The position numbers and the translations under genes are program-made. A DNA stretch of 64,000 nt from Candidatus Eiseniibacteriota bacterium (GTDB lineage: Bacteria; Eisenbacteria; RBG-16-71-46), in the NCBI GenBank assembly GCA_036505355.1, contig DASXTP010000085.1, forward strand, positions 1,463-65,462, written 5' to 3'. Below are positions 1-64,000 of this stretch, piece after piece. The notes under the pieces were generated by a model that searched no databases, was not told where the DNA came from, and worked only from the letters and a program-made list of their open reading frames with translations. The stretch's first letter is position 1, and the number at the start of each line of letters is the position of its first letter.

Positions 1-519
1 GCCTTGATCCCGTGGTCCCCAGGCTTGGAGACCCTCCTTGCGCCAGCGTGAATCGCTGCCGACCGCGAGAATCCACGTCGTGGTGAATCCCTCGTTGGCC
101 AGCAAGGCATCGATGACCTCCTCCCGGTGACGTTCGTCACGCACGAGCTGCTCGGCCGCGCGATGTAGTCGCCGGTCGATGCCCTGCGAACTGGCACCTG
201 CGTCCTTGGGCACGACGGGCTCCTCAGTAACCAGGCGGGAGGCCCGGTCACGGAGGTCGGGATCCTGCCCGATGGCGTCCACCAGATCCGCAACGAAGCG
301 CTCATCGGCCATGGCGGCCCGCACGAGCGCCTCGCGGCCCCCCTCTTTGTCCAGCAACCGCTCCACCCGTGCGCTTGCACGCGACGGTCGTTCCACCGCT
401 GCTCCCATGTTGCAGGTGCTGGGTCCGCTGCAGCACTGTGCATTGACGTGGCTCACCATGAGAGAGGCTGCCCCAACTCCGACAATCACCGCAAAAGCCC
501 ACAACCACCTTCGGTGCAT
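1..519 (-). CDS. hypothetical secreted Cys-rich protein (partial; 3' end runs off the window start)
   Basis: Absent from the ORF track because no stop codon lies in the window. My own minus-strand translation from the ATG at 519-517 gives MHRRWLWAFAVIVGVGAASLMVSHVNAQCCSGPSTCNMGAAVERPS... and stays open to base 1. There is a strong RBS (GAAGGAGGAG, complement of 527-536) 7 nt upstream, a signal-peptide-like N-terminus and G/C-biased third positions. It is the last gene of the minus-strand efflux operon. Confidence 0.45.
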   Translation of the reverse strand, partial: MHRRWLWAFAVIVGVGAASLMVSHVNAQCCSGPSTCNMGAAVERPSRASARVERLLDKEGGREALVRAAMADERFVADLVDAIGQDPDLRDRASRLVTEEPVVPKDAGASSQGIDRRLHRAAEQLVRDERHREEVIDALLANEGFTTTWILAVGSDSRWRKEGLQAWGPRDQG

Positions 520-553
520 GATGCATCTCCTCCTTCGTCTACGGGCCGACGGG

Positions 554-913
554 CTACTGGATGACGACACGGCCGCCGAGCATGTGCATGCCACACTGGT
601 AGCTCAGCGTCCCTGCCTCGCTTGCGGGCAGCGTGATCCGCACCGCCTGGTTGAGCGGAAGCGCGTACTTCTGATTGAGGCTCGCGAACTCGACCTCCTT
701 CGCGCATGTCTGGTCTGTCTTCCGGGTCATGATGAGCGTCACGGCTTGTCCGGCGGGAACCTTCACCTCTGCCGGCTCGAAGCCCTTGTCGGTCACATCG
801 ATGTGCACCTCACCACCGGTTTGGCCAGACCGACTCTGCTGGCAGGCTCCGAGCACCAGAGCCCCGGAACCGACGAGCAGCGTTACGAGAAGACTGAAGA
901 TCATCCGCTTCAT
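554..913 (-). CDS. cupredoxin-fold periplasmic protein (putative lipoprotein; possible copper-binding accessory of the efflux pump)
   Basis: Internal start MKRMIFSLLVTLLVGSGALVLGAC (lipobox-like) inside ORF 554..1138. The start overlaps the cusA stop as ATGA (910-913). The beta-sandwich sequence ends in YQCGMHMLGGRVVIQ, resembling the Cys/His/Met ligand loop of cupredoxins. Confidence 0.7.
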   Translation of the reverse strand: MKRMIFSLLVTLLVGSGALVLGACQQSRSGQTGGEVHIDVTDKGFEPAEVKVPAGQAVTLIMTRKTDQTCAKEVEFASLNQKYALPLNQAVRITLPASEAGTLSYQCGMHMLGGRVVIQ

Positions 914-3900
914 GGCATCCCTCCCGGTTGTTGACTTGCGACCATGGGTTCCATCACCGCCATCCGCTCGGGCAGGTGACGCCCTTTCCACCAGGCGTAG
1001 ATCGCCGGGTAGACGAGCAGCTCGAGCACGAACGAGGTGATGACGCCGCCCACCATGGGCGCGGCGATGCGCTTCATGACGTCCGCGCCTGCACCGTGGC
1101 CCCACATGATCGGCAACAGGCCGAACAGGATGGCGCACACCGTCATCATCTTGGGGCGGATGCGGTGCGCCGCGCCCTCGACGATGGCTTCCGTCAGATC
1201 CGGGCGATCGTGGAGCCGCCCCTGCTCACGCCGATCCCGATGGGCGAGATTGAGGTAGAGCAGCATCACCGTGCCGGTCTCGGCGTCCAATCCAGCGAGG
1301 GCGATCATGCCCACCCACACCGCGACACTCAGGTTGTAGTGGAGTAGCCAGATGAACCAGACCGCGCCCACGAGCGAGAAGGGCACGGCCAACATGACGA
1401 TCCCGGCCTGGGGCACCGAGCGCAGGTTGAAGTAGAGCAGCGCGAAGACGATGAGCAGCGTCACCGGGATCACCCACGCCAGGCGGGCCTGTGCGCGCTG
1501 GAGGTACCGGAACTGGCCCGACCAGTCGAGGCGGTAGCCCGGCGGGAGCTGGACCTTCGTCGCGACCGCACGCTGGGCGTCGCGCACGAAGCTCGCCAGC
1601 GGACGGCCGGCCACATCGACGGAAACGAGCCCCGTGAGCTGCCCGTCCTCCTCCTGGATCATCGGCGGGCCGTTTCGGAACCGTAGGCTGGCGACCTGGC
1701 CGAGTGGCACTTGAGCCCCGGCTGGCGTGGGTACGAGCACGCGGGCGAGGGCGTCGGGCTCGTCGCGCAACTCCCGCGCATAGCGCAGCGCAACGGTATA
1801 ACGTTCGCGCCCCTCCACCGTCTGCGTGACCGCCGCGCCGCCGATCGCGGCCTCAATCACGTCCTCCACGTCGCCGACGGTGAGGCCATAGCGCGCCGCC
1901 GCGGCGCGATCGATGTCGAAGTCGAGGAAGCGCCCGCCGGTCAGCCGATCGGCGAAGGCGCTGCGCGTGCCCGGCACGTCACGCACCGCGTTCTCGACGG
2001 CGACCGCGACGCGCTCGATTTCGGACAGGTCCGAGCCGAACACCTTGATCCCCACGGCGCTGCGCACGCCGGTCGCCAACATCTCGTTGCGGGTCTGGAT
2101 CGGCATCCACCAGATGTTGGGCATCCCCGGGTAGCGGAGCTTGCCGTCCATCTCGGCGATCAGCCGTTCCCAGGTCATCCCGGAGCGCCACTCGCGCTCG
2201 GGCTTCAGCGTCACGACCGTCTCGAACATCGAGAGCGGCGCCGGGTCGGTGGCGCTGCGGGCGCGTCCGGCCTTGCCGAACACGGTCTCGACCTCCGGCA
2301 CGCCCTTGAGCTGCCGGTCCATCTGCTGCAGCACCGTGGCGGCTTCGGTCTCGGACATGCCGGGAGGCGCGGTCGGCATGTAGAGGAGCGTGCCCTCGTT
2401 GAGCGGGGGCATGAACTCGCTGCCGAGCACAAGAAAGATCGGGATCGTGGAGAGCAGGAGCGCTGCCGCACCCGCGACCACGGACTTCCGGCGACGCACC
2501 GCCCACCGCACGACCGGCGCATACCCACGCACCAGCGCCCGAGAGATCGGGTGTTCGTGTTCGGGCCGGATCTTTCCGCGGATGAACCAGGCGGCGAGCG
2601 CCGGGGTGAGCGTCACCGCGAGCAGGGCCGCGAAGGCCATGGAGTAGGTCTTCGTGAACGCCAGCGGCTTGAAGAGGCGCCCCTCGGTGCCCTGGAGCGT
2701 GAAGATCGGCAGGAACGAGACCGTGATGACGAGCAGCGCGAAGAAGATGGGGTGCCCCACTTCCTGCAGGCCCTGGACGATGGCGGCCTCGCGGGTGCCG
2801 CGCCTCCCGCCCTCCTCCCAGCGTTCGAGCTTCTTGTGCACGTTCTCGACCATGATGATCGAGGCGTCGACCATGGCCCCGATCGCCACCGCGATGCCGC
2901 CAAGCGACATGATGTTGGCGGTCAGTCCCTGCCCCGCCATCGGAACGAAGGCGAGGAGCACGGCCACTGGCAGGGAGAGGATCGGCACCAGCGCGCTGCG
3001 GAAATGGAACAAGAAGAGAACGATGACCGCGCTGACGATCAGCATTTCCTGGAGCAGCTCGTGCCACAGGGTGTGCACCGCCCGCTGGATGAGGTCGGCG
3101 CGGTCGTAGGTGACCACGAGCTGCACCCCGGGCGGGAAGGAGCCGCGGACCTCGGCGAGACGCCTCTTTATTCCGTCGATCACGCGCAGCGCGTTCTGCT
3201 TCTGGCGCATGATGACGATGCCGCCGACGACCTCGCCCCGACCGTCCAGTTCGGCGATGCCCCGGCGCGGCTCGGGCCCGAGGTGCACGGCCGCGACATC
3301 CCGCAGCATCACGGGCACGCCACCCGAGCCCAGCTTGACCGGGGTCTGCTCCACGTCGGCGATCCCTCGGATGTATCCGCGGCCGCGCACGAAGTGCTCG
3401 TGCTCGGAGATCTCGACTACTCCGCCACCCACGTCACCGTTCGAGCGCCGGATGGCGTCGGCCACGTCGCGCACCGAGACGCCGTAGCTCTGAAGTTTCG
3501 CGGGATCGAGGTCCGCCTGGTACTGCTTGACGAATCCGCCAACCGAGGCGACCTCGGCCACGCCGTCGACTCCCTGCAGCCAGTAGCGGAGCGTCCAGTC
3601 CTGGAACGAGCGGAGCTGCTGGAGATCGTTGTGACCCGTGGTGTCCACGAGTGCGTATTCGAACACCCAGCCGACGCTCGTGGCGTCCGGACCGATCTGC
3701 GGGTTGACCCCCTCGGGCAGCCGGTTGCGAATCGACGCCAGGTACTCGAGCACGCGGCTGCGCGCCCAGTAGAGATCCACACCATCCTTGAAGACGACGT
3801 AGACGAACGAGTCGCCGATCATCGAGAGCCCGCGCACGTACTGCACCCCCGGGGCGGCCCGGAGCGCAGTGACGATCGGGTAGGTGATCTGATCCTCGAC

Positions 3901-4080
3901 CAGGTCAGGGCTCCTCCCCATCCACTCGGTCGAGATGATCACCTGCGTGTCGGACAGGTCGGGAACCGCGTCGAGCGGCGTTCGGAAGACGGCCGCGATG
4001 CCGAAGCCGACGGCGACGAGAACCGCGATGACGGTAAAGATGCGCTGGCGCGCGCAGGCGGCGATCAGGCGTTCGATCAT
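910..4080 (-). CDS. cusA: CusA/CzcA-family heavy-metal efflux RND transporter (inner-membrane pump)
   Basis: 1056 aa ORF. The N-terminus MIERLIAACARQRIFTVIAVL... and overall length and architecture are typical of HME-RND pumps. It sits downstream of the adaptor and TolC-family genes. Confidence 0.93.
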   Translation of the reverse strand: MIERLIAACARQRIFTVIAVLVAVGFGIAAVFRTPLDAVPDLSDTQVIISTEWMGRSPDLVEDQITYPIVTALRAAPGVQYVRGLSMIGDSFVYVVFKDGVDLYWARSRVLEYLASIRNRLPEGVNPQIGPDATSVGWVFEYALVDTTGHNDLQQLRSFQDWTLRYWLQGVDGVAEVASVGGFVKQYQADLDPAKLQSYGVSVRDVADAIRRSNGDVGGGVVEISEHEHFVRGRGYIRGIADVEQTPVKLGSGGVPVMLRDVAAVHLGPEPRRGIAELDGRGEVVGGIVIMRQKQNALRVIDGIKRRLAEVRGSFPPGVQLVVTYDRADLIQRAVHTLWHELLQEMLIVSAVIVLFLFHFRSALVPILSLPVAVLLAFVPMAGQGLTANIMSLGGIAVAIGAMVDASIIMVENVHKKLERWEEGGRRGTREAAIVQGLQEVGHPIFFALLVITVSFLPIFTLQGTEGRLFKPLAFTKTYSMAFAALLAVTLTPALAAWFIRGKIRPEHEHPISRALVRGYAPVVRWAVRRRKSVVAGAAALLLSTIPIFLVLGSEFMPPLNEGTLLYMPTAPPGMSETEAATVLQQMDRQLKGVPEVETVFGKAGRARSATDPAPLSMFETVVTLKPEREWRSGMTWERLIAEMDGKLRYPGMPNIWWMPIQTRNEMLATGVRSAVGIKVFGSDLSEIERVAVAVENAVRDVPGTRSAFADRLTGGRFLDFDIDRAAAARYGLTVGDVEDVIEAAIGGAAVTQTVEGRERYTVALRYARELRDEPDALARVLVPTPAGAQVPLGQVASLRFRNGPPMIQEEDGQLTGLVSVDVAGRPLASFVRDAQRAVATKVQLPPGYRLDWSGQFRYLQRAQARLAWVIPVTLLIVFALLYFNLRSVPQAGIVMLAVPFSLVGAVWFIWLLHYNLSVAVWVGMIALAGLDAETGTVMLLYLNLAHRDRREQGRLHDRPDLTEAIVEGAAHRIRPKMMTVCAILFGLLPIMWGHGAGADVMKRIAAPMVGGVITSFVLELLVYPAIYAWWKGRHLPERMAVMEPMVASQQPGGMP

Positions 4081-4087
4081 GATCGCC

Positions 4088-5617
4088 TCACCACTTCTGC
4101 GCGGCCGAGCGCAGCTTGCTCTCCGCCGCGACCAGGAAGTTCCCCGACGTCACCACGACTTCTCCCGTTTTGAGACCAGCGAGAACCTCGTAATAACCGC
4201 TGGAACGACTGCCGAGCCGCACTTCGCGTGGCGCGAGCCGGCCGTCACCGAGATCGACGAACACGACGAAGCGCTCGCCCGTCGGCAAGACCGCGGACTC
4301 CGGCACGGCCAAAGTCTCGAGGCGCGGTGTCCCCAGCTCGACGTCCACGAACGTGCCCGGCTGCAGCCGGCCCTCCCGATTGCCGACCTCGATCCGCACC
4401 TCGGCGGTGCGGGTCAGGCTGTCGAGTGAGGGGTAGACAAAGGAAACGAGCCCGCGGCGCGTGATCGTGCTCCGGTACGGGTCGTGAATGAGGGCTGCCA
4501 TGCCCCGGCGCACAAAGGGCGTGTCCCGCTGCGGTACGCTGGCGATGACCCAGATCGGGTCGAGCTGAGCGATCCGGAACAGCACCTGCCCGGCCTGGAA
4601 AGCGCTCCCCTGGACGACGTTCTTCTCCGTGATCACGCCCGACGCCGGCGAGCGAATGGGAATTGCCTCGAGGGGTCGATCCCCCCGCGCGATCTCATCG
4701 ATGTCCGCCGGCGAGAGGTCCCACAGGGTCAGGCGTTCGCGCGCCGCCGCGGCGAGGTCTGCCGACGAGCTGGCCATCGTCGCCTTGCCCTGATCGGACC
4801 GGGCTGCCCGGGTGGCCTCGAGGTACTCCTGCTGCGCCGACCAAAGCTCCGGGCTGTAGACCATGAATAGAAGCTGCCCGCGCCGCACCGGTTGCCCGGT
4901 GACGGTCGCCGAGAGCCGTCGCACCCAGCCATTGAACTTGAGCGCCACCTCGGCCTGGTGGGCCTCGTCGTAGGCGACACGCCCGGGCACACGCAAGGTG
5001 GTGGACAGCTCTCGGACCTGCACCTTGTCCGTGCGAATGCCCAGGGATTGCCGTCGCGCGGCGTCGATCATGACGGCACCGGCGCTCGAGTCCGCAGGCA
5101 TGGACGACATTGTCCCGGCTGGCATCGATCCGGCCGTGGGCTCGCCCGGCGGCTGGGTGCCTCCGGCGAAAGCGAGCCCTCGGATGGACGTGCTCAGGCG
5201 GTATTGAGCCTCGGCAGGAGGGCCTTTCGTGGGGCGCAATCGCACGGCCACGTCCCATTCGCCCCCCATCGCGAGACCATAGGACGCACGGTAGATGCCC
5301 GGGCCCCCTGGCTTCACCTTGCTCCGGCTCTCCATGTAAGGCATGGTGCCCATCTGCGGCATGCTCACCACCACTTCCACAGCACCGTGCATCGGCTTCC
5401 CGGATGTATCGCGCGCGACCACCGTGATCGTGTTGTCCCCGACACGCGCGGGATCCGGGCTGTTGGCCACACTCACACGCCAAATCCCGACGTTTTGCAT
5501 GGGCATGTTCGCAGGCAGTGCGCGGCCGCCCTGGCAACCTGCGAGCACCAACATCGCGACCGGCACCCCACCCAAGACCCACCATGCCCAACGCTTCTCG
5601 ATCCATCCGCGGCTCAT
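4088..5617 (-). CDS. efflux RND periplasmic adaptor subunit (CusB-like) with an extra N-terminal YtkA/FixH-like beta-sandwich domain
   Basis: 509 aa with a lipoprotein-like N-terminus (LVLAGCQG). An N-terminal segment (GDNTITVVARDTSGKPMHGAVEVVVSMPQMG...GGEWDVAVRL) precedes the canonical membrane-fusion-protein core. ATGA overlap with the upstream TolC gene at 5614-5617. Confidence 0.88.
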   Translation of the reverse strand: MSRGWIEKRWAWWVLGGVPVAMLVLAGCQGGRALPANMPMQNVGIWRVSVANSPDPARVGDNTITVVARDTSGKPMHGAVEVVVSMPQMGTMPYMESRSKVKPGGPGIYRASYGLAMGGEWDVAVRLRPTKGPPAEAQYRLSTSIRGLAFAGGTQPPGEPTAGSMPAGTMSSMPADSSAGAVMIDAARRQSLGIRTDKVQVRELSTTLRVPGRVAYDEAHQAEVALKFNGWVRRLSATVTGQPVRRGQLLFMVYSPELWSAQQEYLEATRAARSDQGKATMASSSADLAAAARERLTLWDLSPADIDEIARGDRPLEAIPIRSPASGVITEKNVVQGSAFQAGQVLFRIAQLDPIWVIASVPQRDTPFVRRGMAALIHDPYRSTITRRGLVSFVYPSLDSLTRTAEVRIEVGNREGRLQPGTFVDVELGTPRLETLAVPESAVLPTGERFVVFVDLGDGRLAPREVRLGSRSSGYYEVLAGLKTGEVVVTSGNFLVAAESKLRSAAQKW

Positions 5618-6930
5618 GGCATCTTCTCCTTCTCGAGGGCGCTCGGCAGCTCCCCGAGTGCGCGGTCCAAATCCGCCCGGGCCTCGTGCAACATGGCCAG
5701 GGACTCATCCGCTTCGAGCCGAGCACGAAGGAAATCGCGCAGCGAGTTGAGCACCGTGAGGAAGTCCGTTCGGTTCGCTTCGTAGCTCGCCCGCGCGGCT
5801 CGGAGCGTGCGTTCCGCAAGCGGGAGCAGCCGCTCGCGAGCGATCTGAACGTCGTGCGCCTGCTCGTGAAGTCGTGCCGCTGCCACCGCCACCTGAAGCT
5901 CGATGCTGTCCCGGACGACTTCGCGCTGGCTCTCGCTGGCAGCGAGTCGCGCCTGGGCCTCCGCTCGGGTCGCCGAGAGGCGACCCAGATGGATGGGAAG
6001 GTTCATCGTCATCCCCACCGTGGTGCGCAGCTCGGGCTCGCTCCAGAATCGGTCGTAGGCGACGCCGAAGCTGGTTTCGGGAAGCCCCTGCCGCCCGGCA
6101 AGCGCCACCTCCGCCCGACTGGCCTCGACGCGAGCATCCACGGCCCGCATCTCGGGGCGGAGCGCGCGCGCGCGCGGCGCGAGATCGGCGTGGACCACGA
6201 TGGTGTCAGGCAGCGACAGGTCGTTGGGCGGAGGAGGGAGCCAGCCCTCCGCTGGCTCATGCATGAGGGTGTTCAGCGTGGCGACGACCACGCGGCGCTC
6301 TCGATCGAGGATCACCGCGTCGTGGTCGAGCATGGCCAGCTCGGTGTCGACCTGGAGCGGATCCTGCTGGCCGACCAGTCCGGCCGAGTACTTGGCGAGC
6401 GAGATCCGACGGAACTCGGGCAGGAGGTCCCGCAGCTCGCGGTTGAGCGCAAGGGCTCGGCCGACCCGCCAATAATTCAGGAACGCGATCCGCGTTTGGT
6501 GCGCGAGATCGAGCTGAGCCATTCGAAGATCCCAGGCAGCGGCGCGAGCCTCGGCCTCGCCGATCCGTCGTCGCAAGCCCCGCTGGCCGAACAGCGGCAG
6601 CGCCTGCGTCACGCCGACGCGGTACCCCGCCGCGACGCTCGAGCTGCCGAAACTCCGCGGTGCCCCCATCACCTCGAGCATTGGATCTTCCAGTGCGCCC
6701 GCCTGGCGCGCCCGCGCGCCTGCCTCGGACCAAGCCGCCCGGGCCGCCGTGAGGGTCGGATTGCGCTCGAGAACACGGCGTAGCAGGTGCTCGAGATCGA
6801 GCGAGGCGGTGTCTGCGCTCGCCGCCGGGACCTCGCCCAAGGTGCTCTCGAGATCCATGGATCGGGCCGGGCGCGGCCCACCGGCCAACACCACCACCGC
6901 GGCGACGAGCACCGCAGGGAAACGCGACAT
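5614..6930 (-). CDS. TolC-family outer membrane efflux protein (CusC-like)
   Basis: ORF 5614..7041. I chose the internal start MSRFPAVLVAAVVVLAGG (ATG at 6930) because it gives a signal peptide. The body has the typical OMF repeat sequence. Confidence 0.85.
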   Translation of the reverse strand: MSRFPAVLVAAVVVLAGGPRPARSMDLESTLGEVPAASADTASLDLEHLLRRVLERNPTLTAARAAWSEAGARARQAGALEDPMLEVMGAPRSFGSSSVAAGYRVGVTQALPLFGQRGLRRRIGEAEARAAAWDLRMAQLDLAHQTRIAFLNYWRVGRALALNRELRDLLPEFRRISLAKYSAGLVGQQDPLQVDTELAMLDHDAVILDRERRVVVATLNTLMHEPAEGWLPPPPNDLSLPDTIVVHADLAPRARALRPEMRAVDARVEASRAEVALAGRQGLPETSFGVAYDRFWSEPELRTTVGMTMNLPIHLGRLSATRAEAQARLAASESQREVVRDSIELQVAVAAARLHEQAHDVQIARERLLPLAERTLRAARASYEANRTDFLTVLNSLRDFLRARLEADESLAMLHEARADLDRALGELPSALEKEKMP

Positions 6931-7092
6931 CGTTCTCGGACTCCTCTCGCGGCCACGCAGGGACGCGCTGCCGCAGCTCGTTCGATGGGAAGCCAGAGGA
7001 CGGCAACGAGGCCGCCCCGGCTCACTCGGGGACGGGCGCAAGGTCGGGCGCGGAAACGCGCGACGACTCCGGCCCGTCAGCCCGGAAGCGAG

Positions 7093-7533
7093 CTAGGCGA
7101 GAGGAGGGGCGCGGCCGAGACGCTGCGCCGGGAGGTCGAGCCGGGTGGGTGGACTCTCGTCGGAGACGCGCGGGGCGCGCACCGACGGGACCAGGGCGAG
7201 GATGGCGGGCGCCGACGGATGCAGAGGCAGCAGCAACGGGGTCACCGCGTCGCCCCGCTCGATCTGCGGCTTCGAGACCGGCGCGGCCGACACGCAGCAG
7301 GGAGACACGGCATGCGCTGCGCCTCGCTGCGGGCTCTTGGCCGGAGCGGCATGGCCGCAGTGGGAAGAACCGGTCGAGGCGGCCGCCGCCGGGGTGGACA
7401 AGCAGGACATAGGCACACCACCGAGCGCTCCGAGCAGGCAGTAGTTGCTGCCGACGAGGAAGAGCAGCATCGCGGCCACCCTCGTCGGGTGACTCCATCG
7501 GGTGCTCGGTCGGTATGGACTCATGTTCGGCAT
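7093..7533 (-). CDS. hypothetical small membrane-anchored Cys/His-containing protein; possible first gene of the metal-efflux operon
   Basis: This is the tail of the artefactual 1104-aa ORF 7093..10407. It is a separate unit starting MPNMSPYRPS... (ATG 7533 or 7524, with GGAG upstream). It has one hydrophobic helix (AAMLLFLVGSNYCLLGALGG), HCGH and CC motifs, and high third-position GC consistent with coding. The family is not recognised. Confidence 0.4.
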   Translation of the reverse strand: MPNMSPYRPSTRWSHPTRVAAMLLFLVGSNYCLLGALGGVPMSCLSTPAAAASTGSSHCGHAAPAKSPQRGAAHAVSPCCVSAAPVSKPQIERGDAVTPLLLPLHPSAPAILALVPSVRAPRVSDESPPTRLDLPAQRLGRAPPLA

Positions 7534-7751
7534 TATGATCGGCTCCCGGCCCACGCCGCTTGTCCCAAGGCCGTCAACTCTTCCGCGGGGATTCGCCGGA
7601 TCCCCCGCAATCACCGTGCCCTGGCGGTTCGAAGGCCGTAACCGACTCCAGGAACACGGGCCTTGCCGATCGTGGACCGCCCGAATGCTCTGACGCGGCG
7701 CTTCGGTCACTGACGGCTTGGCAGCCGGCCATCGTTCCATGGCAGCCAGGG

Positions 7752-10407
7752 CTAGCGCCGCGACGCTCCCGGGAGCCCGTCGAGCACCACGGTGATCGAC
7801 TGCGTCGGATCCTTCCCGGCCGGGAGCAGGGCGAGCAAACGCTTGCCAGAGTGCGCGAGGACCAGCCCTCGCTGATCTTTGGGCAGCGTGACGCCCACGC
7901 GCGGCGGGCCGAGACGGAACTCGCTGCCGCCGTGGACATCGGCTTCGAACCCGTGGGTCGGGTCGGAGCTCAGCCCGTAGTAGAGTTGCCGGCCGTCTAT
8001 GCTCCAACCGTAGTTCGTCCCGCCTCCGGTCGTGACCTGGTACTTGCCGCCGGGAACCGGCAACGACTGAACGTAGACCTCGTACTGGCCGGATTCGTCG
8101 GAGATATGAAATCCACCGGCCGTCGGGCGAGATCTCGGCACCGGACTCGTTGAAGCGCGTCTTCAGATACGGACGGGGCTTGCGTTCGCGATCCAGCGGG
8201 AGCACCCAGAGGTCCCACTGGGTCGCCGGATCCAGTCGCGAGTAGAGGATGCTGCGCCGGTCGGGCGTCCAGCCATGAAATCGCTTGAAGAGCGGGTCGG
8301 AGTCCAGGAACGACGAGATCGTATCCCCGACGAGCGATTTGATCTTCACCACCTGCGGTGAATTGTTGTTCCACTCGTAGGCGATGCGCGTTCCGTCCGG
8401 GGACCAGACCGGCACCTCGTTCGTGCCCGGCTCGTCGGTGAAGCGGGTGGCCACGCCGCGCTCCAGGTCGACGATCCAGATGTCGGATGCGTCCGCCGAC
8501 TCGACTCGCTGGAGCGCGACGCGCCGGTCGTCCGGCGCGAGGGAACCCATGACGTAGGGCCCGGGGGAGAACGGAATGGGCGCGATCTCCCGGCCAGTGA
8601 AATCGACCCAGGCCAGCCGCTGGTTCGTCACCTGCAACGGGGCGTAGGCGACCGAGCCCGCCAGCGAAGCCGAGGCGATCGGGCCACCCCCGCGGCCCGT
8701 CCCAGAGACGATATCGCCCAACGATAGCGGCTCACCGCGCAGCCTGAGTGCCTCGGCGTCGAACCCTTGGGCGATCAGCTTGCCTTCGCGGGCGAACAGC
8801 AGGTTGCCGGGCGGCGCCCACGTGACGCCGCTGCCCGCGGACAGCAGCAGCCGGCGCTTTGGCGAATCGAGCGACCCGAGGTACGTGTCGAACTTCCCTG
8901 AACGCGCCGGAAGTGCCACGAACACGAAGTGCCGGCCGTCGGGCAGGAATTGCGGAAAACGATGCGCCGTCTCGCCGCGGGTCGAATCGAGCGTGGTCAC
9001 CGGCTGTGGCTCGCCGCCGCCGGCCGGAACGCGATAGATGCATCCGTTCGAGTTGGGGGCGATGAGGATCACGCCATCCCGGCTCCAGCTGCCGCCGCGT
9101 ATCGTCTTGATGGGACAGACGATTTCCGCGTCCCCACCGGCAACCGCAATCCTCTTCAGCTTCTCCTGGCTGGCGAAGGCGATCTGGCGGCTGTCCGGAG
9201 ACCAGAAGACCAAGATGTCCGTCTGGTTGGTGCCGGCAATCGGCCTGGCCACCGTGGATTCGAGCTTTCTCAGCCAGATGCGCGAGTCCCCGGTCGAGTC
9301 GTACGCGACGAAGGCCAGCGAGCGACCGTCGGGGGAATCGCGGGTGAGGCCCCGTCGGTCTCCAGGAATACGCCTTCGGGCTGGGCAATCGCGAAGCGTG
9401 TAGGCTGCGCCTTTGTGGGGCCGCGCAACGCGCGCGGCGCGAACCACGCCACCGCGGCTGCGAGCAGCGCGACGGCCACGAGGCGCCCCCACTCGAACCG
9501 CCGGCGGGAGCCCGTGGCCGCGCCGGACACGGCGATCGAGGAGCTGGACGCCCGCACCGACTGCACGTCCTCGATCTCCATGCGGGCATCGCCGATGTCC
9601 CGGAGCCGTCGTCGCGCGTCCTTCTCGAGGCAGTGGCGCAGCAGCCCGCACCCGCTCGGGTGTGCGGGCGGGGAGCGCCGCCCACTCCGGCTCGCCCTGG
9701 AGGATGCGCGCGATCGTGTCCGACACGGTCTCGCCAGCGAACGCCTGCCGGCCGGTGAGGCACTCGTAGAACAGGCAGCCGAACGCCCAGATGTCGGCGC
9801 GCTTGTCCACCGCCTTGCCACGCGCCTGCTCGGGGCTCATGTAGGCCGCCGTGCCGAGGATCACGCCTGCCCCGGTCGCCGCACGGGTCAGTGTGGGCGA
9901 GTGGGAAAGATCGGACGCCAACTCCGAACCGGCGGCGGCGGCGCCCTTGGCGAGCCCGAAATCCAGCACCTTGACCTCGCCGGCCGGCGTGACCTTGATG
10001 TTCCCGGGCTTCAAGTCGCGGTGCCCCACGCCGCCCTCGTGGGCGGTTTCGAGCGCCGCGGCCACCTGGCGGCAGAAATCCAGCGTCTCATCGAGCGAGA
10101 GCGGTCCCCGCGCGATCCGCTCCGCCAGCGTGTCGCCCTCGACGTACTCGAGGGCCAGGTAGCGACGACCGTCCGCCTCCTCGATCCCGTAGATGCCGGC
10201 GATGTTGGGGTGGTTGAGCGACGCCACCAGACGCGCTTCGCGCTCGAAGCGACCGAGCCGCTCGGGATCGCGCGCGAACGCCTCGGGGAGCACCTTGATG
10301 GCGACCCGGCGGTCGAGTCGCGTGTCGCGTCCCAGGTAGACCACGCCCATGCCGCCGCGGCCGATCTCGCGCTCGATCGGATAGGGCCCGATCCGTTCAG
10401 GCGTCAT
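7752..10407 (-). pseudogene. Ser/Thr protein kinase - TM - TolB-like (PD40) beta-propeller protein, interrupted by three single-nucleotide frameshifts (or sequence errors)
   Basis: The Hanks kinase domain (GRGGMGVVY, HRDLKPGN, DFGLAK, SPEQ) reads in the frame of ORF 7093..10407. The canonical continuation LLRHCLEKDARRRLRDIGDARMEIE, the TM helix and RFAIAQPEGV lie in the frame of ORF 9270..9821. SPDGRSLAFVAY and the PD40 repeats return to the first frame. The C-terminal end ISDESGQYEVYVQSLPVPGGKYQVTTGGG... lies in the frame of ORF 7752..8141, which gives the true stop at 7752. The shifts are near 9645-9650, 9331-9338 and 8101-8108. Confidence 0.8.
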
Positions 10408-10601
10408 GCGAGTGGCTCAACGGAGTCTTCGGTTGGTGTCGGCATGCGATCTCCCTTGAATGGACTCTGTGGAGTTCCCTGCAACGGACGCGATGCCGCT
10501 CGGCGTCAAAAGCGAGCGGCCAGTTCACTTGCTAACAACAGGCCCCGAACCGCAGGCGGGCCACCTGAGGATACCCGCCTCCGACCGGCTGGCGCCCCGC
10601 C

Positions 10602-11537
10602 TCACCCCTCGGCCTTGAGTCCGCCACCCACCCGCTGGTGAGCGCGCTCGCTTTCCAGCGCCGGCTCGACGTGAACGATGACGTCGGTCAGGCCCGGCCA
10701 GCGGACCCTCAGGCGGCGCTCGACGCGATGGCCGAGGGCATGGGCCTCGGCCAACGGGGTCGCCGGGTCCACCAGGATGTGCAGGTCGAGGTGGATGTCG
10801 TCGTCGGGACCGCGCGAGCGCACGTTGTGCACCTCGAGCACGCCAGGCTCTTGCAGAGCCGCCGTCTCGACCTCGCCGGGCGGCAGCCGGCGCTCGTCCG
10901 ACAAGGTCGAGAGCGTGGACTGCAAGATGCGGATCCCCGCGCGCAGGATCAAGCCGACGATGAAGGTGGCGGCGATCAGGTCGGCCCACATCCAGCCGGC
11001 GCGGATCATCAGGAAGCTCCCCAGCACCAGCAGGCTCGCCAGCACGTCGCTGCCGGTGTGGGCCGCGTCCGACAGCAGCAGCTCGCTCTTCAGCCGCTTG
11101 CCTTCGCGGCCCTCGTAGATCACCACCATCAGGTTGACGGCGAGCGTCAAGCCCAGGACCACGAACCCGAGGCCGGTGATCTCGGGGAGCTTGGGCTCGC
11201 GCAGGCGACCGACCGAGGCGGTCACGATCCCATAGCAGCCGGCGAACAACATCACCGCCACCCCGAGCGCGGCGAAGGTCTCGTACTTGCGATGCCCGTA
11301 CGGGTGGTTGCTGTCGGGCGGTCGTCGGGCCACCGCGATGCCGGCGAGCCCGATCACGTTCGACGCGGCGTCGAGCAGCGAATGCACGCCGTCGGCACCG
11401 ATGGCGATCGCCCCGGAGCGATAGCCGTAGAGGAGCTTGGCCAGCGCCACGATCAGATTGAGCCCGAGGATCAGCCACAGCACGCGGCTGATGCCGGCAA
11501 GCCTCGAGGCAGCGGGATCGCGGAGGTCCACGGGCAC
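10602..11537 (-). CDS. cation diffusion facilitator (CDF) family divalent-metal transporter
   Basis: 311 aa. It has CDF signatures (HSLLDAASNVIGL, HPYGHRKYETF, six TM segments and a C-terminal cytoplasmic domain). Confidence 0.9.
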   Translation of the reverse strand: MPVDLRDPAASRLAGISRVLWLILGLNLIVALAKLLYGYRSGAIAIGADGVHSLLDAASNVIGLAGIAVARRPPDSNHPYGHRKYETFAALGVAVMLFAGCYGIVTASVGRLREPKLPEITGLGFVVLGLTLAVNLMVVIYEGREGKRLKSELLLSDAAHTGSDVLASLLVLGSFLMIRAGWMWADLIAATFIVGLILRAGIRILQSTLSTLSDERRLPPGEVETAALQEPGVLEVHNVRSRGPDDDIHLDLHILVDPATPLAEAHALGHRVERRLRVRWPGLTDVIVHVEPALESERAHQRVGGGLKAEG

Positions 11538-11827
11538 CAGTGTACAGGACCGCGAGACTCACCACGCACCGCCGGAGCCAGCGCGGCTCGGGCGCGACGC
11601 TGGCGCTCGGCAGGCGCGGCGGCTGTCGGGCTGTCAGGGTCGGCGTCTGTCGGCGGCCGAGGAGGCCGCCCGCGATGCGGGCCCGGCAGCAAGCTCTCGC
11701 CCGTGCACCGGTTGCGCGCACCAAAGGTCGGTGCCGCGGCCGCATTTGCTGGCATGGCGATTGCGGCGCGATGTTCGATGCGCGGTGCGCGCGTCTTGGC
11801 GCTGGCACCGGCGGGCGCGGAGCGATC

Positions 11828-12481
11828 ATGGCTACGACCTTGCAATCGTTCGGCAGCGAGAGAGCAGTGCCCGAAGGCCGGCTCTATCGCTTGCGCGACC
11901 GCGCCCCGGTGCTGCTGCGTCCGATCCGACCCGAGGACAAGGGGCGGCTCATGGAAGGCTTTGAGCGGCTGTCCCCCGAGTCCCGCTACCAGCGGTTCAT
12001 GGCCGCGGTCGCCGGGCTCTCGGAATCCCAGCTTCGCAGGTTCACCGAGATCGATTATGCGGACCACATGGCCTGGATCGCGCTCGACCCGTCCACTCCC
12101 GACCAACCCGCGGTCGGGGTGGCGCGCTACATCCGGCTCCCGGGGCAGCCGGCGGTCGCCGAGGTCGCGGTCACGGTGCTCGACGACTACCAGGGTCGAG
12201 GTCTCGGAACGTTGCTGCTCGGCCTGGTCAGTCGGTCCGCCGCGCAACAGGGGATCGCCACCTTCCGCGCCTACGCGCTGGAAACCAACTCCGCCATGAT
12301 TCGCATCCTACGCGACCTCGGCGCGGCGGTCCGACGCGAGGACACCGGCGTGCTCCGGCTCGACGTGCCCGTGCCGCGTGACGTAGGCTCGCTTCCGGAT
12401 TCGCCCACCGGGCGGGCGTTCCAGGCGATCGCCCGCAGCTCGTGGGCGGTGGATGAGCCCATCGGGGGGAGGACGCCGTGA
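11828..12481 (+). CDS. GNAT-family N-acetyltransferase (Pat-type protein acetyltransferase-like domain)
   Basis: Internal ATG at 11828 (MATTLQSF...) of ORF 11540..12481. It carries LLRPIRPEDKGRLMEGFERLSPESRYQRF and an acetyl-CoA-binding motif, DDYQGRGLGTLLL. Confidence 0.8.
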   Translation: MATTLQSFGSERAVPEGRLYRLRDRAPVLLRPIRPEDKGRLMEGFERLSPESRYQRFMAAVAGLSESQLRRFTEIDYADHMAWIALDPSTPDQPAVGVARYIRLPGQPAVAEVAVTVLDDYQGRGLGTLLLGLVSRSAAQQGIATFRAYALETNSAMIRILRDLGAAVRREDTGVLRLDVPVPRDVGSLPDSPTGRAFQAIARSSWAVDEPIGGRTP

Positions 12482-12957
12482 AGATCCTCGCCGGCGTGGA
12501 TGATTCCGCGAACTCGCGGGCGGCGCTCGACTTCATCCGCCGAGCTGCGTGGCCGGCCGGCACCGAGGTCATCGTGCTCTCGGTGGCCGTTCCGCAAGTC
12601 GCCGCCTACTCGATGATGGACGCCGGAGCGGCGAGCTACCTGAAAGAGATCCAGGATGCCCTGGTTCGCCGGCACGAAGAGCTCGCGGCTCGCGCCGAGC
12701 ACGAACTCCGCCAGGCCGGCGTGTCGGCCCGGGCGCAGGTCGCCCAGGGGGACCCCCGCGACGTGCTGGTGCGCGCCGCCGAGGCCGAACGAGCCGACCT
12801 GTTGGTGGTGGGCTCGCACGGACGGTCGGGGCTCGCCAAGCTGCTCATGGGAAGCGTCGCCAACCACGTCGTCACCCACGCGCCGTGCAGCGTGCTGGTG
12901 GTGAAGATTCCGCCCGCCCAAGAACCCGCACGAGAATCGGGGGGAGAACGATCGTGA
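12478..12957 (+). CDS. universal stress protein (UspA family)
   Basis: 159 aa with the ATP-binding USP motif VVGSHGRSGLAKLLMGSVANHVVTHAPCSVLVV. The GTG start overlaps the GNAT stop as GTGA (12478-12481). Confidence 0.9.
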   Translation: MKILAGVDDSANSRAALDFIRRAAWPAGTEVIVLSVAVPQVAAYSMMDAGAASYLKEIQDALVRRHEELAARAEHELRQAGVSARAQVAQGDPRDVLVRAAEAERADLLVVGSHGRSGLAKLLMGSVANHVVTHAPCSVLVVKIPPAQEPARESGGERS

Positions 12958-13454
12958 TTCGGACCATCATGGCAAGCCTGGCGGCCGCGATCGCGTTCGC
13001 GTCCTGCGCGACGGTGCCCGCGGCGATTCCGGTTTCGGGCCCGCGAGGGGACTTGGCCCAGCTCGCCGGGCAATGGAGCGGTGAATACCACAGCACGTCG
13101 ACCGGTCGTCAGGGCAGTATCCTGTTCCAGCTCGCGGCCGACGCCGACACCGCGCACGGCGACGTGCTGATGTTCCCGACTCTGTCGGTCCACGGCGGCA
13201 GGCCCGGAGACGAACGAACCACGTCGCGCGATCGGTTGCCGCAGAATCTGACCATCAGCTTCGTGCGGGCGGCCGAGGGCCAGGTCATGGGCAAGCTCGA
13301 TCCCTACCGCGATCCCGAGTGCGACTGCCTGTTGAACACGACCTTCGAAGGTCGGATCGTCCGTGACCGGATCACCGGCACCTACACGTCGATCCGGCTC
13401 TCCGACGGATCCGCGCAACAGGGCGAGTGGAGCGTGAAGCGCCGGAGCGACTGA
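12954..13454 (+). CDS. hypothetical lipoprotein
   Basis: In frame with ORF 12549..13454. The GTG at 12954 overlaps the USP stop as GTGA (an alternative ATG lies at 12969). The signal sequence is MASLAAAIAFASC. The family is not recognised. Confidence 0.6.
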   Translation: MIRTIMASLAAAIAFASCATVPAAIPVSGPRGDLAQLAGQWSGEYHSTSTGRQGSILFQLAADADTAHGDVLMFPTLSVHGGRPGDERTTSRDRLPQNLTISFVRAAEGQVMGKLDPYRDPECDCLLNTTFEGRIVRDRITGTYTSIRLSDGSAQQGEWSVKRRSD

Positions 13455-13744
13455 GACACTGCCGGCTGCCTGAACCGAAGGGGGCGCCTGGCGGCGAAAG
13501 CGGTCGACGCGCGACGCGGCCCGGCTGTCATTTGGTCAGAGCCTGCCAGGATGGCGGGGGAGGCTCCCGTTCGGAGGCCCGCGCAGGACGGCCGAGCCTA
13601 GCGGAGCGACCTCTCGCAAGCCCTGGGCTCCCGATTTCTGACGAGTCCCTGACGAGAATCGGCCTGGGCGCCGCTCTCCAGACGCGGCACGGACCATGCG
13701 TGGTCAAGCACTGAACGGCCCATAGCCGGGCCGGGGCAGGAGCC

Positions 13745-14668
13745 ATGGCATCCACTCGACAGCCGTGGGCGATCGTGCTCGCCGGCGGGGAAGGCTCCCG
13801 TGTCCGAGGGCTGACCCGCGATGCCGGCGGGTGGTCGGTACCCAAGCAGTTCTGGCGCTTTGGGCACGAGCCGTCCCTGCTCGAGCGCACGCTCCGCAGG
13901 GCGCAGTGCCTGACGCCGCTCGATCGCGTGGTTCCGGTGGTGGCCGAGCACCACCGGCGCTGGTGGCGCTCGCAGCTCCGCCACCTTCCGGCCGGCAACG
14001 TGGTGGTGCAGTCGGTCAGCCGCGGCACCGCGACCGGGCTGCTCGCTCCGCTCCTCCAGGTCTTCTGGCGCGAGTTCGACGCGCTGGTGATGGTCCTGCC
14101 GTCGGACCATCACGCCCGCGACGAGCGACCGCTCGAGGATGCGCTCCACCGCGCGATCCAGGCCGCCTCGAACTGGCCCGGGTCGGTGATGCTGCTCGGC
14201 ATCGAGCCCGACGCACCGGATCCCGACTATGGCTGGGTGCTCCCCGGCCCGGGGCGCGGGGCCGTGCCCATCACCCGCTTCGTCGAGAAACCGCCGGTCG
14301 CCACCGCCGCCGATCTGATGCGCCGCGGCGCGCTGTGGAACAGCTTCATGCTGGTGGCCACGGCGCGCTCGCTGCTCGGCCTCTACGAGGCGGCCCAGCC
14401 CGAGCTGCTCGCGGCGTCCGTCGATTACCTGCGAGCCCACGGCTGGCAGCCCGAGCGGCTTCCGGGCCTCGAGCGCACGCTGCCGTTTCGGGACTTCTCG
14501 CGCGACGTCCTGGAGCACGTGCCGGAGCGCCTGCGCGTGCTGCGGGTTCCCCCCTGTGGATGGACGGACCTCGGCACCCCGCCCCGTCTCGCGGCCTGGA
14601 TGACGGGGCAACGCGCCATGGCCGCGTCGTCCGCCGAGCCCGCCGCGACCCTGGCGCGTTCGGCCTGA
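13745..14668 (+). CDS. sugar-phosphate nucleotidyltransferase (mannose-1-phosphate guanylyltransferase-like)
   Basis: 307 aa. The N-terminal motif WAIVLAGGEGSRVRGLT...PKQF and the later LPSDHH and GIEPDAPDPDYGW motifs are typical of the NTP-transferase family. Confidence 0.7.
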   Translation: MASTRQPWAIVLAGGEGSRVRGLTRDAGGWSVPKQFWRFGHEPSLLERTLRRAQCLTPLDRVVPVVAEHHRRWWRSQLRHLPAGNVVVQSVSRGTATGLLAPLLQVFWREFDALVMVLPSDHHARDERPLEDALHRAIQAASNWPGSVMLLGIEPDAPDPDYGWVLPGPGRGAVPITRFVEKPPVATAADLMRRGALWNSFMLVATARSLLGLYEAAQPELLAASVDYLRAHGWQPERLPGLERTLPFRDFSRDVLEHVPERLRVLRVPPCGWTDLGTPPRLAAWMTGQRAMAASSAEPAATLARSA

Positions 14669-14844
14669 TCCGGGGCCGAGAATCGAGACCGCACGAAACG
14701 CTTGACGTGACCCCCTGGTCTCGATAACCGTCTCCGCGCCACCATCAGGGTCCCCCAGGATCCAAGCGACATCGCCGTCTTCCCAACTCGGTCGGAGCGC
14801 GGCCGTGAGACGCCACGGTGCTCCCGAACCGGAGGAGCGCGCCC

Positions 14845-15768
14845 ATGATGAGCCGCGGTGTGGTGTTCTCTCTCGCCTTGCTCGCCGCCTCGCTGTCGAT
14901 GCTGGTCATGGCCCGGCCGCCGTCCTCGCAGTCGGCGCCCCACGCCGTCGGCTCGGAGGCGTGCAAGGACTGCCACCAGGACCAGTGGCAGGCCTTCCAG
15001 CACAACCCCCATGCCCGGGCCGAGATGGACCAGGCGGTGGTGGCCGACCAGGTCGGCTGCGAGTCGTGCCACGGCCCCGGATCGGCTCACGTCGAGGCGG
15101 GAGGCGACCGCTCGGACCCGGGGTTCGCCTCGATCCGCAACTTCAAGACCCTCTCCGCCAAGGACGCCAGCGAGGTGTGCGCGTCCTGCCACAAGGCCGG
15201 CGAGCAGTTCTACTGGGAACACAGCAGCCACGCGCGCAACGACGTCTCGTGCGTCCAGTGCCACAGCATCCACCATGCGAAGAACGAGGGAGCCGGCCCG
15301 ATGCTGACGGCAAGCGACGTCAACCACCTGTGCATCACCTGCCACAAGGACAAGCGTGCCGCGCTGGCGCGCTCGGCGCACATGCCGCTCCGCGAAGGAA
15401 GCATGACCTGCGTGGACTGCCACAATCCGCATGGCGCGCCGGCGGCGCGCATGATCCGGGCCGCGACCGTCAACGAGCTGTGCTACAAGTGCCACGCGGA
15501 CAAGCGTGGGCCGTTCCTGTGGGAGCACCCGCCGGTGCGCGAGAACTGTCTCAACTGTCACCAACCACATGGCTCGAACAACGACAAGGTGCTGGCGGGC
15601 AAGCGACCGTATCTGTGCCAGCGCTGCCACGTCGGGACCCGGCATCCGAGCACCCTCTACGACAAGCCCGACCTGCTCGCGAACCGGCTGTTCAACCGCT
15701 CCTGCACCAACTGTCACAGCCAGATCCACGGGTCGAACCACCCGTCGGGCAAGTACTTCCACCGATAG
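14845..15768 (+). CDS. mtrA: periplasmic decaheme c-type cytochrome, MtrA/DmsE (MtoA/PioA) family
   Basis: Ten CXXCH motifs counted: CKDCH, CESCH, CASCH, CVQCH, CITCH, CVDCH, CYKCH, CLNCH, CQRCH and CTNCH. It has a signal peptide and a C-terminus (CTNCHSQIHGSNHPSGKYFHR) typical of the family. I chose the ATG at 14845 because GGAGGA lies 8 nt upstream. Confidence 0.9.
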   Translation: MMSRGVVFSLALLAASLSMLVMARPPSSQSAPHAVGSEACKDCHQDQWQAFQHNPHARAEMDQAVVADQVGCESCHGPGSAHVEAGGDRSDPGFASIRNFKTLSAKDASEVCASCHKAGEQFYWEHSSHARNDVSCVQCHSIHHAKNEGAGPMLTASDVNHLCITCHKDKRAALARSAHMPLREGSMTCVDCHNPHGAPAARMIRAATVNELCYKCHADKRGPFLWEHPPVRENCLNCHQPHGSNNDKVLAGKRPYLCQRCHVGTRHPSTLYDKPDLLANRLFNRSCTNCHSQIHGSNHPSGKYFHR

Positions 15769-15772
15769 GAGG

Positions 15773-17986
15773 ATGCTCATGACGACCCTGAGACTTGCAG
15801 TCGCGACGGCGCTCGCGTGCGGCATGGTCGTGAGCGCGTTCTGTCCGGTGGCGCGGGCCGGCGAGGGCGAGGTCTCCTTCGGCTCCCAGTGGTGGGATCA
15901 GACGGTCCGGGACGCCAAGTACGACGAGTTCAGCCAAGTGCCGCGGGGGGGCTTCCTCGAGTCGTTCGTGCTGCGCGAATGGTCGGGGCGAAACAGCCTG
16001 GCGCTGTGGGGCGCCAACGGGCTGCGCAGCGACCAGGCCTCGAAGCTCACCTGGGCGAACGGTGCGCGCTGGCGCGTGGATCTCGGCTACACGCAGATTC
16101 CCCACCAGTTCAGCCATACCGCGCGCTGGGGATGGACCCAGACCGCCCCGGGCGTTTTTACGCTGCCGGACACACTGCAGGCGCGGAACCAGGCCCTCCC
16201 GACCAGCTACACGCCGCGGATGGCGGACTTCCTGGCCGACGCGCCGACCATCAAGCTCGGATTCGACACCCACATCTCGAATGCCCGGTTGCGGGCGCGA
16301 CCAGCGAGGGGCTGGCAGTTCGAGGCCCGAGGCACCATGCGCGAGCGGTCGGGACAGAAGCCCTATGCCCTGGATTTCGGCTTCAGCACCGCTCTCGAGA
16401 ACCCCGAGCCGATCAACCAGCGCATGGTGGACGCGGACTTGATCGCCAGCTACCAGCGCAGCCGGTTGAGAGCCCAGGCGAGCGTGGGGCTTTCCACCTT
16501 CGACAACGCGATCAGCACGCTGATCGTGGACAACCCCAAGCGGAATTTCGACACCAAGGGTGGCGACGGGCCGAGGGTGGGGCAACTCGACCTCTACCCG
16601 GACAACCAGGTGGTGCGCGGCTCGCTGGCTCTCTCCTACCTGCTGCCGAAGCGCACCGCGATCGCGGCCACGCTCGGCATCGCTCAGGGGAAGCAGGACG
16701 ACGACTTCCTGCCGTTCACGACCAACACCCTGGTGGACACCATAGGAGGAGACCTCAGTACCATAGGCAACAAGACGACCCTCGACTCGCTCGCGGCGCG
16801 GAGACTGGACGGGAAGACCACCCAGCTCAACGGGGACGTCCGGCTCACCACCAGCCCGGTGCGGGGTCTCGATGGAACCCTGCGGTTCCACTACACCGAC
16901 TACGACGACCGCACCGAGGAGCGGAACTGGATCGGCCAGACGCCCTACGACGTGACGTGGCAGCGTTTCATCGAGCTCGAGAGCGGGCCACACGGCAACA
17001 CGCAATGGCAGGGCGGGGTCGACGCGGACTACGCTTTCGCCTCGCAGTTCAGGCTGGGGGTCATCGCCGAGTATCGCTCGCGGGAGCGCGAGGAGCGTGA
17101 GGTAGAGAAGGACCACGAGACGGTGCTGGGCGGCCGCACGCGACTGCGCCCATGGGATGGGTTCGAAGTCTCGGGCCGCTACACGCATGGCGACCGTAAG
17201 CTGGACGAGTTCCTGGGCGAGGACTACATCGGTTTACGCACCCGCTTCGACCCGACGGCCCCCGGGCTCTACGACTCCCTGGGACAGCTCGAGCAACCCG
17301 ACCTGCGGCGGTTCGACGTCGCGAACCGCGTCCAGGATCTGGCCACGGTGGGCGCGTCCTACGCCTTCGGCGAACGCCTGGACCTGTCGGCGAGCTACGA
17401 CTACCTCAAGAACGATTACAAGGACACGAAGTTCGGCCTTCAGGACGAGACGCAACACACGGCAGCCGCCAACGCGACCTGGCACTTCAATGACCAGGTC
17501 GACCTCGACTGGGGAGGCGGCTACAGCGAGACCGAGACCAACCAGGCGTCGCGACAATCGGGCTCGTCGATCCCCTCCACCTCGTCCCTCGACGACTGGG
17601 GCGCCGACTTGAAGGACCGGGACGGCTTCGCGGCCGCAGGGTTCGAGTGGACTCCCAAGGGAAGGATCTCGCTCTCGGGCAGGTACCAGCTGAGCGTGCA
17701 CGACGCGAAGTTCGATCTGAGCAATGCCACGAGCACCGCACAGGACCTCCCGACGACGATCTACCGTCGACACGAATCGCTCTTGGACGCGAGCTGGCGA
17801 TGGCTCGAGAGCACGACCGTCGTGGGGCGCTGGGGCTGGGAGGAGTACGACGTCGACGACTGGGCTACCAACGACGTGCCGCTCATCTTCCCGGTCACCG
17901 GCACCGCGACGGCGATCTTCCTGGGGGACAGCGCCCGCAGCTACAAAGCGCACCGAGTCGCCCTGCTGGTGAAGCACCGCTTCTGA
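15773..17986 (+). CDS. mtrB: MtrB/PioB-family decaheme-associated outer-membrane beta-barrel protein
   Basis: ATG at 15773 directly after AGGAGG, 4 nt downstream of the mtrA stop. About 737 aa with a signal peptide, an alternating beta-strand pattern rich in Y/W/D/G, and a C-terminal ...LLVKHRF. It follows the decaheme gene as in mtrAB, pioAB and mtoAB. Confidence 0.85.
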   Translation: MLMTTLRLAVATALACGMVVSAFCPVARAGEGEVSFGSQWWDQTVRDAKYDEFSQVPRGGFLESFVLREWSGRNSLALWGANGLRSDQASKLTWANGARWRVDLGYTQIPHQFSHTARWGWTQTAPGVFTLPDTLQARNQALPTSYTPRMADFLADAPTIKLGFDTHISNARLRARPARGWQFEARGTMRERSGQKPYALDFGFSTALENPEPINQRMVDADLIASYQRSRLRAQASVGLSTFDNAISTLIVDNPKRNFDTKGGDGPRVGQLDLYPDNQVVRGSLALSYLLPKRTAIAATLGIAQGKQDDDFLPFTTNTLVDTIGGDLSTIGNKTTLDSLAARRLDGKTTQLNGDVRLTTSPVRGLDGTLRFHYTDYDDRTEERNWIGQTPYDVTWQRFIELESGPHGNTQWQGGVDADYAFASQFRLGVIAEYRSREREEREVEKDHETVLGGRTRLRPWDGFEVSGRYTHGDRKLDEFLGEDYIGLRTRFDPTAPGLYDSLGQLEQPDLRRFDVANRVQDLATVGASYAFGERLDLSASYDYLKNDYKDTKFGLQDETQHTAAANATWHFNDQVDLDWGGGYSETETNQASRQSGSSIPSTSSLDDWGADLKDRDGFAAAGFEWTPKGRISLSGRYQLSVHDAKFDLSNATSTAQDLPTTIYRRHESLLDASWRWLESTTVVGRWGWEEYDVDDWATNDVPLIFPVTGTATAIFLGDSARSYKAHRVALLVKHRF

Positions 17987-18137
17987 GGGAGGCCGATGGA
18001 GGCTCCACCCGGAGCCGGGGGCCGGAGGGAACCTCCGGCCCCGGTCTCCGAGACATCGAGGCTGGATACTCCCATTGCCGCCGCCGGCCTAGTCATCTTG
18101 ACGCTGGACCGAGCAAAGGGGGAGGATGGGCCCTGTG

Positions 18138-27184: not shown

Positions 27185-27199
27185 TGGCACGATCGCTGC
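27185..27199 (+). promoter_or_regulatory. candidate sigma-54 promoter upstream of the Cyc2-like gene
   Basis: TGGCACG-ATCG-CTGCC has exact GG-N10-GC spacing and follows the same TGGCACG-N4-NTGCC pattern as 22576-22590. It ends 43 nt upstream of the ATG at 27242. Confidence 0.6.
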
Positions 27200-27241
27200 C
27201 CTTTCAGGCGGTTGCCGTCCCACGCGAAAGGAGGATCCCAG

Positions 27242-28519
27242 ATGAGGGCCACACGTGTCGCCGCCGTAGCACTCGTCGGCTCGGTCACCGTGGTGCTGAT
27301 CTACGGCACCGCCTTCAACATGCCGATGTTCACGCGCAAGTACGATCTGGAATGCGGGTCCTGCCACCTGGTGATTCCCAAGCTGACCGAGATGGGGTTG
27401 AACTTCCGCGCCGCCGGGTTCCGGCTGCCCGACGACATCGGGGCGGAGGACAAGGAGGTCAACAACGTCAGCACCCAGATGTCGACGCGCCTTCAGACCC
27501 GCTACGACGCGGCGCGCACGGACAACGCCGGCGTCAAGTCCGACAAGAGCCAGTTCACCTTTCACGAAGTGACCTTCTACCCGCTCACCGGCGCCTTCGC
27601 CCGCAACTACTCGTCGCTGTTCGAGCTGTCGATCGGGCCCGAGGAGCCGGTCGAGATCGAGAACGCTTATGTCCGCGGCGATTGGAAGGCGGGCCAGGGA
27701 TTCGCGTCCGCGCGGGTCGGGGTCTTCCACCCGTTCGAGGGCTTCGGGGCCTCGGATCGCCCGACGTCTCTGAGCCGGCCGCTGTTCCAGACCACGTCGG
27801 CCAACTTCAACCAGAAGACGTTCTTCACACCGTGGGGGTTCGACGAGTCGGGGGTGGAGCTGGGCTATACCATGAACCGCACCTCGGTCCGCGCCACGCT
27901 GTTCAACGGGCTCACCTTCGATCCGGAGGAGGGAATCGCGCATCCCGCACAGACCGGATCCGGCGGCAACGCCTTCGCCAAGGACCCCAACCGGCCCGAC
28001 TTCCACAACGTGGACGTGCAGCTCTTCGCCAACCAGATCCTGAGCCCGAACGGCGGCGGCGTGTCGCTCTTCTATTACAAGGGAGCTCTCGCCTTGCCGG
28101 TGGACAACGATCCCGACGCCCTGCTCGGCTACTTCCAGAACGACTTCTACCGCGCGGCGGCGTACGCCTCGTACCCGGTGGTGAGCCGGCTGATCCTGAT
28201 GGCCGGCGGGCAGACCGGTCAGGACGAGACCTACACGTCGGCCGGCGGCTTCGGCCCCAAGTCCACCAGCCAAGGCGCCTTCGGCGAGGCCGACGTGGAC
28301 TTGAGCAAGAACTACTGGCTGGCGGGGCGCTACGACTGGTTCGATCCCACCGACGAGAAGGACGACAACGAGATCCAGGCGATCACCGTGGCGCTCAACA
28401 AGCCGTTCAACAACGGCCTGCAGTTCATCTCGGAGTACCAGCACAAGCAGACCAAGCAGGGCACCAGCGCCGACAAGAAGGACGATGCCTTCCAGACCCG
28501 ATTGATCTGGATCTGGTGA
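27242..28519 (+). CDS. fused monoheme c-type cytochrome / outer-membrane beta-barrel protein (Cyc2-like architecture)
   Basis: The ATG at 27242 is preceded by GAAAGGAGGA. The protein is 425 aa with an N-terminal hydrophobic signal. A single CXXCH (CGSCH, nt 27353-27367) sits in the context PMFTRKYDLECGSCHLVIPKLTEMG. The remaining ~380 aa are rich in Gly, aromatic and polar residues with a beta-strand-like alternation, ending ...FQTRLIWIW (aromatic terminus as in OM barrels). The call is architecture-level only; I could not verify homology to Cyc2. Confidence 0.6.
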   Translation: MRATRVAAVALVGSVTVVLIYGTAFNMPMFTRKYDLECGSCHLVIPKLTEMGLNFRAAGFRLPDDIGAEDKEVNNVSTQMSTRLQTRYDAARTDNAGVKSDKSQFTFHEVTFYPLTGAFARNYSSLFELSIGPEEPVEIENAYVRGDWKAGQGFASARVGVFHPFEGFGASDRPTSLSRPLFQTTSANFNQKTFFTPWGFDESGVELGYTMNRTSVRATLFNGLTFDPEEGIAHPAQTGSGGNAFAKDPNRPDFHNVDVQLFANQILSPNGGGVSLFYYKGALALPVDNDPDALLGYFQNDFYRAAAYASYPVVSRLILMAGGQTGQDETYTSAGGFGPKSTSQGAFGEADVDLSKNYWLAGRYDWFDPTDEKDDNEIQAITVALNKPFNNGLQFISEYQHKQTKQGTSADKKDDAFQTRLIWIW

Positions 28520-28554
28520 GCCGCACCGGCCGAGGAGCCGGCAAGGCGGCGGAT

Positions 28555-28582
28555 GCGGGCGGGGGCCGATGCTCCCGCCCGC
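28555..28582. terminator. GC-rich hairpin between convergent genes (probable bidirectional terminator)
   Basis: GCGGGCGGG-ggccgatgct-CCCGCCCGC forms a perfect 9-bp stem, followed by TTCGTCGTT. It lies between the Cyc2-like stop (28519) and the convergent acyl-CoA synthetase stop (28642). Confidence 0.5.
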
Positions 28583-28641
28583 TTCGTCGTTCCGGGTACG
28601 ACCCAGCCAGCGGCCGGAGGGGCCCGAGGCGAGGCCGCCTC

Positions 28642-30870
28642 TCAGCCCCGTCGCACCGCTACCCGCGCGTCGACCGCCAGGCATCCTCTCCCGGGTGGGA
28701 GCACCTTGAGCGGGTTCAAGTCCATCTCGGCGATCTCGGGGTGCTCACCCACCAGCTGGGAGAGCCTCAGCAGCGTCTCCTCTAGGGCCGCCACGTCGGC
28801 GGGCGGCGCCCCCCGGTATCCCTCGAGCAGCGGATAGCCGCGCACCGAGCGCACCAGCTCGCGGGCTTCCCGGTCGGTCAGCGGCTGGATCCGGAACGCG
28901 ACGTCGCGCAACAGCTCGACGTGTACGCCCCCCATGCCGAACATCAGGATCGGGCCGAAGGACCGGTCGTGGGTGACCCCGACGATGGTCTCGATCCCCT
29001 CGCTCACCATGGGCTGCACCACCACCCCGGCCATCTGATCCCGCAGGCCCCGACTCTGAAGGCGCCGCTCCATCGCCTCGAAGGCCTCGCGCACCTCGTC
29101 CGCGCTCCTGAGATCGAGGGCCACGCCGCCCACGTCGGACTTGTGGAGGATGGTGCCGGAGACCAGCTTCATCGCGACCGGAAAGCCGAGGCGCCGCGCC
29201 GCCTCGACCGCCGCCTCGGCCCGACTCGCCTGAACCGTGGCCGGGGTCGCGATCCGATAGGCGCCCAGCAGCTCGCGCACCTCGTCGACTTCGAGCCACA
29301 CGTTCGCGCCTTCGCGCGCGCGCCCCAGTGCGGCGGAGAGCGCCGCCGCCGCCCGCGCGGCGTCCACGTCCTCGAAGCGCATCACCTTGCCCTCGGGCTC
29401 CGCCAGCCAGCGCCCATAGCGCACCGCCCGCGCCAACGCGATGGCGGCCGACTCCGGGAACGCGTACGAAGGGATGTGGGCCTGGTGCAGCGACCGCAAG
29501 CCCTCCGGCACGCCGTGTGAGCCCATGAAGCACGACAGCACCGGCTTCGCCGGCTCGCCGCGGTCCTCCGCTTCCCGCGCGGCGGCGGACGCTCCCCGCA
29601 CGATGGCCTGCGCCACGTCGAGCGGCGTGGTGACCATGGGCGGCACGTAGATCGCCAGCACCGCGTCGACGCTCGCGTCCCCGGCCACCCGGTGCACCGT
29701 CTTCTCGAACGCTCCGGCGGTGGCCGAAGCGATCATGTCGACCGGGTTGCGCGTGCTCGCCTCGCGGGGCAGGAAGGCGCGGAGCGCGTCCACGGTCGCC
29801 TCGCCCAGGGCCGGGATCTCGAGACCATGGCTCTCGCACGCATCGGAAGCCATGATGCCCGGCCCGCCGGCGTTGGTCACGATCGCGACCCGGTTCCCGC
29901 GGGGCACCGGTTGGTTGGCGAGCAGGATGGCGACATCGAAGAGCTGCTCGATGGTGTCGGTGCGGATCACGCCCGACTGGCGGAACAGCGCGTCCACCGC
30001 CACGTCGGAGCCGGCCAGGGAGCCGGTGTGGGAGGCGGCTGCCCGCACGCCGGCGCGGGTGCGTCCGCTCTTCACCGCGACGATCGGCTTCTTCCTTCCG
30101 ACTCGACGAGCGATCTGCGTGAAGCGCCGAGGGTTCCCGAACGACTCGAGGTACAGCAGGATCACGCCGGTCCCCGGGTCCTGCTCCCAGAACTCGAGCA
30201 GATCGTTGCCCGACACGTCGGCCTTGTTGCCGACGCTGATGAAGTGCGAGACGCCGAGGTTGAGCTCGGCGGCGTATTCGAGGATGGCGAGCCCGAGCGC
30301 TCCACTCTGGGACGAAAAGGCGACCTTGCCCGCGGGCGGATAGACAGGGGCGAACGTGGCATCCATCTGGACGGCGGTCTCGGTGTTGATCACCCCCAGG
30401 CAGTTGGGACCCACGAGCCGCATGCCGAAGCGCTGCGCGCACGCGCGCAGCGCACCCTCGCGCTCGGCGCCCTCGGCGCCGGTCTCCTTGAAACCGGCGC
30501 TGATGACCACCACGGCGCGCACCCCCTTCTCGCCGCATGCCGCGACGACTTCCAGCGCGTGCGCGGCCGGGACCACCACCACGGCCAGGTCCACGGAGCC
30601 GGGCACTTCCCGGATCGACGGATAGGCCAGGACCGACTGGACCACCTGCGCCCTGGGATTCACCGGGTAGACGGGGCCGGCGAAGCCGCGCGACACCAGG
30701 TTGTGAAAGATCTCGGCGCCGATGGTGCCGCGCTCCCGGGAGGCGCCGATGACGGCGATCGAGCGCGGCCGGAACACCGCCAAGAGGCCGTGGTCCGAAG
30801 CGAGGTTCGGCTCGGATTCACGATTCACGGGAGCCAGCAGGTCGCCTACCGCGCCTTCCGATGGGGTCAC
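28642..30870 (-). CDS. ADP-forming acetyl/acyl-CoA synthetase family protein (CoA-binding + succinyl-CoA-ligase-like + ATP-grasp domains)
   Basis: FRPRSIAVIGASRERGTIGAEIF...YPVNP is a CoA-binding motif, and the C-terminal region is ATP-grasp-like. I prefer the GTG start at 30870 because AAAGGAG lies 6 nt upstream; the longest ORF starts at 30903. There is no C-terminal GNAT domain. Confidence 0.85.
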   Translation of the reverse strand: MTPSEGAVGDLLAPVNRESEPNLASDHGLLAVFRPRSIAVIGASRERGTIGAEIFHNLVSRGFAGPVYPVNPRAQVVQSVLAYPSIREVPGSVDLAVVVVPAAHALEVVAACGEKGVRAVVVISAGFKETGAEGAEREGALRACAQRFGMRLVGPNCLGVINTETAVQMDATFAPVYPPAGKVAFSSQSGALGLAILEYAAELNLGVSHFISVGNKADVSGNDLLEFWEQDPGTGVILLYLESFGNPRRFTQIARRVGRKKPIVAVKSGRTRAGVRAAASHTGSLAGSDVAVDALFRQSGVIRTDTIEQLFDVAILLANQPVPRGNRVAIVTNAGGPGIMASDACESHGLEIPALGEATVDALRAFLPREASTRNPVDMIASATAGAFEKTVHRVAGDASVDAVLAIYVPPMVTTPLDVAQAIVRGASAAAREAEDRGEPAKPVLSCFMGSHGVPEGLRSLHQAHIPSYAFPESAAIALARAVRYGRWLAEPEGKVMRFEDVDAARAAAALSAALGRAREGANVWLEVDEVRELLGAYRIATPATVQASRAEAAVEAARRLGFPVAMKLVSGTILHKSDVGGVALDLRSADEVREAFEAMERRLQSRGLRDQMAGVVVQPMVSEGIETIVGVTHDRSFGPILMFGMGGVHVELLRDVAFRIQPLTDREARELVRSVRGYPLLEGYRGAPPADVAALEETLLRLSQLVGEHPEIAEMDLNPLKVLPPGRGCLAVDARVAVRRG

Positions 30871-31289
30871 GATGTGCTCCTTTCGAGGGGGCGGCTCGTC
30901 CACGGCTCTCCGCCACGGGACCGCCGTTCATGCAAGGCGGACGCCAGGGGACCTCCCCGGCCGGCCGAGCCCACCGCGGCCGTGAAGCTCGGGTGGGACG
31001 CCTCGGCGCGCCTTTCGCGATCGCGGCGGGTGACAAGATTGCATGCTCCCCTGACAGACTGGCATCGGAGGGCTGTCCGATGCCCGCCTAGCCGCGGTGC
31101 GATCGATCGTCCCAACCCGCCCCACGGATGGCGGTTGTCGGACCCGTTGCCGCCATCGACGGCGCTGGCACATGGGCTGCGGAGACTGACCCGGGCATCT
31201 CTGCTCCCGTGGCCGGCTCGCGGGGAGTCCGCCCCGCGCCGCCCACTCGATCTCCGGGACGGCCCCGTGCCGTCAACCGGGAGGTGACC

Positions 31290-31787
31290 ATGAAACCCGA
31301 GCGCAACCAAGTGTTCGCGCAAGGCCTGGCAGCGGGGCTGCTCGGCTACGCCACCGTCGCGGTGTTCTTCGCGATCGTCAACTGGTTCACCGGCCGTTCC
31401 GCGTTTCACACCGCGGCGCTGCTCGGCAGTGCGCTGTTCTACGGCCTTCGCGATCCGGCCCAGCTTCTGATCGGGCCCGGCCCGGTCCTGGCGTACAACG
31501 GCGTGCACCTGATCGTCTTCTTGTTCCTGGGAACGGTGGCGGCGTGGCTCGCCGATCTGGCCGAGCGCGGGCCCGAGCTGTGGTACGTGGGAGCGGTGGT
31601 CTTCATCTTCATGGCGTTCCACATGTACGGCTTCTTCCTGATGCTCACCCAGCCGGTGCGCGCGGCCCTCGCCCCCTGGTGGATGTTGGCGGCAGGGGCC
31701 CTCGGCTGCGCCGCCATGGGGGGCTACCTGCTGTGGATCCACCCGCGTATCCGCTCGGAGATCCGTCATTACCCCGAGACGACGTGA
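31290..31787 (+). CDS. hypothetical integral membrane protein
   Basis: Internal ATG at 31290 (MKPERNQVF...) after GGGAGGTG. It has 4-5 predicted hydrophobic helices. The family is not recognised. Confidence 0.6.
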   Translation: MKPERNQVFAQGLAAGLLGYATVAVFFAIVNWFTGRSAFHTAALLGSALFYGLRDPAQLLIGPGPVLAYNGVHLIVFLFLGTVAAWLADLAERGPELWYVGAVVFIFMAFHMYGFFLMLTQPVRAALAPWWMLAAGALGCAAMGGYLLWIHPRIRSEIRHYPETT

Positions 31788-31861
31788 GCTCGATCGCGTC
31801 CGGAGCGGCGGCGGGGGAACCACCTCCGCGGGACGGTCCCCGACCGTCCGCGGGGCTCGTG

Positions 31862-32521
31862 CTACCCTGGCCCGCCCTCGGCGATGGTCTCCCGCAGCCG
31901 CTCGGCAGACGGGATGAGGAAGCGTTTCTGCCCGCTGACGAGCACGCCCTCGCGCCCCCAGCGCGACAGCACGCGGATCGCCGACTCGACGGTGGTGCCC
32001 ACCAGGTCGGCAACCTCCTGGCGCGACAACTCGAGCGGGATCTCGATTCCCTCGTCGGTCTTGCGACCCATGCGATCGGCGAGCGACAGGAACAGCTGTC
32101 CGATCCGCGCGTCGACCCGCTGGCCGCGCATCTCCTCGAGCTTGCGGGTGAGCGCGATGACGAGCTTGGTAAGCTCGCGGATCACGGCGCGCGCGAAGTC
32201 GGGATGACGGTCGAGCAGCTCGAAGTAATCGCGCCGCGGCAAGGTGAGCAGCGTGACCTCCTCGAGGCAGATCGCGCTGGCCGGGTACGGGATATAATTG
32301 TAGACGGCGATTGCGCCCACCGGCTCGCCGGCGCCGAAGATCTCGAGGATCACGTCACCGCTCTCGGCGTGGCGCACGATCTTGACGCGCCCGCGCACGA
32401 TCACCGTCAGGTGCTCGGCCGGATCGCCGGCGCGCCACAAGGACTCGCCGCGCCGATAGTCGCGCAGCGTGGCCAGGGCCACGAGGCGGGCCTGATCGTC
32501 GCGCGAAAGGCCGCGAAACAC
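31862..32521 (-). CDS. Crp/Fnr-family transcriptional regulator
   Basis: 219 aa with an N-terminal cNMP-binding-like beta-roll and a C-terminal HTH (LSRQEVADLVGTTVESAIRVLSRW). No N-terminal Cys cluster is seen, so it is not a classical Fe-S FNR. Confidence 0.88.
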   Translation of the reverse strand: MFRGLSRDDQARLVALATLRDYRRGESLWRAGDPAEHLTVIVRGRVKIVRHAESGDVILEIFGAGEPVGAIAVYNYIPYPASAICLEEVTLLTLPRRDYFELLDRHPDFARAVIRELTKLVIALTRKLEEMRGQRVDARIGQLFLSLADRMGRKTDEGIEIPLELSRQEVADLVGTTVESAIRVLSRWGREGVLVSGQKRFLIPSAERLRETIAEGGPG

Positions 32522-32597
32522 CGGCAGCGACCGGATCGCGGACCGAATCCTCTCCGTGCGGATGTCCTTTCCCAGGACGCGCCTCCAAGGGTGGGCG

Positions 32598-32613
32598 TAT
32601 GACGACGATCATA
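32598..32613. promoter_or_regulatory. candidate Crp/Fnr-family binding site (TGA-N6-TCA palindrome)
   Basis: TATGA-cgacga-TCATA is a perfect 5-bp inverted repeat with a 6-nt spacer. It lies in the divergent region between the crp/fnr gene (start 32521) and the hemerythrin-cytochrome-nosZ operon. Confidence 0.45.
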
Positions 32614-32783
32614 TCCGCTCGGCGGACCTGGGGTGCAACCCGCGGTCCGTCGGGGGGTTCCGGAGCTCGGCGCGGGCGAGAAAAAGGCCCCCGGGGCTGA
32701 CCCCCGTCATGGTCCGGAGGTTCCGCGGCGACGATCCTAATTCCAGGAGCAGGAGAAAAGCGGCTGCGCCCCGGAGGATTCGC

Positions 32784-33311
32784 TTGACCCCGCCGTCGGT
32801 GTTCGGAAACCTGCGCCGCGAGCACCGCATGGTGCTCGCCCGGCTCGCGCGGCTCGAGCGGTCGGTCGCGGGCACCACGTCGCGGGGGCGGGCGCGAGCG
32901 GAAAAGGAGATGGCCCAGGTCGTGCGACTGCTGGAGCGACAGTTCGCCACGCATATGTCGGCCGAGGCGCGCGTGCTGTTCCCCGCCCTCTTGAAGGTGT
33001 TGCCCGAAGCGGGCGCGAGCATCGCGCCGCTCGAGGGTGAGCACGCCGAGCTGCGGAGCATCCTGGCGAGCCTTCGGGCCACCCTGAGGCGGCCCTGGGA
33101 AGAGGGGCGCGACGAACAGATCGCGGTGCTGGCGCGCGATCTGGTGGACTTGCTCCGTATCCACATTCGCAAGGAGGAGTCGGTGATCTTCCGTGTCGCC
33201 GAGCGGGTGCTGCCCGCCCGCGAGGTGGCGCGTCTCGAGGCATGGCGCTCGAGGAAGGCGAAGCGCTCCACTCCAAGGCCCGAATCCGGGCGATCGAAAG
33301 GAGAGCGATGA
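32784..33311 (+). CDS. hemerythrin-domain protein
   Basis: The frame of ORF 32556..33311 carries hemerythrin-like His/Glu motifs (LRREHRMV, FATHMSAEARVLFPAL, LEGEHAELR, HIRKEESVIF). I prefer the TTG start at 32784 because GGAGGA lies 5 nt upstream; alternative starts are 32709 and 32556. The stop overlaps the next gene as ATGA. Confidence 0.65.
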   Translation: MTPPSVFGNLRREHRMVLARLARLERSVAGTTSRGRARAEKEMAQVVRLLERQFATHMSAEARVLFPALLKVLPEAGASIAPLEGEHAELRSILASLRATLRRPWEEGRDEQIAVLARDLVDLLRIHIRKEESVIFRVAERVLPAREVARLEAWRSRKAKRSTPRPESGRSKGER

Positions 33312-33781
33312 AGGCACCTCCCGGGATCTGGCTCGCGGTCCTCGTGACCCTGGTGACGGCCGGTTGCGGTGGCAAGGCCGAGGATGGGGCCGCCGGCACG
33401 TCGAACGGCGGCGGCGGCTCGTCGATGTCGCGGCTCGATGCCGGGCCGCGCGCCGGGGAAGCAGCGGTGGAAGAGGCCCAGGCCAAGCTGGGCGAAGGTC
33501 TGTTCCAAACCAAAGGGTGCTCGGCCTGCCATGGGTTCGGACGCCGCATCTCGTGCCCGGACCTCCAGGGTGTCAGCATGCGCCGCACGGCCTCGTGGAT
33601 GGAGAACCAGATCCTCCATCCGGAGAAGATGACCAAGGAGGATCCGATCGCGCGCCAGTTGTTCGCCCAGTTCTCGCTGCAGATGCCCAACCAAGGGCTC
33701 ACTCCCGAGGAGGCGCGGAACGTCATCGAGTTCTTGAAGCACAAGGACCACGAGTCGGCCGAGGCCCGGAAACCAAGTTAG
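33308..33781 (+). CDS. monoheme c-type cytochrome lipoprotein (nos-cluster associated; probable electron donor to NosZ)
   Basis: MKAPPGIWLAVLVTLVTAGCGG is lipobox-like, and there is a single CXXCH (CSACH) with a downstream Met (SLQMPNQG). It sits immediately upstream of nosZ. Confidence 0.8.
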   Translation: MKAPPGIWLAVLVTLVTAGCGGKAEDGAAGTSNGGGGSSMSRLDAGPRAGEAAVEEAQAKLGEGLFQTKGCSACHGFGRRISCPDLQGVSMRRTASWMENQILHPEKMTKEDPIARQLFAQFSLQMPNQGLTPEEARNVIEFLKHKDHESAEARKPS

Positions 33782-33792
33782 GAGGATTCGCC

Positions 33793-35700
33793 ATGAAACG
33801 CTGGATGATGCTCGGGCTGGTCGGTCTGGCAGGTCTGGGACTGGCCTCGCAACAGCCCGGCTGCGCCGCCACCGGGGGTCGCGCCGGGGGCTCGGCGGCC
33901 CAGAAAGTGTACGTGAAGCCCGGCGACCACGATGCGTACTACGCGTTCCTCTCCGGCGGCCATTCGGGACAAATCTTCGTCTACGGCATGCCGTCCTGCC
34001 GGCACATCACCACCATCCCGGTGTTCACGCCCGAGCCGGCGGTGGGGTACGGGGTCGACGAGGAATCGAAGGCGATGCTCAAGGGCTTCTCCTGGGGCGA
34101 CGCGCACCACCCCGGTCTGTCGGAAACCGATGGGGACTACGACGGGCGGTGGCTCTTCATCAACGACATGCCGAACGCGCGGATCGCCCGCATCGACCTG
34201 AGCGACTTCAAGACCAAGGAGATCTTCGGGCCGATTCCGAACCTCTCGGCGGCGCATGCTTGCCCGTTCCCGACCCCCAACACCGAGTACGTCTTCGCCG
34301 CGTCGCGTTTCTCGGTGCCGGTCCCCAACCGCCCGGCGAAGATCGAGGACTATGCGAAGGACTTCCATGGCATCATCGCCGGGGTCAAGGTGGAGCCCAA
34401 GACCGGGAACATGTCGCTGGGCTTCGAGATCCTGATGCCGCCGTTCGACTGGGACCTCGCCGACGCCGGAAAGGGGCCGAGTCACGGCTGGGAGTTCTTC
34501 ACCTGCTACAACAGTGAGCAGGCCTTCGACTCGCTCGAGGTCAAGGCGTCGCAGAACGAGATGGACTTCATCGCCGCGGTGGATTGGCGTGCGGCCCAGA
34601 GGGCGGTCGACGAGGGCAAGGCCAAGATGATCGGCGGCGCTCCGGTGATCGATCCGAGCCAGGTGCCAGGTATCGTCTACCTCATGCCGGTGGCCAAGAG
34701 CCCGCACGGCGTCGATGTGGACCCGAGCGGCGAGTACATCTGCGCCTCGGGCAAGCTCCAGGCCGAGGTCAGCGTGTTCAGCACCCAGAAGATGCTGTCC
34801 GCGATCGAGGCCAAGAACTTCGACGGTGACCGCGCGGGCATTCCGGTGCTCAAGCACGAGGCCGTGCTCGAGGCCAAGGTGCCGGTCGGCCTGGGGCCGC
34901 TTCACACCCAGTTCGACGGCAAGGGATACGGTTACACGTCCCTGTTCCTCGACTCGCAGATCGCCAAGTGGAAGATCGGGCCGCCCTGGAACGTAGTGGA
35001 CAAGATCGACGTCTATTATTCGATCGGGCACCTGATGGCCTCCGAAGGCGACACCCGGCATCCCACCGGAGAGTACGTGGTTGCGCTCGACAAGCTGTCG
35101 AAGGACCGCTACCTCAACGTCGGGCCGACCAAGCCGGAGGCGGCGCAGCTCATCGACATCCGCGGGCCCAAGATGGAGCTGCTGTACGACTTCCCGACCT
35201 ACCTCGAGCCGCACTACGCGCAGATGATCAAGGCCGAGAAGCTCAAGCCGATCGACGTCTACCCGCTCGGGCAAAATCACAAGCCCGGTGCCATCCAGCG
35301 CGCCGAGGATGCCCGCGTCGAGCGCAAGGGGAACCGCGTGGACGTCTACATGGTGGCGGTGCGCTCGCACTTCACTCCGGACATCGTGCGGGTGAACGAG
35401 GGGGACGACGTCTTCTTCCACGTCACCAACGTCGAGCAGGACAACGACATCGCCCACGGATTCGGGCTGCTGTGGTCGAGCGACAACATGCAGATCGAGC
35501 CGGGCGAGACCAAGACGATGCACTACCAGGCGGAAAAAGCCGGCGTGGTGCCCTTCTACTGCTCGAACTTCTGTAGCGCCCTGCACCAGGAGATGCAAGG
35601 CTACCTGGAAGTGCGCCCGCGGGGCACGCCGGTGGCCGCCGTCCAGCGACCGGACCCGAAGCGCGTGGCTGAAGTCGCGGCCCTGATGCAGCATCGCTAG
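33793..35700 (+). CDS. nosZ: nitrous-oxide reductase, clade II (Sec-type signal peptide)
   Basis: The ATG at 33793 follows AGGAGGA. The sequence carries YYAFLSGGHSGQIFVYGMPSCRHI, DAHHP, beta-propeller CuZ His motifs, and a C-terminal CuA site (FYCSNFCSALHQEMQGY). The signal peptide lacks twin-Arg, and a nosB gene follows, as in clade II clusters. Confidence 0.93.
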   Translation: MKRWMMLGLVGLAGLGLASQQPGCAATGGRAGGSAAQKVYVKPGDHDAYYAFLSGGHSGQIFVYGMPSCRHITTIPVFTPEPAVGYGVDEESKAMLKGFSWGDAHHPGLSETDGDYDGRWLFINDMPNARIARIDLSDFKTKEIFGPIPNLSAAHACPFPTPNTEYVFAASRFSVPVPNRPAKIEDYAKDFHGIIAGVKVEPKTGNMSLGFEILMPPFDWDLADAGKGPSHGWEFFTCYNSEQAFDSLEVKASQNEMDFIAAVDWRAAQRAVDEGKAKMIGGAPVIDPSQVPGIVYLMPVAKSPHGVDVDPSGEYICASGKLQAEVSVFSTQKMLSAIEAKNFDGDRAGIPVLKHEAVLEAKVPVGLGPLHTQFDGKGYGYTSLFLDSQIAKWKIGPPWNVVDKIDVYYSIGHLMASEGDTRHPTGEYVVALDKLSKDRYLNVGPTKPEAAQLIDIRGPKMELLYDFPTYLEPHYAQMIKAEKLKPIDVYPLGQNHKPGAIQRAEDARVERKGNRVDVYMVAVRSHFTPDIVRVNEGDDVFFHVTNVEQDNDIAHGFGLLWSSDNMQIEPGETKTMHYQAEKAGVVPFYCSNFCSALHQEMQGYLEVRPRGTPVAAVQRPDPKRVAEVAALMQHR

Positions 35701-35714
35701 GCCGCTGGGAACTC

Positions 35715-35741
35715 GCCGGCCGGGTTCGATCCCCGGCCGGC
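35715..35741 (+). promoter_or_regulatory. strong intercistronic stem-loop between nosZ and nosB
   Basis: GCCGGCCGGG-ttcgatc-CCCGGCCGGC forms a 10-bp perfect GC stem 15 nt after the nosZ stop. No U-tract follows it. Confidence 0.4.
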
Positions 35742-35760
35742 CGCGAGGAGGGAGCTCCGC

Positions 35761-36393
35761 TTGCATTACCTGACCGATCGGTTCCGTCCCACCGAGCGCA
35801 GGTTGATCTGGGTCGCGGCGCTCGTCCTGCTGCCCGTCTTCTTCTTTCCGGTGCTGCCGATCTGGATGATGAAGCTCTGGGCCCCGCAGTACCGCGAAGG
35901 GCTCACCCTCATGATCTACACCAACACCATCAAGGGGGATCTCCAGAGCATCAACACGCTGAACCACTACGTCGGGATGCACCACATCACGCCCGACGAC
36001 TTCAGGGAGTTCCGCTACCTGCCGCAGGCGATCACGTTCTTCGGCGTGATGGCCCTGATCGGAGCGTTGATCAATCGCCGCTGGGTCGCCTTCCTCGGCT
36101 GGATCGGGTTCAGCGGGTTCGCGATCTACATGTTCTCGGACTACGCGCGGTGGCTGTACGACTACGGGCACCAGCTCGACCCGCGGGCCCCGATCAAGCT
36201 GCCGCTCTTCACGCCGCCGCTCATCGGCTTCAAGCAAATGGCGAACTTCAAGGTGCTCAGCGTGCCGGCCCTCGGCACCGCGCTGCTCGGCTTGGCGTGG
36301 TTGCTGGGACCGATCGCGATCTGGCTCGAGATCCGCGACGCCAAGGCCGGCGCCCGGGCGCCGGCGGGCGGGACGGCACGCTCCCGGGCTTGA
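35761..36393 (+). CDS. nosB: NosB-like integral membrane protein of clade II nos clusters
   Basis: 210 aa starting at a TTG, with several TM helices. Its position between nosZ and nosD matches my recollection of clade II nos gene order. Identity rests on context plus topology. Confidence 0.6.
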   Translation: MHYLTDRFRPTERRLIWVAALVLLPVFFFPVLPIWMMKLWAPQYREGLTLMIYTNTIKGDLQSINTLNHYVGMHHITPDDFREFRYLPQAITFFGVMALIGALINRRWVAFLGWIGFSGFAIYMFSDYARWLYDYGHQLDPRAPIKLPLFTPPLIGFKQMANFKVLSVPALGTALLGLAWLLGPIAIWLEIRDAKAGARAPAGGTARSRA

Positions 36394-37763
36394 TGTCCCC
36401 TCGCCGCCTTTCGTGGATCGCCGTGGTCGCGGCCGGCGCCGCTTGTGTGGCACCCGCGGCGGACGCGCGGCAGCTCAGGGCCCAGCCCGGCGCGGCGGTC
36501 CTCACCCTGGCGGCCGCGGCGGCGGGCGACACCGTCACGCTCGAACCCGGCGTCCACGCCGGACCGCTGCGCCTCACGCGAGCGGTGTGCCTGCGTGGCG
36601 AGCCGGGCGCGGTGGTGGACGGCGGCCATCACGGCTCGGTGGTGGAGATCGGGGCCTCCGGCACGGTGGTGGAGGACCTCGCGATTCGGGGCAGCGGGAC
36701 CCGGGTGCTCACCACCGACGGCGGAATTCGTGTCGTCGGCGGCGGCTCGGTGGCGTTCCGCCGCCTGGTCTTGCGCGACGTGTTGTACGGGATCTATGCC
36801 GAGCGCGCCCCGTCCCTGACCGTCGAGGGCTGCCGGCTCAGCGGTCGCGTCGCGCCGCTCGACGAGACCGGCGAGGGGAACGGGGTGCATCTGTGGTATT
36901 GCGGCGACGCCCGGCTGACGCGGAACGCCGTCGACGGCTTCGTGGACGCGATCTACCTCTCGTTCGCGGACGGCGCGCGGATTGCGGGCAACCGGCTGCG
37001 GAACAACGGCCGCTACGGACTGCACACCATGTACTGTCAGGGAAGCATCCTGGCCGCGAACGAGTTCACCCACAACGCGGCGGGCTGCGCGATCATGTTC
37101 TCGAATCATCTGCGTGTCGAACGCAACACCTTCGTGCACAATCGGGGACCGCGGACCTACGGCATCCTGTTGCGCGACTGCTCGGACGGCGACTTCCTCG
37201 CCAACCGCCTGGTGGACAACACGGTCGCGGTGTTCATGGACAACTCCAATCGCAACCACCTCCGCGGCAACCTGCTGCAGGACAACGGCTGGGGGCTCTT
37301 GATCTTCTCGTCGTGCGCCGGCAACGAGGTCGCGGACAACGACTTCTTGAACAACGACTACCCGGTGGCGCTCGACATGCGGCGCACCGACAACCGCTTC
37401 GACGACGGTCGCCACGGCAACTACTGGAGCGAGAGCGCGCCGTACGACCTCGACGGCGACGGCGTGAGCGACGTTCCGTACTCACCGGTTGGAGCTTTCG
37501 CGTTCCTGTCGAAGCAGTACCCCGACCTGTCGGTGCTCGCCAAGAGCCCGGCGGTGGCCGCGCTCACGGTGGCCGAGCGCGTGTTTCCCGCCTTGCGGCC
37601 CAGCGAGGTGGTCGACCGCTACCCGCGGATCGCCCCCGCCGCCTCGAGCCGCGTCCTCGAGCCGGGCGCGGACGACCGGCGACCCGACGCGGCGGCGGCG
37701 GCCGGGTTTGCGCTGCTGCTGGCGGGCGGAATCGCCGGGCTCGGGTGGAGGCTCAAGCCATGA
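36393..37763 (+). CDS. nosD: nitrous-oxide reductase maturation protein NosD (periplasmic parallel beta-helix)
   Basis: The ATG at 36393 overlaps the nosB stop as TGATG. It has a signal peptide and repeated beta-helix motifs (NGVHLWY, NRLRNNGRYGLHTMY, NTFVHNRG, NLLQDNGWGLLIF). Confidence 0.88.
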   Translation: MSPRRLSWIAVVAAGAACVAPAADARQLRAQPGAAVLTLAAAAAGDTVTLEPGVHAGPLRLTRAVCLRGEPGAVVDGGHHGSVVEIGASGTVVEDLAIRGSGTRVLTTDGGIRVVGGGSVAFRRLVLRDVLYGIYAERAPSLTVEGCRLSGRVAPLDETGEGNGVHLWYCGDARLTRNAVDGFVDAIYLSFADGARIAGNRLRNNGRYGLHTMYCQGSILAANEFTHNAAGCAIMFSNHLRVERNTFVHNRGPRTYGILLRDCSDGDFLANRLVDNTVAVFMDNSNRNHLRGNLLQDNGWGLLIFSSCAGNEVADNDFLNNDYPVALDMRRTDNRFDDGRHGNYWSESAPYDLDGDGVSDVPYSPVGAFAFLSKQYPDLSVLAKSPAVAALTVAERVFPALRPSEVVDRYPRIAPAASSRVLEPGADDRRPDAAAAAGFALLLAGGIAGLGWRLKP

Positions 37764-38677
37764 GGGTGTGGGCCGAGGGGCTGGTGAAGCGCTACGGCCC
37801 CGTCACCGCGGTGGACCAGCTGTCGTTCGAAGTCGAGTCCGGCGAGACCTTCGCCCTGATCGGTCCCAACGGCGCGGGCAAGACCACGACGTTGCGCCTG
37901 CTGCTCGGCCTCACCCGCCCCGACCAGGGAAGCATCGCGATCGGGGATGACGGCCTGCCCCCGCACAGCCCGCAGGCTCGCCGCGAGCTGGGCTACGTGC
38001 CGCAGCGCGTCGAGTTTCCCCACGGTCGCACGGTGGCCGAGGTGCTGTCGTTCTTCGCGGATTTGCGTGGACTGCCACGCGCCGCGGTCGAGAAGGCCCT
38101 GAAGCGCGTAGGGCTCGCGCCGCTGGCGACCCGGCGCGCGAGCGAGCTGTCGGGAGGCTACACGCAGCGCCTTTCGCTCGGTCAGGCGCTGCTCGCCGAC
38201 CCGGCCCTCTTGGTGCTGGATGAGCCGACCGCCAGCCTCGATCCCGAAGCAACCTGGGAGTTCCGCTCGCTGGTGGAGCAGCTCCGGCGCGAAGGCAAGA
38301 CGATCCTGCTGTGCTCGCACCTGCTGGCCGAGGTCGAGCGCGTCGCCGACCGGGTGCTGATCCTGCTCGACGGACACCGCGCGGCCCTGGAGCGCTTGGA
38401 CCGGCTGCGAGAGCGACAGATCGGCGCCACCCGCCTGGCGATCGAGCTCCAGGATCCGACCGGCGCGGCCCTCGCCGCCCTCGATCGGCTGGGGCTCCGG
38501 TGCGAGGCGTGGCTCGATCGCGGCGTCCTGGTCGAGGCCCGCGACGGCCGTGCGCTCGAGGCGCTCGAGGCGGTGCGCGCGTCGGGAGCCGCGATCCGCT
38601 CGTTCGAGATCCAGCGCCCGAGCCTCGAGGAGATCTTCCTGGCGGTGGTGCGCGGAGGGCGCCGTGAGAACGGATAG
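37760..38677 (+). CDS. nosF: ABC transporter ATP-binding protein NosF
   Basis: ATGA overlap with nosD. It has Walker A (GPNGAGKTT), the ABC signature (LSGGYTQRL) and Walker B (LLVLDEP). Confidence 0.9.
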   Translation: MRVWAEGLVKRYGPVTAVDQLSFEVESGETFALIGPNGAGKTTTLRLLLGLTRPDQGSIAIGDDGLPPHSPQARRELGYVPQRVEFPHGRTVAEVLSFFADLRGLPRAAVEKALKRVGLAPLATRRASELSGGYTQRLSLGQALLADPALLVLDEPTASLDPEATWEFRSLVEQLRREGKTILLCSHLLAEVERVADRVLILLDGHRAALERLDRLRERQIGATRLAIELQDPTGAALAALDRLGLRCEAWLDRGVLVEARDGRALEALEAVRASGAAIRSFEIQRPSLEEIFLAVVRGGRRENG

Positions 38678-39125
38678 CCACTCTCGTTGCGTCCGCGACG
38701 GCCTCGCCATTCGTAGGCTCTCTTCCATCCTGCTGGTCCCGATGCTCCTCACCGGATGCCTCCAGTCGGCCGGCCCTCCACCCATCGCGTTGGGAACTCC
38801 CTGCGCGGCGTGCGGGATGGAGATCCGGGACCTGCGCTTTGCCTGCGAGCGCAGGGCCACCACGGCGTGGCGCGCCTACGATTCGATCGAGTGCCTGCTG
38901 AGAGCGGGGAGCATCGCGGAGGGCGTCTACCTCACCGACTACGACCGCAAGACGCTGCATCCCGCCGATTCGCTGTGGGTGGTGCGCGGCGAGTTCCCGT
39001 CGCCCATGGGAGGCGGATTCGCCGCGTTCCTCGACCGCGGCCCGGCCGAAGAGATCGCGGGCTCCCGCCGCGGCCGGGTCGGCCGGCTCGCCGACTTCGC
39101 GCGTCCGGAAGGGGGATCGCCGTGA
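38664..39125 (+). CDS. nosL: NosL copper-chaperone lipoprotein
   Basis: It has a lipobox (PMLLTGC) and the motifs CAACGMEI and FPSPMGGGFAAF, typical of NosL. I infer the GTG start at 38664 (14-nt overlap with nosF), but the start is uncertain. Confidence 0.75.
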   Translation: MRTDSHSRCVRDGLAIRRLSSILLVPMLLTGCLQSAGPPPIALGTPCAACGMEIRDLRFACERRATTAWRAYDSIECLLRAGSIAEGVYLTDYDRKTLHPADSLWVVRGEFPSPMGGGFAAFLDRGPAEEIAGSRRGRVGRLADFARPEGGSP

Positions 39126-39529
39126 ACCGCTACCTCGCGCTCTTGCTCGGCGCGGTGGTGCTGGGCGCCCTAGTCTCGGCCCTGGCCCGGGCGCCCGGGC
39201 CGGCCCGCGTGGGTCCCGGAGCGCCTCCCACCACCCCGACCGCGGCTCTCGACCTCGAAGTGCGCGACGGAACGGTCGCGCCCGGCACGGCGAGCGTGCC
39301 CAAGGATCACCGGGTGATGCTGCGGATCGTGAACCGTGGGACCAGGCCCGTTCGCCTCGCGCTCGCCGGCTACGAAGATCGGCTGGCCGTCGTCCTCAGG
39401 CCGGGAGAAACCTGGCGCGGAGAGTTCCTGGCCGACCGGCCAGGCGACGATTTCGCATGGCTCCTGGACGGCAAGCCGGCGGGGCGCCTCGCGATCGCGG
39501 GCTCCCACCTGGTGGACGGACACCGATGA
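39122..39529 (+). CDS. hypothetical small membrane-anchored beta-sandwich (cupredoxin-like fold?) protein embedded in the nos cluster
   Basis: The GTG at 39122 overlaps the nosL stop as GTGA, and its own stop overlaps the nosY start as ATGA. It has an N-terminal TM/signal sequence (VNRYLALLLGAVVLGALVSALA) and then LDLEVRDGTVAPGTASVPKDHRVMLRIVNRGTRPVRLAL... There is no Cys, and His residues sit near the C-terminus. The family is not recognised. Confidence 0.55.
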   Translation: MNRYLALLLGAVVLGALVSALARAPGPARVGPGAPPTTPTAALDLEVRDGTVAPGTASVPKDHRVMLRIVNRGTRPVRLALAGYEDRLAVVLRPGETWRGEFLADRPGDDFAWLLDGKPAGRLAIAGSHLVDGHR

Positions 39530-40368
39530 GCCCCTCGGCCGGCCGCTGGCGCCGCGTCCGGGTGGTGGCGCGCGAGGAGTACCGTCGCGCGCTCGAGACC
39601 CGCTGGCTCTTCGGCTTCACGGCGCTGCTCGCCGCGCTGGTGCTGGGGCTGTCGTTCTTCGGCCTGGCGCAGAGCCGGGCGGTCGGCTTCCAGGGCTTCG
39701 CGCGCGTCACCTTGAGCCTCATGAACCTGGTGCTGTTCATCGTGCCGCTCACCGGGCTCATGCTGGGCGTGGCGAGCGTCGCCGGCGGCGGGGGAACGCT
39801 GCCGCTCCTGCTCGCCCAGCCGGTCGGGCGCGGCGAGGTGTTGTGGGGGAAGTTCCTCGGGCTCGCCGCGGCGCTCACCGTCGCCCAGGCGGTGGGATTC
39901 GGCGGCGGCGGCGTGGTGGTGGCGTTCCAGGCCGGGGCCGACCAGGTGCAGGGGTTCGTCGCCTTGACCGGGCTGTCGATCGCCCTCGGGTGGCTCACGG
40001 TGGCCACGTCGCTGTGCATCGCGGTGGTCTGGCCCGACCGCCTCAAGGCGATGTCCGCCGCGTTGCTGCTGTGGCTGCTGATGGTCGTGGCATACGATCT
40101 GGTGGTGCTGGGAGCCACGGCCATGTTCCAGGGGATCCCGCTCCAGACCGTCCTGTTCCCCGCCCTGCTGCTGAACCCGGTGGACCTCGCCCGGGTGCTC
40201 ACCACGCTCGCGGTCGGATCGGGCGCCCTATTCGGTCCGACCTCGGCGGTGCTGATGAAGATGTTCGGTACCACGGCCGGCGTGGGGCTCGGTCTCGCCG
40301 TGTTGACGATCGAGAGCGTGGTGCCCCTGGTGGTGGCGGCGCGGGTCTTCCGGAGGCGCGACTGGTGA
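39526..40368 (+). CDS. nosY: ABC-2 type permease NosY
   Basis: 280 aa with six hydrophobic segments, inside the nos cluster. ATGA overlap upstream and GTGA overlap downstream. Confidence 0.8.
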   Translation: MSPSAGRWRRVRVVAREEYRRALETRWLFGFTALLAALVLGLSFFGLAQSRAVGFQGFARVTLSLMNLVLFIVPLTGLMLGVASVAGGGGTLPLLLAQPVGRGEVLWGKFLGLAAALTVAQAVGFGGGGVVVAFQAGADQVQGFVALTGLSIALGWLTVATSLCIAVVWPDRLKAMSAALLLWLLMVVAYDLVVLGATAMFQGIPLQTVLFPALLLNPVDLARVLTTLAVGSGALFGPTSAVLMKMFGTTAGVGLGLAVLTIESVVPLVVAARVFRRRDW

Positions 40369-41510
40369 CACGGATCGAGCCCTATCGACTGTTCTTTCCC
40401 ATCGGCTTCGTCTTCGCGCTGCTCGGCGTAGCACCCTGGCCATTGCACGCGATGGGGTGGTTGCCCTACCCGGGGGCGTTCCATCGAGCCCTCATGATGC
40501 AGGGGTTCGAGCTTTCCTTCGTGGTCGGCTTCCTGCTCACCGCCCTGCCCGGCTTCACCCACGGCCCGCGCTGTCACGCGGTGGAGCTGGCGCTTCCCGC
40601 GCTCTCCCTCGTCGCCTTCGCCGTGGCGATGCTCGCGAACCTCGTCGTGCCGGCGCAGGCGGCGTTCCTGCTCATCCTGCTCGTGCTCCTGGTCGCCGCC
40701 GGGCGGCGCGTCCTGGGCAACCGGGTGGGCCCGCCCGAAGAGTTCCTCTTCGTGGGCTTCGGACTTCTGCTCGGCTTGATCGGCGGCTGGCTCCAGCTTG
40801 CGGCGGCACTGGGCCCCTATGAGGACCCGGCTCCTCGATTTGCGGAGCGGCTGGTCTCGCTCGGCATGGTGCTGTCGCTGGTGCTCGGCGTCGGCGGCCT
40901 GCTGGTGCCGGTGTTCGCCGGCATGCGGAACCCGCTCGTCATCCCCAAGGTGGCGGGCCCCCACGAACGGCGCGGGCGTCGTGGCCTCTACGCGGCGCTG
41001 CTCGCGGTCCTGGCCCTCGCTTTCGTCGCCGAGTCGAGCGGACGGCCCGGCCTCGGCGCGATCCTGCGCGCCGCGGCCGCGAGCGCGATCGGCCTCCTGG
41101 TCTGGAAGCTGTGGTGCCTGCCGGGCCGGCGGGAGCTGCCGGCTTTCGTGCTGTGGGGCTCCGGCTGGCTTCTGCTGGCCGGCCTGTGGCTCGCGGTGCT
41201 GCTGCCGCGAAATCGCGTGGGCGTGCTCCACCTGGTGTTCATCGGCGGCTTCGGCCTGCTCACCTTGGGCATCGGGACCCGCGTGATCGTGGCCCACGGC
41301 AAGCACCCGCTCGAGGTCGAGCGAGCCACGCTGGCGCCGGCGGTGATCGGCGCCGTGGCCCTGGCGCTGGCGGCGCGCGTCGCCTCCGAGTTCTGGCCCG
41401 GGGCCGCCGGGACGCTGATCGGCGTGAGCGGGGCGCTGTGGGTCGTCGCCTGGCTCGGCTGGGGGATGCGAGCCCTGCCACGCATCGTACGACGCGGGAC
41501 GCCGACGTGA
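40365..41510 (+). CDS. nnrS: NnrS-family heme/copper membrane protein
   Basis: About 381 aa from the GTG at 40365. It is polytopic, with N-terminal EPYRLFFPIGFVFALLG and conserved His positions (HRALMMQGF, HLVFIGGFG), as I recall for NnrS. Confidence 0.7.
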   Translation: MTRIEPYRLFFPIGFVFALLGVAPWPLHAMGWLPYPGAFHRALMMQGFELSFVVGFLLTALPGFTHGPRCHAVELALPALSLVAFAVAMLANLVVPAQAAFLLILLVLLVAAGRRVLGNRVGPPEEFLFVGFGLLLGLIGGWLQLAAALGPYEDPAPRFAERLVSLGMVLSLVLGVGGLLVPVFAGMRNPLVIPKVAGPHERRGRRGLYAALLAVLALAFVAESSGRPGLGAILRAAAASAIGLLVWKLWCLPGRRELPAFVLWGSGWLLLAGLWLAVLLPRNRVGVLHLVFIGGFGLLTLGIGTRVIVAHGKHPLEVERATLAPAVIGAVALALAARVASEFWPGAAGTLIGVSGALWVVAWLGWGMRALPRIVRRGTPT

Positions 41511-41553
41511 GCGTCCCGCCTCAAGGCCGGCCCACTCTCACTGTGGAGAGGAG

Positions 41554-43749
41554 ATGAATTCTCGACTGGAGTCGTTTCGATATGACGACGACATCGTTCG
41601 CAAGTTCCTGGTCGCCACCTTCGCCTGGGGTCTGGTGGGCATGGCCGTGGGCTTGTGGATCGCGCTGGAGCTCGCCTTTCCGGCGCTCAATCTCGCACCC
41701 TGGCTATCCTTCGGTCGCCTGCGCCCCCTGCACACCAACGCGGTCATCTTCGCCTTCGCCGGCAACGCCATCTTCACCGGCGTCTACTACTCGACGCAGC
41801 GGCTGCTCAAGGCCCGCATGTTCTCCGACCTGCTCGGGCGCCTGCACTTCTGGGGCTGGCAGCTCATCATCGTGTTGGCGGCGGTCACCCTGCCCCTCGG
41901 CTTCACGCAGGCCAAGGAGTACGCCGAGCTGGAGTGGCCGATCGACCTGCTGATTGCGGCCGTCTGGGTGATCTTCGCGGTCAACTTCTTCGGCACGCTG
42001 GCCCGCCGCCGCGAGCGCCATCTCTACGTGGCGCTGTGGTTCTACATCGCCAGCATCGTCACGGTGACGATGCTCCACATCTTCAACAACCTGTCGATGC
42101 CGGTCGGCCTCTTCAAGAGCTATTCGATCTACGCCGGCGTCCAGGACGCCTTCATGCAATGGTGGTACGGCCACAACGCGGTGGCCTTCTTCCTGACCAC
42201 GCCGTTCCTGGGCCTGATGTACTACTTCATGCCCAAGGCGGCGGACCGGCCGGTCTTCTCCTACCGGCTCTCGATCCTGCACTTCTGGACCTTGGTCTTC
42301 ATGTACATCTGGGCCGGCCCGCATCACCTCCATTACACGGCGCTCCCGGAGTGGGCGTCCACCCTGGGCATGCTGTTCTCGGTGATGCTCTGGATGCCGT
42401 CCTGGGGCGGTATGGTGAACGGTTTGCTCACGCTGCGCGGCGCCTGGCACAAAGTCGTGGACGATCCGGTGCTCAAGTTCTTCGTTGTCGCGGTGACCGC
42501 CTACGGCATGGCGACTTTCGAGGGGCCCATGCTCTCCGTGAAGAGCGTGAACGCGCTCGCGCACTACACCGACTGGATCATCGCCCACGTGCACACCGGC
42601 GCCCTGGGGTGGAACGGATTCCTCACCTTCGGCATGGTGTACTGGCTGCTGCCTCGCCTGTTCCAGACTCCGCTCCACAGCCGCCGACTTGCCGAGGCCC
42701 ATTTCTGGTTCGCCACCTTCGGCGTGATCTTCTACGTGACCGCGATCTACGGCGCCGGACTTACCCAGGGCCTGATGTGGCGTGCGTTCGACGAGACCGG
42801 TCGGCTCCAGTTCCCGGACTTCATCGAGACCACGATGAAGCTGATGCCGATGTACTGGATTCGGGCTTTCGGGGGCGGTCTGTACCTGGTCGGGATGTTG
42901 CTCTTCGGCTACAACATCCTGATGACTTGGCGGGCCCGTCCCGCCCGCTACCAGGAGCCGGTGATCCAGGCGCCGCCGCTCGACCGCCACGCCCCCGAGC
43001 ACGCGGCGACCCCCCTGTCGCAGGGCTGGTGGGCGCGCTTCACCGCGGCGGCCTGGCATCGACGCTGGGAAGGCCTGCCGATCACCTTTACCGTGATGAC
43101 GGTGGTGGCGGTGGTGGTGGCCTCCTTGTTCCAGATCTTGCCGACCTTCCTGATCCGCTCGAACGTGCCGACCATTGCGTCGGTACGGCCCTACACGCCG
43201 CTCGAGCTCGCCGGGCGGGATCTCTACATCCGCGAGGGCTGCTTCAACTGCCACTCGCAGATGATCCGCCCGTTCCGGCACGAGACCGAGCGCTACGGCG
43301 AGTACTCGAAGCCCGGCGAGTTCGTCTACGACCACCCCTTCCTGTGGGGCTCCCGGCGCATCGGGCCCGATCTCGCCCGCGAGGGCGGCAAGTACAACGA
43401 TCTTTGGCACGTGCGCCACATGGAGAACCCTCGGAGCATCACTCCGAAGTCCATCATGCCTCGGTATCCGCGGCTCCTGACCGCGCGGCTCGACTTCCCC
43501 GGCATCCAGAAGCGCGTCGACGTGATGGCCATGCTGGGGGTGCCCTACGGCGAGGCGGTGCACAGGGCCCCCGAGCTGGCGCGCGCGCAGGCGGCCGAGG
43601 TGGCGGCGCGGATCCAGACGCAGGGCGGCCCGTCCGGGCTGGGCGACCGGGAGATCGTCGCGCTGGTGGCCTACCTGCAGCGCCTCGGCACCGACATCCG
43701 CGGCGGCGCCCTGGCACGGGTCGACCCACCGGCGGCGAGGCGACCATGA
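41554..43749 (+). CDS. ccoNO: cbb3-type cytochrome c oxidase, fused subunits I and II (CcoN-CcoO)
   Basis: 731 aa. The CcoN core has the heme-copper His motifs (HTNAVIFAF, WYGHNAVAFF, HHLHYT, HVHTGALGW). The C-terminal CcoO part has CFNCHSQMIRP and WHVRHMENPRS. Confidence 0.93.
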   Translation: MNSRLESFRYDDDIVRKFLVATFAWGLVGMAVGLWIALELAFPALNLAPWLSFGRLRPLHTNAVIFAFAGNAIFTGVYYSTQRLLKARMFSDLLGRLHFWGWQLIIVLAAVTLPLGFTQAKEYAELEWPIDLLIAAVWVIFAVNFFGTLARRRERHLYVALWFYIASIVTVTMLHIFNNLSMPVGLFKSYSIYAGVQDAFMQWWYGHNAVAFFLTTPFLGLMYYFMPKAADRPVFSYRLSILHFWTLVFMYIWAGPHHLHYTALPEWASTLGMLFSVMLWMPSWGGMVNGLLTLRGAWHKVVDDPVLKFFVVAVTAYGMATFEGPMLSVKSVNALAHYTDWIIAHVHTGALGWNGFLTFGMVYWLLPRLFQTPLHSRRLAEAHFWFATFGVIFYVTAIYGAGLTQGLMWRAFDETGRLQFPDFIETTMKLMPMYWIRAFGGGLYLVGMLLFGYNILMTWRARPARYQEPVIQAPPLDRHAPEHAATPLSQGWWARFTAAAWHRRWEGLPITFTVMTVVAVVVASLFQILPTFLIRSNVPTIASVRPYTPLELAGRDLYIREGCFNCHSQMIRPFRHETERYGEYSKPGEFVYDHPFLWGSRRIGPDLAREGGKYNDLWHVRHMENPRSITPKSIMPRYPRLLTARLDFPGIQKRVDVMAMLGVPYGEAVHRAPELARAQAAEVAARIQTQGGPSGLGDREIVALVAYLQRLGTDIRGGALARVDPPAARRP

Positions 43750-43943
43750 GGCTCTCCGACGTGATGAGCCATTCGGGCCTGACGATCTATGCCGAGATCG
43801 CGCTGATCCTCTTCTTTCTCGTCTTCATCGCCGTGGTCGCCCGGACGTTCCTGCCGTCGCGGCACGACGAGTTGCGGCGGGCCAGCCGGCTGCCTCTCGA
43901 TGACGACGCCACGGACGTTCCTGGTCCAGGAGCACGCTCATGA
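43746..43943 (+). CDS. ccoQ: CcoQ/FixQ-like small membrane subunit of cbb3 oxidase
   Basis: 65 aa with a single TM helix (IYAEIALILFFLVFIAVVARTF). ATGA overlaps with both neighbours. Confidence 0.7.
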   Translation: MRLSDVMSHSGLTIYAEIALILFFLVFIAVVARTFLPSRHDELRRASRLPLDDDATDVPGPGARS

Positions 43944-44554
43944 GCCCCGATGAGAAGGACCGCAAGGAGCCCCTGCTCCTCGACCACAACTACGACGGGA
44001 TCCAGGAGTACGACAATCCACTGCCCCGCTGGTGGCTCTACCTCTTCTTCGGCACCATCGCCTACTCGATCCTGTATCTGCTCAACGTCGTCCCCTGGCT
44101 GGGCACCGGCAAGGGCCGATTGGCCAATTACGAAGCCGAGATGGCGGCCGCCCACGCCCGTCAGGCGGCGGCGCCGAGGGGCCCGATGACCGAGGCCGCC
44201 CTGCTCGCCCTGACCCGCGATCGGACGGCGCTGGCCCTCGGCCGGGAGATCTTCGTCGGCAAGTGCGCCCCCTGCCACCGCGAGGACGGCGGCGGCCTGA
44301 TCGGTCCGAACCTCACCGACGACACCTGGATCCACGGCGGCCGGCCGCTCGAGATGCTGAAGACCGTGAACGACGGCGTGCCGGCCAAAGGCATGCCCAC
44401 CTGGAGCCAGGTCCTCAAGCCGAACGAGGTGGCTGCGGTGGTGGCGTATGGCTACTCGCTGCGCGGGACGCACCCGCCCAACCCCAAGCCGCCGGAGGGG
44501 ACGAAACTCGAGACCGAGCCGTCGGCCGCCCCGGGCAGCAGCGGGCCGCCGTGA
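43940..44554 (+). CDS. ccoP: cbb3-type cytochrome c oxidase subunit III (CcoP), monoheme form
   Basis: It has the FixP N-terminal motif (HNYDGIQEYDNPLPRWWLYLFFGTI) and only one CXXCH (CAPCH). Confidence 0.85.
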   Translation: MSPDEKDRKEPLLLDHNYDGIQEYDNPLPRWWLYLFFGTIAYSILYLLNVVPWLGTGKGRLANYEAEMAAAHARQAAAPRGPMTEAALLALTRDRTALALGREIFVGKCAPCHREDGGGLIGPNLTDDTWIHGGRPLEMLKTVNDGVPAKGMPTWSQVLKPNEVAAVVAYGYSLRGTHPPNPKPPEGTKLETEPSAAPGSSGPP

Positions 44555-45993
44555 GATTCACCCCCATGGCGGTGGCAAGCGGAGCCCCGCTGGCACCGCC
44601 CGAGCGAGTGCTTCCCACCCTCAACCCGGACGGCTCCCGACAGTGGATTCGTCCCAAGCCATCGGGTGGGCGCTACCTCCGCGCCCGGCGCGCGGTGGCC
44701 TATGCCTTGATGGTGGTCTTCTTCCTGATCCCCTACCTCAGGCTCAGGGGCAAGCCGCTCATCCTGCTCGACTTGCCACGGCGCGAGTTCACGCTATTCG
44801 GGACCACCTTCCTGCCCTCGGAGACACTGCTGTTCGTGATGCTGTTCCTGAGCGCGGTGATCGCGATCCTCCTGCTCACCGTGCGGCTCGGGCGGGTGTG
44901 GTGCGGCTGGGCGTGTCCGCAGACGGTGTACATGGAGTTCTTGTTCCGTCCCCTCGAGCGCTTCATCGAAGGCGGCTGGCGGGCCTCGCGGCGACTGGAT
45001 CGCCAGGGGGGGCTCGCCGCGCGCCGGGCGGTCAAGCTGCTGATCTACGTCCCGCTGGCGTTGTTCCTGTCCCACACCTTTCTGGCCTACTTCGTCGGCG
45101 TCGAGCAGCTCGCGCAGTGGGTGCGCCGCTCGCCGGTGGAGCATCCGGTCTCGTTCTTGGTGATGCTCGGCACCGCCGCCCTGGTCTACTTCGACTTCGC
45201 CTACTTCCGCGAGCAAACCTGTCTGGTGGCCTGTCCCTACGGCCGCCTCCAGTCGGCGCTGCTCGACCGTGGCTCCTTGATCGTGGGCTACGACACGCGG
45301 CGCGGCGAGCCCCGAATGAAAGGTATGAAGCCGCGGCCCGAGAACGCCGGCGACTGCATCGACTGCGGCGTGTGCGTGCTCACCTGCCCGACCGGGATCG
45401 ACATCCGCAGCGGGCTGCAGATGGAGTGCATTCATTGCACCCAATGCATGGACGCCTGCGACTTCGTGATGGCCAGGATCGGGAAGCCGCCCGGGCTGAT
45501 CCGCTACGGCACCCAGGACGAGCTGGAGGGGCGGCCGCGCCGCCGGGCGAGCCTGCGGCTCGTTCTCTATCCGCTGATGTTCGCGGCGACCTTCGGCTAC
45601 TTCCTCTACCTGATCGGCACCCGAGCCGAGGCCGAGGTCACGCTGCTCCGGGGGCTGGGCTCGCCGTACACGCTCGAGCCGGATGGCAGCGTCGTGAATC
45701 AGATCCGGGTCAAGGTCACGAACCGGGGTGCCCGGGAGCGGCGCTTCGGGATCGAGATCGCCGGCGATCCCCAAGCGCGGATGATCGCGCCCATCAACCC
45801 GCTTCCGGTCGCGGCGGGTCGCAGTGCGAGCACCAGCGTCTTCGTCGTCTTGCCGGCCGACCACTTCGAGCACGGCGAGCACGGGGTGACCGTGCGGCTG
45901 AGCGACGGCTCGTCGACCCGCGTCTTCCCCTACCGACTAGTCGGCCCGGAAGAAGACGAGGCGACCGAGGCGCACGGCAAGGAGGAGCCCTGA
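44551..45993 (+). CDS. ccoG: cytochrome c oxidase accessory protein CcoG/FixG (polyferredoxin-like)
   Basis: It carries RVWCGWACPQTV and the ferredoxin motifs CIDCGVCVLTCP and CIHCTQCMDAC. The GTG at 44551 overlaps the ccoP stop; an alternative ATG lies at 44566. Confidence 0.88.
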   Translation: MRFTPMAVASGAPLAPPERVLPTLNPDGSRQWIRPKPSGGRYLRARRAVAYALMVVFFLIPYLRLRGKPLILLDLPRREFTLFGTTFLPSETLLFVMLFLSAVIAILLLTVRLGRVWCGWACPQTVYMEFLFRPLERFIEGGWRASRRLDRQGGLAARRAVKLLIYVPLALFLSHTFLAYFVGVEQLAQWVRRSPVEHPVSFLVMLGTAALVYFDFAYFREQTCLVACPYGRLQSALLDRGSLIVGYDTRRGEPRMKGMKPRPENAGDCIDCGVCVLTCPTGIDIRSGLQMECIHCTQCMDACDFVMARIGKPPGLIRYGTQDELEGRPRRRASLRLVLYPLMFAATFGYFLYLIGTRAEAEVTLLRGLGSPYTLEPDGSVVNQIRVKVTNRGARERRFGIEIAGDPQARMIAPINPLPVAAGRSASTSVFVVLPADHFEHGEHGVTVRLSDGSSTRVFPYRLVGPEEDEATEAHGKEEP

Positions 45994-46475
45994 TGCGCGG
46001 TGGCGCCGGCTGGCCGCTGGCGGTCGCCGCAGTGCTCGCGGCGACCGTGATCGCGAACGCCTTCCTGTTCATCGCCGCCCAGGACCGAAATGCGGCGGTG
46101 GTGGAGCCCGACTACTACCGCAAGGCGGTCGAGTGGGATTCCACCCAGGCCCAGGAGCGCCACAACGGCGAGCTCGGCTGGCGGCTCGACGCCGAGCTCG
46201 GGCCGGGGGCCGGGGGCCGCGTGCCGCTGCGGGTCCGGCTCATCGACCCGGACGGCCGGCCGCTCGACGGCGCCACGGGATGGGTCACGGCGATCCACAA
46301 TGCCGAGGCCGGCAACCCGGTCACGGCTGCCCTGGCTCGTGCACCAGGGGGCGGATACCGGGCGACGCTCCGGCTCCACCGCGGGGGCCTGTGGGAGCTC
46401 CGCTTCGTGATCCAGCGGGATGCCGAGCGGTTCACCGCGACGTTGCGGCGCGAGATCGAGCCACCCCCTTCATGA
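45993..46475 (+). CDS. FixH-family protein (cbb3 oxidase assembly)
   Basis: TGATG overlap with ccoG. It has an N-terminal TM helix and PDYYRKAVEWD, typical of FixH. Confidence 0.75.
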   Translation: MRGGAGWPLAVAAVLAATVIANAFLFIAAQDRNAAVVEPDYYRKAVEWDSTQAQERHNGELGWRLDAELGPGAGGRVPLRVRLIDPDGRPLDGATGWVTAIHNAEAGNPVTAALARAPGGGYRATLRLHRGGLWELRFVIQRDAERFTATLRREIEPPPS

Positions 46476-47209
46476 CCCCGCTCTCTCATCCGATCGATTC
46501 GCCCACCTGGGCCCTCGCCGGGTCGGTCCTCACCGCCAGCCTTCTCGGAAGCGTCCACTGCGCGGGCATGTGCGGGGGCTTCGTTTGCTTCTACACGGGA
46601 CAAGCTGACGCGCGCCCCTGGCTTCGCCACCTGGCCTACAATGGCGGCCGCCTGATCTCGTATGGGACGTTGGGCGGCCTGGCCGGCGCCTTCGGCGCGA
46701 CGCTCGACCGCCTCGGAGCTGCGGCGGGGGTGGCCGGGAGCGCGGCGGTGGTGGCCGGCGCGCTGATGATCCTGTGGGGCGGGAGTGCGTTGATCCAAGC
46801 CGCGGGCGGGCGCCTGCCGGCCGTTCATGGACCCGCCTGGCTACGTCGGCCCCTGGCGGCTGTCATCCGGACCGTCGGCGGCCAGCCCGCTCCGCTCCGC
46901 GCGCTGGTGGTGGGACTGGTCACCACCCTGCTGCCGTGCGGCTTCCTCTACGCGTTCGTGACCGTGGCGGCCGGCACCGGCTCGATCGCCGGCGGAGCGC
47001 TGGTGATGTCGGCTTTCTGGGCCGGTACGGTCCCGATGATGGCCGGGCTGGGAATCGCCGCGCGGCGCGCCCTGAGCCCGCTCGGGCGCCGGCTGCCCTC
47101 GTTCACCGCCGCCGCGCTGGTGGTGATCGGCCTGCTCACGGCGGCCGGGAAGTTCCGGCCCCACGCCATGCCTCACGCCCATCCCGGGACCCATCATGTC
47201 GGTCACTGA
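46472..47209 (+). CDS. TauE/SafE-like (DsbD_2-like) membrane protein associated with cco clusters, with a C-terminal His-rich tail
   Basis: ATGA overlap upstream. It has the GSVHCAGMCGG motif and is polytopic. The tail is HAMPHAHPGTHHVGH. The 3' end overlaps ccoI by 14 nt. Confidence 0.7.
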   Translation: MTPLSHPIDSPTWALAGSVLTASLLGSVHCAGMCGGFVCFYTGQADARPWLRHLAYNGGRLISYGTLGGLAGAFGATLDRLGAAAGVAGSAAVVAGALMILWGGSALIQAAGGRLPAVHGPAWLRRPLAAVIRTVGGQPAPLRALVVGLVTTLLPCGFLYAFVTVAAGTGSIAGGALVMSAFWAGTVPMMAGLGIAARRALSPLGRRLPSFTAAALVVIGLLTAAGKFRPHAMPHAHPGTHHVGH

Positions 47210-49754
47210 GGCCCCGGCACGGCGAGGGAAGGCACCGCGGGGCCCGGCTTGGGCCGCGGGGCCCTTGCCCGCTCCGGCGGCCACGCCGACCCCCGGCGCC
47301 CGACAGGAGACACCGGAGGCCGGCGCGGCGAACCGCGAACCGCTCTGCCTGCACTGCGGACTCCCCGTCCCCGCGGCGGCTCGCGCCGAAGACGAGACCC
47401 CCTTCTGCTGCTCGGGCTGCGCCACCGCGTACGCCGTGATCCTCGAGTGCGGCCTCGGGCGCTATTACCGCCTCGCCGAGCGGCGCGGCGCGGCGGTGGT
47501 GCCGCAGGGCCGGAGCTACGAGGAGTTCGATCACCCGGCCTTCCATGGCTTGTACGTGCACCATCGGGGTGAGCTCGCGGAGACCGAGCTCTACCTGGAG
47601 GGCATCCACTGCTCGTCGTGCGTGTGGCTGATCGAGCGGGCACCGCTGTCGCTCCCGGGAGTGGCCGGGATCGAGCTCGACTGGACGCGCGGACGGGTGC
47701 GGATCGCCTGGGATGACGCCCAGACCCGGCTGTCGCGCATCGCCGGCTTCCTCGGCCTGCTCGGGTATCGTGCCCATCCCTTCCGCGGTGGCAAGGCCGA
47801 CGCGCGGCGACGCGCCGAGGACCGGGCGATGATCGCCCGCATCGGCGTGGCCGCCGCGATCGCCGTCAACGTCATGCTGGCCGCGTTCGCGCTCTACTGC
47901 GGCTGGTTTGGCGGCATGGAGCCGGTCTACCGCGAGTACTTCCGCTGGGTGAGCCTGCTGCTCGTCACCCCGGCGCTGCTGTTCCCGGGGCAGGTGTTCT
48001 TCCGTGGCGCCTGGGCGGCGCTGAGAACCCGCACACTCCACATGGACCTGCCGATCGCGATCGCGCTGGCCGCCGGCTACGCGCGCGGCGTCGTCAACAC
48101 GATCACCGGCCGCGGGCCCATCTACCTGGACGGCGTGGCGATGCTGATCTTCCTGCTGCTGCTCGGCCGCGCCCTGCAGCTTCGCGCCCAACGGGCGGCC
48201 ACCGACTCGGCCGAACTGCTCTATTCCCTGTCGCCATCGACGGCGCGCGTGGTCGAGCCGGAAGACCGGGTGCGCGAGCGTCCGGCCGAAGCGTTGCTCC
48301 CGGGCATGGTGCTCGAAGTGCGCGTCGGGGACACGGTGGCGGCCGACGGGGTGGCCGCCCGCGGCGAATCCGAGGTCGACACCTCGCTGCTCACCGGCGA
48401 GACGCGCCTGCGCGCCGTCGGCCCCGGCGACCCGGTGTTCGCCGGCAGCGTCAACCGCGGCTCGACGCTGTACGTACGGGTCGAGCAGACCGGGGAGGCG
48501 AGCCGGTTGGGACGGATCTTGGCCCAAGTGGAAGCGGGAGCGCGCCGGCGGGCGCCGCTGGTCCGGGTCGCCGACCGGATGGCCGGCGCGTTCGTGGCCG
48601 TGGTGCTGATGCTGGCGGCGGTGACGGCGTGGTGGTGGCTCGGCCGCGACCCGTCGGCGGCTCTCGACCGCGCGATCGCGTTGCTCATCGTCACCTGTCC
48701 CTGCGCGCTTGCTCTGGCCACGCCGCTCGCGGTCACCGTGGCGATCGGGCGCGCGGCCCGCGCCGGCATCCTGGTGAAGGGCGGCGACGCGCTGGAGCGG
48801 CTCGCCCGGCCGGGGCGGCTGATCCTCGACAAGACCGGCACGGTGACCGAAGGCCGCGTCTCGCTCGCGGCATGGTGTGGGTCGGAGCAGGTGAAGCCCC
48901 TGGTGCTGGCTCTCGAACGGCATTCGGGCCACCCGATCGCCCACGGCTTCACCGAGGCCTGGCCGGCCCTGGCCGTGCCGCCGGCAGGCGACCTCGCCTA
49001 CACGATGGGTGGTGGCCTCGAAGGGCGGGTCGCGGGACAGCGGGTGGTCGTCGGATCACCGGCTTTCGTGAAGGCGCGGCTCGCGGCGACGGAGGACCCG
49101 GCGGTGGAAGGCCGGCCGGGCGCCTTGACGCCGGTGTGGGTGGCCGTGGACGGGCGGCTGGAGGCGCGCGCTTGGTTCGGCGACCCGGTGCGCGCGGACG
49201 CCGCCGCGGCACTCGGGGCGCTGGCCCGGCGCGGCTGGCAGCTGTCGCTGCTTTCTGGCGACGATCCCGCGGTGGTGCGCGACGTCGCCCGTCGGATCCG
49301 TCTTCCCGACCGGCGCTGCCGTGGGGCGGCCTCGCCGGAGGACAAGCTCCGCGCGATCGAGGCCGCCCGCGGACCGGGCGCGACCGTCATGGTGGGCGAC
49401 GGCGTGAACGACGCCGCGGCCATCGCCCGGGCCGACGTCGGGATCGGCGTGAGCGGCGGCGCCGAGGCGTGCCTCGCCGTGGCCGACGTGTTCCTCGCTC
49501 GACCGGGGCTTACGCCCCTGGTCGAGCTGGTCACGGGAGCCGAACGGACGCTGCGCGTGATCCGCCGCAACATCGCCTGGTCGCTGGTCTACAACCTCGC
49601 CGGAGCGGCGCTAGCGATGACCGGCGTCATCAACCCGCTGATCGCAGCCGTCCTGATGCCGGCGAGCTCGCTCACCGTCGTGCTCGCCTCGTGGAGCGCC
49701 CGCACGTTCGAGACCCGGGCCGGATCGGGCACGACGCTCGGACCGCCCCGGTGA
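47196..49754 (+). CDS. ccoI: copper-translocating P1B-type ATPase CcoI/FixI
   Basis: 852 aa. It has an N-terminal Cys-rich metal-binding region (CLHCG...CCSGC), the TM CPC motif (VTCPCALALATP), the phosphorylation site DKTGT and the hinge GDGVNDA. Confidence 0.92.
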   Translation: MSVTEAPARRGKAPRGPAWAAGPLPAPAATPTPGARQETPEAGAANREPLCLHCGLPVPAAARAEDETPFCCSGCATAYAVILECGLGRYYRLAERRGAAVVPQGRSYEEFDHPAFHGLYVHHRGELAETELYLEGIHCSSCVWLIERAPLSLPGVAGIELDWTRGRVRIAWDDAQTRLSRIAGFLGLLGYRAHPFRGGKADARRRAEDRAMIARIGVAAAIAVNVMLAAFALYCGWFGGMEPVYREYFRWVSLLLVTPALLFPGQVFFRGAWAALRTRTLHMDLPIAIALAAGYARGVVNTITGRGPIYLDGVAMLIFLLLLGRALQLRAQRAATDSAELLYSLSPSTARVVEPEDRVRERPAEALLPGMVLEVRVGDTVAADGVAARGESEVDTSLLTGETRLRAVGPGDPVFAGSVNRGSTLYVRVEQTGEASRLGRILAQVEAGARRRAPLVRVADRMAGAFVAVVLMLAAVTAWWWLGRDPSAALDRAIALLIVTCPCALALATPLAVTVAIGRAARAGILVKGGDALERLARPGRLILDKTGTVTEGRVSLAAWCGSEQVKPLVLALERHSGHPIAHGFTEAWPALAVPPAGDLAYTMGGGLEGRVAGQRVVVGSPAFVKARLAATEDPAVEGRPGALTPVWVAVDGRLEARAWFGDPVRADAAAALGALARRGWQLSLLSGDDPAVVRDVARRIRLPDRRCRGAASPEDKLRAIEAARGPGATVMVGDGVNDAAAIARADVGIGVSGGAEACLAVADVFLARPGLTPLVELVTGAERTLRVIRRNIAWSLVYNLAGAALAMTGVINPLIAAVLMPASSLTVVLASWSARTFETRAGSGTTLGPPR

Positions 49755-49764
49755 GGAACCCGCC

Positions 49765-49971
49765 GTGAGCGTCCTGTTCGTGGTCGTGCCGGCGGCGCTC
49801 CTGCTGGTACTGGTCGCCGTGATCGCCTTCGTGTGGGCCTCACGCAGCGGACAATTCGACGACCTCACCACACCCGCGGTGCGGAGCCTCCATGACGACA
49901 GCGAGCCGGAGGTCCGGCCGCCGGGAAAGCGCCACCGGCGGGTGCCCGGCGGCCCCCCGCGGGCACCCTGA
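49765..49971 (+). CDS. ccoS: cbb3 oxidase maturation protein CcoS/FixS
   Basis: 68 aa from a GTG start. It has one TM helix followed by WASRSGQFDDLTTPAVRSLHDD, the characteristic CcoS motif. Confidence 0.8.
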   Translation: MSVLFVVVPAALLLVLVAVIAFVWASRSGQFDDLTTPAVRSLHDDSEPEVRPPGKRHRRVPGGPPRAP

Positions 49972-49982
49972 ACGACTCCGGC

Positions 49983-51095
49983 TCACACCACCGCGACCTT
50001 CACGCAGTGGATCGGCGGCAACGAGTCGTACAGGCAGCTCCACTCCTCACCGCCGTCCCGGCCGATCCAGAGCTGCCCGGTGGTGGTCCCGAAGTAGAGC
50101 GCGGGCGACTTGAGCTCGTCGACGTCCATCGCGTCGCGCTGGACGGTGAAGAAGCTCTCCTTCTTGGGCAGCCCCTTCGCGAGCCGCCGCCACGAGTCGC
50201 CGCCGTTCTCGCTGCGCCAGACCGCCGGCGCCCCGCCCGGACAGGTGCGCGTCATCGGCTCGAGCGGCATCACGTAGACCGTGTCGGCGTCGTGCGGATG
50301 CGCGACGATCGGAAAGCCGAAATCCGACGGCAGCCCCTTGGCGATCGACCGCCAGGTGCGGCCATGATCGTCGCTGCGCAGCACGCCGATGTCCGGTCGC
50401 GGCCCGCCCGGCCCGTCCCAGTTGGCCCAGCCGCCGTGGTTCTGCATGTAGAGGCGGCCAGGAGCGTCGTCATGGCCGACGATCTTGTGCACGCACTGGC
50501 CGAACTCGGGGTAAGGATCGGGCGCGAAGCCGGCACCGACGCCCTGATTGGAGGCTCGGAAGGTCGCCCCACCGTCCTCGCTCAGGTAATGCCCTCCGGT
50601 GGAGATGCCGAGGTGCACTCGATCCCCGTCGCGCAGGATGGTGTGCATGCAGAGCCCGCCGTTTCCGGGTTGCCACTTGCGCGCGTGCTCGTGATTGCTG
50701 ATGCTCGAGACCATCTCCCACGAATCGCCGCCGTCGGGACTCCGGAACAGCGCCGCCGGCTCGACCCCGCACCACAGCTCCTTCTTGCCGTCGCCGGCTT
50801 CCAGCGACCAGATGTTGGCGAGCGCACGCCCGTCGTCCTGCGGGAAGGCGGGAGCCGACTTGGTCTCCTTGAAGGTCTTCCCGAGGTTGGTCGAGCGCAG
50901 CACCTTCATGCCGAAGAACGCGTTGCAGCTCGAGGCGTAGAGCCGCGGCGTGCCGCGCCGGTCGATCAGCGCCGCATAGACCGCCACGCCCGATCCGAAG
51001 GGCCCGCGCAGTGTAAACGTGCGCCGTGTCTTCGGTGATTCGGCGACGAATACGCCCTTCTTGGTCCCGATGCAGAGAATGACTCGCTCCGGCAT
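49983..51095 (-). CDS. BNR/sialidase-like beta-propeller repeat protein (function unknown)
   Basis: Internal ATG at 51095 (MPERVILCIGTKKGVF...). It has repeated S-x-D-x-G-x-TW-like motifs (SPDGGDSWE, SEDGGATF, SDDHGRTW, SENGGDSW, GRDGGEEW). It starts 2 nt after the MoaD-like stop. Confidence 0.75.
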   Translation of the reverse strand: MPERVILCIGTKKGVFVAESPKTRRTFTLRGPFGSGVAVYAALIDRRGTPRLYASSCNAFFGMKVLRSTNLGKTFKETKSAPAFPQDDGRALANIWSLEAGDGKKELWCGVEPAALFRSPDGGDSWEMVSSISNHEHARKWQPGNGGLCMHTILRDGDRVHLGISTGGHYLSEDGGATFRASNQGVGAGFAPDPYPEFGQCVHKIVGHDDAPGRLYMQNHGGWANWDGPGGPRPDIGVLRSDDHGRTWRSIAKGLPSDFGFPIVAHPHDADTVYVMPLEPMTRTCPGGAPAVWRSENGGDSWRRLAKGLPKKESFFTVQRDAMDVDELKSPALYFGTTTGQLWIGRDGGEEWSCLYDSLPPIHCVKVAVV

Positions 51096-51097
51096 GT

Positions 51098-51385
51098 TCA
51101 ACCTCCCGAGATCGCAGGCAGGATGGTGACGACGTCCCCCGGCCCCAGTGGCGTGTCGAGTCCATCCCGGTCGCGGACGTGGAACGTGTTCACGAACAGG
51201 TTCACGTGGCGGCGCACCGCGCCGGTCTCGTCGCAGACGCCGCGGTACAACGACGGGTGCCGACGCTCGAGCTCCTGAAGGACGGCACGCACGCTCGAGG
51301 CGGGCAGCCACAGCTCCGAGGCGCCCCCGCAGTCGTCACGCAGCGCCGTGGGAACGTGGATCTTGATGCTCGTCGACTCGGTCAT
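51098..51385 (-). CDS. MoaD/ThiS-family ubiquitin-like beta-grasp protein ending in Gly-Gly
   Basis: 95 aa with the C-terminus ...GDVVTILPAISGG immediately before the stop. Confidence 0.8.
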   Translation of the reverse strand: MTESTSIKIHVPTALRDDCGGASELWLPASSVRAVLQELERRHPSLYRGVCDETGAVRRHVNLFVNTFHVRDRDGLDTPLGPGDVVTILPAISGG

Positions 51386-51546
51386 GGCGGAGAACGATGA
51401 CAGGCGCCGCAGGATGGATCGAAAACGGATGGGGACGGGAGCTCAAAGCGCATCGACTTCGGCCTCAGAGTAGCGCCGCGGGGAGGTTCTGACCAGCAGA
51501 TCTCGGAGGCGACCGGCCCTCGATCGACCGTGCCGGGCATCTGCCC

Positions 51547-52062
51547 TCACCCGAGGGAGTTCGGGATCCCTTCCTCGGCATAGGCCTCGAGCACGGCTGC
51601 GTCGAAGCACGCGAACAGGACTCGCTCCAGGCTCCACGGGTGCGCAGCCGCCCCGCGCACCGCGGCCACCGCGATGCTCGTGGCCGCCTTCACAGGGTAG
51701 CCAAAGATGCCCGTGCTGATCGCCGGAAAGGCGATGCTCTTCAGGCCCTCCGACCGCGCCAGGTCGAGAGCGGAGCGGTAGGCTCCGGCCAGCAGGTCGG
51801 CCTCCCCCGCGTACCCACCTCGCCACACGGGACCGACGGCGTGGATCACGAAGCGGGCCGGCAGATCGAATCCCGGAGTCAGACGAGCCTGGCCGGTCGG
51901 GCAGGGTGCCACGAGCGTACAAGCGTGGGCCAGCCGCGGGCCGGCCTTTCGATGGATGGCGCCGCACACACCGCCCCCTACGGTCAGCTCCGGGTTGCCG
52001 GCGTTGACGATGGCATCGACGGCCAGGGTCGTGATGTCGACGATCTGCGCCTCGATCTTCAT
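51547..52062 (-). CDS. macro-domain protein (O-acetyl-ADP-ribose deacetylase-like)
   Basis: 171 aa with DAIVNAGN, GGGVCGAIH, VIHAVGP and IAFPAISTGIFGYP. Confidence 0.9.
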   Translation of the reverse strand: MKIEAQIVDITTLAVDAIVNAGNPELTVGGGVCGAIHRKAGPRLAHACTLVAPCPTGQARLTPGFDLPARFVIHAVGPVWRGGYAGEADLLAGAYRSALDLARSEGLKSIAFPAISTGIFGYPVKAATSIAVAAVRGAAAHPWSLERVLFACFDAAVLEAYAEEGIPNSLG

Positions 52063-52613
52063 GGCACGGCCGGCGCGGCTGCCAGGACACCGAGCTTCCG
52101 CACGGTGTTCCAGTTCCGAGCAGTGCCGCGGGTCCCGAGGGTTCGTTCGATCACGGCGCTCGTCAGACGTGAGCGGCCGATGCCGTCCGGATAGACGAGG
52201 TAGGCGTGTCGGCCCTTGGCGCGGACCCTCTCGCGCCCCGTGATCGCCCTCTCGACTGCCGCCACGTTCGCACGGTTTGGGGCCTGCTTGAGAAACAGGA
52301 CCAGGAGATGGCTGGGATCGCGACGGGCTTCCTCAGGAAACGGATTGCCGTCGACCATGGCGCTCCAATCCTCGGCGGTGCGGACCAGAAAGTCCGTCTC
52401 GAGACCGAGACGCTTCGCGGCCGCGCCCTCGAGCAGCGCTTCCAACTTCGCCCCCGAGCGAAGGTCGGAGCCGAAGACCAGGTTGCCGCTCTGCAGCAGA
52501 GAGCGCACGTCACGCATGCCGAGCCCGGCCAGCAGCTTTCGCAAATCGGCCATCCCGACCCGGTTGTGCCCGGCCAGGTTCACCGCCCTCAAAAGCCCGA
52601 TGTAGGTGGTCAC
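52059..52613 (-). CDS. DUF1697-family protein
   Basis: GTG start at 52613 (VTTYIGLLRAVNLAGHNRV...). GTGA overlap with the upstream DinB gene and ATGA overlap with the macro gene. Confidence 0.75.
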   Translation of the reverse strand: MTTYIGLLRAVNLAGHNRVGMADLRKLLAGLGMRDVRSLLQSGNLVFGSDLRSGAKLEALLEGAAAKRLGLETDFLVRTAEDWSAMVDGNPFPEEARRDPSHLLVLFLKQAPNRANVAAVERAITGRERVRAKGRHAYLVYPDGIGRSRLTSAVIERTLGTRGTARNWNTVRKLGVLAAAPAVP

Positions 52614-53110
52614 TGGGACAGCTCGTCGTGGTACAGCAGAAAGTCGGTCGCCACCGGCTGCACCTGCAACTGGCGCAGCATCGTGGCCACCTGGCCGCGG
52701 TGATAGCTCGAGTGGTTCACTAGGTGGACCATTTGCCGCCACAGCGGGTACTCCCAGGTCTCTCCCTGGCGGTTCACGTAGCGGACGATGTCCAGGAGGC
52801 GCTCCGCGGTCACCGATTCGACGAACGCTCGCAGGTCCAGCTCGATCGCAAGCCACCGAGCCTTGAGGTCTCCAGGCCGCGGGAAGTCGGAGGGCGGGAA
52901 AACGGTACGCGGCGACGTTCCCTTCCAGCGTTGCAAGTACAGCCACTCGGCCCACACGATGTGCGTGACCGTGTCGCGTAGCGACGGATGGCTGCTGCCC
53001 AGGTCTCTCGTGAACGGATCTGGAGCGAGACCCGAGATCGCCTCGAACACGCGAGCGTTGGCCCAACGATTGTATCGATAGAGCTCCTGCACGGCCCTGA
53101 CGTCGATCAT
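52610..53110 (-). CDS. DinB-family (four-helix-bundle, metal-dependent) protein
   Basis: Internal ATG at 53110 (MIDVRAVQELYRYNRWANARVF...). It has the His triad context (THIVWAEW, HLVNHSSYHRGQ). Confidence 0.8.
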   Translation of the reverse strand: MIDVRAVQELYRYNRWANARVFEAISGLAPDPFTRDLGSSHPSLRDTVTHIVWAEWLYLQRWKGTSPRTVFPPSDFPRPGDLKARWLAIELDLRAFVESVTAERLLDIVRYVNRQGETWEYPLWRQMVHLVNHSSYHRGQVATMLRQLQVQPVATDFLLYHDELSQ

Positions 53111-53328
53111 CCGGCTGCCCCCGCCCGTCGCGGCTCGGCTCGCGACGCGAGCACGAACCCGTAGGCCGACAGGAATCCCGGCAGGATCAGGCCGAGAATC
53201 GAGAGCCAGTACGGAACCACCCAGCCCGCGATCTCGATTTCCCACCCCGCGATCAGCCGCGTCAGATGGGCCGCGCCGACGACGAGGAACACGAAGCCGC
53301 AGGTCAGACAGTAGGTCTTGTGATTCAT
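53107..53328 (-). CDS. hypothetical small two-TM membrane protein
   Basis: 73 aa (MNHKTYCLTCGFVFLVVGAAHL...). Its stop overlaps the DinB start as ATGA. Confidence 0.5.
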   Translation of the reverse strand: MNHKTYCLTCGFVFLVVGAAHLTRLIAGWEIEIAGWVVPYWLSILGLILPGFLSAYGFVLASRAEPRRAGAAG

Positions 53329-53422
53329 GGCATGCCCCTTGTGCCAGAAACCTCGGTCCCGTCGCCGATTTCCGACCAACCCGGGAAGCGAGTTTCGGGA
53401 GCCGTCGGGCGTCCCGGATTCG

Positions 53423-55993
53423 CTACGGCAGCAGGGCGAAGCGCACCACGGCCTGCTCGCCGCCACTTCGCGCCCGAGCCCAATAAAGTCCGGCGCCCGC
53501 CGGGTGGCCGCCATCGACCCGGCCGTTCCACGACAGCCAGAGCGTCCCGGGCGCGGGACTCCCGCGCAGCAGCGTCGTGGTTCGACGCCCTTGGAGATCC
53601 AGGATGTCCACCTCGAGCCGGCCGCCCGGGTGATCGAGCCCGAGCTGCACCGTGCCGCGCGCCGGGTTGGGCCGCGGGGCCAGGAAGGCAAGGCGCGTCG
53701 GCCCCGCTGGGGGCGGAAGCCCGAGTCTCGCCAGCTCGGCGTCGTACAGGGTGAGGTCGTCGATCGCCGCCTCGACGATATGGCCGCCGAAAGCAGCCGC
53801 TTGGAACCGCACTCGCACCTGGCTGGTCGGCGTCACGTAGTCGGCCACGCGGATTTCCTGTTCCTCCCAATGATTGTGGAGCCCTCCCGTGGTGTCCACC
53901 GGCACCCAGGTCTCGCCGTCACTGCTGATCAGCACGGCGAGCCAATGACTCGCCCGGTCGCCGTTGCAGTAGAACCAGCGCCAGAACCCGACGGTGGGGG
54001 TGGTCATCCCGGTGGCGTCGAACGGGGGCGTGGTGAGCGAGGTGCGGCCACCCGCAACGCAGTTCTCGCCGACCGCATGGGGGTTCGTACCCTGTCCGGT
54101 TACGTAGCACAGCTCACCGGGCGAAGGCGTACGGTCGTACTCCGGCTGGACGTCCCCGGGCGGGAGTCCCTCACCCTCGTGGAATCGTCGCGCCCCGGTT
54201 TCCGAGCCAGCTCGGAACGGGCCCGCAGCCAGGTAATCTTCTCCTCCCGGGACGTGCGTCGCCCGGTAGGAGCCGGTGCCCAGCGGCTCGACCCGCGTCC
54301 AGATTCCACTGGTCGCTTGATCCCCCGGAGCCCCCAGGGTCCAGCCGGTCTCCGTCTCCAGCGGGTCGTAGATGGCGGCTGGAACGAGCCGGAGGTCCAA
54401 GACATTCGAGCCGGCCTCGATCCTCTGGACGAACCGCTCGGGAATATAGCCCGGACACCGTACCTCGACCCAATACTGGTCCGCCGGCACGTCGAGCAAC
54501 CCGAACTGACCGGCGCCATCCGAGCGGCATTCCAGCGGCGTGTAGGGCAGGGTCAGCTCGGCGTCCGCCAGCGGGGCGTCTGACGAGTCATTTCGCACCG
54601 TACCCGAAAAGGTTCCGCTAGGTTTGGCGGTCATTTCGATCGTGACGGTTTGACTGCTCCCGGCCGAGACCACTCGCGTGACCGAGGCGTCGTCGTAACC
54701 GAACTTGTGGGCCAGCACCGTCTGCGTGCCGGGATCGGGTGCGAACGCCGCGATTCCGTCCAGCGCGGTGGTGAGCGATTCGGGCCGGGTGCTCAAGAAC
54801 AGCTTGACCCCCGGCAGGGCCCGGCCGGTCCCGGCGTCCACGACCTGGACCCGCAAGAGTCCGTAGTTGCGGATCGGCCGATAGACGTAGAGGCCGGTCG
54901 TCATGTCGCTGGCGATCACCGTCCCCGACGGGAAATACGGACAAACCTCCCACACCCCGTTGAACCCACCCGAGGGGCCGGGCCAGGAATCAGCCCACGC
55001 GAACTCGGCCGGGTGGGCCGGGTCCGTGTCGTCGAGGATGCGAATCCCCTCGGTGTAATTGGAGAGATAAAGCTCGTTCCCTTTGACGTGAGCGTTGTGC
55101 ACGACCGCGGCCGGGTTCGACGTGAGTCCATTGAACAGCACGGGCGCATCCAGGTCGTGGATGTCGAAGATCTTGAGCGGCTGCCCGTTGATCTCGTCGG
55201 TCACGTACAGCCAGTCGCCGGAGGCGTCCGGCCAACTGTTGTGGGTGAACGCGCCGGGATAGTGCCAGGCTGCGATCTGGGCCGGCGCCGCCGGATTCGA
55301 GATGTCCAGAACGCGCAGGACGCCCGCGAACATCGACGAGCCGTAGAGCCGATCCCCCACCAGCACGCTGTCATGGACGTAGAGCGTGTCCGGGACCGGG
55401 ACGGCGACGTTCGGCCAGGTTCCGAGCTCCGTTGGCGCCTCGGGATCGGCGAGTGATAGGAGGTGGATTCCCGAGGCGTACGGATAGCCGTTGTCGCCGC
55501 GCATCCGCGTCCCGTTGCAGACCAGAAGGGCGCGCGAGGTGTCCACGGACACGGTGTGGGAGGTGATGAAATGGACCGCGTAGGTGGCCGCGAGCACGGG
55601 ATGCTCGGGGTCCGTCATGCGAATGATCTGCAGCCCTTCACCCGGGCCATTCCCCTCCGTGACGACGTAGATCCAGTCGCGGTACGACTTCGCCTCGCGC
55701 CAGACCGAGGGTGGACCGTCGATGAAGGCGACACGGTAGGTGCTGGCCGGATTGGTGACGTTGTAGATCGCCGTGCCGTCCCGGGTCCCGAGCACGGCGT
55801 ACTCCCACCCGTCGGCGTGGACGTAGGACCAGCAAGCCGCGTAGCCCCAGGAACCGGGGGCCGGTGGATACTCGTCGACATGGGCCTTGAGCTCCATGTT
55901 CCGCATCGCGACCTGTGAAGTCGCGGTGCAAACGAAGGTGAGCTGGGCCAGGGACGAGAGCAGGGCGACAGGTGCGATGCGAAAGAGCGGCAC
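53423..55993 (-). CDS. large secreted LVIVD-repeat / choice-of-anchor-B-like protein with carboxypeptidase-regulatory-like domains and a FlgD-Ig/T9SS-type C-terminal domain
   Basis: ORF 53423..56056. I prefer the GTG at 55993 because GGAGA lies 7 nt upstream and it gives the signal peptide VPLFRIAPVALLSSLAQLTFVCTATSQVA. The N-terminal propeller-like region has repeated ...D/N-V-S/T-NPA-P motifs. The C-terminal ~80 aa (ARGTVQLGLD...GLYWARARSGGEQAVVRFALLP) resemble sorting domains of FCB-group and related phyla. Confidence 0.7.
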   Translation of the reverse strand: MPLFRIAPVALLSSLAQLTFVCTATSQVAMRNMELKAHVDEYPPAPGSWGYAACWSYVHADGWEYAVLGTRDGTAIYNVTNPASTYRVAFIDGPPSVWREAKSYRDWIYVVTEGNGPGEGLQIIRMTDPEHPVLAATYAVHFITSHTVSVDTSRALLVCNGTRMRGDNGYPYASGIHLLSLADPEAPTELGTWPNVAVPVPDTLYVHDSVLVGDRLYGSSMFAGVLRVLDISNPAAPAQIAAWHYPGAFTHNSWPDASGDWLYVTDEINGQPLKIFDIHDLDAPVLFNGLTSNPAAVVHNAHVKGNELYLSNYTEGIRILDDTDPAHPAEFAWADSWPGPSGGFNGVWEVCPYFPSGTVIASDMTTGLYVYRPIRNYGLLRVQVVDAGTGRALPGVKLFLSTRPESLTTALDGIAAFAPDPGTQTVLAHKFGYDDASVTRVVSAGSSQTVTIEMTAKPSGTFSGTVRNDSSDAPLADAELTLPYTPLECRSDGAGQFGLLDVPADQYWVEVRCPGYIPERFVQRIEAGSNVLDLRLVPAAIYDPLETETGWTLGAPGDQATSGIWTRVEPLGTGSYRATHVPGGEDYLAAGPFRAGSETGARRFHEGEGLPPGDVQPEYDRTPSPGELCYVTGQGTNPHAVGENCVAGGRTSLTTPPFDATGMTTPTVGFWRWFYCNGDRASHWLAVLISSDGETWVPVDTTGGLHNHWEEQEIRVADYVTPTSQVRVRFQAAAFGGHIVEAAIDDLTLYDAELARLGLPPPAGPTRLAFLAPRPNPARGTVQLGLDHPGGRLEVDILDLQGRRTTTLLRGSPAPGTLWLSWNGRVDGGHPAGAGLYWARARSGGEQAVVRFALLP

Positions 55994-56876
55994 GGCAGGA
56001 TCTCCGAAGCGTCGGTGCGCGCGGCGATGTCGATGATAGCGCCGCCCCGGCCCCACTCACTACCCTGCTGACCTCGATGGTCTCTGGTCCGGCTTCTGCG
56101 GTCGGCCGGCAGCCTTCGAAGGAGCTCCGGGCGTCGCTGAGCACGGCGGCATCATTAATCAGTTACAGATTAACACGTTATCCCAGCAAACTGCACACTT
56201 GTGCCCTAGCGTCCAAACGCCTATTGTTGTGCAGGGTATTCGTGGTGGCAGTGGTTGATGCGGCTCCGCCCATCGGCAATCGCATGAGGGGTCGCTCGAA
56301 GCAGTGGAGTCGCACGGGAGGGAACGGCTGTCGGAGCCAACGCGTCCAACTCGTTCTTCCCGTCGCCCGGGCGCGGGAGGCGGGAACGTTGATGAGCGAG
56401 ATCGAGGCTTCCCGGGTGCTTCTCGGTGGACGGACTCGGTGGAGAGAATCGGAAGTGAAAGCGAAAAGGTCGACTGACGAGTCTTGCGCCACCGAGCGGA
56501 CGCGACGGACATCACCGACGGAAGTGCCTGAGGCCTCTGGGCCTCGAGCGTATCGCACGGCGAGATGTGTGCCTCGTGGCAGCATGTTCGTTGGTCGGAA
56601 TCGTGGTGGGCAGTCCGCGACCGCATTCTTGCGGACGAATTTCACGCTTGAAGTCACGGCGCCGAAGAATGGTATAAAGCACGGCACCGCTCGCTGTGAA
56701 CTGACTCCTCGCGTGCGAGCGGCGAGCACCTTCCCCACGCAAGCGACACGTCGTTGGAAATCGTCGAAGCGAGTCAACCCGAGCTGGCTGGATGATGGTT
56801 CGTTCCGCAGGCTGGCACGGCTTGGCGGCCTAGCCCCGGAAGGGCGCAACATTCGCGAGGACCAGGGAGGTCCCTG
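55994..56876 (+). other. long, lower-GC noncoding region upstream of nrdJ (divergent promoters plus a probable long structured 5' leader)
   Basis: About 880 bp contain no convincing ORF; the only ORF ending here (55972..56877) is Arg-rich with poor third-position GC. An AT-rich patch at 56150-56230 holds the inverted repeats TTAATC-N7-GATTAA (56155-56173) and GCACA-ct-TGTGC (56193-56204). A sigma-70-like pair, TTGTGC-N17-TATTGT (56199-56227), is also present. No known riboswitch core could be recognised by eye. Confidence 0.4.
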
Positions 56877-59800
56877 ATGACGCAGACGCTGGCCCACCCC
56901 GTCGATTCTCTCTCCCCCGTCCGCGGTACCCGCGCGGGAGTGCGCGTGCCCCGCCGCTTCACCCAGCCGGGCGTGAACCCGCTGGACGAGGTGAAGTGGG
57001 ACCGCCGCCGCACGGTGATCACCAACCCGGATGGCTCGGTGGTGTTCCAGATGGAGGACGTGGAAGTACCCGCGGAATGGTCGCAGCTCGCCACCGACAT
57101 CGTGGTGAGCAAGTACTTCCGCAAGGCCGGAGTGCCCGGCACGCCCGGCCACGAGACCAGCGTCCGCCAGGTCGTGCACCGCTTGGCGCACACCATCCGC
57201 GGCTACGGTGAGACCCACGGCGGCTACTTCGCGAGCCTCGAGGACGCCGAGGCGTTCGAGGCCGAGCTGGCCCACATGCTGGTGCACCAAATCGGCGCCT
57301 TCAACTCGCCGGTGTGGTTCAACTGCGGCCTCTATCACGAGTACGGGATCGGCGGCTCGGGGGGGAACTACACCTGGGACCCGGAGCAGCGCACGGTGGT
57401 GACCACCGCAGATTCGTACGCGCGGCCCCAGGTCTCGGCCTGCTTCATCCAGTCGATCGGCGACGACCTGATGTCGATCTTCGAGCTCGCCCGCAACGAG
57501 GCGCGGGTCTTCAAATTCGGATCCGGGACCGGAACGAACTTCTCGCGGCTGCGCGGGCGCATGGAGAAGCTCTCGGGCGGCGGCACCTCGTCGGGTCTGA
57601 TGTCGTTTCTCGAGGTGCTCGACAAGGGCGCCGGCGCCACCAAATCGGGCGGCACGACGCGGCGCGCCGCCAAGATGGTGGTGCTCGACATGGACCACCC
57701 CGAGATCCTGGACTTCATCCGCTGGAAGGTGCGCGAGGAGAAGAAGGTGGCGGCGCTGGTCGAGGCCGGCTACTCCTCGGATTTCAACGGCGACGCCTAC
57801 GGCACCGTGTCGGGGCAGAACTCCAACAACTCGGTGCGGGTGCCCGACTCGTTCATGGAGGCGGTGGTGAGCGACGGGTCGTGGCAGACCACGCTGCGCA
57901 CCACCGGCGAGGTCTACGAAAGCCATCGCGCCCGGCAACTGTGGCGCGAGATCGCCGACTCGGCCTGGCAGTGCGCCGATCCGGGTGTGCAGTTCGACGA
58001 CACGATCCAGCGCTGGCACACCTGCAAAACCACCGACCGGATCTACGCCACCAACCCGTGCGTCACCGGCGACACCCTGGTGGGCACCTCCGATGGCTGG
58101 CGCAGGATCGACTCGCTGGTCGGACAAACGGCACGGATCATCGGGGCCGACGGCCAACCGCATTGGGTCACGCGAATCGCCCCCACGGGACGAAAGCCGG
58201 TGGTCCGCTTGCGGACGCGCGCCGGTTTCGAGCTGCGCATCACCGGGGACCACAAGGTCTGGACGTTCGACCGCGGGGACGTGCCGGTTGAAGACCTGAA
58301 GATGGGCGAGCGCATCGCGCTCCTGGGGCCCGGTTTCGGCCGGCGGTCGCTGAGCAAGCGCTTGGCGGCGGCCATCGGCGTTGCGGTCGGTGACGGATGT
58401 CTCGCCGGATCGCATCGGGGCCGGCAGACCCAGGAGATGATCGTCCTGACCATGGCGTCCGAGGAGGCCGGCGTCCTGGCCGGCATCGCAGGCGAGGTCA
58501 ACGAGCAGAAGCACATGCTCCGCGCGGTGGGCATGCCGGGCCATCCGGGCGACGTGCACGTCTCGACGCAAACGAGCGGCGGCTCCGTGTCAAGGCTGTC
58601 ATTCAGCTCCCAGGCGGTCGTGGGCCTACTCAAGGATTTCGCCATCCTGGACGAGGGAAGCGACCGCAAGCGGTTCACCCCGGCGATCTTCGAGCTCGAT
58701 CGTCCGTCCCTGGCCGCCGCGCTGCGCGGGCTTTTCACGGCGGACGGCACGGTGGCCAACTACGGGGAGAAGAGCCAGTACGTCTCCCTCGACTCGAGTT
58801 CGTTGGAGCTGCTGCGCCAAGTGCAGCTTCTTCTCCTCGGGTTCGGAATCAAGGCCAAGCTTTACCAAGAGCGCCGTGGTGGCGTTACGGAGAGCATGCT
58901 CCCCGATGGCAAGGGCGGCATGCGCGTCTACCCAGTGAAGGAGATGCACTCACTGCGCATCAGCAGGACGTCGAGGCTCATCTTTGAGCGCGAGATCGGG
59001 TTCGACCCGGCAAGCCCCAAGGCCGAAGCGCTCGCCGAGCTGAACGACCGGTTCGAGGCCTACCGCGAGGATTTCGATGACGTGATCGAGCGCATCGAGC
59101 CCCTCGGCGAAGAGGAGGTCTACGACCTTACGGAGCCCGTCACGCACCACTTCGTCGCGAATGGCCTAGTGGTCCACAACTGCTCCGAGTTCGTGTTCCT
59201 CGACGACACCGCGTGCAATCTGGCCTCGATCAACCTGATGAAGTTCCTGAACGAGGACGGCTCGTTCGACATCGAGGGCTACCGCCACGCCAATCGAGTC
59301 TTCTTCCTGGCTCAGGAGATCCTGGTCGAGTTCGCCTCCTACCCGACCGAGAAGATCGCCCAGCGCTCGTACGAGTTCCGGCCGCTCGGCTTGGGCTACG
59401 CCAACCTCGGCACGCTGCTGATGATGCAGGGACTTCCGTACGACAGCGATGCGGCGCGTGCCTACGCCGCCAGCGTGACCGCAATCATGACCGGCGAGGC
59501 CTATGCGCTGTCGGCGGAGATGTCGCAGAGCCTCGGACCGTTCGAAGGCTTCGCCCCGAACCGCGACGCGATGCTCGACGTGATACGGATGCACCGCGAC
59601 GCGGCGCGCGGCATCGACGCCGCGCTCGCCCCGCGCGACCTGCGGGCCGCGGCGATCGAGAGCTGGGATCGGGCGCTGGCGCTCGGCACCGTGCAGGGCT
59701 ACCGCAACGCCCAGGCCACGGTGCTGGCGCCGACCGGGACGATCGGGCTGCTGATGGACTGCGACACCACCGGGGTCGAGCCCGACTTCGCGCTGGTCAA

Positions 59801-61235
59801 GTTCAAGAAGCTGGCGGGAGGGGGCTACTTCAAGATCGTGAACCAGTCGGTGCCGGCGGCGCTCGAACGGCTCGGCTACGACGCGGCCGCGATCGAGCGG
59901 ATCGTGCGCTACGCCGTGGGCACCGGGAGCTTCGAGGGCGCGCCGCGCGTCAACCGGGCATCGCTCCAGCAGCGCGGGCTCACCCCGGCCGAGATCGACC
60001 GCATCGAGGCGACGCTGCCCAACATGCTCGACGTGCGCTTCGCGTTCGTGCGGGGCCTGCTGAGCGACGACACGCTCACCCGGATCGGCGTGAGCATGCA
60101 GGAACGCGAGAAGCCCACCTTCCACGCCCTGTCCTGCCTCGGCTTCACCGAATCCGAGATCGACCAGGCCAACGCGCGCATCTGCGGGCAGCTCACGGTC
60201 GAGGGCGCACCCGGCCTCAGGCCCGAGCACCTGCCGGTCTTCGACTGCGCCAACCGCTGCGGCCCCAAGGGCACGCGCTTCATCCAGGCGATGGGGCACG
60301 TGCGCATGATGGGCGCCACCCAGCCGTTCATTTCGGGCGCGATCAGCAAGACCGTGAACCTGCCCGAGGATGCCACCGTCCAGGACGTCGAGCAGATCTA
60401 TTTCGAGTCCTGGAAGCAGGGCTTGAAGGCGGTGGCCCTCTACCGCGACGGCAGCAAGCTCAGCCAGCCGCTCGCCACCGGCAAGAAGGTCGAGGAGTCC
60501 GAGATCGCTCCGCCTCCCAAGCTGCGCCGGCGGCGGCTGCCCAAGCGCCGCCACGGCTTCACCCAGGAGGCGCGGATCGCCGGGCACAAGGTCTTCGTAC
60601 GCACCGGCGAATACGAAGACGGCACGCTGGGCGAGATTTTCATCGACATGCACAAGGAGGGCGCGGCCTTCCGCAGCATGATGAACTGCTTCGCCATCTC
60701 GGTGTCGATGGGCCTGCAGTACGGCGTCCCGCTCGAGGACCTGGTGGACCAGTTCGTGTTCACCCGCTTCGAGCCCCAGGGCCGCATCGAGGGCCACGAG
60801 AACCTCCGCGCCTGCACCAGCGTGGTGGACTACGTGTTCCGCGTGCTCGGCATCGAGTATCTGGACCGGACCGACCTGGCCCACATCGTGAGCGACGACT
60901 TGAAGGGAGCGCCGGTGCCGTCGGCCCATGCCACCGCGCACCCGGTGGGCTACGAGCATCGGCGCGGCAACGGCGGCAATGGCGGCAACGGAGACAGCGG
61001 GTCACCTCAGCTCGCGCCCACCACCGCTTCCGGTGGCAAGCCCGGCGCCGGGGCTCAGGCGCCCAAGGCTTCACGGGCCGGCGCGGACGTCCTACCCGGC
61101 GACGGCGGTCAGGACACCCTGCTCAAGAAGTTCCCGGGCGATGCACCGCTGTGCGACCAGTGCGGGCACATCACCCTCCGCAACGGTACCTGCTACAAGT
61201 GCCTCAACTGCGGCAACTCGATGGGGTGCTCGTAG
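56877..61235 (+). CDS. nrdJ: class II (adenosylcobalamin-dependent) ribonucleotide reductase NrdJ, intein-containing precursor
   Basis: 1452 aa precursor. It has the N-terminal motifs VSKYFRK and NSPVWFNCG, the active-site TNPC...SEF interrupted by the intein, and a C-terminal Cys-rich tail (CDQCGHITLRNGTCYKCLNCGNSMGCS). GGAGG lies 6 nt upstream of the ATG. Confidence 0.92.
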   Translation: MTQTLAHPVDSLSPVRGTRAGVRVPRRFTQPGVNPLDEVKWDRRRTVITNPDGSVVFQMEDVEVPAEWSQLATDIVVSKYFRKAGVPGTPGHETSVRQVVHRLAHTIRGYGETHGGYFASLEDAEAFEAELAHMLVHQIGAFNSPVWFNCGLYHEYGIGGSGGNYTWDPEQRTVVTTADSYARPQVSACFIQSIGDDLMSIFELARNEARVFKFGSGTGTNFSRLRGRMEKLSGGGTSSGLMSFLEVLDKGAGATKSGGTTRRAAKMVVLDMDHPEILDFIRWKVREEKKVAALVEAGYSSDFNGDAYGTVSGQNSNNSVRVPDSFMEAVVSDGSWQTTLRTTGEVYESHRARQLWREIADSAWQCADPGVQFDDTIQRWHTCKTTDRIYATNPCVTGDTLVGTSDGWRRIDSLVGQTARIIGADGQPHWVTRIAPTGRKPVVRLRTRAGFELRITGDHKVWTFDRGDVPVEDLKMGERIALLGPGFGRRSLSKRLAAAIGVAVGDGCLAGSHRGRQTQEMIVLTMASEEAGVLAGIAGEVNEQKHMLRAVGMPGHPGDVHVSTQTSGGSVSRLSFSSQAVVGLLKDFAILDEGSDRKRFTPAIFELDRPSLAAALRGLFTADGTVANYGEKSQYVSLDSSSLELLRQVQLLLLGFGIKAKLYQERRGGVTESMLPDGKGGMRVYPVKEMHSLRISRTSRLIFEREIGFDPASPKAEALAELNDRFEAYREDFDDVIERIEPLGEEEVYDLTEPVTHHFVANGLVVHNCSEFVFLDDTACNLASINLMKFLNEDGSFDIEGYRHANRVFFLAQEILVEFASYPTEKIAQRSYEFRPLGLGYANLGTLLMMQGLPYDSDAARAYAASVTAIMTGEAYALSAEMSQSLGPFEGFAPNRDAMLDVIRMHRDAARGIDAALAPRDLRAAAIESWDRALALGTVQGYRNAQATVLAPTGTIGLLMDCDTTGVEPDFALVKFKKLAGGGYFKIVNQSVPAALERLGYDAAAIERIVRYAVGTGSFEGAPRVNRASLQQRGLTPAEIDRIEATLPNMLDVRFAFVRGLLSDDTLTRIGVSMQEREKPTFHALSCLGFTESEIDQANARICGQLTVEGAPGLRPEHLPVFDCANRCGPKGTRFIQAMGHVRMMGATQPFISGAISKTVNLPEDATVQDVEQIYFESWKQGLKAVALYRDGSKLSQPLATGKKVEESEIAPPPKLRRRRLPKRRHGFTQEARIAGHKVFVRTGEYEDGTLGEIFIDMHKEGAAFRSMMNCFAISVSMGLQYGVPLEDLVDQFVFTRFEPQGRIEGHENLRACTSVVDYVFRVLGIEYLDRTDLAHIVSDDLKGAPVPSAHATAHPVGYEHRRGNGGNGGNGDSGSPQLAPTTASGGKPGAGAQAPKASRAGADVLPGDGGQDTLLKKFPGDAPLCDQCGHITLRNGTCYKCLNCGNSMGCS
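58059..59180 (+). mobile_element. intein (374 aa) with a LAGLIDADG homing-endonuclease domain inserted at the catalytic Cys of NrdJ
   Basis: It begins CVTGDTLVG (block A) and has ITGDHKVW (block B). The two LAGLIDADG-type motifs are LAAAIGVAVGDGCL and LRGLFTADGTVANYG. It ends VYDLTEPVTHHFVANGLVVHN, followed by +1 Cys (CSEFVF). Removing it restores ATNP-CSEFVFLD. Confidence 0.9.
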
Positions 61236-61345
61236 GGGGCTGACCCGTTTGCAGCGTTGGCTCGTCGCGTTGACGTGCGCGCCGGCCCGAGCTAGCTTCC
61301 GCGCGTTCCAGGGAATTCATTTCCACCTTCGGGGGGACTCCCCTC

Positions 61346-63094
61346 ATGGCTCGGCGTCTCTGGTTGCTCTTCCTCGCCGCCGCGCTCCTCGCGGCACCGG
61401 CTCTCGCCCAGCACCAGCACATGTCCCACGGCGCCCCGTCTTCCGGCCTGCCCAGGCTCGAGAACCTCGGCGGGGTTCACCATGCAGTGACCACCCAGTC
61501 GCCCGAAGCCCAGCGCTTCTTCGATCAGGGACTGTTCCTGCTCTATGGCTTCAACCACGCGGAAGCGATCCGGGCCTTCGAGGAGGCCGCGCGACTCGAT
61601 CCTGACTGCGCGATGGCGTGGTGGGGGGCCTCGAGCGCCTACGGCCCCAACATCAACTGGCCGATGGATTCGACCCAGGAGACCCAGGCTCTGGCTGCGC
61701 TCGAGAAGGCCCGTGCGGCGTCGAGCAAGGCCTCGCCGGCCGAGCGCGACTACATCGAGGCCCTGACCCGGCGCTACGGCCGGCCGGCGGGAGCGAACCG
61801 CGGGGCCCGCGATTCGGCGTATGCCGCGGCGATGAAGGCGCTCAAGGACCGCTACCCCGACGACCTCGACGCCGCCACGCTGTGCGCCGAGTCGATGCTC
61901 GACCTGAGCCCCTGGAACCAGTGGACGCTCGATGGCCAACCGCTGCCCGGCACGCTCGAGATCGTGTCTCTCCTCGAGTCAGTGCTCAAGCGCAACCCCA
62001 ACCACGTGGGTGCCATCCACTACTACATCCACACCTGCGAGGCAGGACCCGACCACGGAGCCCGGACCATCCCCTACGTCGAGCGGCTGAGCCGGATGAA
62101 GCTCGATGCGGGCCACTTGGTCCACATGCCCTCCCACATCTTCCAGCGGGTGGGGCGCTACGGCGAGTCCGAGTCGGACAACGTCGAGGCGTCCACCGAA
62201 GACAGCCTCTACGTCGCCCGCTGGAAGCCCGAGGGGCTCTACCCGATGATGTACTATCCGCACAACGTCCACTTCGTGTGGGCCGCCGCCTCGATGGCGG
62301 GCCGCAGCCGCCAAGCCCTGCACTACGCCAGGCGCCTTTCGGGCCTCGTCCCCTGGGACATGGTGCGCCAGATCCCGCCGATGGAGTTCTGGTCGCCCAC
62401 GCCGTACTACGCCATGATCCGCTTCGGCCGCTGGGACGAGATCCTCAAGGAGTCCGCCCCGCCGGCCGACGTCCGCTTCAGCACCGGGATGTGGCACTTC
62501 GCCCGCGGCATGGCCTTCGCCGCCCGGCGACAGTTCGAGCAGGCCGGGACCGAGCGCGACAGCGTCTCGGTGATCGCGGCGGGGATCCCGCTCGAGGCTT
62601 TGGTCTCGTTCAACTCGGCCAAGGGGTTGCTCACCATCGCCTCGAACCAGCTCGGCGGCGAGACGGCGGCGCGCCAGGGGAAGATCGAAGAGGCGGTGCG
62701 GCTGCTCCAGCAGGCGATTGCCGTGGAGGATACCCTCCACTACGACGAGCCCCCGGCCTGGTTCTTCCCGGTGCGTCAGTCCCTCGGCGCAGTACTGCTG
62801 GAAGCGGGTCGCCCGGCCGTCGCGGAAGCCGCCTACCGCGAAGATCTCAAGCGCAATCCCGAAAACGGCTGGTCGCTGTACGGCCTCGCTCAGTGCGCGC
62901 GCGCCCGCAAGGCGACGAAGGAGGCGGCCGACGCCGAGAAGCGTTTCCGCAAGGCTTGGGCGCGGGCCGACGTGAAGCTCACCTCATCGCGCTTCTGGTC
63001 GACTCGCCCTTTGGCCCCGGTGAGTGGGCCGCCGGTGCTCCCAGGGCGCCGGCCGCGTCGCCCCGGACCAGGAACAGCCATTCGCGATTGGTGA
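61346..63094 (+). CDS. secreted TPR-repeat protein (conserved hypothetical)
   Basis: 582 aa ORF with a signal peptide (MARRLWLLFLAAALLAAPALA) and TPR-like helical repeats. The last ~35 aa (after ...VKLTSSRF) are low-complexity and overlap the convergent methyltransferase gene. Confidence 0.7.
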   Translation: MARRLWLLFLAAALLAAPALAQHQHMSHGAPSSGLPRLENLGGVHHAVTTQSPEAQRFFDQGLFLLYGFNHAEAIRAFEEAARLDPDCAMAWWGASSAYGPNINWPMDSTQETQALAALEKARAASSKASPAERDYIEALTRRYGRPAGANRGARDSAYAAAMKALKDRYPDDLDAATLCAESMLDLSPWNQWTLDGQPLPGTLEIVSLLESVLKRNPNHVGAIHYYIHTCEAGPDHGARTIPYVERLSRMKLDAGHLVHMPSHIFQRVGRYGESESDNVEASTEDSLYVARWKPEGLYPMMYYPHNVHFVWAAASMAGRSRQALHYARRLSGLVPWDMVRQIPPMEFWSPTPYYAMIRFGRWDEILKESAPPADVRFSTGMWHFARGMAFAARRQFEQAGTERDSVSVIAAGIPLEALVSFNSAKGLLTIASNQLGGETAARQGKIEEAVRLLQQAIAVEDTLHYDEPPAWFFPVRQSLGAVLLEAGRPAVAEAAYREDLKRNPENGWSLYGLAQCARARKATKEAADAEKRFRKAWARADVKLTSSRFWSTRPLAPVSGPPVLPGRRPRRPGPGTAIRDW

Positions 63095-64000
63095 GCCGAC
63101 CGGGCGTGCCGACCTTCTCGCCCTTGGGGTTGTAGATCCCGATCCGGGCGCCGACGTAGCGCCGGTACGACACCTCGGTAACTTCCACCGCCCCGTGGCC
63201 GCCCAGCAAGGCTTCCAACTGTGGGCGGGTGAGGTATCCCTCGTCGCTGAACGAGACCAGCAGGTGACGGGCGCGCACCGCCGCGATCACGTCGCCGAGT
63301 GCGGCTTCGATCTGTCCGCGGCGGTTGAATGGGCTTCCGCGCTCGCGCACGTCGGCGCGCTTCATGGCCACGCCGTAGACGGCCGGCCGGTCCCAGCGCA
63401 CCAGGGATTCCCAGACGTGGTAGTTGCCCAGGTAGGAATGCTGGTTGTAGGGCGGATCCAGGTACGCGACGTCCGCCCGGAAGCGCCGCGCGGCTTCTCG
63501 AGCGTCGAGGCACGAAGCCGACCCCCGGCCGGCCGACAGCTCGGGGACTCGCAGGCACAGCGGTTGGTGGGAGCGCGCCGACCAACGCTTGAGGTAGGCC
63601 ATCTGGACTCCGGTGGTGGAGTCCACCCGGTCCGCGGCCTCCATGAGGCTGGTGAGCGCGATCGCCTCGAGCTCGGGCTCGAGCGAAAGCCGCGCGATCC
63701 GCTCCCGGATCGCGTCCACCCGCGCCCCGTTGACGGGCTGCAGGTAGCGCGCCCGCACGCAGAAGGTCTCGGTGAACCAGCCGGTTCGCCCCGGCACGGC
63801 GTTCAGCTCGGCGATCAGCCGCTCGGTAGGCGCCTGCCAGCGCCGGCGATTGGCCTGCACGTAGCACGTAGCCAGCGTGGCGGCGTAGGAATTGTGGTCG
63901 TTGGCGTGGACTCGGTAGCCGCGGCGCTTCAAGGCCTGGGCGACCCGCGCGGTGCCCGAGAACAGGTCGAGCACGGAACGGACGCCATCCAACGCCTCGA
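62979..64000 (-). CDS. D12-class N6-adenine DNA methyltransferase (partial; 5' end probably beyond the window)
   Basis: It has the SAM-binding motif (VLDLFSGTARV) and the catalytic DPPY motif (AYLDPPYNQHSY). The M in the ORF track is a TTG at 63992, and the frame stays open to base 64000. Confidence 0.8.
   Translation of the reverse strand, partial: EALDGVRSVLDLFSGTARVAQALKRRGYRVHANDHNSYAATLATCYVQANRRRWQAPTERLIAELNAVPGRTGWFTETFCVRARYLQPVNGARVDAIRERIARLSLEPELEAIALTSLMEAADRVDSTTGVQMAYLKRWSARSHQPLCLRVPELSAGRGSASCLDAREAARRFRADVAYLDPPYNQHSYLGNYHVWESLVRWDRPAVYGVAMKRADVRERGSPFNRRGQIEAALGDVIAAVRARHLLVSFSDEGYLTRPQLEALLGGHGAVEVTEVSYRRYVGARIGIYNPKGEKVGTPGRLTNREWLFLVRGDAAGALGAPAAHSPGPKGESTRSAMR

What the first reader, a model, noticed from the sequence alone, without database searches (positions are those of the whole stretch)
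14845..28519. Hypothesis: a sigma-54-controlled extracellular-electron-transfer / formate module combining MtrAB-type and Cyc2-type conduits
Within 13.7 kb the window holds two mechanistically different outer-membrane electron conduits: a decaheme-plus-barrel pair and a monoheme-porin fusion. It also holds a periplasmic diheme cytochrome, a cytoplasmic NAD-linked formate dehydrogenase and a dedicated redox-type two-component system with sigma-54 outputs.

Further downstream are two terminal reductases that accept electrons from c-type cytochromes, clade II NosZ and cbb3 oxidase. One reading is metal oxidation at the cell surface feeding N2O or low-O2 respiration, with the formate dehydrogenase acting in reductant balance or CO2 reduction. 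The opposite reading is formate oxidation driving extracellular metal reduction.

I am not aware of a described system in which a formate dehydrogenase and a Cyc2-like gene share an enhancer-dependent regulon. That statement rests on my memory, not on a search.
Basis: inference. Interest (0 to 1): 0.75.

Follow-up and report, generated by a model that had tools for sequence, protein, structure and literature searches.

The report
Sigma-54 stress regulon including Cyc2 and formate dehydrogenase
In this uncultured Eisenbacteria genome the listed genes are real, and sequence motifs predict that one sigma-54 regulator switches on the formate dehydrogenase and the iron-oxidase-like Cyc2 porin together with stress genes, so this is a general stress or low-oxygen response rather than a dedicated electron-export module.

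Summary
All the genes are there: MtrA (10 CXXCH), MtrB/PioB barrel, diheme cytochrome c, PAS histidine kinase plus NtrC-type regulator (minus strand), FdsGB-FdsA-type NAD formate dehydrogenase, a Cyc2-family porin-cytochrome (true start 27242), clade II NosZ and cbb3 oxidase. The contig is from a Candidatus Eisenbacteria MAG.

The new result is regulatory. A repeat, CTGNCAG-N-CTGNCAG, occurs 9 times in the window (1.8 expected). Six copies sit 94-125 nt upstream of a sigma-54 -24/-12 element. These pairs precede nuoEF-fdhA, cyc2, an ADP-forming acetyl-CoA synthetase, a membrane ORF, GNAT-Usp and a pseudo-receiver gene. A weaker pair precedes the NTP-transferase gene upstream of mtrAB.

The same pairing occurs 33 times in 263 kb around orthologous kinase/regulator loci, against 2 in 348 kb around paralogous ones. 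There it mostly drives Hsp20, OsmC, Usp and ADH.

So fdh and cyc2 probably do share an enhancer-dependent regulon, but it is a broad stress or low-oxygen-type regulon. mtrAB has no such promoter of its own. In relatives mtrAB lies elsewhere, inside a Rieske/cytochrome b/multiheme operon. The full neighbourhood exists only in this population.

The components are all of known kinds. The predicted regulon, and Cyc2 as a member of it, is new to my searches. Interest is moderate.

The parts
7710..7724 (.). Upstream activating sequence (UAS) repeat CTGACGGCTTGGCAG, paired with the sigma-54-like site at 7606-7621 (-) on the cusC side. The pair lies inside the 3' end of the Ser/Thr kinase gene, so it is less certain.
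   Evidence: The homologous pair is intergenic upstream of cusC in L168.
11623..11637 (.). UAS repeat CTGTCGGGCTGTCAG upstream of GNAT-Usp.
11750..11765 (+). Sigma-54 -24/-12 element TGGCATGGCGATTGCG. It is the top-scoring site in the window (14.2 bits), 120 nt from the UAS, just before GNAT (11771-12481) and Usp (12478-12957).
13525..13557 (.). Two adjacent UAS-like repeats upstream of the NTP-transferase gene.
13685..13700 (+). Weak sigma-54-like element CGGCACGGACCATGCG (7.5 bits). It is nearly identical to the NTP-transferase promoter of L089 (11.4 bits) and precedes the NTP-transferase gene, 13745-14668.
14845..15768 (+). mtrA-type periplasmic decaheme cytochrome (10 CXXCH).
15773..17986 (+). 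mtrB/pioB-type outer-membrane barrel. It is 100% identical to NCBI HEY3215945.1 from a Candidatus Eisenbacteria MAG.
18126..18896 (+). Periplasmic diheme class-I cytochrome c. It is a conserved companion of mtrAB (56% identical to the copy in L165).
18969..19448 (-). Small pseudo-receiver protein that lacks the phospho-Asp and Lys. It is a conserved third gene after the regulator.
19718..19733 (-). Sigma-54 element GGGCATGTCGGTTGCA (13.6 bits) for the pseudo-receiver gene. It is conserved in 16 of 20 orthologous loci.
19820..19834 (.). UAS repeat, 94 nt from the element above.
19877..21232 (-). NtrC-type response regulator (REC + AAA+ + HTH_8). Walker A is GESGVGKE and the sigma-54 contact loop is GAYTGA. 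The start may instead be 21214.
21225..22397 (-). Cytoplasmic PAS-HisKA-HATPase histidine kinase of 390 aa. It starts at GTG 22397, after a GGAGG ribosome-binding site.
22444..22458 (.). Perfect UAS repeat CTGACATATTGGCAG in the divergent HK/nuoEF intergenic region.
22576..22591 (+). Sigma-54 element TGGCACGGAGCGTGCC (11.4 bits), 125 nt from the UAS and about 105 nt before nuoEF.
22697..24247 (+). FdsG/FdsB-like (NuoE+NuoF) fusion: the NAD(H)/FMN module of the formate dehydrogenase.
24244..26886 (+). FdsA-type molybdopterin formate dehydrogenase alpha subunit.
26925..27030 (+). Decayed cold-shock (csp) gene remnant. The gene is intact in L002.
27060..27074 (.). UAS repeat ATGCCATTGTGGCAG upstream of cyc2.
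27185..27200 (+). Sigma-54 element TGGCACGATCGCTGCC (11.8 bits), 118 nt from the UAS and 42 nt before the cyc2 ATG.
27242..28519 (+). Cyc2-family fused monoheme cytochrome-porin, 425 aa.
28642..30903 (-). ADP-forming acetyl-CoA synthetase. It is the commonest neighbour of this two-component system in relatives.
30931..30946 (-). Sigma-54 element TGGCGTCCGCCTTGCA (11.0 bits) just upstream of ACS.
31051..31065 (.). UAS repeat shared by the divergent ACS and membrane-ORF promoters.
31166..31181 (+). Sigma-54 element TGGCACATGGGCTGCG (11.7 bits), before a membrane ORF at about 31290-31787.

Best explanation
The region is a regulatory island of one sigma-54 enhancer-dependent regulon in a Candidatus Eisenbacteria genome.

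Proposed mechanism:
1. A cytoplasmic PAS histidine kinase phosphorylates an NtrC-type regulator whose sigma-54 contact loop is GAYTGA.
2. The regulator binds the repeat CTGNCAG-N-CTGNCAG, about 95-125 nt upstream of -24/-12 promoters.
3. It activates at least six transcription units in the window: a pseudo-receiver gene, nuoEF-fdhA (an FdsGB-FdsA-type NAD-linked formate dehydrogenase), cyc2 (an outer-membrane monoheme porin-cytochrome), an ADP-forming acetyl-CoA synthetase, a membrane protein and GNAT-Usp.
4. It probably also activates the NTP-transferase gene that precedes mtrAB, and possibly the cus efflux side.

In relatives the same regulon drives Hsp20, OsmC, Usp, Zn-ADH, ACS, cusCBA and a multiheme-FeS-NrfD module. 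The most likely signal is therefore oxygen or energy limitation, or redox stress, as an analogue of a dormancy or hypoxia regulon. In this lineage formate/CO2-NAD(H) balancing and a Cyc2-type surface redox protein have been recruited to that response.

mtrAB plus the diheme cytochrome is a separate, conserved unit that has landed next to this island. It is at most read through from the NTP-transferase promoter.

Status of each step:
- Shown by sequence: gene identities, the motif pairs and their lineage specificity.
- Inferred: that this regulator binds the repeat, the nature of the signal, Fe(II) oxidation by Cyc2, and any electron path to cbb3 or NosZ.
For: Gene identities.

Cyc2 membership:
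- The family consensus AMPNFARKYxxxCxxCHTxIPRLN matches the published defining motif (PMC8406198).
- The AF2 model has pLDDT 86.9. Its barrel best matches PorB, OprP and OprO.

Regulon:
- The repeat occurs 9 times in the window against 1.84 expected; 0 of 100 shuffles reach 9.
- 6 of the 9 copies have a sigma-54 site of at least 9.8 bits at 94-125 nt. A random position has one with P of about 0.03-0.04.
- Orthologous two-component loci hold 33 pairs in 263 kb. Paralogous loci hold 2 in 348 kb, and shuffles give 0.65.
- The repeat is at background level in 1.2 Mb of Cyc2 loci from other phyla.
- A sigma-54 element lies between the regulator and the pseudo-receiver gene in 16 of 20 orthologous loci.
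- The UAS plus promoter also sits upstream of nuoEF-fdhA in L094 and L111 and of cyc2 in L005.
- Target families were identified.
- The regulator has an intact REC domain, a Walker A motif and a GAYTGA loop. GAYTGA occurs in HrpS, which is part of the working HrpRS sigma-54 activator (PMC3105312).
Against: - The sigma-54 weight matrix is my own approximation of the published consensus. The repeat was first noticed by eye in this window and four relatives, although it was then tested on independent loci.
- In the two closest independent cyc2 relatives the homologous -24 element lacks the invariant GG (L002 TGCCAC, L003 TGACAC). Sigma-54 control of cyc2 may therefore be weak or recently gained.
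- The nuoEF element is itself part of a palindrome (GGCACG-N3-CGTGCC) and could be a different protein's site.
- The pair at 7710/7621 lies inside a coding region.
- No rpoN gene is in the window.
- Nothing identifies the kinase's signal.
- No expression data exist.
Confidence: 0.6

Rival explanations
1. mtrAB, the diheme cytochrome, the two-component system, the formate dehydrogenase and cyc2 form one functional extracellular-electron-transfer/formate unit. It either oxidises metal to feed N2O or low-O2 respiration, or oxidises formate to drive metal reduction.
For: - All parts are adjacent in the window.
- fdh and cyc2 share the predicted regulon.
- cyc2 lies within 10 kb of mtrA/B-like genes in about 7 of 80 genomes of other lineages.
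- In relatives L167 and L168 a multiheme-FeS-NrfD module beside mtrAB carries the same UAS plus sigma-54 pair.
Against: - mtrAB has no UAS or sigma-54 promoter of its own.
- mtrAB is never adjacent to the orthologous two-component system in relatives.
- In three relatives mtrAB sits in an mtrAB-Rieske-cytochrome b-multiheme operon, without fdh, cyc2 or the two-component system.
- In assembly GCA_040961615.1 the two loci are on different contigs.
- fdhA is followed by a membrane protein, not cyc2, in L094 and L111.
- Most regulon targets are stress proteins.
Confidence: 0.15
2. The regulon is a metal or envelope-stress system of the ZraSR type. The regulator responds to metal stress, and Cyc2, CusCBA, Hsp20 and OsmC serve detoxification of Fe(II) or Cu(I) rather than energy metabolism.
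For: - The kinase core is closest to ZraS (9JFJ, E 5e-37), and ZraR is among the regulator's NCBIfam matches.
- The cus efflux side carries UAS-promoter pairs in the window and in L168.
- cusCBA plus a cupredoxin flanks mtrAB in relatives.
- Chaperone-type targets dominate the regulon.
Against: - The kinase has a cytoplasmic PAS domain and no periplasmic sensor.
- All NCBIfam equivalog scores are far below their cut-offs.
- ACS, ADH and NAD-formate dehydrogenase point to redox or energy metabolism rather than metal handling.
Confidence: 0.15
3. The adjacency is fortuitous and regulation is not shared. The motif pairs at fdh and cyc2 are chance or bind other proteins, and the genes are independently regulated neighbours on a rearranged contig.
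For: - The total count of loose sigma-54 pattern matches in the window equals the chance expectation (58 against 58.4).
- The -24 GG is missing in L002 and L003.
- Neighbourhoods are mosaic.
Against: - The joint UAS plus promoter architecture, with its fixed spacing, is far above chance.
- It is specific to the orthologous two-component loci.
Confidence: 0.1

Closest known systems
Cyc2 fused cytochrome-porin (Acidithiobacillus ferrooxidans Cyc2, Mariprofundus Cyc2PV-1; Keffer et al. 2021, PMC8406198)
   Same: It has a signal peptide, a single CXXCH near the N-terminus, the PxFAR[Q/K][T/Y] motif upstream (FTR here; the family consensus is an exact match) and PxL four residues downstream. It is 425 aa, with a predicted 16-strand-type porin resembling OprO/OprP.
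   Different: - It comes from a heterotrophic-looking Eisenbacteria MAG. Cyc2 homologues in this phylum have been reported (PMC9769843), but their function is untested.
- Its Cyc2 cluster (1, 2 or 3) could not be assigned.
- It has a predicted sigma-54/UAS promoter. I found no description of that for any cyc2.
MtoAB/PioAB (MtrAB without MtrC) and the Mto plus Cyc2 dual pathways of Sideroxydans lithotrophicus ES-1 (PMC9731265, PMC8805035)
   Same: A decaheme MtrA plus an MtrB barrel, with no MtrC/OmcA gene nearby, accompanied by a small class-I cytochrome. A Cyc2 gene is present in the same genome.
   Different: - The companion cytochrome is diheme, not the monoheme MtoD, and there is no CymA/MtoC.
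- Relatives couple mtrAB to Rieske/cytochrome b, three multihemes and FeS-NrfD. The window lacks all of these.
NAD-dependent FdsABG (Rhodobacter capsulatus, 6TG9) and Fdh1AB (Methylobacterium extorquens, 7E5Z)
   Same: The FdsA architecture is complete (2Fe-2S, 4Fe-4S, Mo-bisPGD), with the Cys-His and Arg active-site residues. The NuoE-like and NuoF-like parts are fused, as in Fdh1B.
   Different: There are no fdsC/fdsD genes alongside. It has a predicted sigma-54 promoter and lies next to cyc2.
Enhancer-dependent two-component regulons (NtrBC, AtoSC, ZraSR) and FhlA-controlled fdhF in E. coli
   Same: A PAS kinase plus a REC-AAA+-HTH_8 activator, with a repeat UAS about 100 nt upstream of GG-N10-GC promoters. 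A sigma-54-dependent formate dehydrogenase is a classical case (FhlA; from my own knowledge).
   Different: It is not an orthologue of any named system: every equivalog score is below its cut-off. The UAS sequence is new, the contact loop is GAYTGA, and the regulon content is stress proteins plus Cyc2.
DosRST dormancy/hypoxia regulon of Mycobacterium (analogy only; from my own knowledge)
   Same: The regulon is rich in Hsp20/alpha-crystallin and universal stress proteins, together with redox-balancing enzymes.
   Different: The regulator family and the sigma factor are unrelated. The signal here is unknown.

Membership tests
Cyc2 fused cytochrome-porin | Signal peptide and a single CXXCH near the N-terminus | tested here: met
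   There is one CXXCH (CGSCH) 38 residues from the start, after a hydrophobic leader.
Cyc2 fused cytochrome-porin | AxPxFAR[Q/K][T/Y] motif upstream of CXXCH, and PxL four residues downstream (PMC8406198) | tested here: met
   The window has NMPMFTRKY-DLE-CGSCH-LVI-PKL, with A replaced by T. The family consensus is AMPNFARKY. Of 83 relatives, 73 fit a relaxed motif, 33 fit the strict motif and 81 have PxL. The spacing to CXXCH is 3 residues in all members, whereas the paper says '5'. I could not check the paper's figure.
Cyc2 fused cytochrome-porin | Length of at least 365 aa, with a 16-strand porin domain resembling OprO/OprP | tested here: met
   The protein is 425 aa. The AF2 model has pLDDT 86.9 and pTM 0.84. 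Foldseek's top hits are PorB, OprP (2O4V) and OprO (4RJW).
Cyc2 fused cytochrome-porin | FeGenie HMM hit and assignment to cluster 1, 2 or 3 | not testable with these tools
A Gallionellaceae MAG homologue is 35% identical (L080).
Cyc2 fused cytochrome-porin | Fe(II) oxidase activity | not testable with these tools
   This needs biochemistry.
MtrAB / MtoAB / PioAB porin-cytochrome conduit | Periplasmic decaheme MtrA/DmsE-family cytochrome | tested here: met
   10 CXXCH motifs; TIGR03508 273 bits against a cut-off of 192; 6R2Q_A at E 1e-60.
MtrAB / MtoAB / PioAB porin-cytochrome conduit | Adjacent MtrB/PioB barrel | tested here: met
   PF11854 scores 267 bits against a cut-off of 23. TIGR03509 scores 203, below its 240 cut-off. 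6R2Q_B matches at E 5e-4. The gene starts 5 nt after the mtrA stop.
MtrCAB (reductive type) | Extracellular decaheme MtrC/OmcA | tested here: not met
   No other multiheme ORF is present in the 64 kb.
NAD-dependent formate dehydrogenase (FdsABG/Fdh1AB) | FdsA with the Mo-ligand Cys-His and the catalytic Arg, plus the N-terminal Fe-S domains | tested here: met
   There is a full-length alignment to 6TG9_A, with CARVCH and PLRGQNNVQG conserved.
NAD-dependent formate dehydrogenase (FdsABG/Fdh1AB) | NuoF-like FMN/NAD module and a NuoE-like 2Fe-2S module | tested here: met
   PF01512, PF10589 and PF01257 all hit one 516-aa protein. It matches 6TG9_B, 9WXB_C and 7E5Z_B.
Sigma-54 enhancer-binding response regulator | REC domain with the acceptor Asp, an AAA+ domain with Walker A and a GAFTGA-type loop, and HTH_8 | tested here: met
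   D54, GESGVGKE and GAYTGA (a variant conserved in 26 of 28 orthologues), plus HTH_8.
Sigma-54 enhancer-binding response regulator | GG-N10-GC promoters with an upstream activator site at target genes | tested here: met
   This is in silico evidence only.
Sigma-54 enhancer-binding response regulator | rpoN in the genome and sigma-54-dependent transcription | not testable with these tools
   Only 64 kb of the genome is held.
Named orthologues (AtoSC, NtrBC, ZraSR) | Score above the NCBIfam equivalog cut-off | tested here: not met
   AtoC scores 458 against a cut-off of 714, NtrC 413 against 559, ZraR 369 against 760 and AtoS 252 against 646.
Clade II (Sec-type) NosZ and cbb3 oxidase | Family models above their cut-offs | tested here: met
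   TIGR04246 scores 867 against a cut-off of 625. COX1+FixO fusion, FixP, FixG and CcoI-type ATPase are all present.

The most novel reading that the evidence does not exclude
A previously undescribed sigma-54 regulon of Candidatus Eisenbacteria functions as a low-oxygen or energy-limitation response. Its features are a PAS kinase, a GAYTGA-type NtrC regulator and the UAS CTGNCAG-N-CTGNCAG. It has recruited a Cyc2 porin-cytochrome and an NAD-linked formate dehydrogenase. If so, in these heterotrophs Cyc2-mediated surface redox chemistry (Fe(II) oxidation, or an electron outlet) would be a regulated survival trait rather than a lithotrophic lifestyle. This would be the first enhancer-dependent control described for any cyc2.
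Probability: 0.3. Interest if true: 0.65.

Novelty: new member of a known kind. Interest (0 to 1): 0.45.

Why it matters
Cyc2 homologues are widespread in bacteria that are not known iron oxidisers, and their role there is an open question (PMC8406198, PMC9769843). A regulon context gives a concrete and testable hint. Here cyc2 is predicted to be switched on together with Hsp20, Usp, ACS, ADH and an NAD-formate dehydrogenase. That points to a role under oxygen or energy limitation. The UAS and promoter motifs also give a handle for predicting the regulon in other Eisenbacteria genomes and in metatranscriptomes.

The result also warns against reading gene adjacency as a module. The mtrAB conduit belongs to a different, conserved operon in relatives.

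Tried and rejected
- **Rfam scan of the whole window:** no hit, so no Moco or other riboswitch precedes fdh.
- **Sigma-70 promoter and terminator scan, and RNA folding, of the NTP-transferase/mtrA gap:** nothing significant (z = -1.05). Whether mtrAB is read through from upstream stays open.
- **FNR-box scan:** 12 hits against 4.2 expected, but none convincingly placed before nosZ or ccoN. Not pursued.
- **Reference Cyc2 sequences:** I looked in the supplements of PMC8406198 to assign a cluster and found none held.
- **Sigma-54 motif upstream of cyc2 across 80 genomes of other phyla:** only a subset has one (7 sites of at least 12 bits forward against 1 reverse). Sigma-54 control is therefore not a general Cyc2 property.
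- **The repeat in those same genomes:** at background level.
- **The 111-aa ORF at 26910-27245 and the 177-aa ORF at 18951-19484:** rejected as genes. The first is a csp remnant plus promoter DNA. The second is the antisense of the pseudo-receiver gene.
- **The ATG at 22496 as the kinase start:** rejected. The conserved 'SEHYCQYV' peptide there is simply the UAS read as protein.
- **L169 as an independent relative:** rejected, because it is 99.98% identical to the window.


Full report
**Origin and gene map**

The window has about 69% G+C. I called genes by third-position G+C and checked them with Pfam and NCBIfam. The MtrB protein is 100% identical to NCBI HEY3215945.1, from a 65.5-kb contig of a Candidatus Eisenbacteria MAG. 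A JGI contig, L169, is 99.98% identical over window 5773-27986. It therefore represents the same population. Its independent gene calls agree with mine.

**Check of the observation**

- mtrA, 14845-15768: ten CXXCH motifs; TIGR03508 above its cut-off; 6R2Q_A at E 1e-60.
- mtrB/pioB, 15773-17986: PF11854 267 bits.
- A diheme class-I cytochrome c ending at 18896.
- A NuoE/NuoF fusion, 22697-24247, and FdhA, 24244-26886. FdhA aligns over its full length with Rhodobacter capsulatus FdsA (6TG9_A, E 3e-231) and keeps the CARVCH Cys-His and the catalytic Arg. The fusion resembles FdsB and the fused beta subunit of the Methylobacterium enzyme.
- A monoheme porin fusion ending at 28519.
- Sec-type (clade II) NosZ, a fused ccoNO, ccoP, ccoG and ccoI downstream.

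Three corrections apply:
- The PAS kinase (21225-22397) and the NtrC-type regulator (19877-about 21232) are on the minus strand, divergent from nuoEF. A small pseudo-receiver gene (18969-19448) follows them.
- The porin-cytochrome starts at ATG 27242.
- The DNA between fdhA and that gene holds a decayed cold-shock gene and a promoter.

**Is the porin fusion a Cyc2?**

The protein has no Pfam or NCBIfam hit. It belongs to a large, well-conserved family with 450 hits. The family's N-terminal consensus is AMPNFARKYxxxCxxCHTxIPRLN. Keffer et al. define Cyc2 by AxPxFAR[Q/K][T/Y] upstream of the single CXXCH and PxL four residues downstream (PMC8406198). The window protein has PMFTRKY...CGSCH...PKL.

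An AlphaFold model built on 34 sequences is confident (pLDDT 86.9). It shows a leader, a short heme segment and a large barrel whose best PDB matches are PorB, OprP and OprO. The paper names OprO and OprP as the structural homologues of Cyc2.

The family occurs in Acidobacteriota, Ignavibacteria, Gemmatimonadota, Eisenbacteria, Anaeromyxobacter isolates and a Gallionellaceae MAG. Cyc2 homologues in Eisenbacteria MAGs have already been reported (PMC9769843). I could not assign the Cyc2 cluster, and the Fe(II) oxidase function is inferred.

**Is the neighbourhood conserved?**

I anchored on Cyc2 in 80 genomes. I anchored on the kinase in metagenomes, which gave 39 orthologous loci with the kinase 56-70% and the regulator 68-81% identical. 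I anchored on MtrB through.

Cyc2 and its neighbours:
- fdhA lies next to cyc2 only in L002, a close relative (Cyc2 91%, FdhA 98%, ACS 97% identical). L002 has an intact csp gene between the two.
- In L005 the kinase and regulator are directly divergent from cyc2, with ACS and Usp downstream and no fdh.
- cyc2 lies within 10 kb of mtrA/B-like genes in about 7 of 80 genomes of other lineages.

The two-component system and its neighbours:
- In L094 and L111 nuoEF-fdhA is divergent from the kinase, but a membrane protein, not cyc2, follows fdhA.
- The commonest neighbours of the two-component system are ACS and Usp.

mtrAB and its neighbours:
- mtrAB is never next to the orthologous two-component system.
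- In three relatives (MtrB 61-68% identical) it heads an operon: mtrA-mtrB-Rieske-cytochrome b-two multihemes, then multiheme-FeS-NrfD. cusCBA, a cupredoxin and the diheme cytochrome lie nearby.
- The window keeps cusCBA, the cupredoxin, mtrAB and the diheme cytochrome, but lacks Rieske through NrfD.
- In assembly GCA_040961615.1 mtrAB and the two-component system with cyc2 are on different contigs.

So the whole neighbourhood is specific to this population. Only sub-blocks recur.

**The regulatory result**

A loose sigma-54 pattern is no more frequent in the window than chance. However, two of the seven one-mismatch matches fall, on the right strand, in the intergenic regions before nuoEF and cyc2. 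With an approximate sigma-54 weight matrix they rank 8th and 5th of 128,000 positions.

Comparing upstream regions revealed a repeat, CTGNCAG-N-CTGNCAG:
- It occurs 9 times in the window against 1.84 expected; no shuffle of 100 reaches 9.
- Six copies have a sigma-54 site of at least 9.8 bits at 94-125 nt in the correct orientation. A random position has one with P of about 0.03-0.04.

The pairs precede these units:
- GNAT-Usp (11623 to 11750)
- the pseudo-receiver gene (19820 to 19733, minus strand)
- nuoEF-fdhA (22444 to 22576)
- cyc2 (27060 to 27185)
- ACS and a divergent membrane ORF, which share one repeat (31051 to 30946, minus strand, and to 31166)
- the cus side (7710 to 7621, minus strand, inside a coding region)

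Two further repeats (13525 and 13543) precede a weaker element at 13685 before the NTP-transferase gene. That element is nearly identical to the clear NTP-transferase promoter of L089.

Tests on independent sequence:
- Orthologous two-component loci contain 53 repeats and 33 pairs in 263 kb, with distances clustering at 92-137 nt.
- Paralogous kinase/regulator loci contain 2 pairs in 348 kb.
- Shuffles give 0.65 pairs.
- In 1.2 Mb around Cyc2 genes of other phyla the repeat is at background level.
- A sigma-54 element lies between the regulator and the pseudo-receiver gene in 16 of 20 orthologous loci.

The regulator has the acceptor Asp, a Walker A motif and the sigma-54 contact loop GAYTGA. 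That variant is conserved in 26 of 28 orthologues, while the paralogues have GAFTGA. GAYTGA is the native loop of HrpS, part of the working HrpRS activator (PMC3105312).

**What the regulon contains**

In relatives the pairs sit upstream of Hsp20 (the most frequent target, divergent from the kinase), OsmC, Usp, GNAT, Zn-ADH, ACS, NTP-transferase, small membrane proteins, nuoEF-fdhA and cyc2. In L167 and L168 they also sit upstream of a multiheme-FeS-NrfD module and cusC.

This is the content of a general stress, low-oxygen or energy-limitation response. It is not the content of a dedicated electron-export module.

**Interpretation**

I consider it likely (about 0.6) that fdh and cyc2 are members of one enhancer-dependent regulon controlled by this kinase/regulator pair.

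I consider it unlikely (about 0.15) that mtrAB, fdh and cyc2 form one functional module. mtrAB has no such promoter, and no sigma-70 promoter or terminator was recognised in the 177-nt gap after the NTP-transferase gene. Read-through from that gene is therefore possible but unproven.

The signal is unknown. The kinase is cytoplasmic with a single PAS domain. Its closest solved kinase core is ZraS, and no named orthologue passes its cut-off. Oxygen or redox limitation is an inference from the target list. A metal-stress reading remains possible because cus is a target.

Weak points:
- The sigma-54 matrix is approximate.
- The repeat was discovered partly in the tested window.
- The -24 GG is missing at the homologous cyc2 site of L002 and L003.
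- The nuoEF element is part of a palindrome.
- rpoN cannot be checked.
- There are no expression data.

**Comparison with what is known, and novelty**

All protein components belong to known families:
- Cyc2.
- MtoAB/PioAB-like MtrAB without MtrC.
- FdsABG/Fdh1AB.
- NtrC-type enhancer-binding regulators.
- Clade II NosZ.
- cbb3 oxidase.

- Cyc2 together with Mto in one genome is known from Sideroxydans (PMC9731265, listed).
- Sigma-54 control of a formate dehydrogenase is classical in E. coli (FhlA; my own knowledge).

I found no paper linking cyc2 to sigma-54 control. The only regulatory work found concerns RegBA in Acidithiobacillus. The predicted regulon and its UAS therefore appear to be undescribed. 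They are a new member of a familiar kind of system, and they rest on sequence analysis alone.

Noticed in passing
window 26925-27030: A decayed cold-shock protein gene lies between fdhA and cyc2. The fragments LAQENGEDVFVHF and FDVTRGP are in different frames. The gene is intact (66 aa) at the same place in the close relative L002.
   Followed up: yes
window 18969-19448 (-): A small receiver-like protein without the phospho-acceptor Asp or the conserved Lys. It is a conserved third gene of the kinase-regulator operon and has its own conserved sigma-54 promoter. It may be a feedback or connector protein.
   Followed up: partly
window 22398-22496: The long ORF version of the kinase (ATG 22496) is an artefact. 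Its 'conserved' N-terminal peptide SEHYCQYV is the regulator-binding repeat read as protein. The real start is GTG 22397.
   Followed up: yes
L165, L167 and L168 (relatives of mtrB): There is a conserved supercluster: cusCBA-cupredoxin / mtrA-mtrB-Rieske-cytochrome b-multiheme(416 aa)-NapC/NirT-type multiheme(about 610 aa)-multiheme(244 aa)-FeS-NrfD. It looks like a complete chain from the quinone pool to the outer membrane in Eisenbacteria-like genomes. The window has only the mtrAB-diheme part.
   Followed up: partly
L080 about 7770-11314 (Gallionellaceae MAG): A different kinase plus sigma-54 regulator pair lies immediately upstream of a cyc2 homologue. A strong -24/-12 element (TGGCACGTTGATTGCG, 14.9 bits) sits 79 nt before that gene. 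Strong elements are also seen in L051, L052, L036, L039, L053 and L063. Sigma-54 control of cyc2 may have arisen several times.
   Followed up: partly
window 56796-61235 (+): A class II (B12-dependent) ribonucleotide reductase is interrupted by an intein with a LAGLIDADG homing-endonuclease domain.
   Followed up: no
window 37619-38875 (-) and 39396-41537 (-): Two large ORFs with high third-position G+C (418 and 713 aa) lie between the nos and cco clusters. Neither has a Pfam hit.
   Followed up: no
window 557-7092 (-) and 7093-10407 (-): A CusCBA-type RND efflux system with a YtkA-domain membrane-fusion protein and a downstream cupredoxin lies next to an 1104-aa Ser/Thr kinase with PD40/Tricorn-like repeats. 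A UAS plus sigma-54 pair sits inside the kinase's 3' end, facing cusC.
   Followed up: partly
window 19877-21232 (-) and the orthologues in L086-L123: The sigma-54 contact loop is GAYTGA in 26 of 28 orthologous regulators. It is GAFTGA in 24 of 27 paralogous ones from similar metagenomes.
   Followed up: partly
window 14671-14736: An imperfect inverted repeat (core ATCGAGACC ... GGTCTCGAT, 26 nt apart) lies in the gap between the NTP-transferase gene and mtrA. Its fold is not significant (z = -1.05) and its role is unknown.
   Followed up: partly

What the first reader, a model, noticed from the sequence alone, without database searches (positions are those of the whole stretch)
27242..28519. 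Cyc2-like fused monoheme cytochrome-porin candidate
The 425-aa protein has a hydrophobic signal and then a single heme-binding CXXCH (CGSCH, nt 27353-27367) within the first ~45 residues, in the context PMFTRKYDLECGSCHLVIPKLTEMG. About 380 residues with the composition and alternation of an outer-membrane beta-barrel follow, ending in ...RLIWIW. One N-terminal heme c fused to a roughly 16-strand-sized barrel is the defining architecture of Cyc2, the outer-membrane Fe(II) oxidase of acidophilic and neutrophilic iron oxidisers. I recall an aromatic-x-R/K motif before the CXXCH and a P-x-L after it in that family, but I cannot verify that from memory. The gene has its own sigma-54 promoter and a hairpin terminator, so it is a discrete regulated unit. 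It is likely to be labelled only hypothetical protein in databases.
Basis: partly seen in the sequence, partly recalled or inferred. Interest (0 to 1): 0.7.

Follow-up and report, generated by a model that had tools for sequence, protein, structure and literature searches.

The report
Cyc2-type haem-porin fusion gene
This gene from an uncultured soil or sediment bacterium (Candidatus Eisenbacteria) encodes an outer-membrane pore fused to a one-haem cytochrome, the design iron-oxidising bacteria use to take electrons from dissolved iron; it is a divergent but recognisable member of that known family, and its role in iron oxidation is untested.

Summary
ORF 27242-28519 (+) encodes a 425-aa protein with a signal peptide and a single CGSCH at aa 38-42 holding the protein's only two cysteines. 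An AlphaFold model (pLDDT 91) shows a 16-strand barrel that matches 16-strand porins, including OprP and OprO.

The haem region reads NMPMFTRKY-3 aa-CGSCH-3 aa-PKL. This is a near match (5 of 7 fixed positions) to the published Cyc2 signature AXPXFAR[Q/K][T/Y]...CXXCH...PXL. Many homologues carry the exact motif.

A profile of the family aligns with Zetaproteobacterial Cyc2 (hhalign 97%, E 9e-11). It also finds 58 of 120 of them at E<=1e-3 for a 1.84-billion-protein library. The K-Y form of the motif matches Cluster 3 (Cyt572 type), the cluster whose function is least certain.

All close relatives come from uncultured FCB, Acidobacteriota and Myxococcota genomes. Cyc2 homologues in Eisenbacteria were already reported in FeGenie surveys.

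Context supports electron transfer. In 9 of 34 related loci the gene sits beside Rieske/cytochrome b genes. The window also holds an MtrA/MtrB-like module, a dihaem cytochrome c and a cbb3 oxidase.

The sigma-54 promoter claim is weak. Fe(II) oxidation is inferred, not shown. Verdict: a new member of a known kind, of moderate interest.

The parts
27242..28519 (+). cyc2-like gene: 425-aa fused monohaem cytochrome c and porin precursor (stop codon included)
   Evidence: same gene call by JGI. 258+ homologues. 3661 representative clusters at E<=1e-3.
27228..27234 (+). Ribosome-binding site AAGGAGG, 7 nt upstream of the ATG
   Evidence: Read directly from the sequence. AAGGAG is conserved in the upstream alignment of four relatives.
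27242..27319 (+). Signal peptide, aa 1-26 (MRATR, then a hydrophobic core, then GTAFN); the cleavage site is inferred just before M27-P28
   Evidence: Read from the sequence. Modelled as a single helix, aa 2-25. Homologues end this stretch with A-x-A before MP[NM]FAR. No signal-peptide predictor was available.
27317..27343 (+). Cyc2 signature region NMPMFTRKY (aa 26-34); the published motif is AXPXFAR[Q/K][T/Y]
   Evidence: Motif. 5 of 7 fixed positions match. R32 is invariant and M27, P28 and F30 are at least 90% conserved. The 3-residue spacer to the first Cys is identical in 111 of 111 family members and 106 of 107 Zetaproteobacterial Cyc2.
27353..27367 (+). Haem c attachment motif CGSCH (aa 38-42)
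   Evidence: C38, C41 and H42 are invariant and these are the only two Cys in the protein.
27377..27385 (+). PKL (aa 46-48), the PXL motif after the haem site
   Evidence: P46 and L48 are invariant. Motif. It starts 3 residues after the His here, against 4 in Zetaproteobacterial Cyc2.
27482..28513 (+). 16-strand beta-barrel porin domain (aa 81-424)
   Evidence: AlphaFold2 pLDDT 91, pTM 0.87, with strands listed. Foldseek matches to PorB 7de8 (E 6e-12), OprP 2o4v (6e-10), OprO 4rjx and Omp32.
27728..27844 (+). Long conserved third extracellular loop (aa 163-201, FHPFEGFGASDRP...), probably the pore-constriction loop; it holds invariant H163, P164, G167, G169, D172, P174, R179, P180 and W198
   Evidence: The role as a constriction loop is inferred by analogy with loop L3 of general porins.
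27185..27199 (+). Sigma-54-like -24/-12 element TGGCACGATCGCTGC (9 of 10 consensus positions), 43 nt upstream of the ATG; status uncertain
   Evidence: 6 such matches in the window against 3.7 expected. Not conserved in L038 or L039. Perfect matches lie upstream of the homologues in L027 and L028.
28545..28591 (+). GC-rich hairpin between the convergent cyc2-like and acetyl-CoA synthetase genes; a possible terminator without a clear U tract
   Evidence: -56 kcal/mol for the 91-nt stretch, z -2.9. Not called by the terminator scan.
19877..21427 (-). Context: NtrC-type sigma-54-dependent response regulator (receiver, sigma-54 AAA+ and HTH_8 domains); coordinates are the longest ORF
   Evidence: Homologues lie within 8 kb of cyc2-like genes in L010 and L033, with a shorter ORF fragment in L004; L019 has one about 8.5-9.8 kb away.
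21225..22496 (-). Context: PAS-domain histidine kinase, partner of the regulator
   Evidence: Similar kinases lie near cyc2-like genes in L004, L010, L017 and L033, and one is divergent and adjacent in L041.
14818..15768 (+). Context: decahaem cytochrome c of the MtrA/MtoA/PioA type (10 CXXCH)
   Evidence: 60% identical to a decahaem protein about 4 kb from the cyc2-like gene in L001.
15506..17986 (+). Context: MtrB/PioB-family outer-membrane porin (longest ORF; the true start is probably after 15768)
   Evidence: PF11854, E 4e-79. A homologue lies next to the decahaem gene in L001.
18126..18896 (+). Context: dihaem c4-type cytochrome c, a candidate periplasmic electron carrier
   Evidence: two cytochrome c domains, 2 CXXCH.
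41554..44554 (+). Context: cbb3-type cytochrome oxidase genes (fused CcoN-CcoO at 41554-43749; CcoP at 43940-44554)
   Evidence: The identical CcoNO protein is labelled Candidatus Eisenbacteria bacterium at NCBI.

Best explanation
The gene encodes a member of the Cyc2 superfamily of fused cytochrome-porins.

Proposed mechanism:
- After export and signal-peptide cleavage near M27, a domain of about 50 residues carries one covalently bound haem c (C38/C41, with H42 as proximal ligand). This step is inferred from invariant motifs.
- The haem domain is tethered to the periplasmic mouth of a 16-strand outer-membrane barrel. The barrel is shown by the model; the position of the haem domain is inferred.
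- Dissolved Fe2+ enters the narrow pore, which is lined by the conserved loop 163-201. It gives one electron to the haem, and Fe3+ leaves to the outside.
- The electron passes to periplasmic c-type cytochromes. A dihaem c4-type and a monohaem cytochrome c are encoded in the window.
- From there it goes to the cbb3 oxidase encoded 13 kb downstream, or to a Rieske/cytochrome b complex, which in many relatives is encoded in the same operon.

The organism is an uncultured Candidatus Eisenbacteria bacterium. It also carries an MtrA/MtrB-type porin-cytochrome module, so it appears equipped for extracellular electron exchange.

Membership of the family is well supported. The substrate (Fe2+) and the inward direction of electron flow are inferred by homology only.
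For: Architecture:
- Signal peptide, a single invariant CXXCH at aa 38-42, and only 2 Cys in the protein.
- A 16-strand barrel in a model with pLDDT 91.
- Best structural matches are 16-strand porins, including OprP 2o4v and OprO 4rjx. These are the same templates reported for Cyc2 PV-1.

Signature:
- NMPMFTRKY-DLE-CGSCH-LVI-PKL compared with the published AXPXFAR[Q/K][T/Y]...CXXCH...PXL.
- The motif-to-Cys spacing is identical to that in Zetaproteobacterial Cyc2.

Homology:
- hhalign of the family profile against 25 Zetaproteobacterial Cyc2 gives 97% probability and E 9e-11 over the signal peptide, haem domain and first strands.
- The Zetaproteobacterial set includes proteins of the isolates M. 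ferrinatatus CP-8, M. aestuarium and M. micogutta, and was retrieved with mass-spectrometry peptides of the biochemically tested Cyc2 PV-1.
- The family HMM finds 58 of 120 of these at E<=1e-3 for a library of 1.84e9 proteins.
- Pairwise BLASTP to a Mariprofundaceae Cyc2 gives E 5e-5.
- The K-Y motif type matches published Cluster III sequences such as Leptospirillum AMPQFARKY.
- A Cyc2-like protein was published for the Eisenbacteria MAG that is the source of locus L013; it was not verified to be the L013 protein.

Context:
- In 9 of 34 genome loci from at least 5 phylum-level groups, the homologue lies within a few kb, on the same strand, of a Rieske protein and a cytochrome b fused to cytochrome c. 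It is directly adjacent in most, often with a monohaem cytochrome c.
- One relative follows a multihaem cytochrome cluster.
- The window holds a decahaem MtrA-like protein, an MtrB/PioB porin, a dihaem cytochrome c and a cbb3 oxidase.
- The decahaem/MtrB pair is also about 4 kb from the homologue in L001.
Against: - No experiment bears on this protein or on any member of its clade, and all relatives come from uncultured organisms.
- The strict Cyc2 motif is not met: N replaces A and T replaces A, so the protein would fail the PXFAR[Q/K][T/Y] filter of Keffer et al..
- A Zetaproteobacteria-only HMM scores the protein at only 21 bits.
- Sequence similarity to Cluster 1 Cyc2 is confined to the first 130-155 residues.
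- The Cyc2 authors themselves state that the function of Cluster 3 homologues is most uncertain and that Cyc2 may have other functions.
- In the window the gene is not next to cytochromes or an oxidase. It follows an NAD-type formate dehydrogenase operon.
- Gene neighbourhood varies among the closest relatives.
- Context with a bc complex is equally compatible with outward electron flow.
Confidence: 0.6

Rival explanations
1. The protein has the same fused cytochrome-porin architecture but runs outward or is non-specific. It would be the terminal outer-membrane step of a respiratory chain (quinol, then the Rieske/cytochrome b complex, then cytochrome c, then the Cyc2-like haem). That chain would reduce soluble extracellular acceptors such as chelated Fe(III), humic quinones or other redox shuttles. 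Alternatively it could work in both directions according to redox conditions.
For: - The operon link with a Rieske/cytochrome b-c complex in 9 loci fits a quinol-oxidising chain as well as an electron-uptake chain.
- In the window the gene follows an NAD-linked formate dehydrogenase operon, which is an electron-donor system.
- Relatives sit beside multihaem cytochrome clusters typical of metal reducers.
- The window holds an MtrA/MtrB-like module.
- Published surveys found Cyc2 homologues in Fe(III)-reducing taxa such as Ignavibacteriaceae, and noted taxa with genes for both directions.
Against: - All three biochemically tested family members oxidise Fe(II).
- The only measured neutrophilic potential, +208 mV for PV-1, suits electron uptake from Fe2+ better than reduction of most Fe(III) forms.
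- No Cyc2 homologue has been shown to act as a reductase.
Confidence: 0.25
2. The protein is primarily a solute porin of the OprO/OprP structural type. Its small haem domain would serve a non-respiratory role, such as sensing periplasmic or extracellular redox state, detoxifying Fe(II) or peroxide at the cell surface, or gating the pore. In this reading it makes no contribution to energy conservation.
For: - The barrel resembles anion-selective and phosphate-selective porins.
- Two homologues carry a precomputed Pfam Porin_O_P hit.
- The producing lineages are described as heterotrophs.
- In the window and its nearest relatives the gene stands alone, without cytochrome partners.
- A PAS-kinase and sigma-54 regulator pair nearby suggests conditional, stress-like expression.
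Against: - Tight operon linkage with respiratory bc-complex genes and c-type cytochromes across several phyla is hard to explain for a transport or sensing porin.
- The window protein itself gives no Pfam porin hit.
- The haem region is the most conserved part of the protein, as in Cyc2.
Confidence: 0.1
3. The protein is an ordinary beta-barrel protein in which CXXCH occurs by chance and binds no haem.
For: No direct evidence of haem attachment exists, and there is no Pfam cytochrome hit.
Against: - C38, C41 and H42 are invariant across homologues down to 40% identity, and they are the only Cys in the protein.
- The flanking motif is the published Cyc2 signature.
- 85 of 87 full-length distant representatives keep a single CXXCH at the same place.
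Confidence: 0.02

Closest known systems
Cyt572 of Leptospirillum and other Cluster 3 Cyc2 homologues (McAllister 2020, Keffer 2021)
   Same: - Fused signal peptide, single CXXCH and porin.
- The same K-Y form of the signature: published Leptospirillum AMPQFARKY...C..CH...PKL against the family consensus AMPNFARKY...C..CH..IPRL.
- Cluster 3 is where about 75% of the Cyc2 homologues in the published Southwest Indian Ridge MAG survey, which included Eisenbacteria, Gemmatimonadota and Acidobacteriota MAGs, were placed.
   Different: - No Cyt572 sequence was available here, so identity and tree position were not measured.
- The window protein has N and T where the motif has A.
- Cyt572 comes from an acidophile and has an unusual haem.
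Cyc2 of Mariprofundus ferrooxydans PV-1 and other Cluster 1 Cyc2 (Zetaproteobacteria, Gallionellaceae, Chlorobium)
   Same: - Same domain order and size (404-425 aa).
- Same spacing from the F-x-R-x-x motif to the first Cys.
- PXL after the haem site, and a 16-strand barrel modelled on OprO/OprP.
- Profile-profile homology at 97% probability.
   Different: - Q-T instead of K-Y after the Arg.
- PXL starts 4 rather than 3 residues after the His.
- Barrel sequences are not alignable, and a Zetaproteobacteria-only HMM gives just 21 bits.
- Cluster 1 proteins come from proven lithotrophic iron oxidisers; this one comes from an uncultured Eisenbacteria lineage.
[quoted passage not shown]
   Same: An outer-membrane monohaem cytochrome fused to a porin that delivers electrons to periplasmic carriers and an oxidase.
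   Different: - There is no rus-type operon (cyc2-cyc1-cup-coxBACD-rus) here and no rusticyanin in the window.
- The Acidithiobacillus motif is of the FARQT type.
- No sequence was available for direct comparison.
OprP/OprO phosphate- and diphosphate-selective porins (PDB 2o4v, 4rjx) and general 16-strand porins (PorB, Omp32, OmpU)
   Same: Barrel fold and strand number. Foldseek E 6e-12 to 2e-8, with TM-score 0.51-0.69 normalised to the target.
   Different: - Sequence identity is 8-13%, and there is no Pfam Porin_O_P hit for the window protein.
- These porins have no N-terminal haem domain.
MtrAB / MtoAB / PioAB porin-cytochrome complexes
   Same: An outer-membrane conduit that moves electrons between the outside and the periplasm. 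One such module is encoded in the same window at 14818-17986.
   Different: Those are two proteins: a decahaem cytochrome threaded through a 26-strand barrel, thought to handle solid substrates. This is one polypeptide with one haem and a 16-strand barrel, predicted to handle dissolved Fe2+.

Membership tests
Cyc2 fused cytochrome-porin family (criteria of Keffer et al. 2021 and FeGenie) | N-terminal signal peptide | tested here: met
   The sequence has a MRATR n-region, a 16-residue hydrophobic core and a GTAFN c-region. It is modelled as a helix at aa 2-25. Homologues align from M1 and end the region with A-x-A. No dedicated predictor was run.
Cyc2 fused cytochrome-porin family (criteria of Keffer et al. 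2021 and FeGenie) | Exactly one CXXCH haem-binding motif near the N-terminus | tested here: met
   CGSCH at aa 38-42, the only CXXCH and the only two Cys. It is invariant in the family.
Cyc2 fused cytochrome-porin family (criteria of Keffer et al. 2021 and FeGenie) | AXPXFAR[Q/K][T/Y] (or at least PXFAR[Q/K][T/Y]) just upstream of the CXXCH, said to be unique to Cyc2 | tested here: inconclusive
   The window has NMPMFTRKY: P, F, R, K and Y match, while both A positions differ (N and T). The strict regular expression fails. Of 111 full-length family members, 29 meet the 9-residue motif and 39 meet the 7-residue motif. The spacer to the first Cys is 3 residues in 111 of 111 family members and 106 of 107 Zetaproteobacterial Cyc2.
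Cyc2 fused cytochrome-porin family (criteria of Keffer et al. 2021 and FeGenie) | PXL motif shortly after the CXXCH | tested here: met
   PKL at aa 46-48, with P46 and L48 invariant. It starts 3 residues after the His, against 4 in Zetaproteobacterial Cyc2, and 3-5 residues in distant representatives.
Cyc2 fused cytochrome-porin family (criteria of Keffer et al. 2021 and FeGenie) | Length of at least 365 aa | tested here: met
   425 aa.
Cyc2 fused cytochrome-porin family (criteria of Keffer et al. 2021 and FeGenie) | C-terminal beta-barrel porin of about 16 strands, structurally like OprO/OprP | tested here: met
   The AlphaFold2 model (pLDDT 91, pTM 0.87) has 16 long strands that alternate short periplasmic turns with longer outer loops. 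Foldseek matches 16-strand porins, including 2o4v and 4rjx. Barrel closure was not checked on coordinates.
Cyc2 fused cytochrome-porin family (criteria of Keffer et al. 2021 and FeGenie) | Detectable sequence homology to accepted Cyc2 (blastp E<=1e-5 to a cluster representative, or a FeGenie Cyc2 HMM above cut-off) | tested here: inconclusive
   BLASTP to a Mariprofundaceae Cyc2 gives E 5e-5 and to M. ferrinatatus CP-8 gives 0.014, both pairwise. hhalign of the family against Zetaproteobacterial Cyc2 gives 97% and E 9e-11. The family HMM finds 58 of 120 Zetaproteobacterial Cyc2 at E<=1e-3 for 1.84e9 proteins. So homology is supported, but the exact published thresholds could not be applied.
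Cyc2 fused cytochrome-porin family (criteria of Keffer et al. 2021 and FeGenie) | Covalently bound haem, outer-membrane location and Fe(II) oxidase activity | not testable with these tools
   This needs expression, haem staining, spectroscopy and an Fe(II) assay.
Cyc2 Cluster 3 (Cyt572-type) | Placement within Cluster 3 of the published Cyc2 tree, or best score with the FeGenie Cluster 3 HMM | not testable with these tools
   The support is indirect only: the K-Y motif type matches the published Cluster III sequences, and about 75% of the Cyc2 homologues in the published survey that included Eisenbacteria and Acidobacteriota MAGs fell in Cluster III.
Phosphate-selective porin O and P (Pfam PF07396) | Match to the Pfam model above its gathering score | tested here: not met
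   The window protein has no hit even at E<=10. Only 2 of 120 homologues carry a precomputed PF07396 hit. The similarity is structural only.
MtrB/PioB porin-cytochrome complexes (Pfam PF11854) | 26-strand MtrB/PioB barrel partnered with a separate decahaem cytochrome | tested here: not met
   The cyc2-like protein has no PF11854 hit, has 16 strands and carries one fused haem. A genuine MtrB/PioB gene lies elsewhere in the window.

The most novel reading that the evidence does not exclude
This clade is defined by the K-Y haem motif and the invariant FHPFEG[YF]GASDRP pore loop, and is found only in uncultured Eisenbacteria, Gemmatimonadota, Bacteroidota/Ignavibacteria, Acidobacteriota, Zixibacteria and Myxococcota. 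It may be the outer-membrane entry point of a compact, horizontally spread electron-uptake module: Cyc2-like protein, monohaem cytochrome c and a dedicated Rieske/cytochrome b-c complex, in some lineages switched on by a PAS-kinase and sigma-54 regulator pair. If so, supposedly heterotrophic soil and sediment phyla could gain energy from dissolved Fe(II), which would make iron oxidation far more widespread than the known iron oxidisers suggest.
Probability: 0.3. Interest if true: 0.6.

Novelty: new member of a known kind. Interest (0 to 1): 0.35.

Why it matters
Cyc2 is the most widely used genetic marker for microbial Fe(II) oxidation. Its activity has been shown for only three proteins, none from the diverse, long-branched part of the family to which this gene seems to belong.

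The gene adds a well-resolved example with a high-confidence model and full genomic context from Candidatus Eisenbacteria, a phylum with no cultured member. It sits on a contig that also carries an MtrA/MtrB-type conduit and a cbb3 oxidase.

The recurrent operon link between this clade and a Rieske/cytochrome b complex gives a concrete, testable route from the outer membrane to the quinone pool.

If the protein oxidises iron, soil and sediment heterotrophs would contribute to iron cycling. If it does not, marker-based surveys that count such homologues overestimate iron oxidation. Either result would help calibrate those surveys.

Tried and rejected
- **Pfam and NCBIfam scans of the protein.** The only result was a sub-threshold GYD hit (15.5 bits against a cut-off of 31.4), taken as noise.
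- **Profile search of PDB sequences.** The only result was a weak match to a HORMA-domain protein over the signal and haem region (E 2.7e-4), taken as spurious. No relative has a solved structure.
- **First genome scan with the single protein.** It found nothing because the peptide patterns were too specific. The second scan used one pattern from the pore loop, so it returned only this clade and no reference Cyc2 from cultured iron oxidisers.
- **Plasmid tblastn.** No match.
- **Cluster look-up of ten distant representatives.** The few that were named all came from uncultured MAGs, so they could not be tied to named Cyc2 clusters.
- **Search with Cyc2 PV-1 peptides.** The PV-1 protein itself was not returned, but Zetaproteobacterial relatives were, including proteins of isolates.
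- **Sigma-54 promoter.** The strict pattern TGGCACG-N4-TTGCW found nothing. The looser pattern is no more frequent than chance in the window, is present upstream of only about 6 of 34 homologues, and is not conserved in the nearest relatives.
- **Rfam scan of the gene and its flanks.** No RNA family matched.
- **Functional link between the formate dehydrogenase operon and the cyc2-like gene.** Rejected as unsupported. A 66%-identical relative has the kinase directly next to the cyc2-like gene with no dehydrogenase, and other close relatives have unrelated neighbours.
Full report
**1. The observation**

ATG 27242 to TGA 28519 on the + strand gives 425 aa. AAGGAGG lies 7 nt upstream of the ATG. 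The mechanical ORF list extends the frame to a GTG at 26987, but two things support the ATG. The gene caller of the source metagenome called the same 425-aa product. Homologues also align from this Met.

CGSCH is encoded at 27353-27367 (aa 38-42). These are the only two cysteines of the protein. Of the 120 best homologues, 116 have exactly one CXXCH in the same place and most have only two Cys. The four exceptions lack the N-terminus. In a 46-sequence alignment spanning 40-77% identity to the query, C38, C41, H42, P46, L48 and R32 are invariant. The haem motif is therefore a selected feature, not chance.

**2. Structure**

AlphaFold2 with that alignment gave mean pLDDT 91 and pTM 0.87. The model has these parts:
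- a signal-peptide helix at aa 2-25;
- a small helical region at aa 27-80, which carries the CXXCH;
- sixteen long beta strands between aa 81 and 424.

I read the 16 strands from the DSSP string. The even-numbered connections are short (2-4 residues, one of 9) and so are periplasmic turns. The odd-numbered ones are mostly longer and so are outer loops. This places both termini in the periplasm. The third outer loop (aa 163-201) is long and carries the most conserved barrel residues (FHPFEGFGASDRP). By analogy with general porins it probably constricts the pore, which is an inference.

Foldseek against the PDB returned 16-strand porins first: PorB 7de8 (E 6e-12), OmpU, OprP 2o4v (E 6e-10), Omp32 and OprO 4rjx. 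OprO and OprP are the templates reported for Cyc2 PV-1 by Keffer et al.. I could not inspect coordinates, so barrel closure and the position of the haem domain are not verified.

**3. What family it belongs to**

Pfam and NCBIfam give nothing. The family is large: 258+ hits in the word-indexed search, all unnamed or 'hypothetical'. A profile search of 1.84 billion representatives gave 3661 clusters at E<=1e-3, 921 at <=1e-10 and 143 at <=1e-30.

Keffer et al. 2021 (PMC8406198) define Cyc2 by:
- a signal peptide;
- a single CXXCH;
- the motif AXPXFAR[Q/K][T/Y] upstream of it ('unique to Cyc2');
- a PXL downstream;
- a length of at least 365 aa;
- a 16-strand porin.

The window protein reads NMPMFTRKY-DLE-CGSCH-LVI-PKL. 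Five of the seven fixed motif positions match. The two alanines are replaced by N and T, so the strict filter used in that paper would reject it. Among 111 full-length family members, 29 meet the nine-residue motif and 39 the seven-residue one. All 111 have the same three-residue spacer between the motif and the first Cys, as do 106 of 107 Zetaproteobacterial Cyc2.

To compare with accepted Cyc2, I took the mass-spectrometry peptides of Cyc2 PV-1 from Table S1 of that paper and used them as a query. This returned 145 Zetaproteobacterial relatives. They include proteins of the isolates Mariprofundus ferrinatatus CP-8 (a strain listed in the paper's identity table), M. aestuarium and M. micogutta.

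The comparisons gave these results:
- Pairwise BLASTP of the window protein is weak, at E 5e-5 over 155 residues with one protein and 0.014 with CP-8. This is expected in a family whose clusters share about 18-22% identity.
- Profile against profile, the two groups align with 97% probability and E 9e-11 over the signal peptide, haem domain and first strands.
- The HMM of the window's family finds 58 of 120 Zetaproteobacterial Cyc2 at E<=1e-3 even for a library of 1.84e9 proteins, with a best score of 44 bits.
- The reverse test, a Zetaproteobacteria-only HMM against the window protein, gives only 21 bits.

So the protein is homologous to Cyc2 but is not a Cluster 1 member.

Published N-terminal alignments (supplement of PMC9769843, read through imperfect OCR) show FARQT in Clusters I and II (Gallionella, Mariprofundus, Sideroxydans, Acidithiobacillus). 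They show FARKY in Cluster III (Leptospirillum AMPQFARKY, Nitrospira, Tenderia). The window family is of the K-Y type (56 of 111 K-Y, and 2 Q-T), which points to Cluster 3. The cluster assignment is therefore indirect.

**4. Organism and distribution**

The window is part of a 127-kb contig of JGI metagenome 3300036864. Its cbb3 oxidase subunit is identical to an NCBI protein from a 'Candidatus Eisenbacteria bacterium' MAG on a contig of the same length.

The 34 genome loci that carry the pore-loop motif are all MAGs. They come from Bacteroidota/Ignavibacteria, Kapaibacterium, Kryptoniota, Eisenbacteria, Gemmatimonadota, Zixibacteria, Acidobacteriota (Thermoanaerobaculia, Vicinamibacteria, Blastocatellia) and Myxococcota. 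No cultured organism appears.

This distribution is already in the literature:
- FeGenie-based surveys reported Cyc2 homologues in Eisenbacteria, Gemmatimonadota, Acidobacteriota, Bacteroidota and others, with about 75% in Cluster III.
- One such report concerns the Eisenbacteria MAG Dive96_bin2.117, the source of locus L013, which is 45% identical to the window protein. I did not verify that the published protein is the L013 protein.
- Further reports cover Ignavibacteriales, Zixibacteria and Eisenbacteria in a deep mine, and Ignavibacteriaceae, Bacteroidetes and Verrucomicrobia in a bog lake.

**5. Genomic context**

I clustered neighbour ORFs within 8 kb of the homologue in the 34 genome loci, one metagenome locus (L036) and the window. 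The results, with Pfam confirmation, were:
- In nine loci (L002, L003, L007, L015, L019, L020, L032, L033, L034; Thermoanaerobaculia, Ignavibacteria, Gemmatimonadota, Kapaibacterium, Myxococcota, 'Deltaproteobacteria', Bacteroidota) the cyc2-like gene lies on the same strand as a Rieske iron-sulfur protein and a cytochrome b fused or paired with cytochrome c. A small monohaem cytochrome c is often present too. The genes are directly adjacent in most loci and about 3 kb apart in L019. Many of the other loci are too short to judge.
- A 420-aa relative follows a cluster of multihaem cytochromes and a cytochrome b.

In the window itself the immediate neighbours are different. Upstream is a two-gene NAD-type formate dehydrogenase operon (a NuoF-like gene at 22697-24247 and a molybdopterin subunit at 24244-26886). 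Downstream and convergent is an ADP-forming acetyl-CoA synthetase.

Within the 64 kb there are also:
- a decahaem MtrA-type cytochrome (14818-15768);
- an MtrB/PioB porin (ending at 17986; PF11854, E 4e-79);
- a dihaem c4-type cytochrome (18126-18896);
- a monohaem cytochrome c (33242-33781);
- a cbb3 oxidase with fused CcoN-CcoO (41554-43749) and CcoP (43940-44554);
- a CcoI-like copper ATPase (47196-49754).

The decahaem/MtrB pair (60% and 34% identical) lies about 4 kb from the cyc2-like gene in L001, the closest genome-collection relative. This organism therefore carries both kinds of outer-membrane electron conduit. Published descriptions of Sideroxydans lithotrophicus ES-1 list both Cyc2 and Mto pathways (abstracts).

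**6. Regulation**

A PAS histidine kinase (21225-22496, -) and an NtrC-type sigma-54 activator (19877-21427, -) lie upstream of the dehydrogenase operon. Homologous kinases and/or activators occur near the cyc2-like gene in L004, L010, L017 and L033. In a 66%-identical relative (L041) the kinase is divergent and directly adjacent to the gene, with no dehydrogenase between them. That recurrence suggests a real regulatory link in part of the family.

The promoter itself is less convincing:
- The element at 27185-27199 (TGGCACGATCGCTGC) matches 9 of 10 consensus positions at a sensible distance from the start codon.
- Matches of this quality are not enriched in the window (6 against 3.7 expected).
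- The -24 GG is lost in the 91%- and 77%-identical relatives.
- The element lies in a stretch that does not align with the 91% relative at nucleotide level.
- Perfect matches lie upstream of the homologues in L027 and L028, and 8-of-10 matches in L006, L020, L033 and L041.

I rate the sigma-54 promoter as possible, not established.

A GC-rich hairpin at 28545-28591 folds better than all but 1 of 200 shuffles (z -2.9). It lies between convergent genes, so a terminator role is plausible, though it lacks a U tract and the scan did not call it.

**7. Mechanism and rivals**

The best-supported reading is a Cyc2-type conduit. One haem sits at the periplasmic end of a narrow 16-strand pore. It exchanges single electrons between dissolved iron in the pore and periplasmic c-type cytochromes, which connect to the cbb3 oxidase or to a bc complex.

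- Shown here: the sequence motifs, their conservation, the barrel model, homology to Cyc2 and the gene neighbourhoods.
- Inferred: haem attachment, position of the haem domain, Fe2+ as substrate and the inward direction of electron flow.

All three tested Cyc2 proteins oxidise Fe(II). However, the authors caution that Cluster 3 function is most uncertain and that other functions are possible.

The main rival is outward or bidirectional electron transfer to soluble acceptors. It fits the bc-complex operons, the multihaem neighbours and the formate dehydrogenase as well as the main reading does. A non-respiratory role (sensing or detoxification) is less likely, given the operon links with respiratory genes. 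A chance CXXCH is excluded for practical purposes.

**8. Novelty and score**

This is a new, divergent member of a known kind. The architecture, the signature, the structural templates and even the presence of such genes in Eisenbacteria are already published.

What may be new, as far as my limited literature search showed:
- the recurrent operon with a Rieske/cytochrome b-c complex in this clade;
- the invariant pore-loop motif;
- the recurrent PAS-kinase and sigma-54 regulator neighbourhood.

These deserve follow-up but do not change the category. Interest is 0.35.

Noticed in passing
window 14818-17986 (+): There is a complete MtrA/MtrB (MtoAB/PioAB)-type porin-cytochrome module: a 316-aa decahaem cytochrome c (10 CXXCH) followed by an MtrB/PioB-family porin (PF11854, E 4e-79). 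A 60%-identical decahaem gene and a 34%-identical porin lie about 4 kb from the cyc2-like gene in L001.
   Followed up: partly
window 18126-18896 (+) and 33242-33781 (+): A dihaem c4-type cytochrome c lies directly after the MtrB-like gene, and a separate monohaem cytochrome c lies further on. Both are candidate periplasmic carriers between the outer-membrane conduits and the oxidase.
   Followed up: partly
window 41554-44554 (+) and 47196-49754 (+): A cbb3-type oxidase cluster is present, with CcoN and CcoO fused in one 731-aa protein, plus CcoP and a CcoI-like copper-transporting P-type ATPase. The identical CcoNO protein is labelled Candidatus Eisenbacteria bacterium at NCBI, which gives the likely origin of the window.
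   Followed up: partly
window 26925-27030 (+), between the formate dehydrogenase gene and the cyc2-like gene: This stretch holds a remnant of a cold-shock protein gene. 13 codons are 92% identical to the intact 66-aa CSD gene at the same position in the 91%-identical relative L038. The intergenic region is remodelled here (322 nt against 735 nt) and does not align at nucleotide level, whereas the flanks are 98% and 93% identical.
   Followed up: partly
window 22576-22590 (+): A second sigma-54-like element (TGGCACGGAGCGTGC, 9 of 10) lies in the divergent intergenic region between the PAS kinase gene and the NuoF-like/formate dehydrogenase operon, about 107 nt before the NuoF-like start. It may be the real target of the adjacent sigma-54 activator.
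   Followed up: no
L002, L003, L007, L015, L019, L020, L032, L033, L034 (for example L007 265-4129): There is a conserved gene cluster in relatives from several phyla: cyc2-like, sometimes a monohaem cytochrome c, a Rieske protein, then cytochrome b with a C-terminal mono- or dihaem cytochrome c. In L007 the gaps are short or the genes overlap.
   Followed up: partly
L035/L036 1-7804: Upstream of a 56%-identical homologue lies a cluster of multihaem cytochromes (NapC/NirT-type and MtrC/MtrF-like domains, one with 10 CXXCH), a cytochrome b and a 647-aa protein with no Pfam hit that could be a large porin.
   Followed up: no
window 31862-33311: A Crp/Fnr-type regulator (-) and a hemerythrin-domain protein (+) are divergently arranged about 3.3 kb downstream of the cyc2-like gene. 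They could be an oxygen- or redox-responsive pair.
   Followed up: no
window 33778-36453 (-) and 33193-35700 (+): Two long overlapping ORFs lie on opposite strands (891 aa and 835 aa). The minus-strand one has no Pfam hit, and which of the two is real was not resolved. High GC (69%) produces many such shadow ORFs across the window, including 26999-28684 (-) opposite the cyc2-like gene.
   Followed up: no
L002 5198-6631 (-) and 8100-9494 (+): This Thermoanaerobaculia locus carries two cyc2-like paralogues within 4 kb.
   Followed up: no
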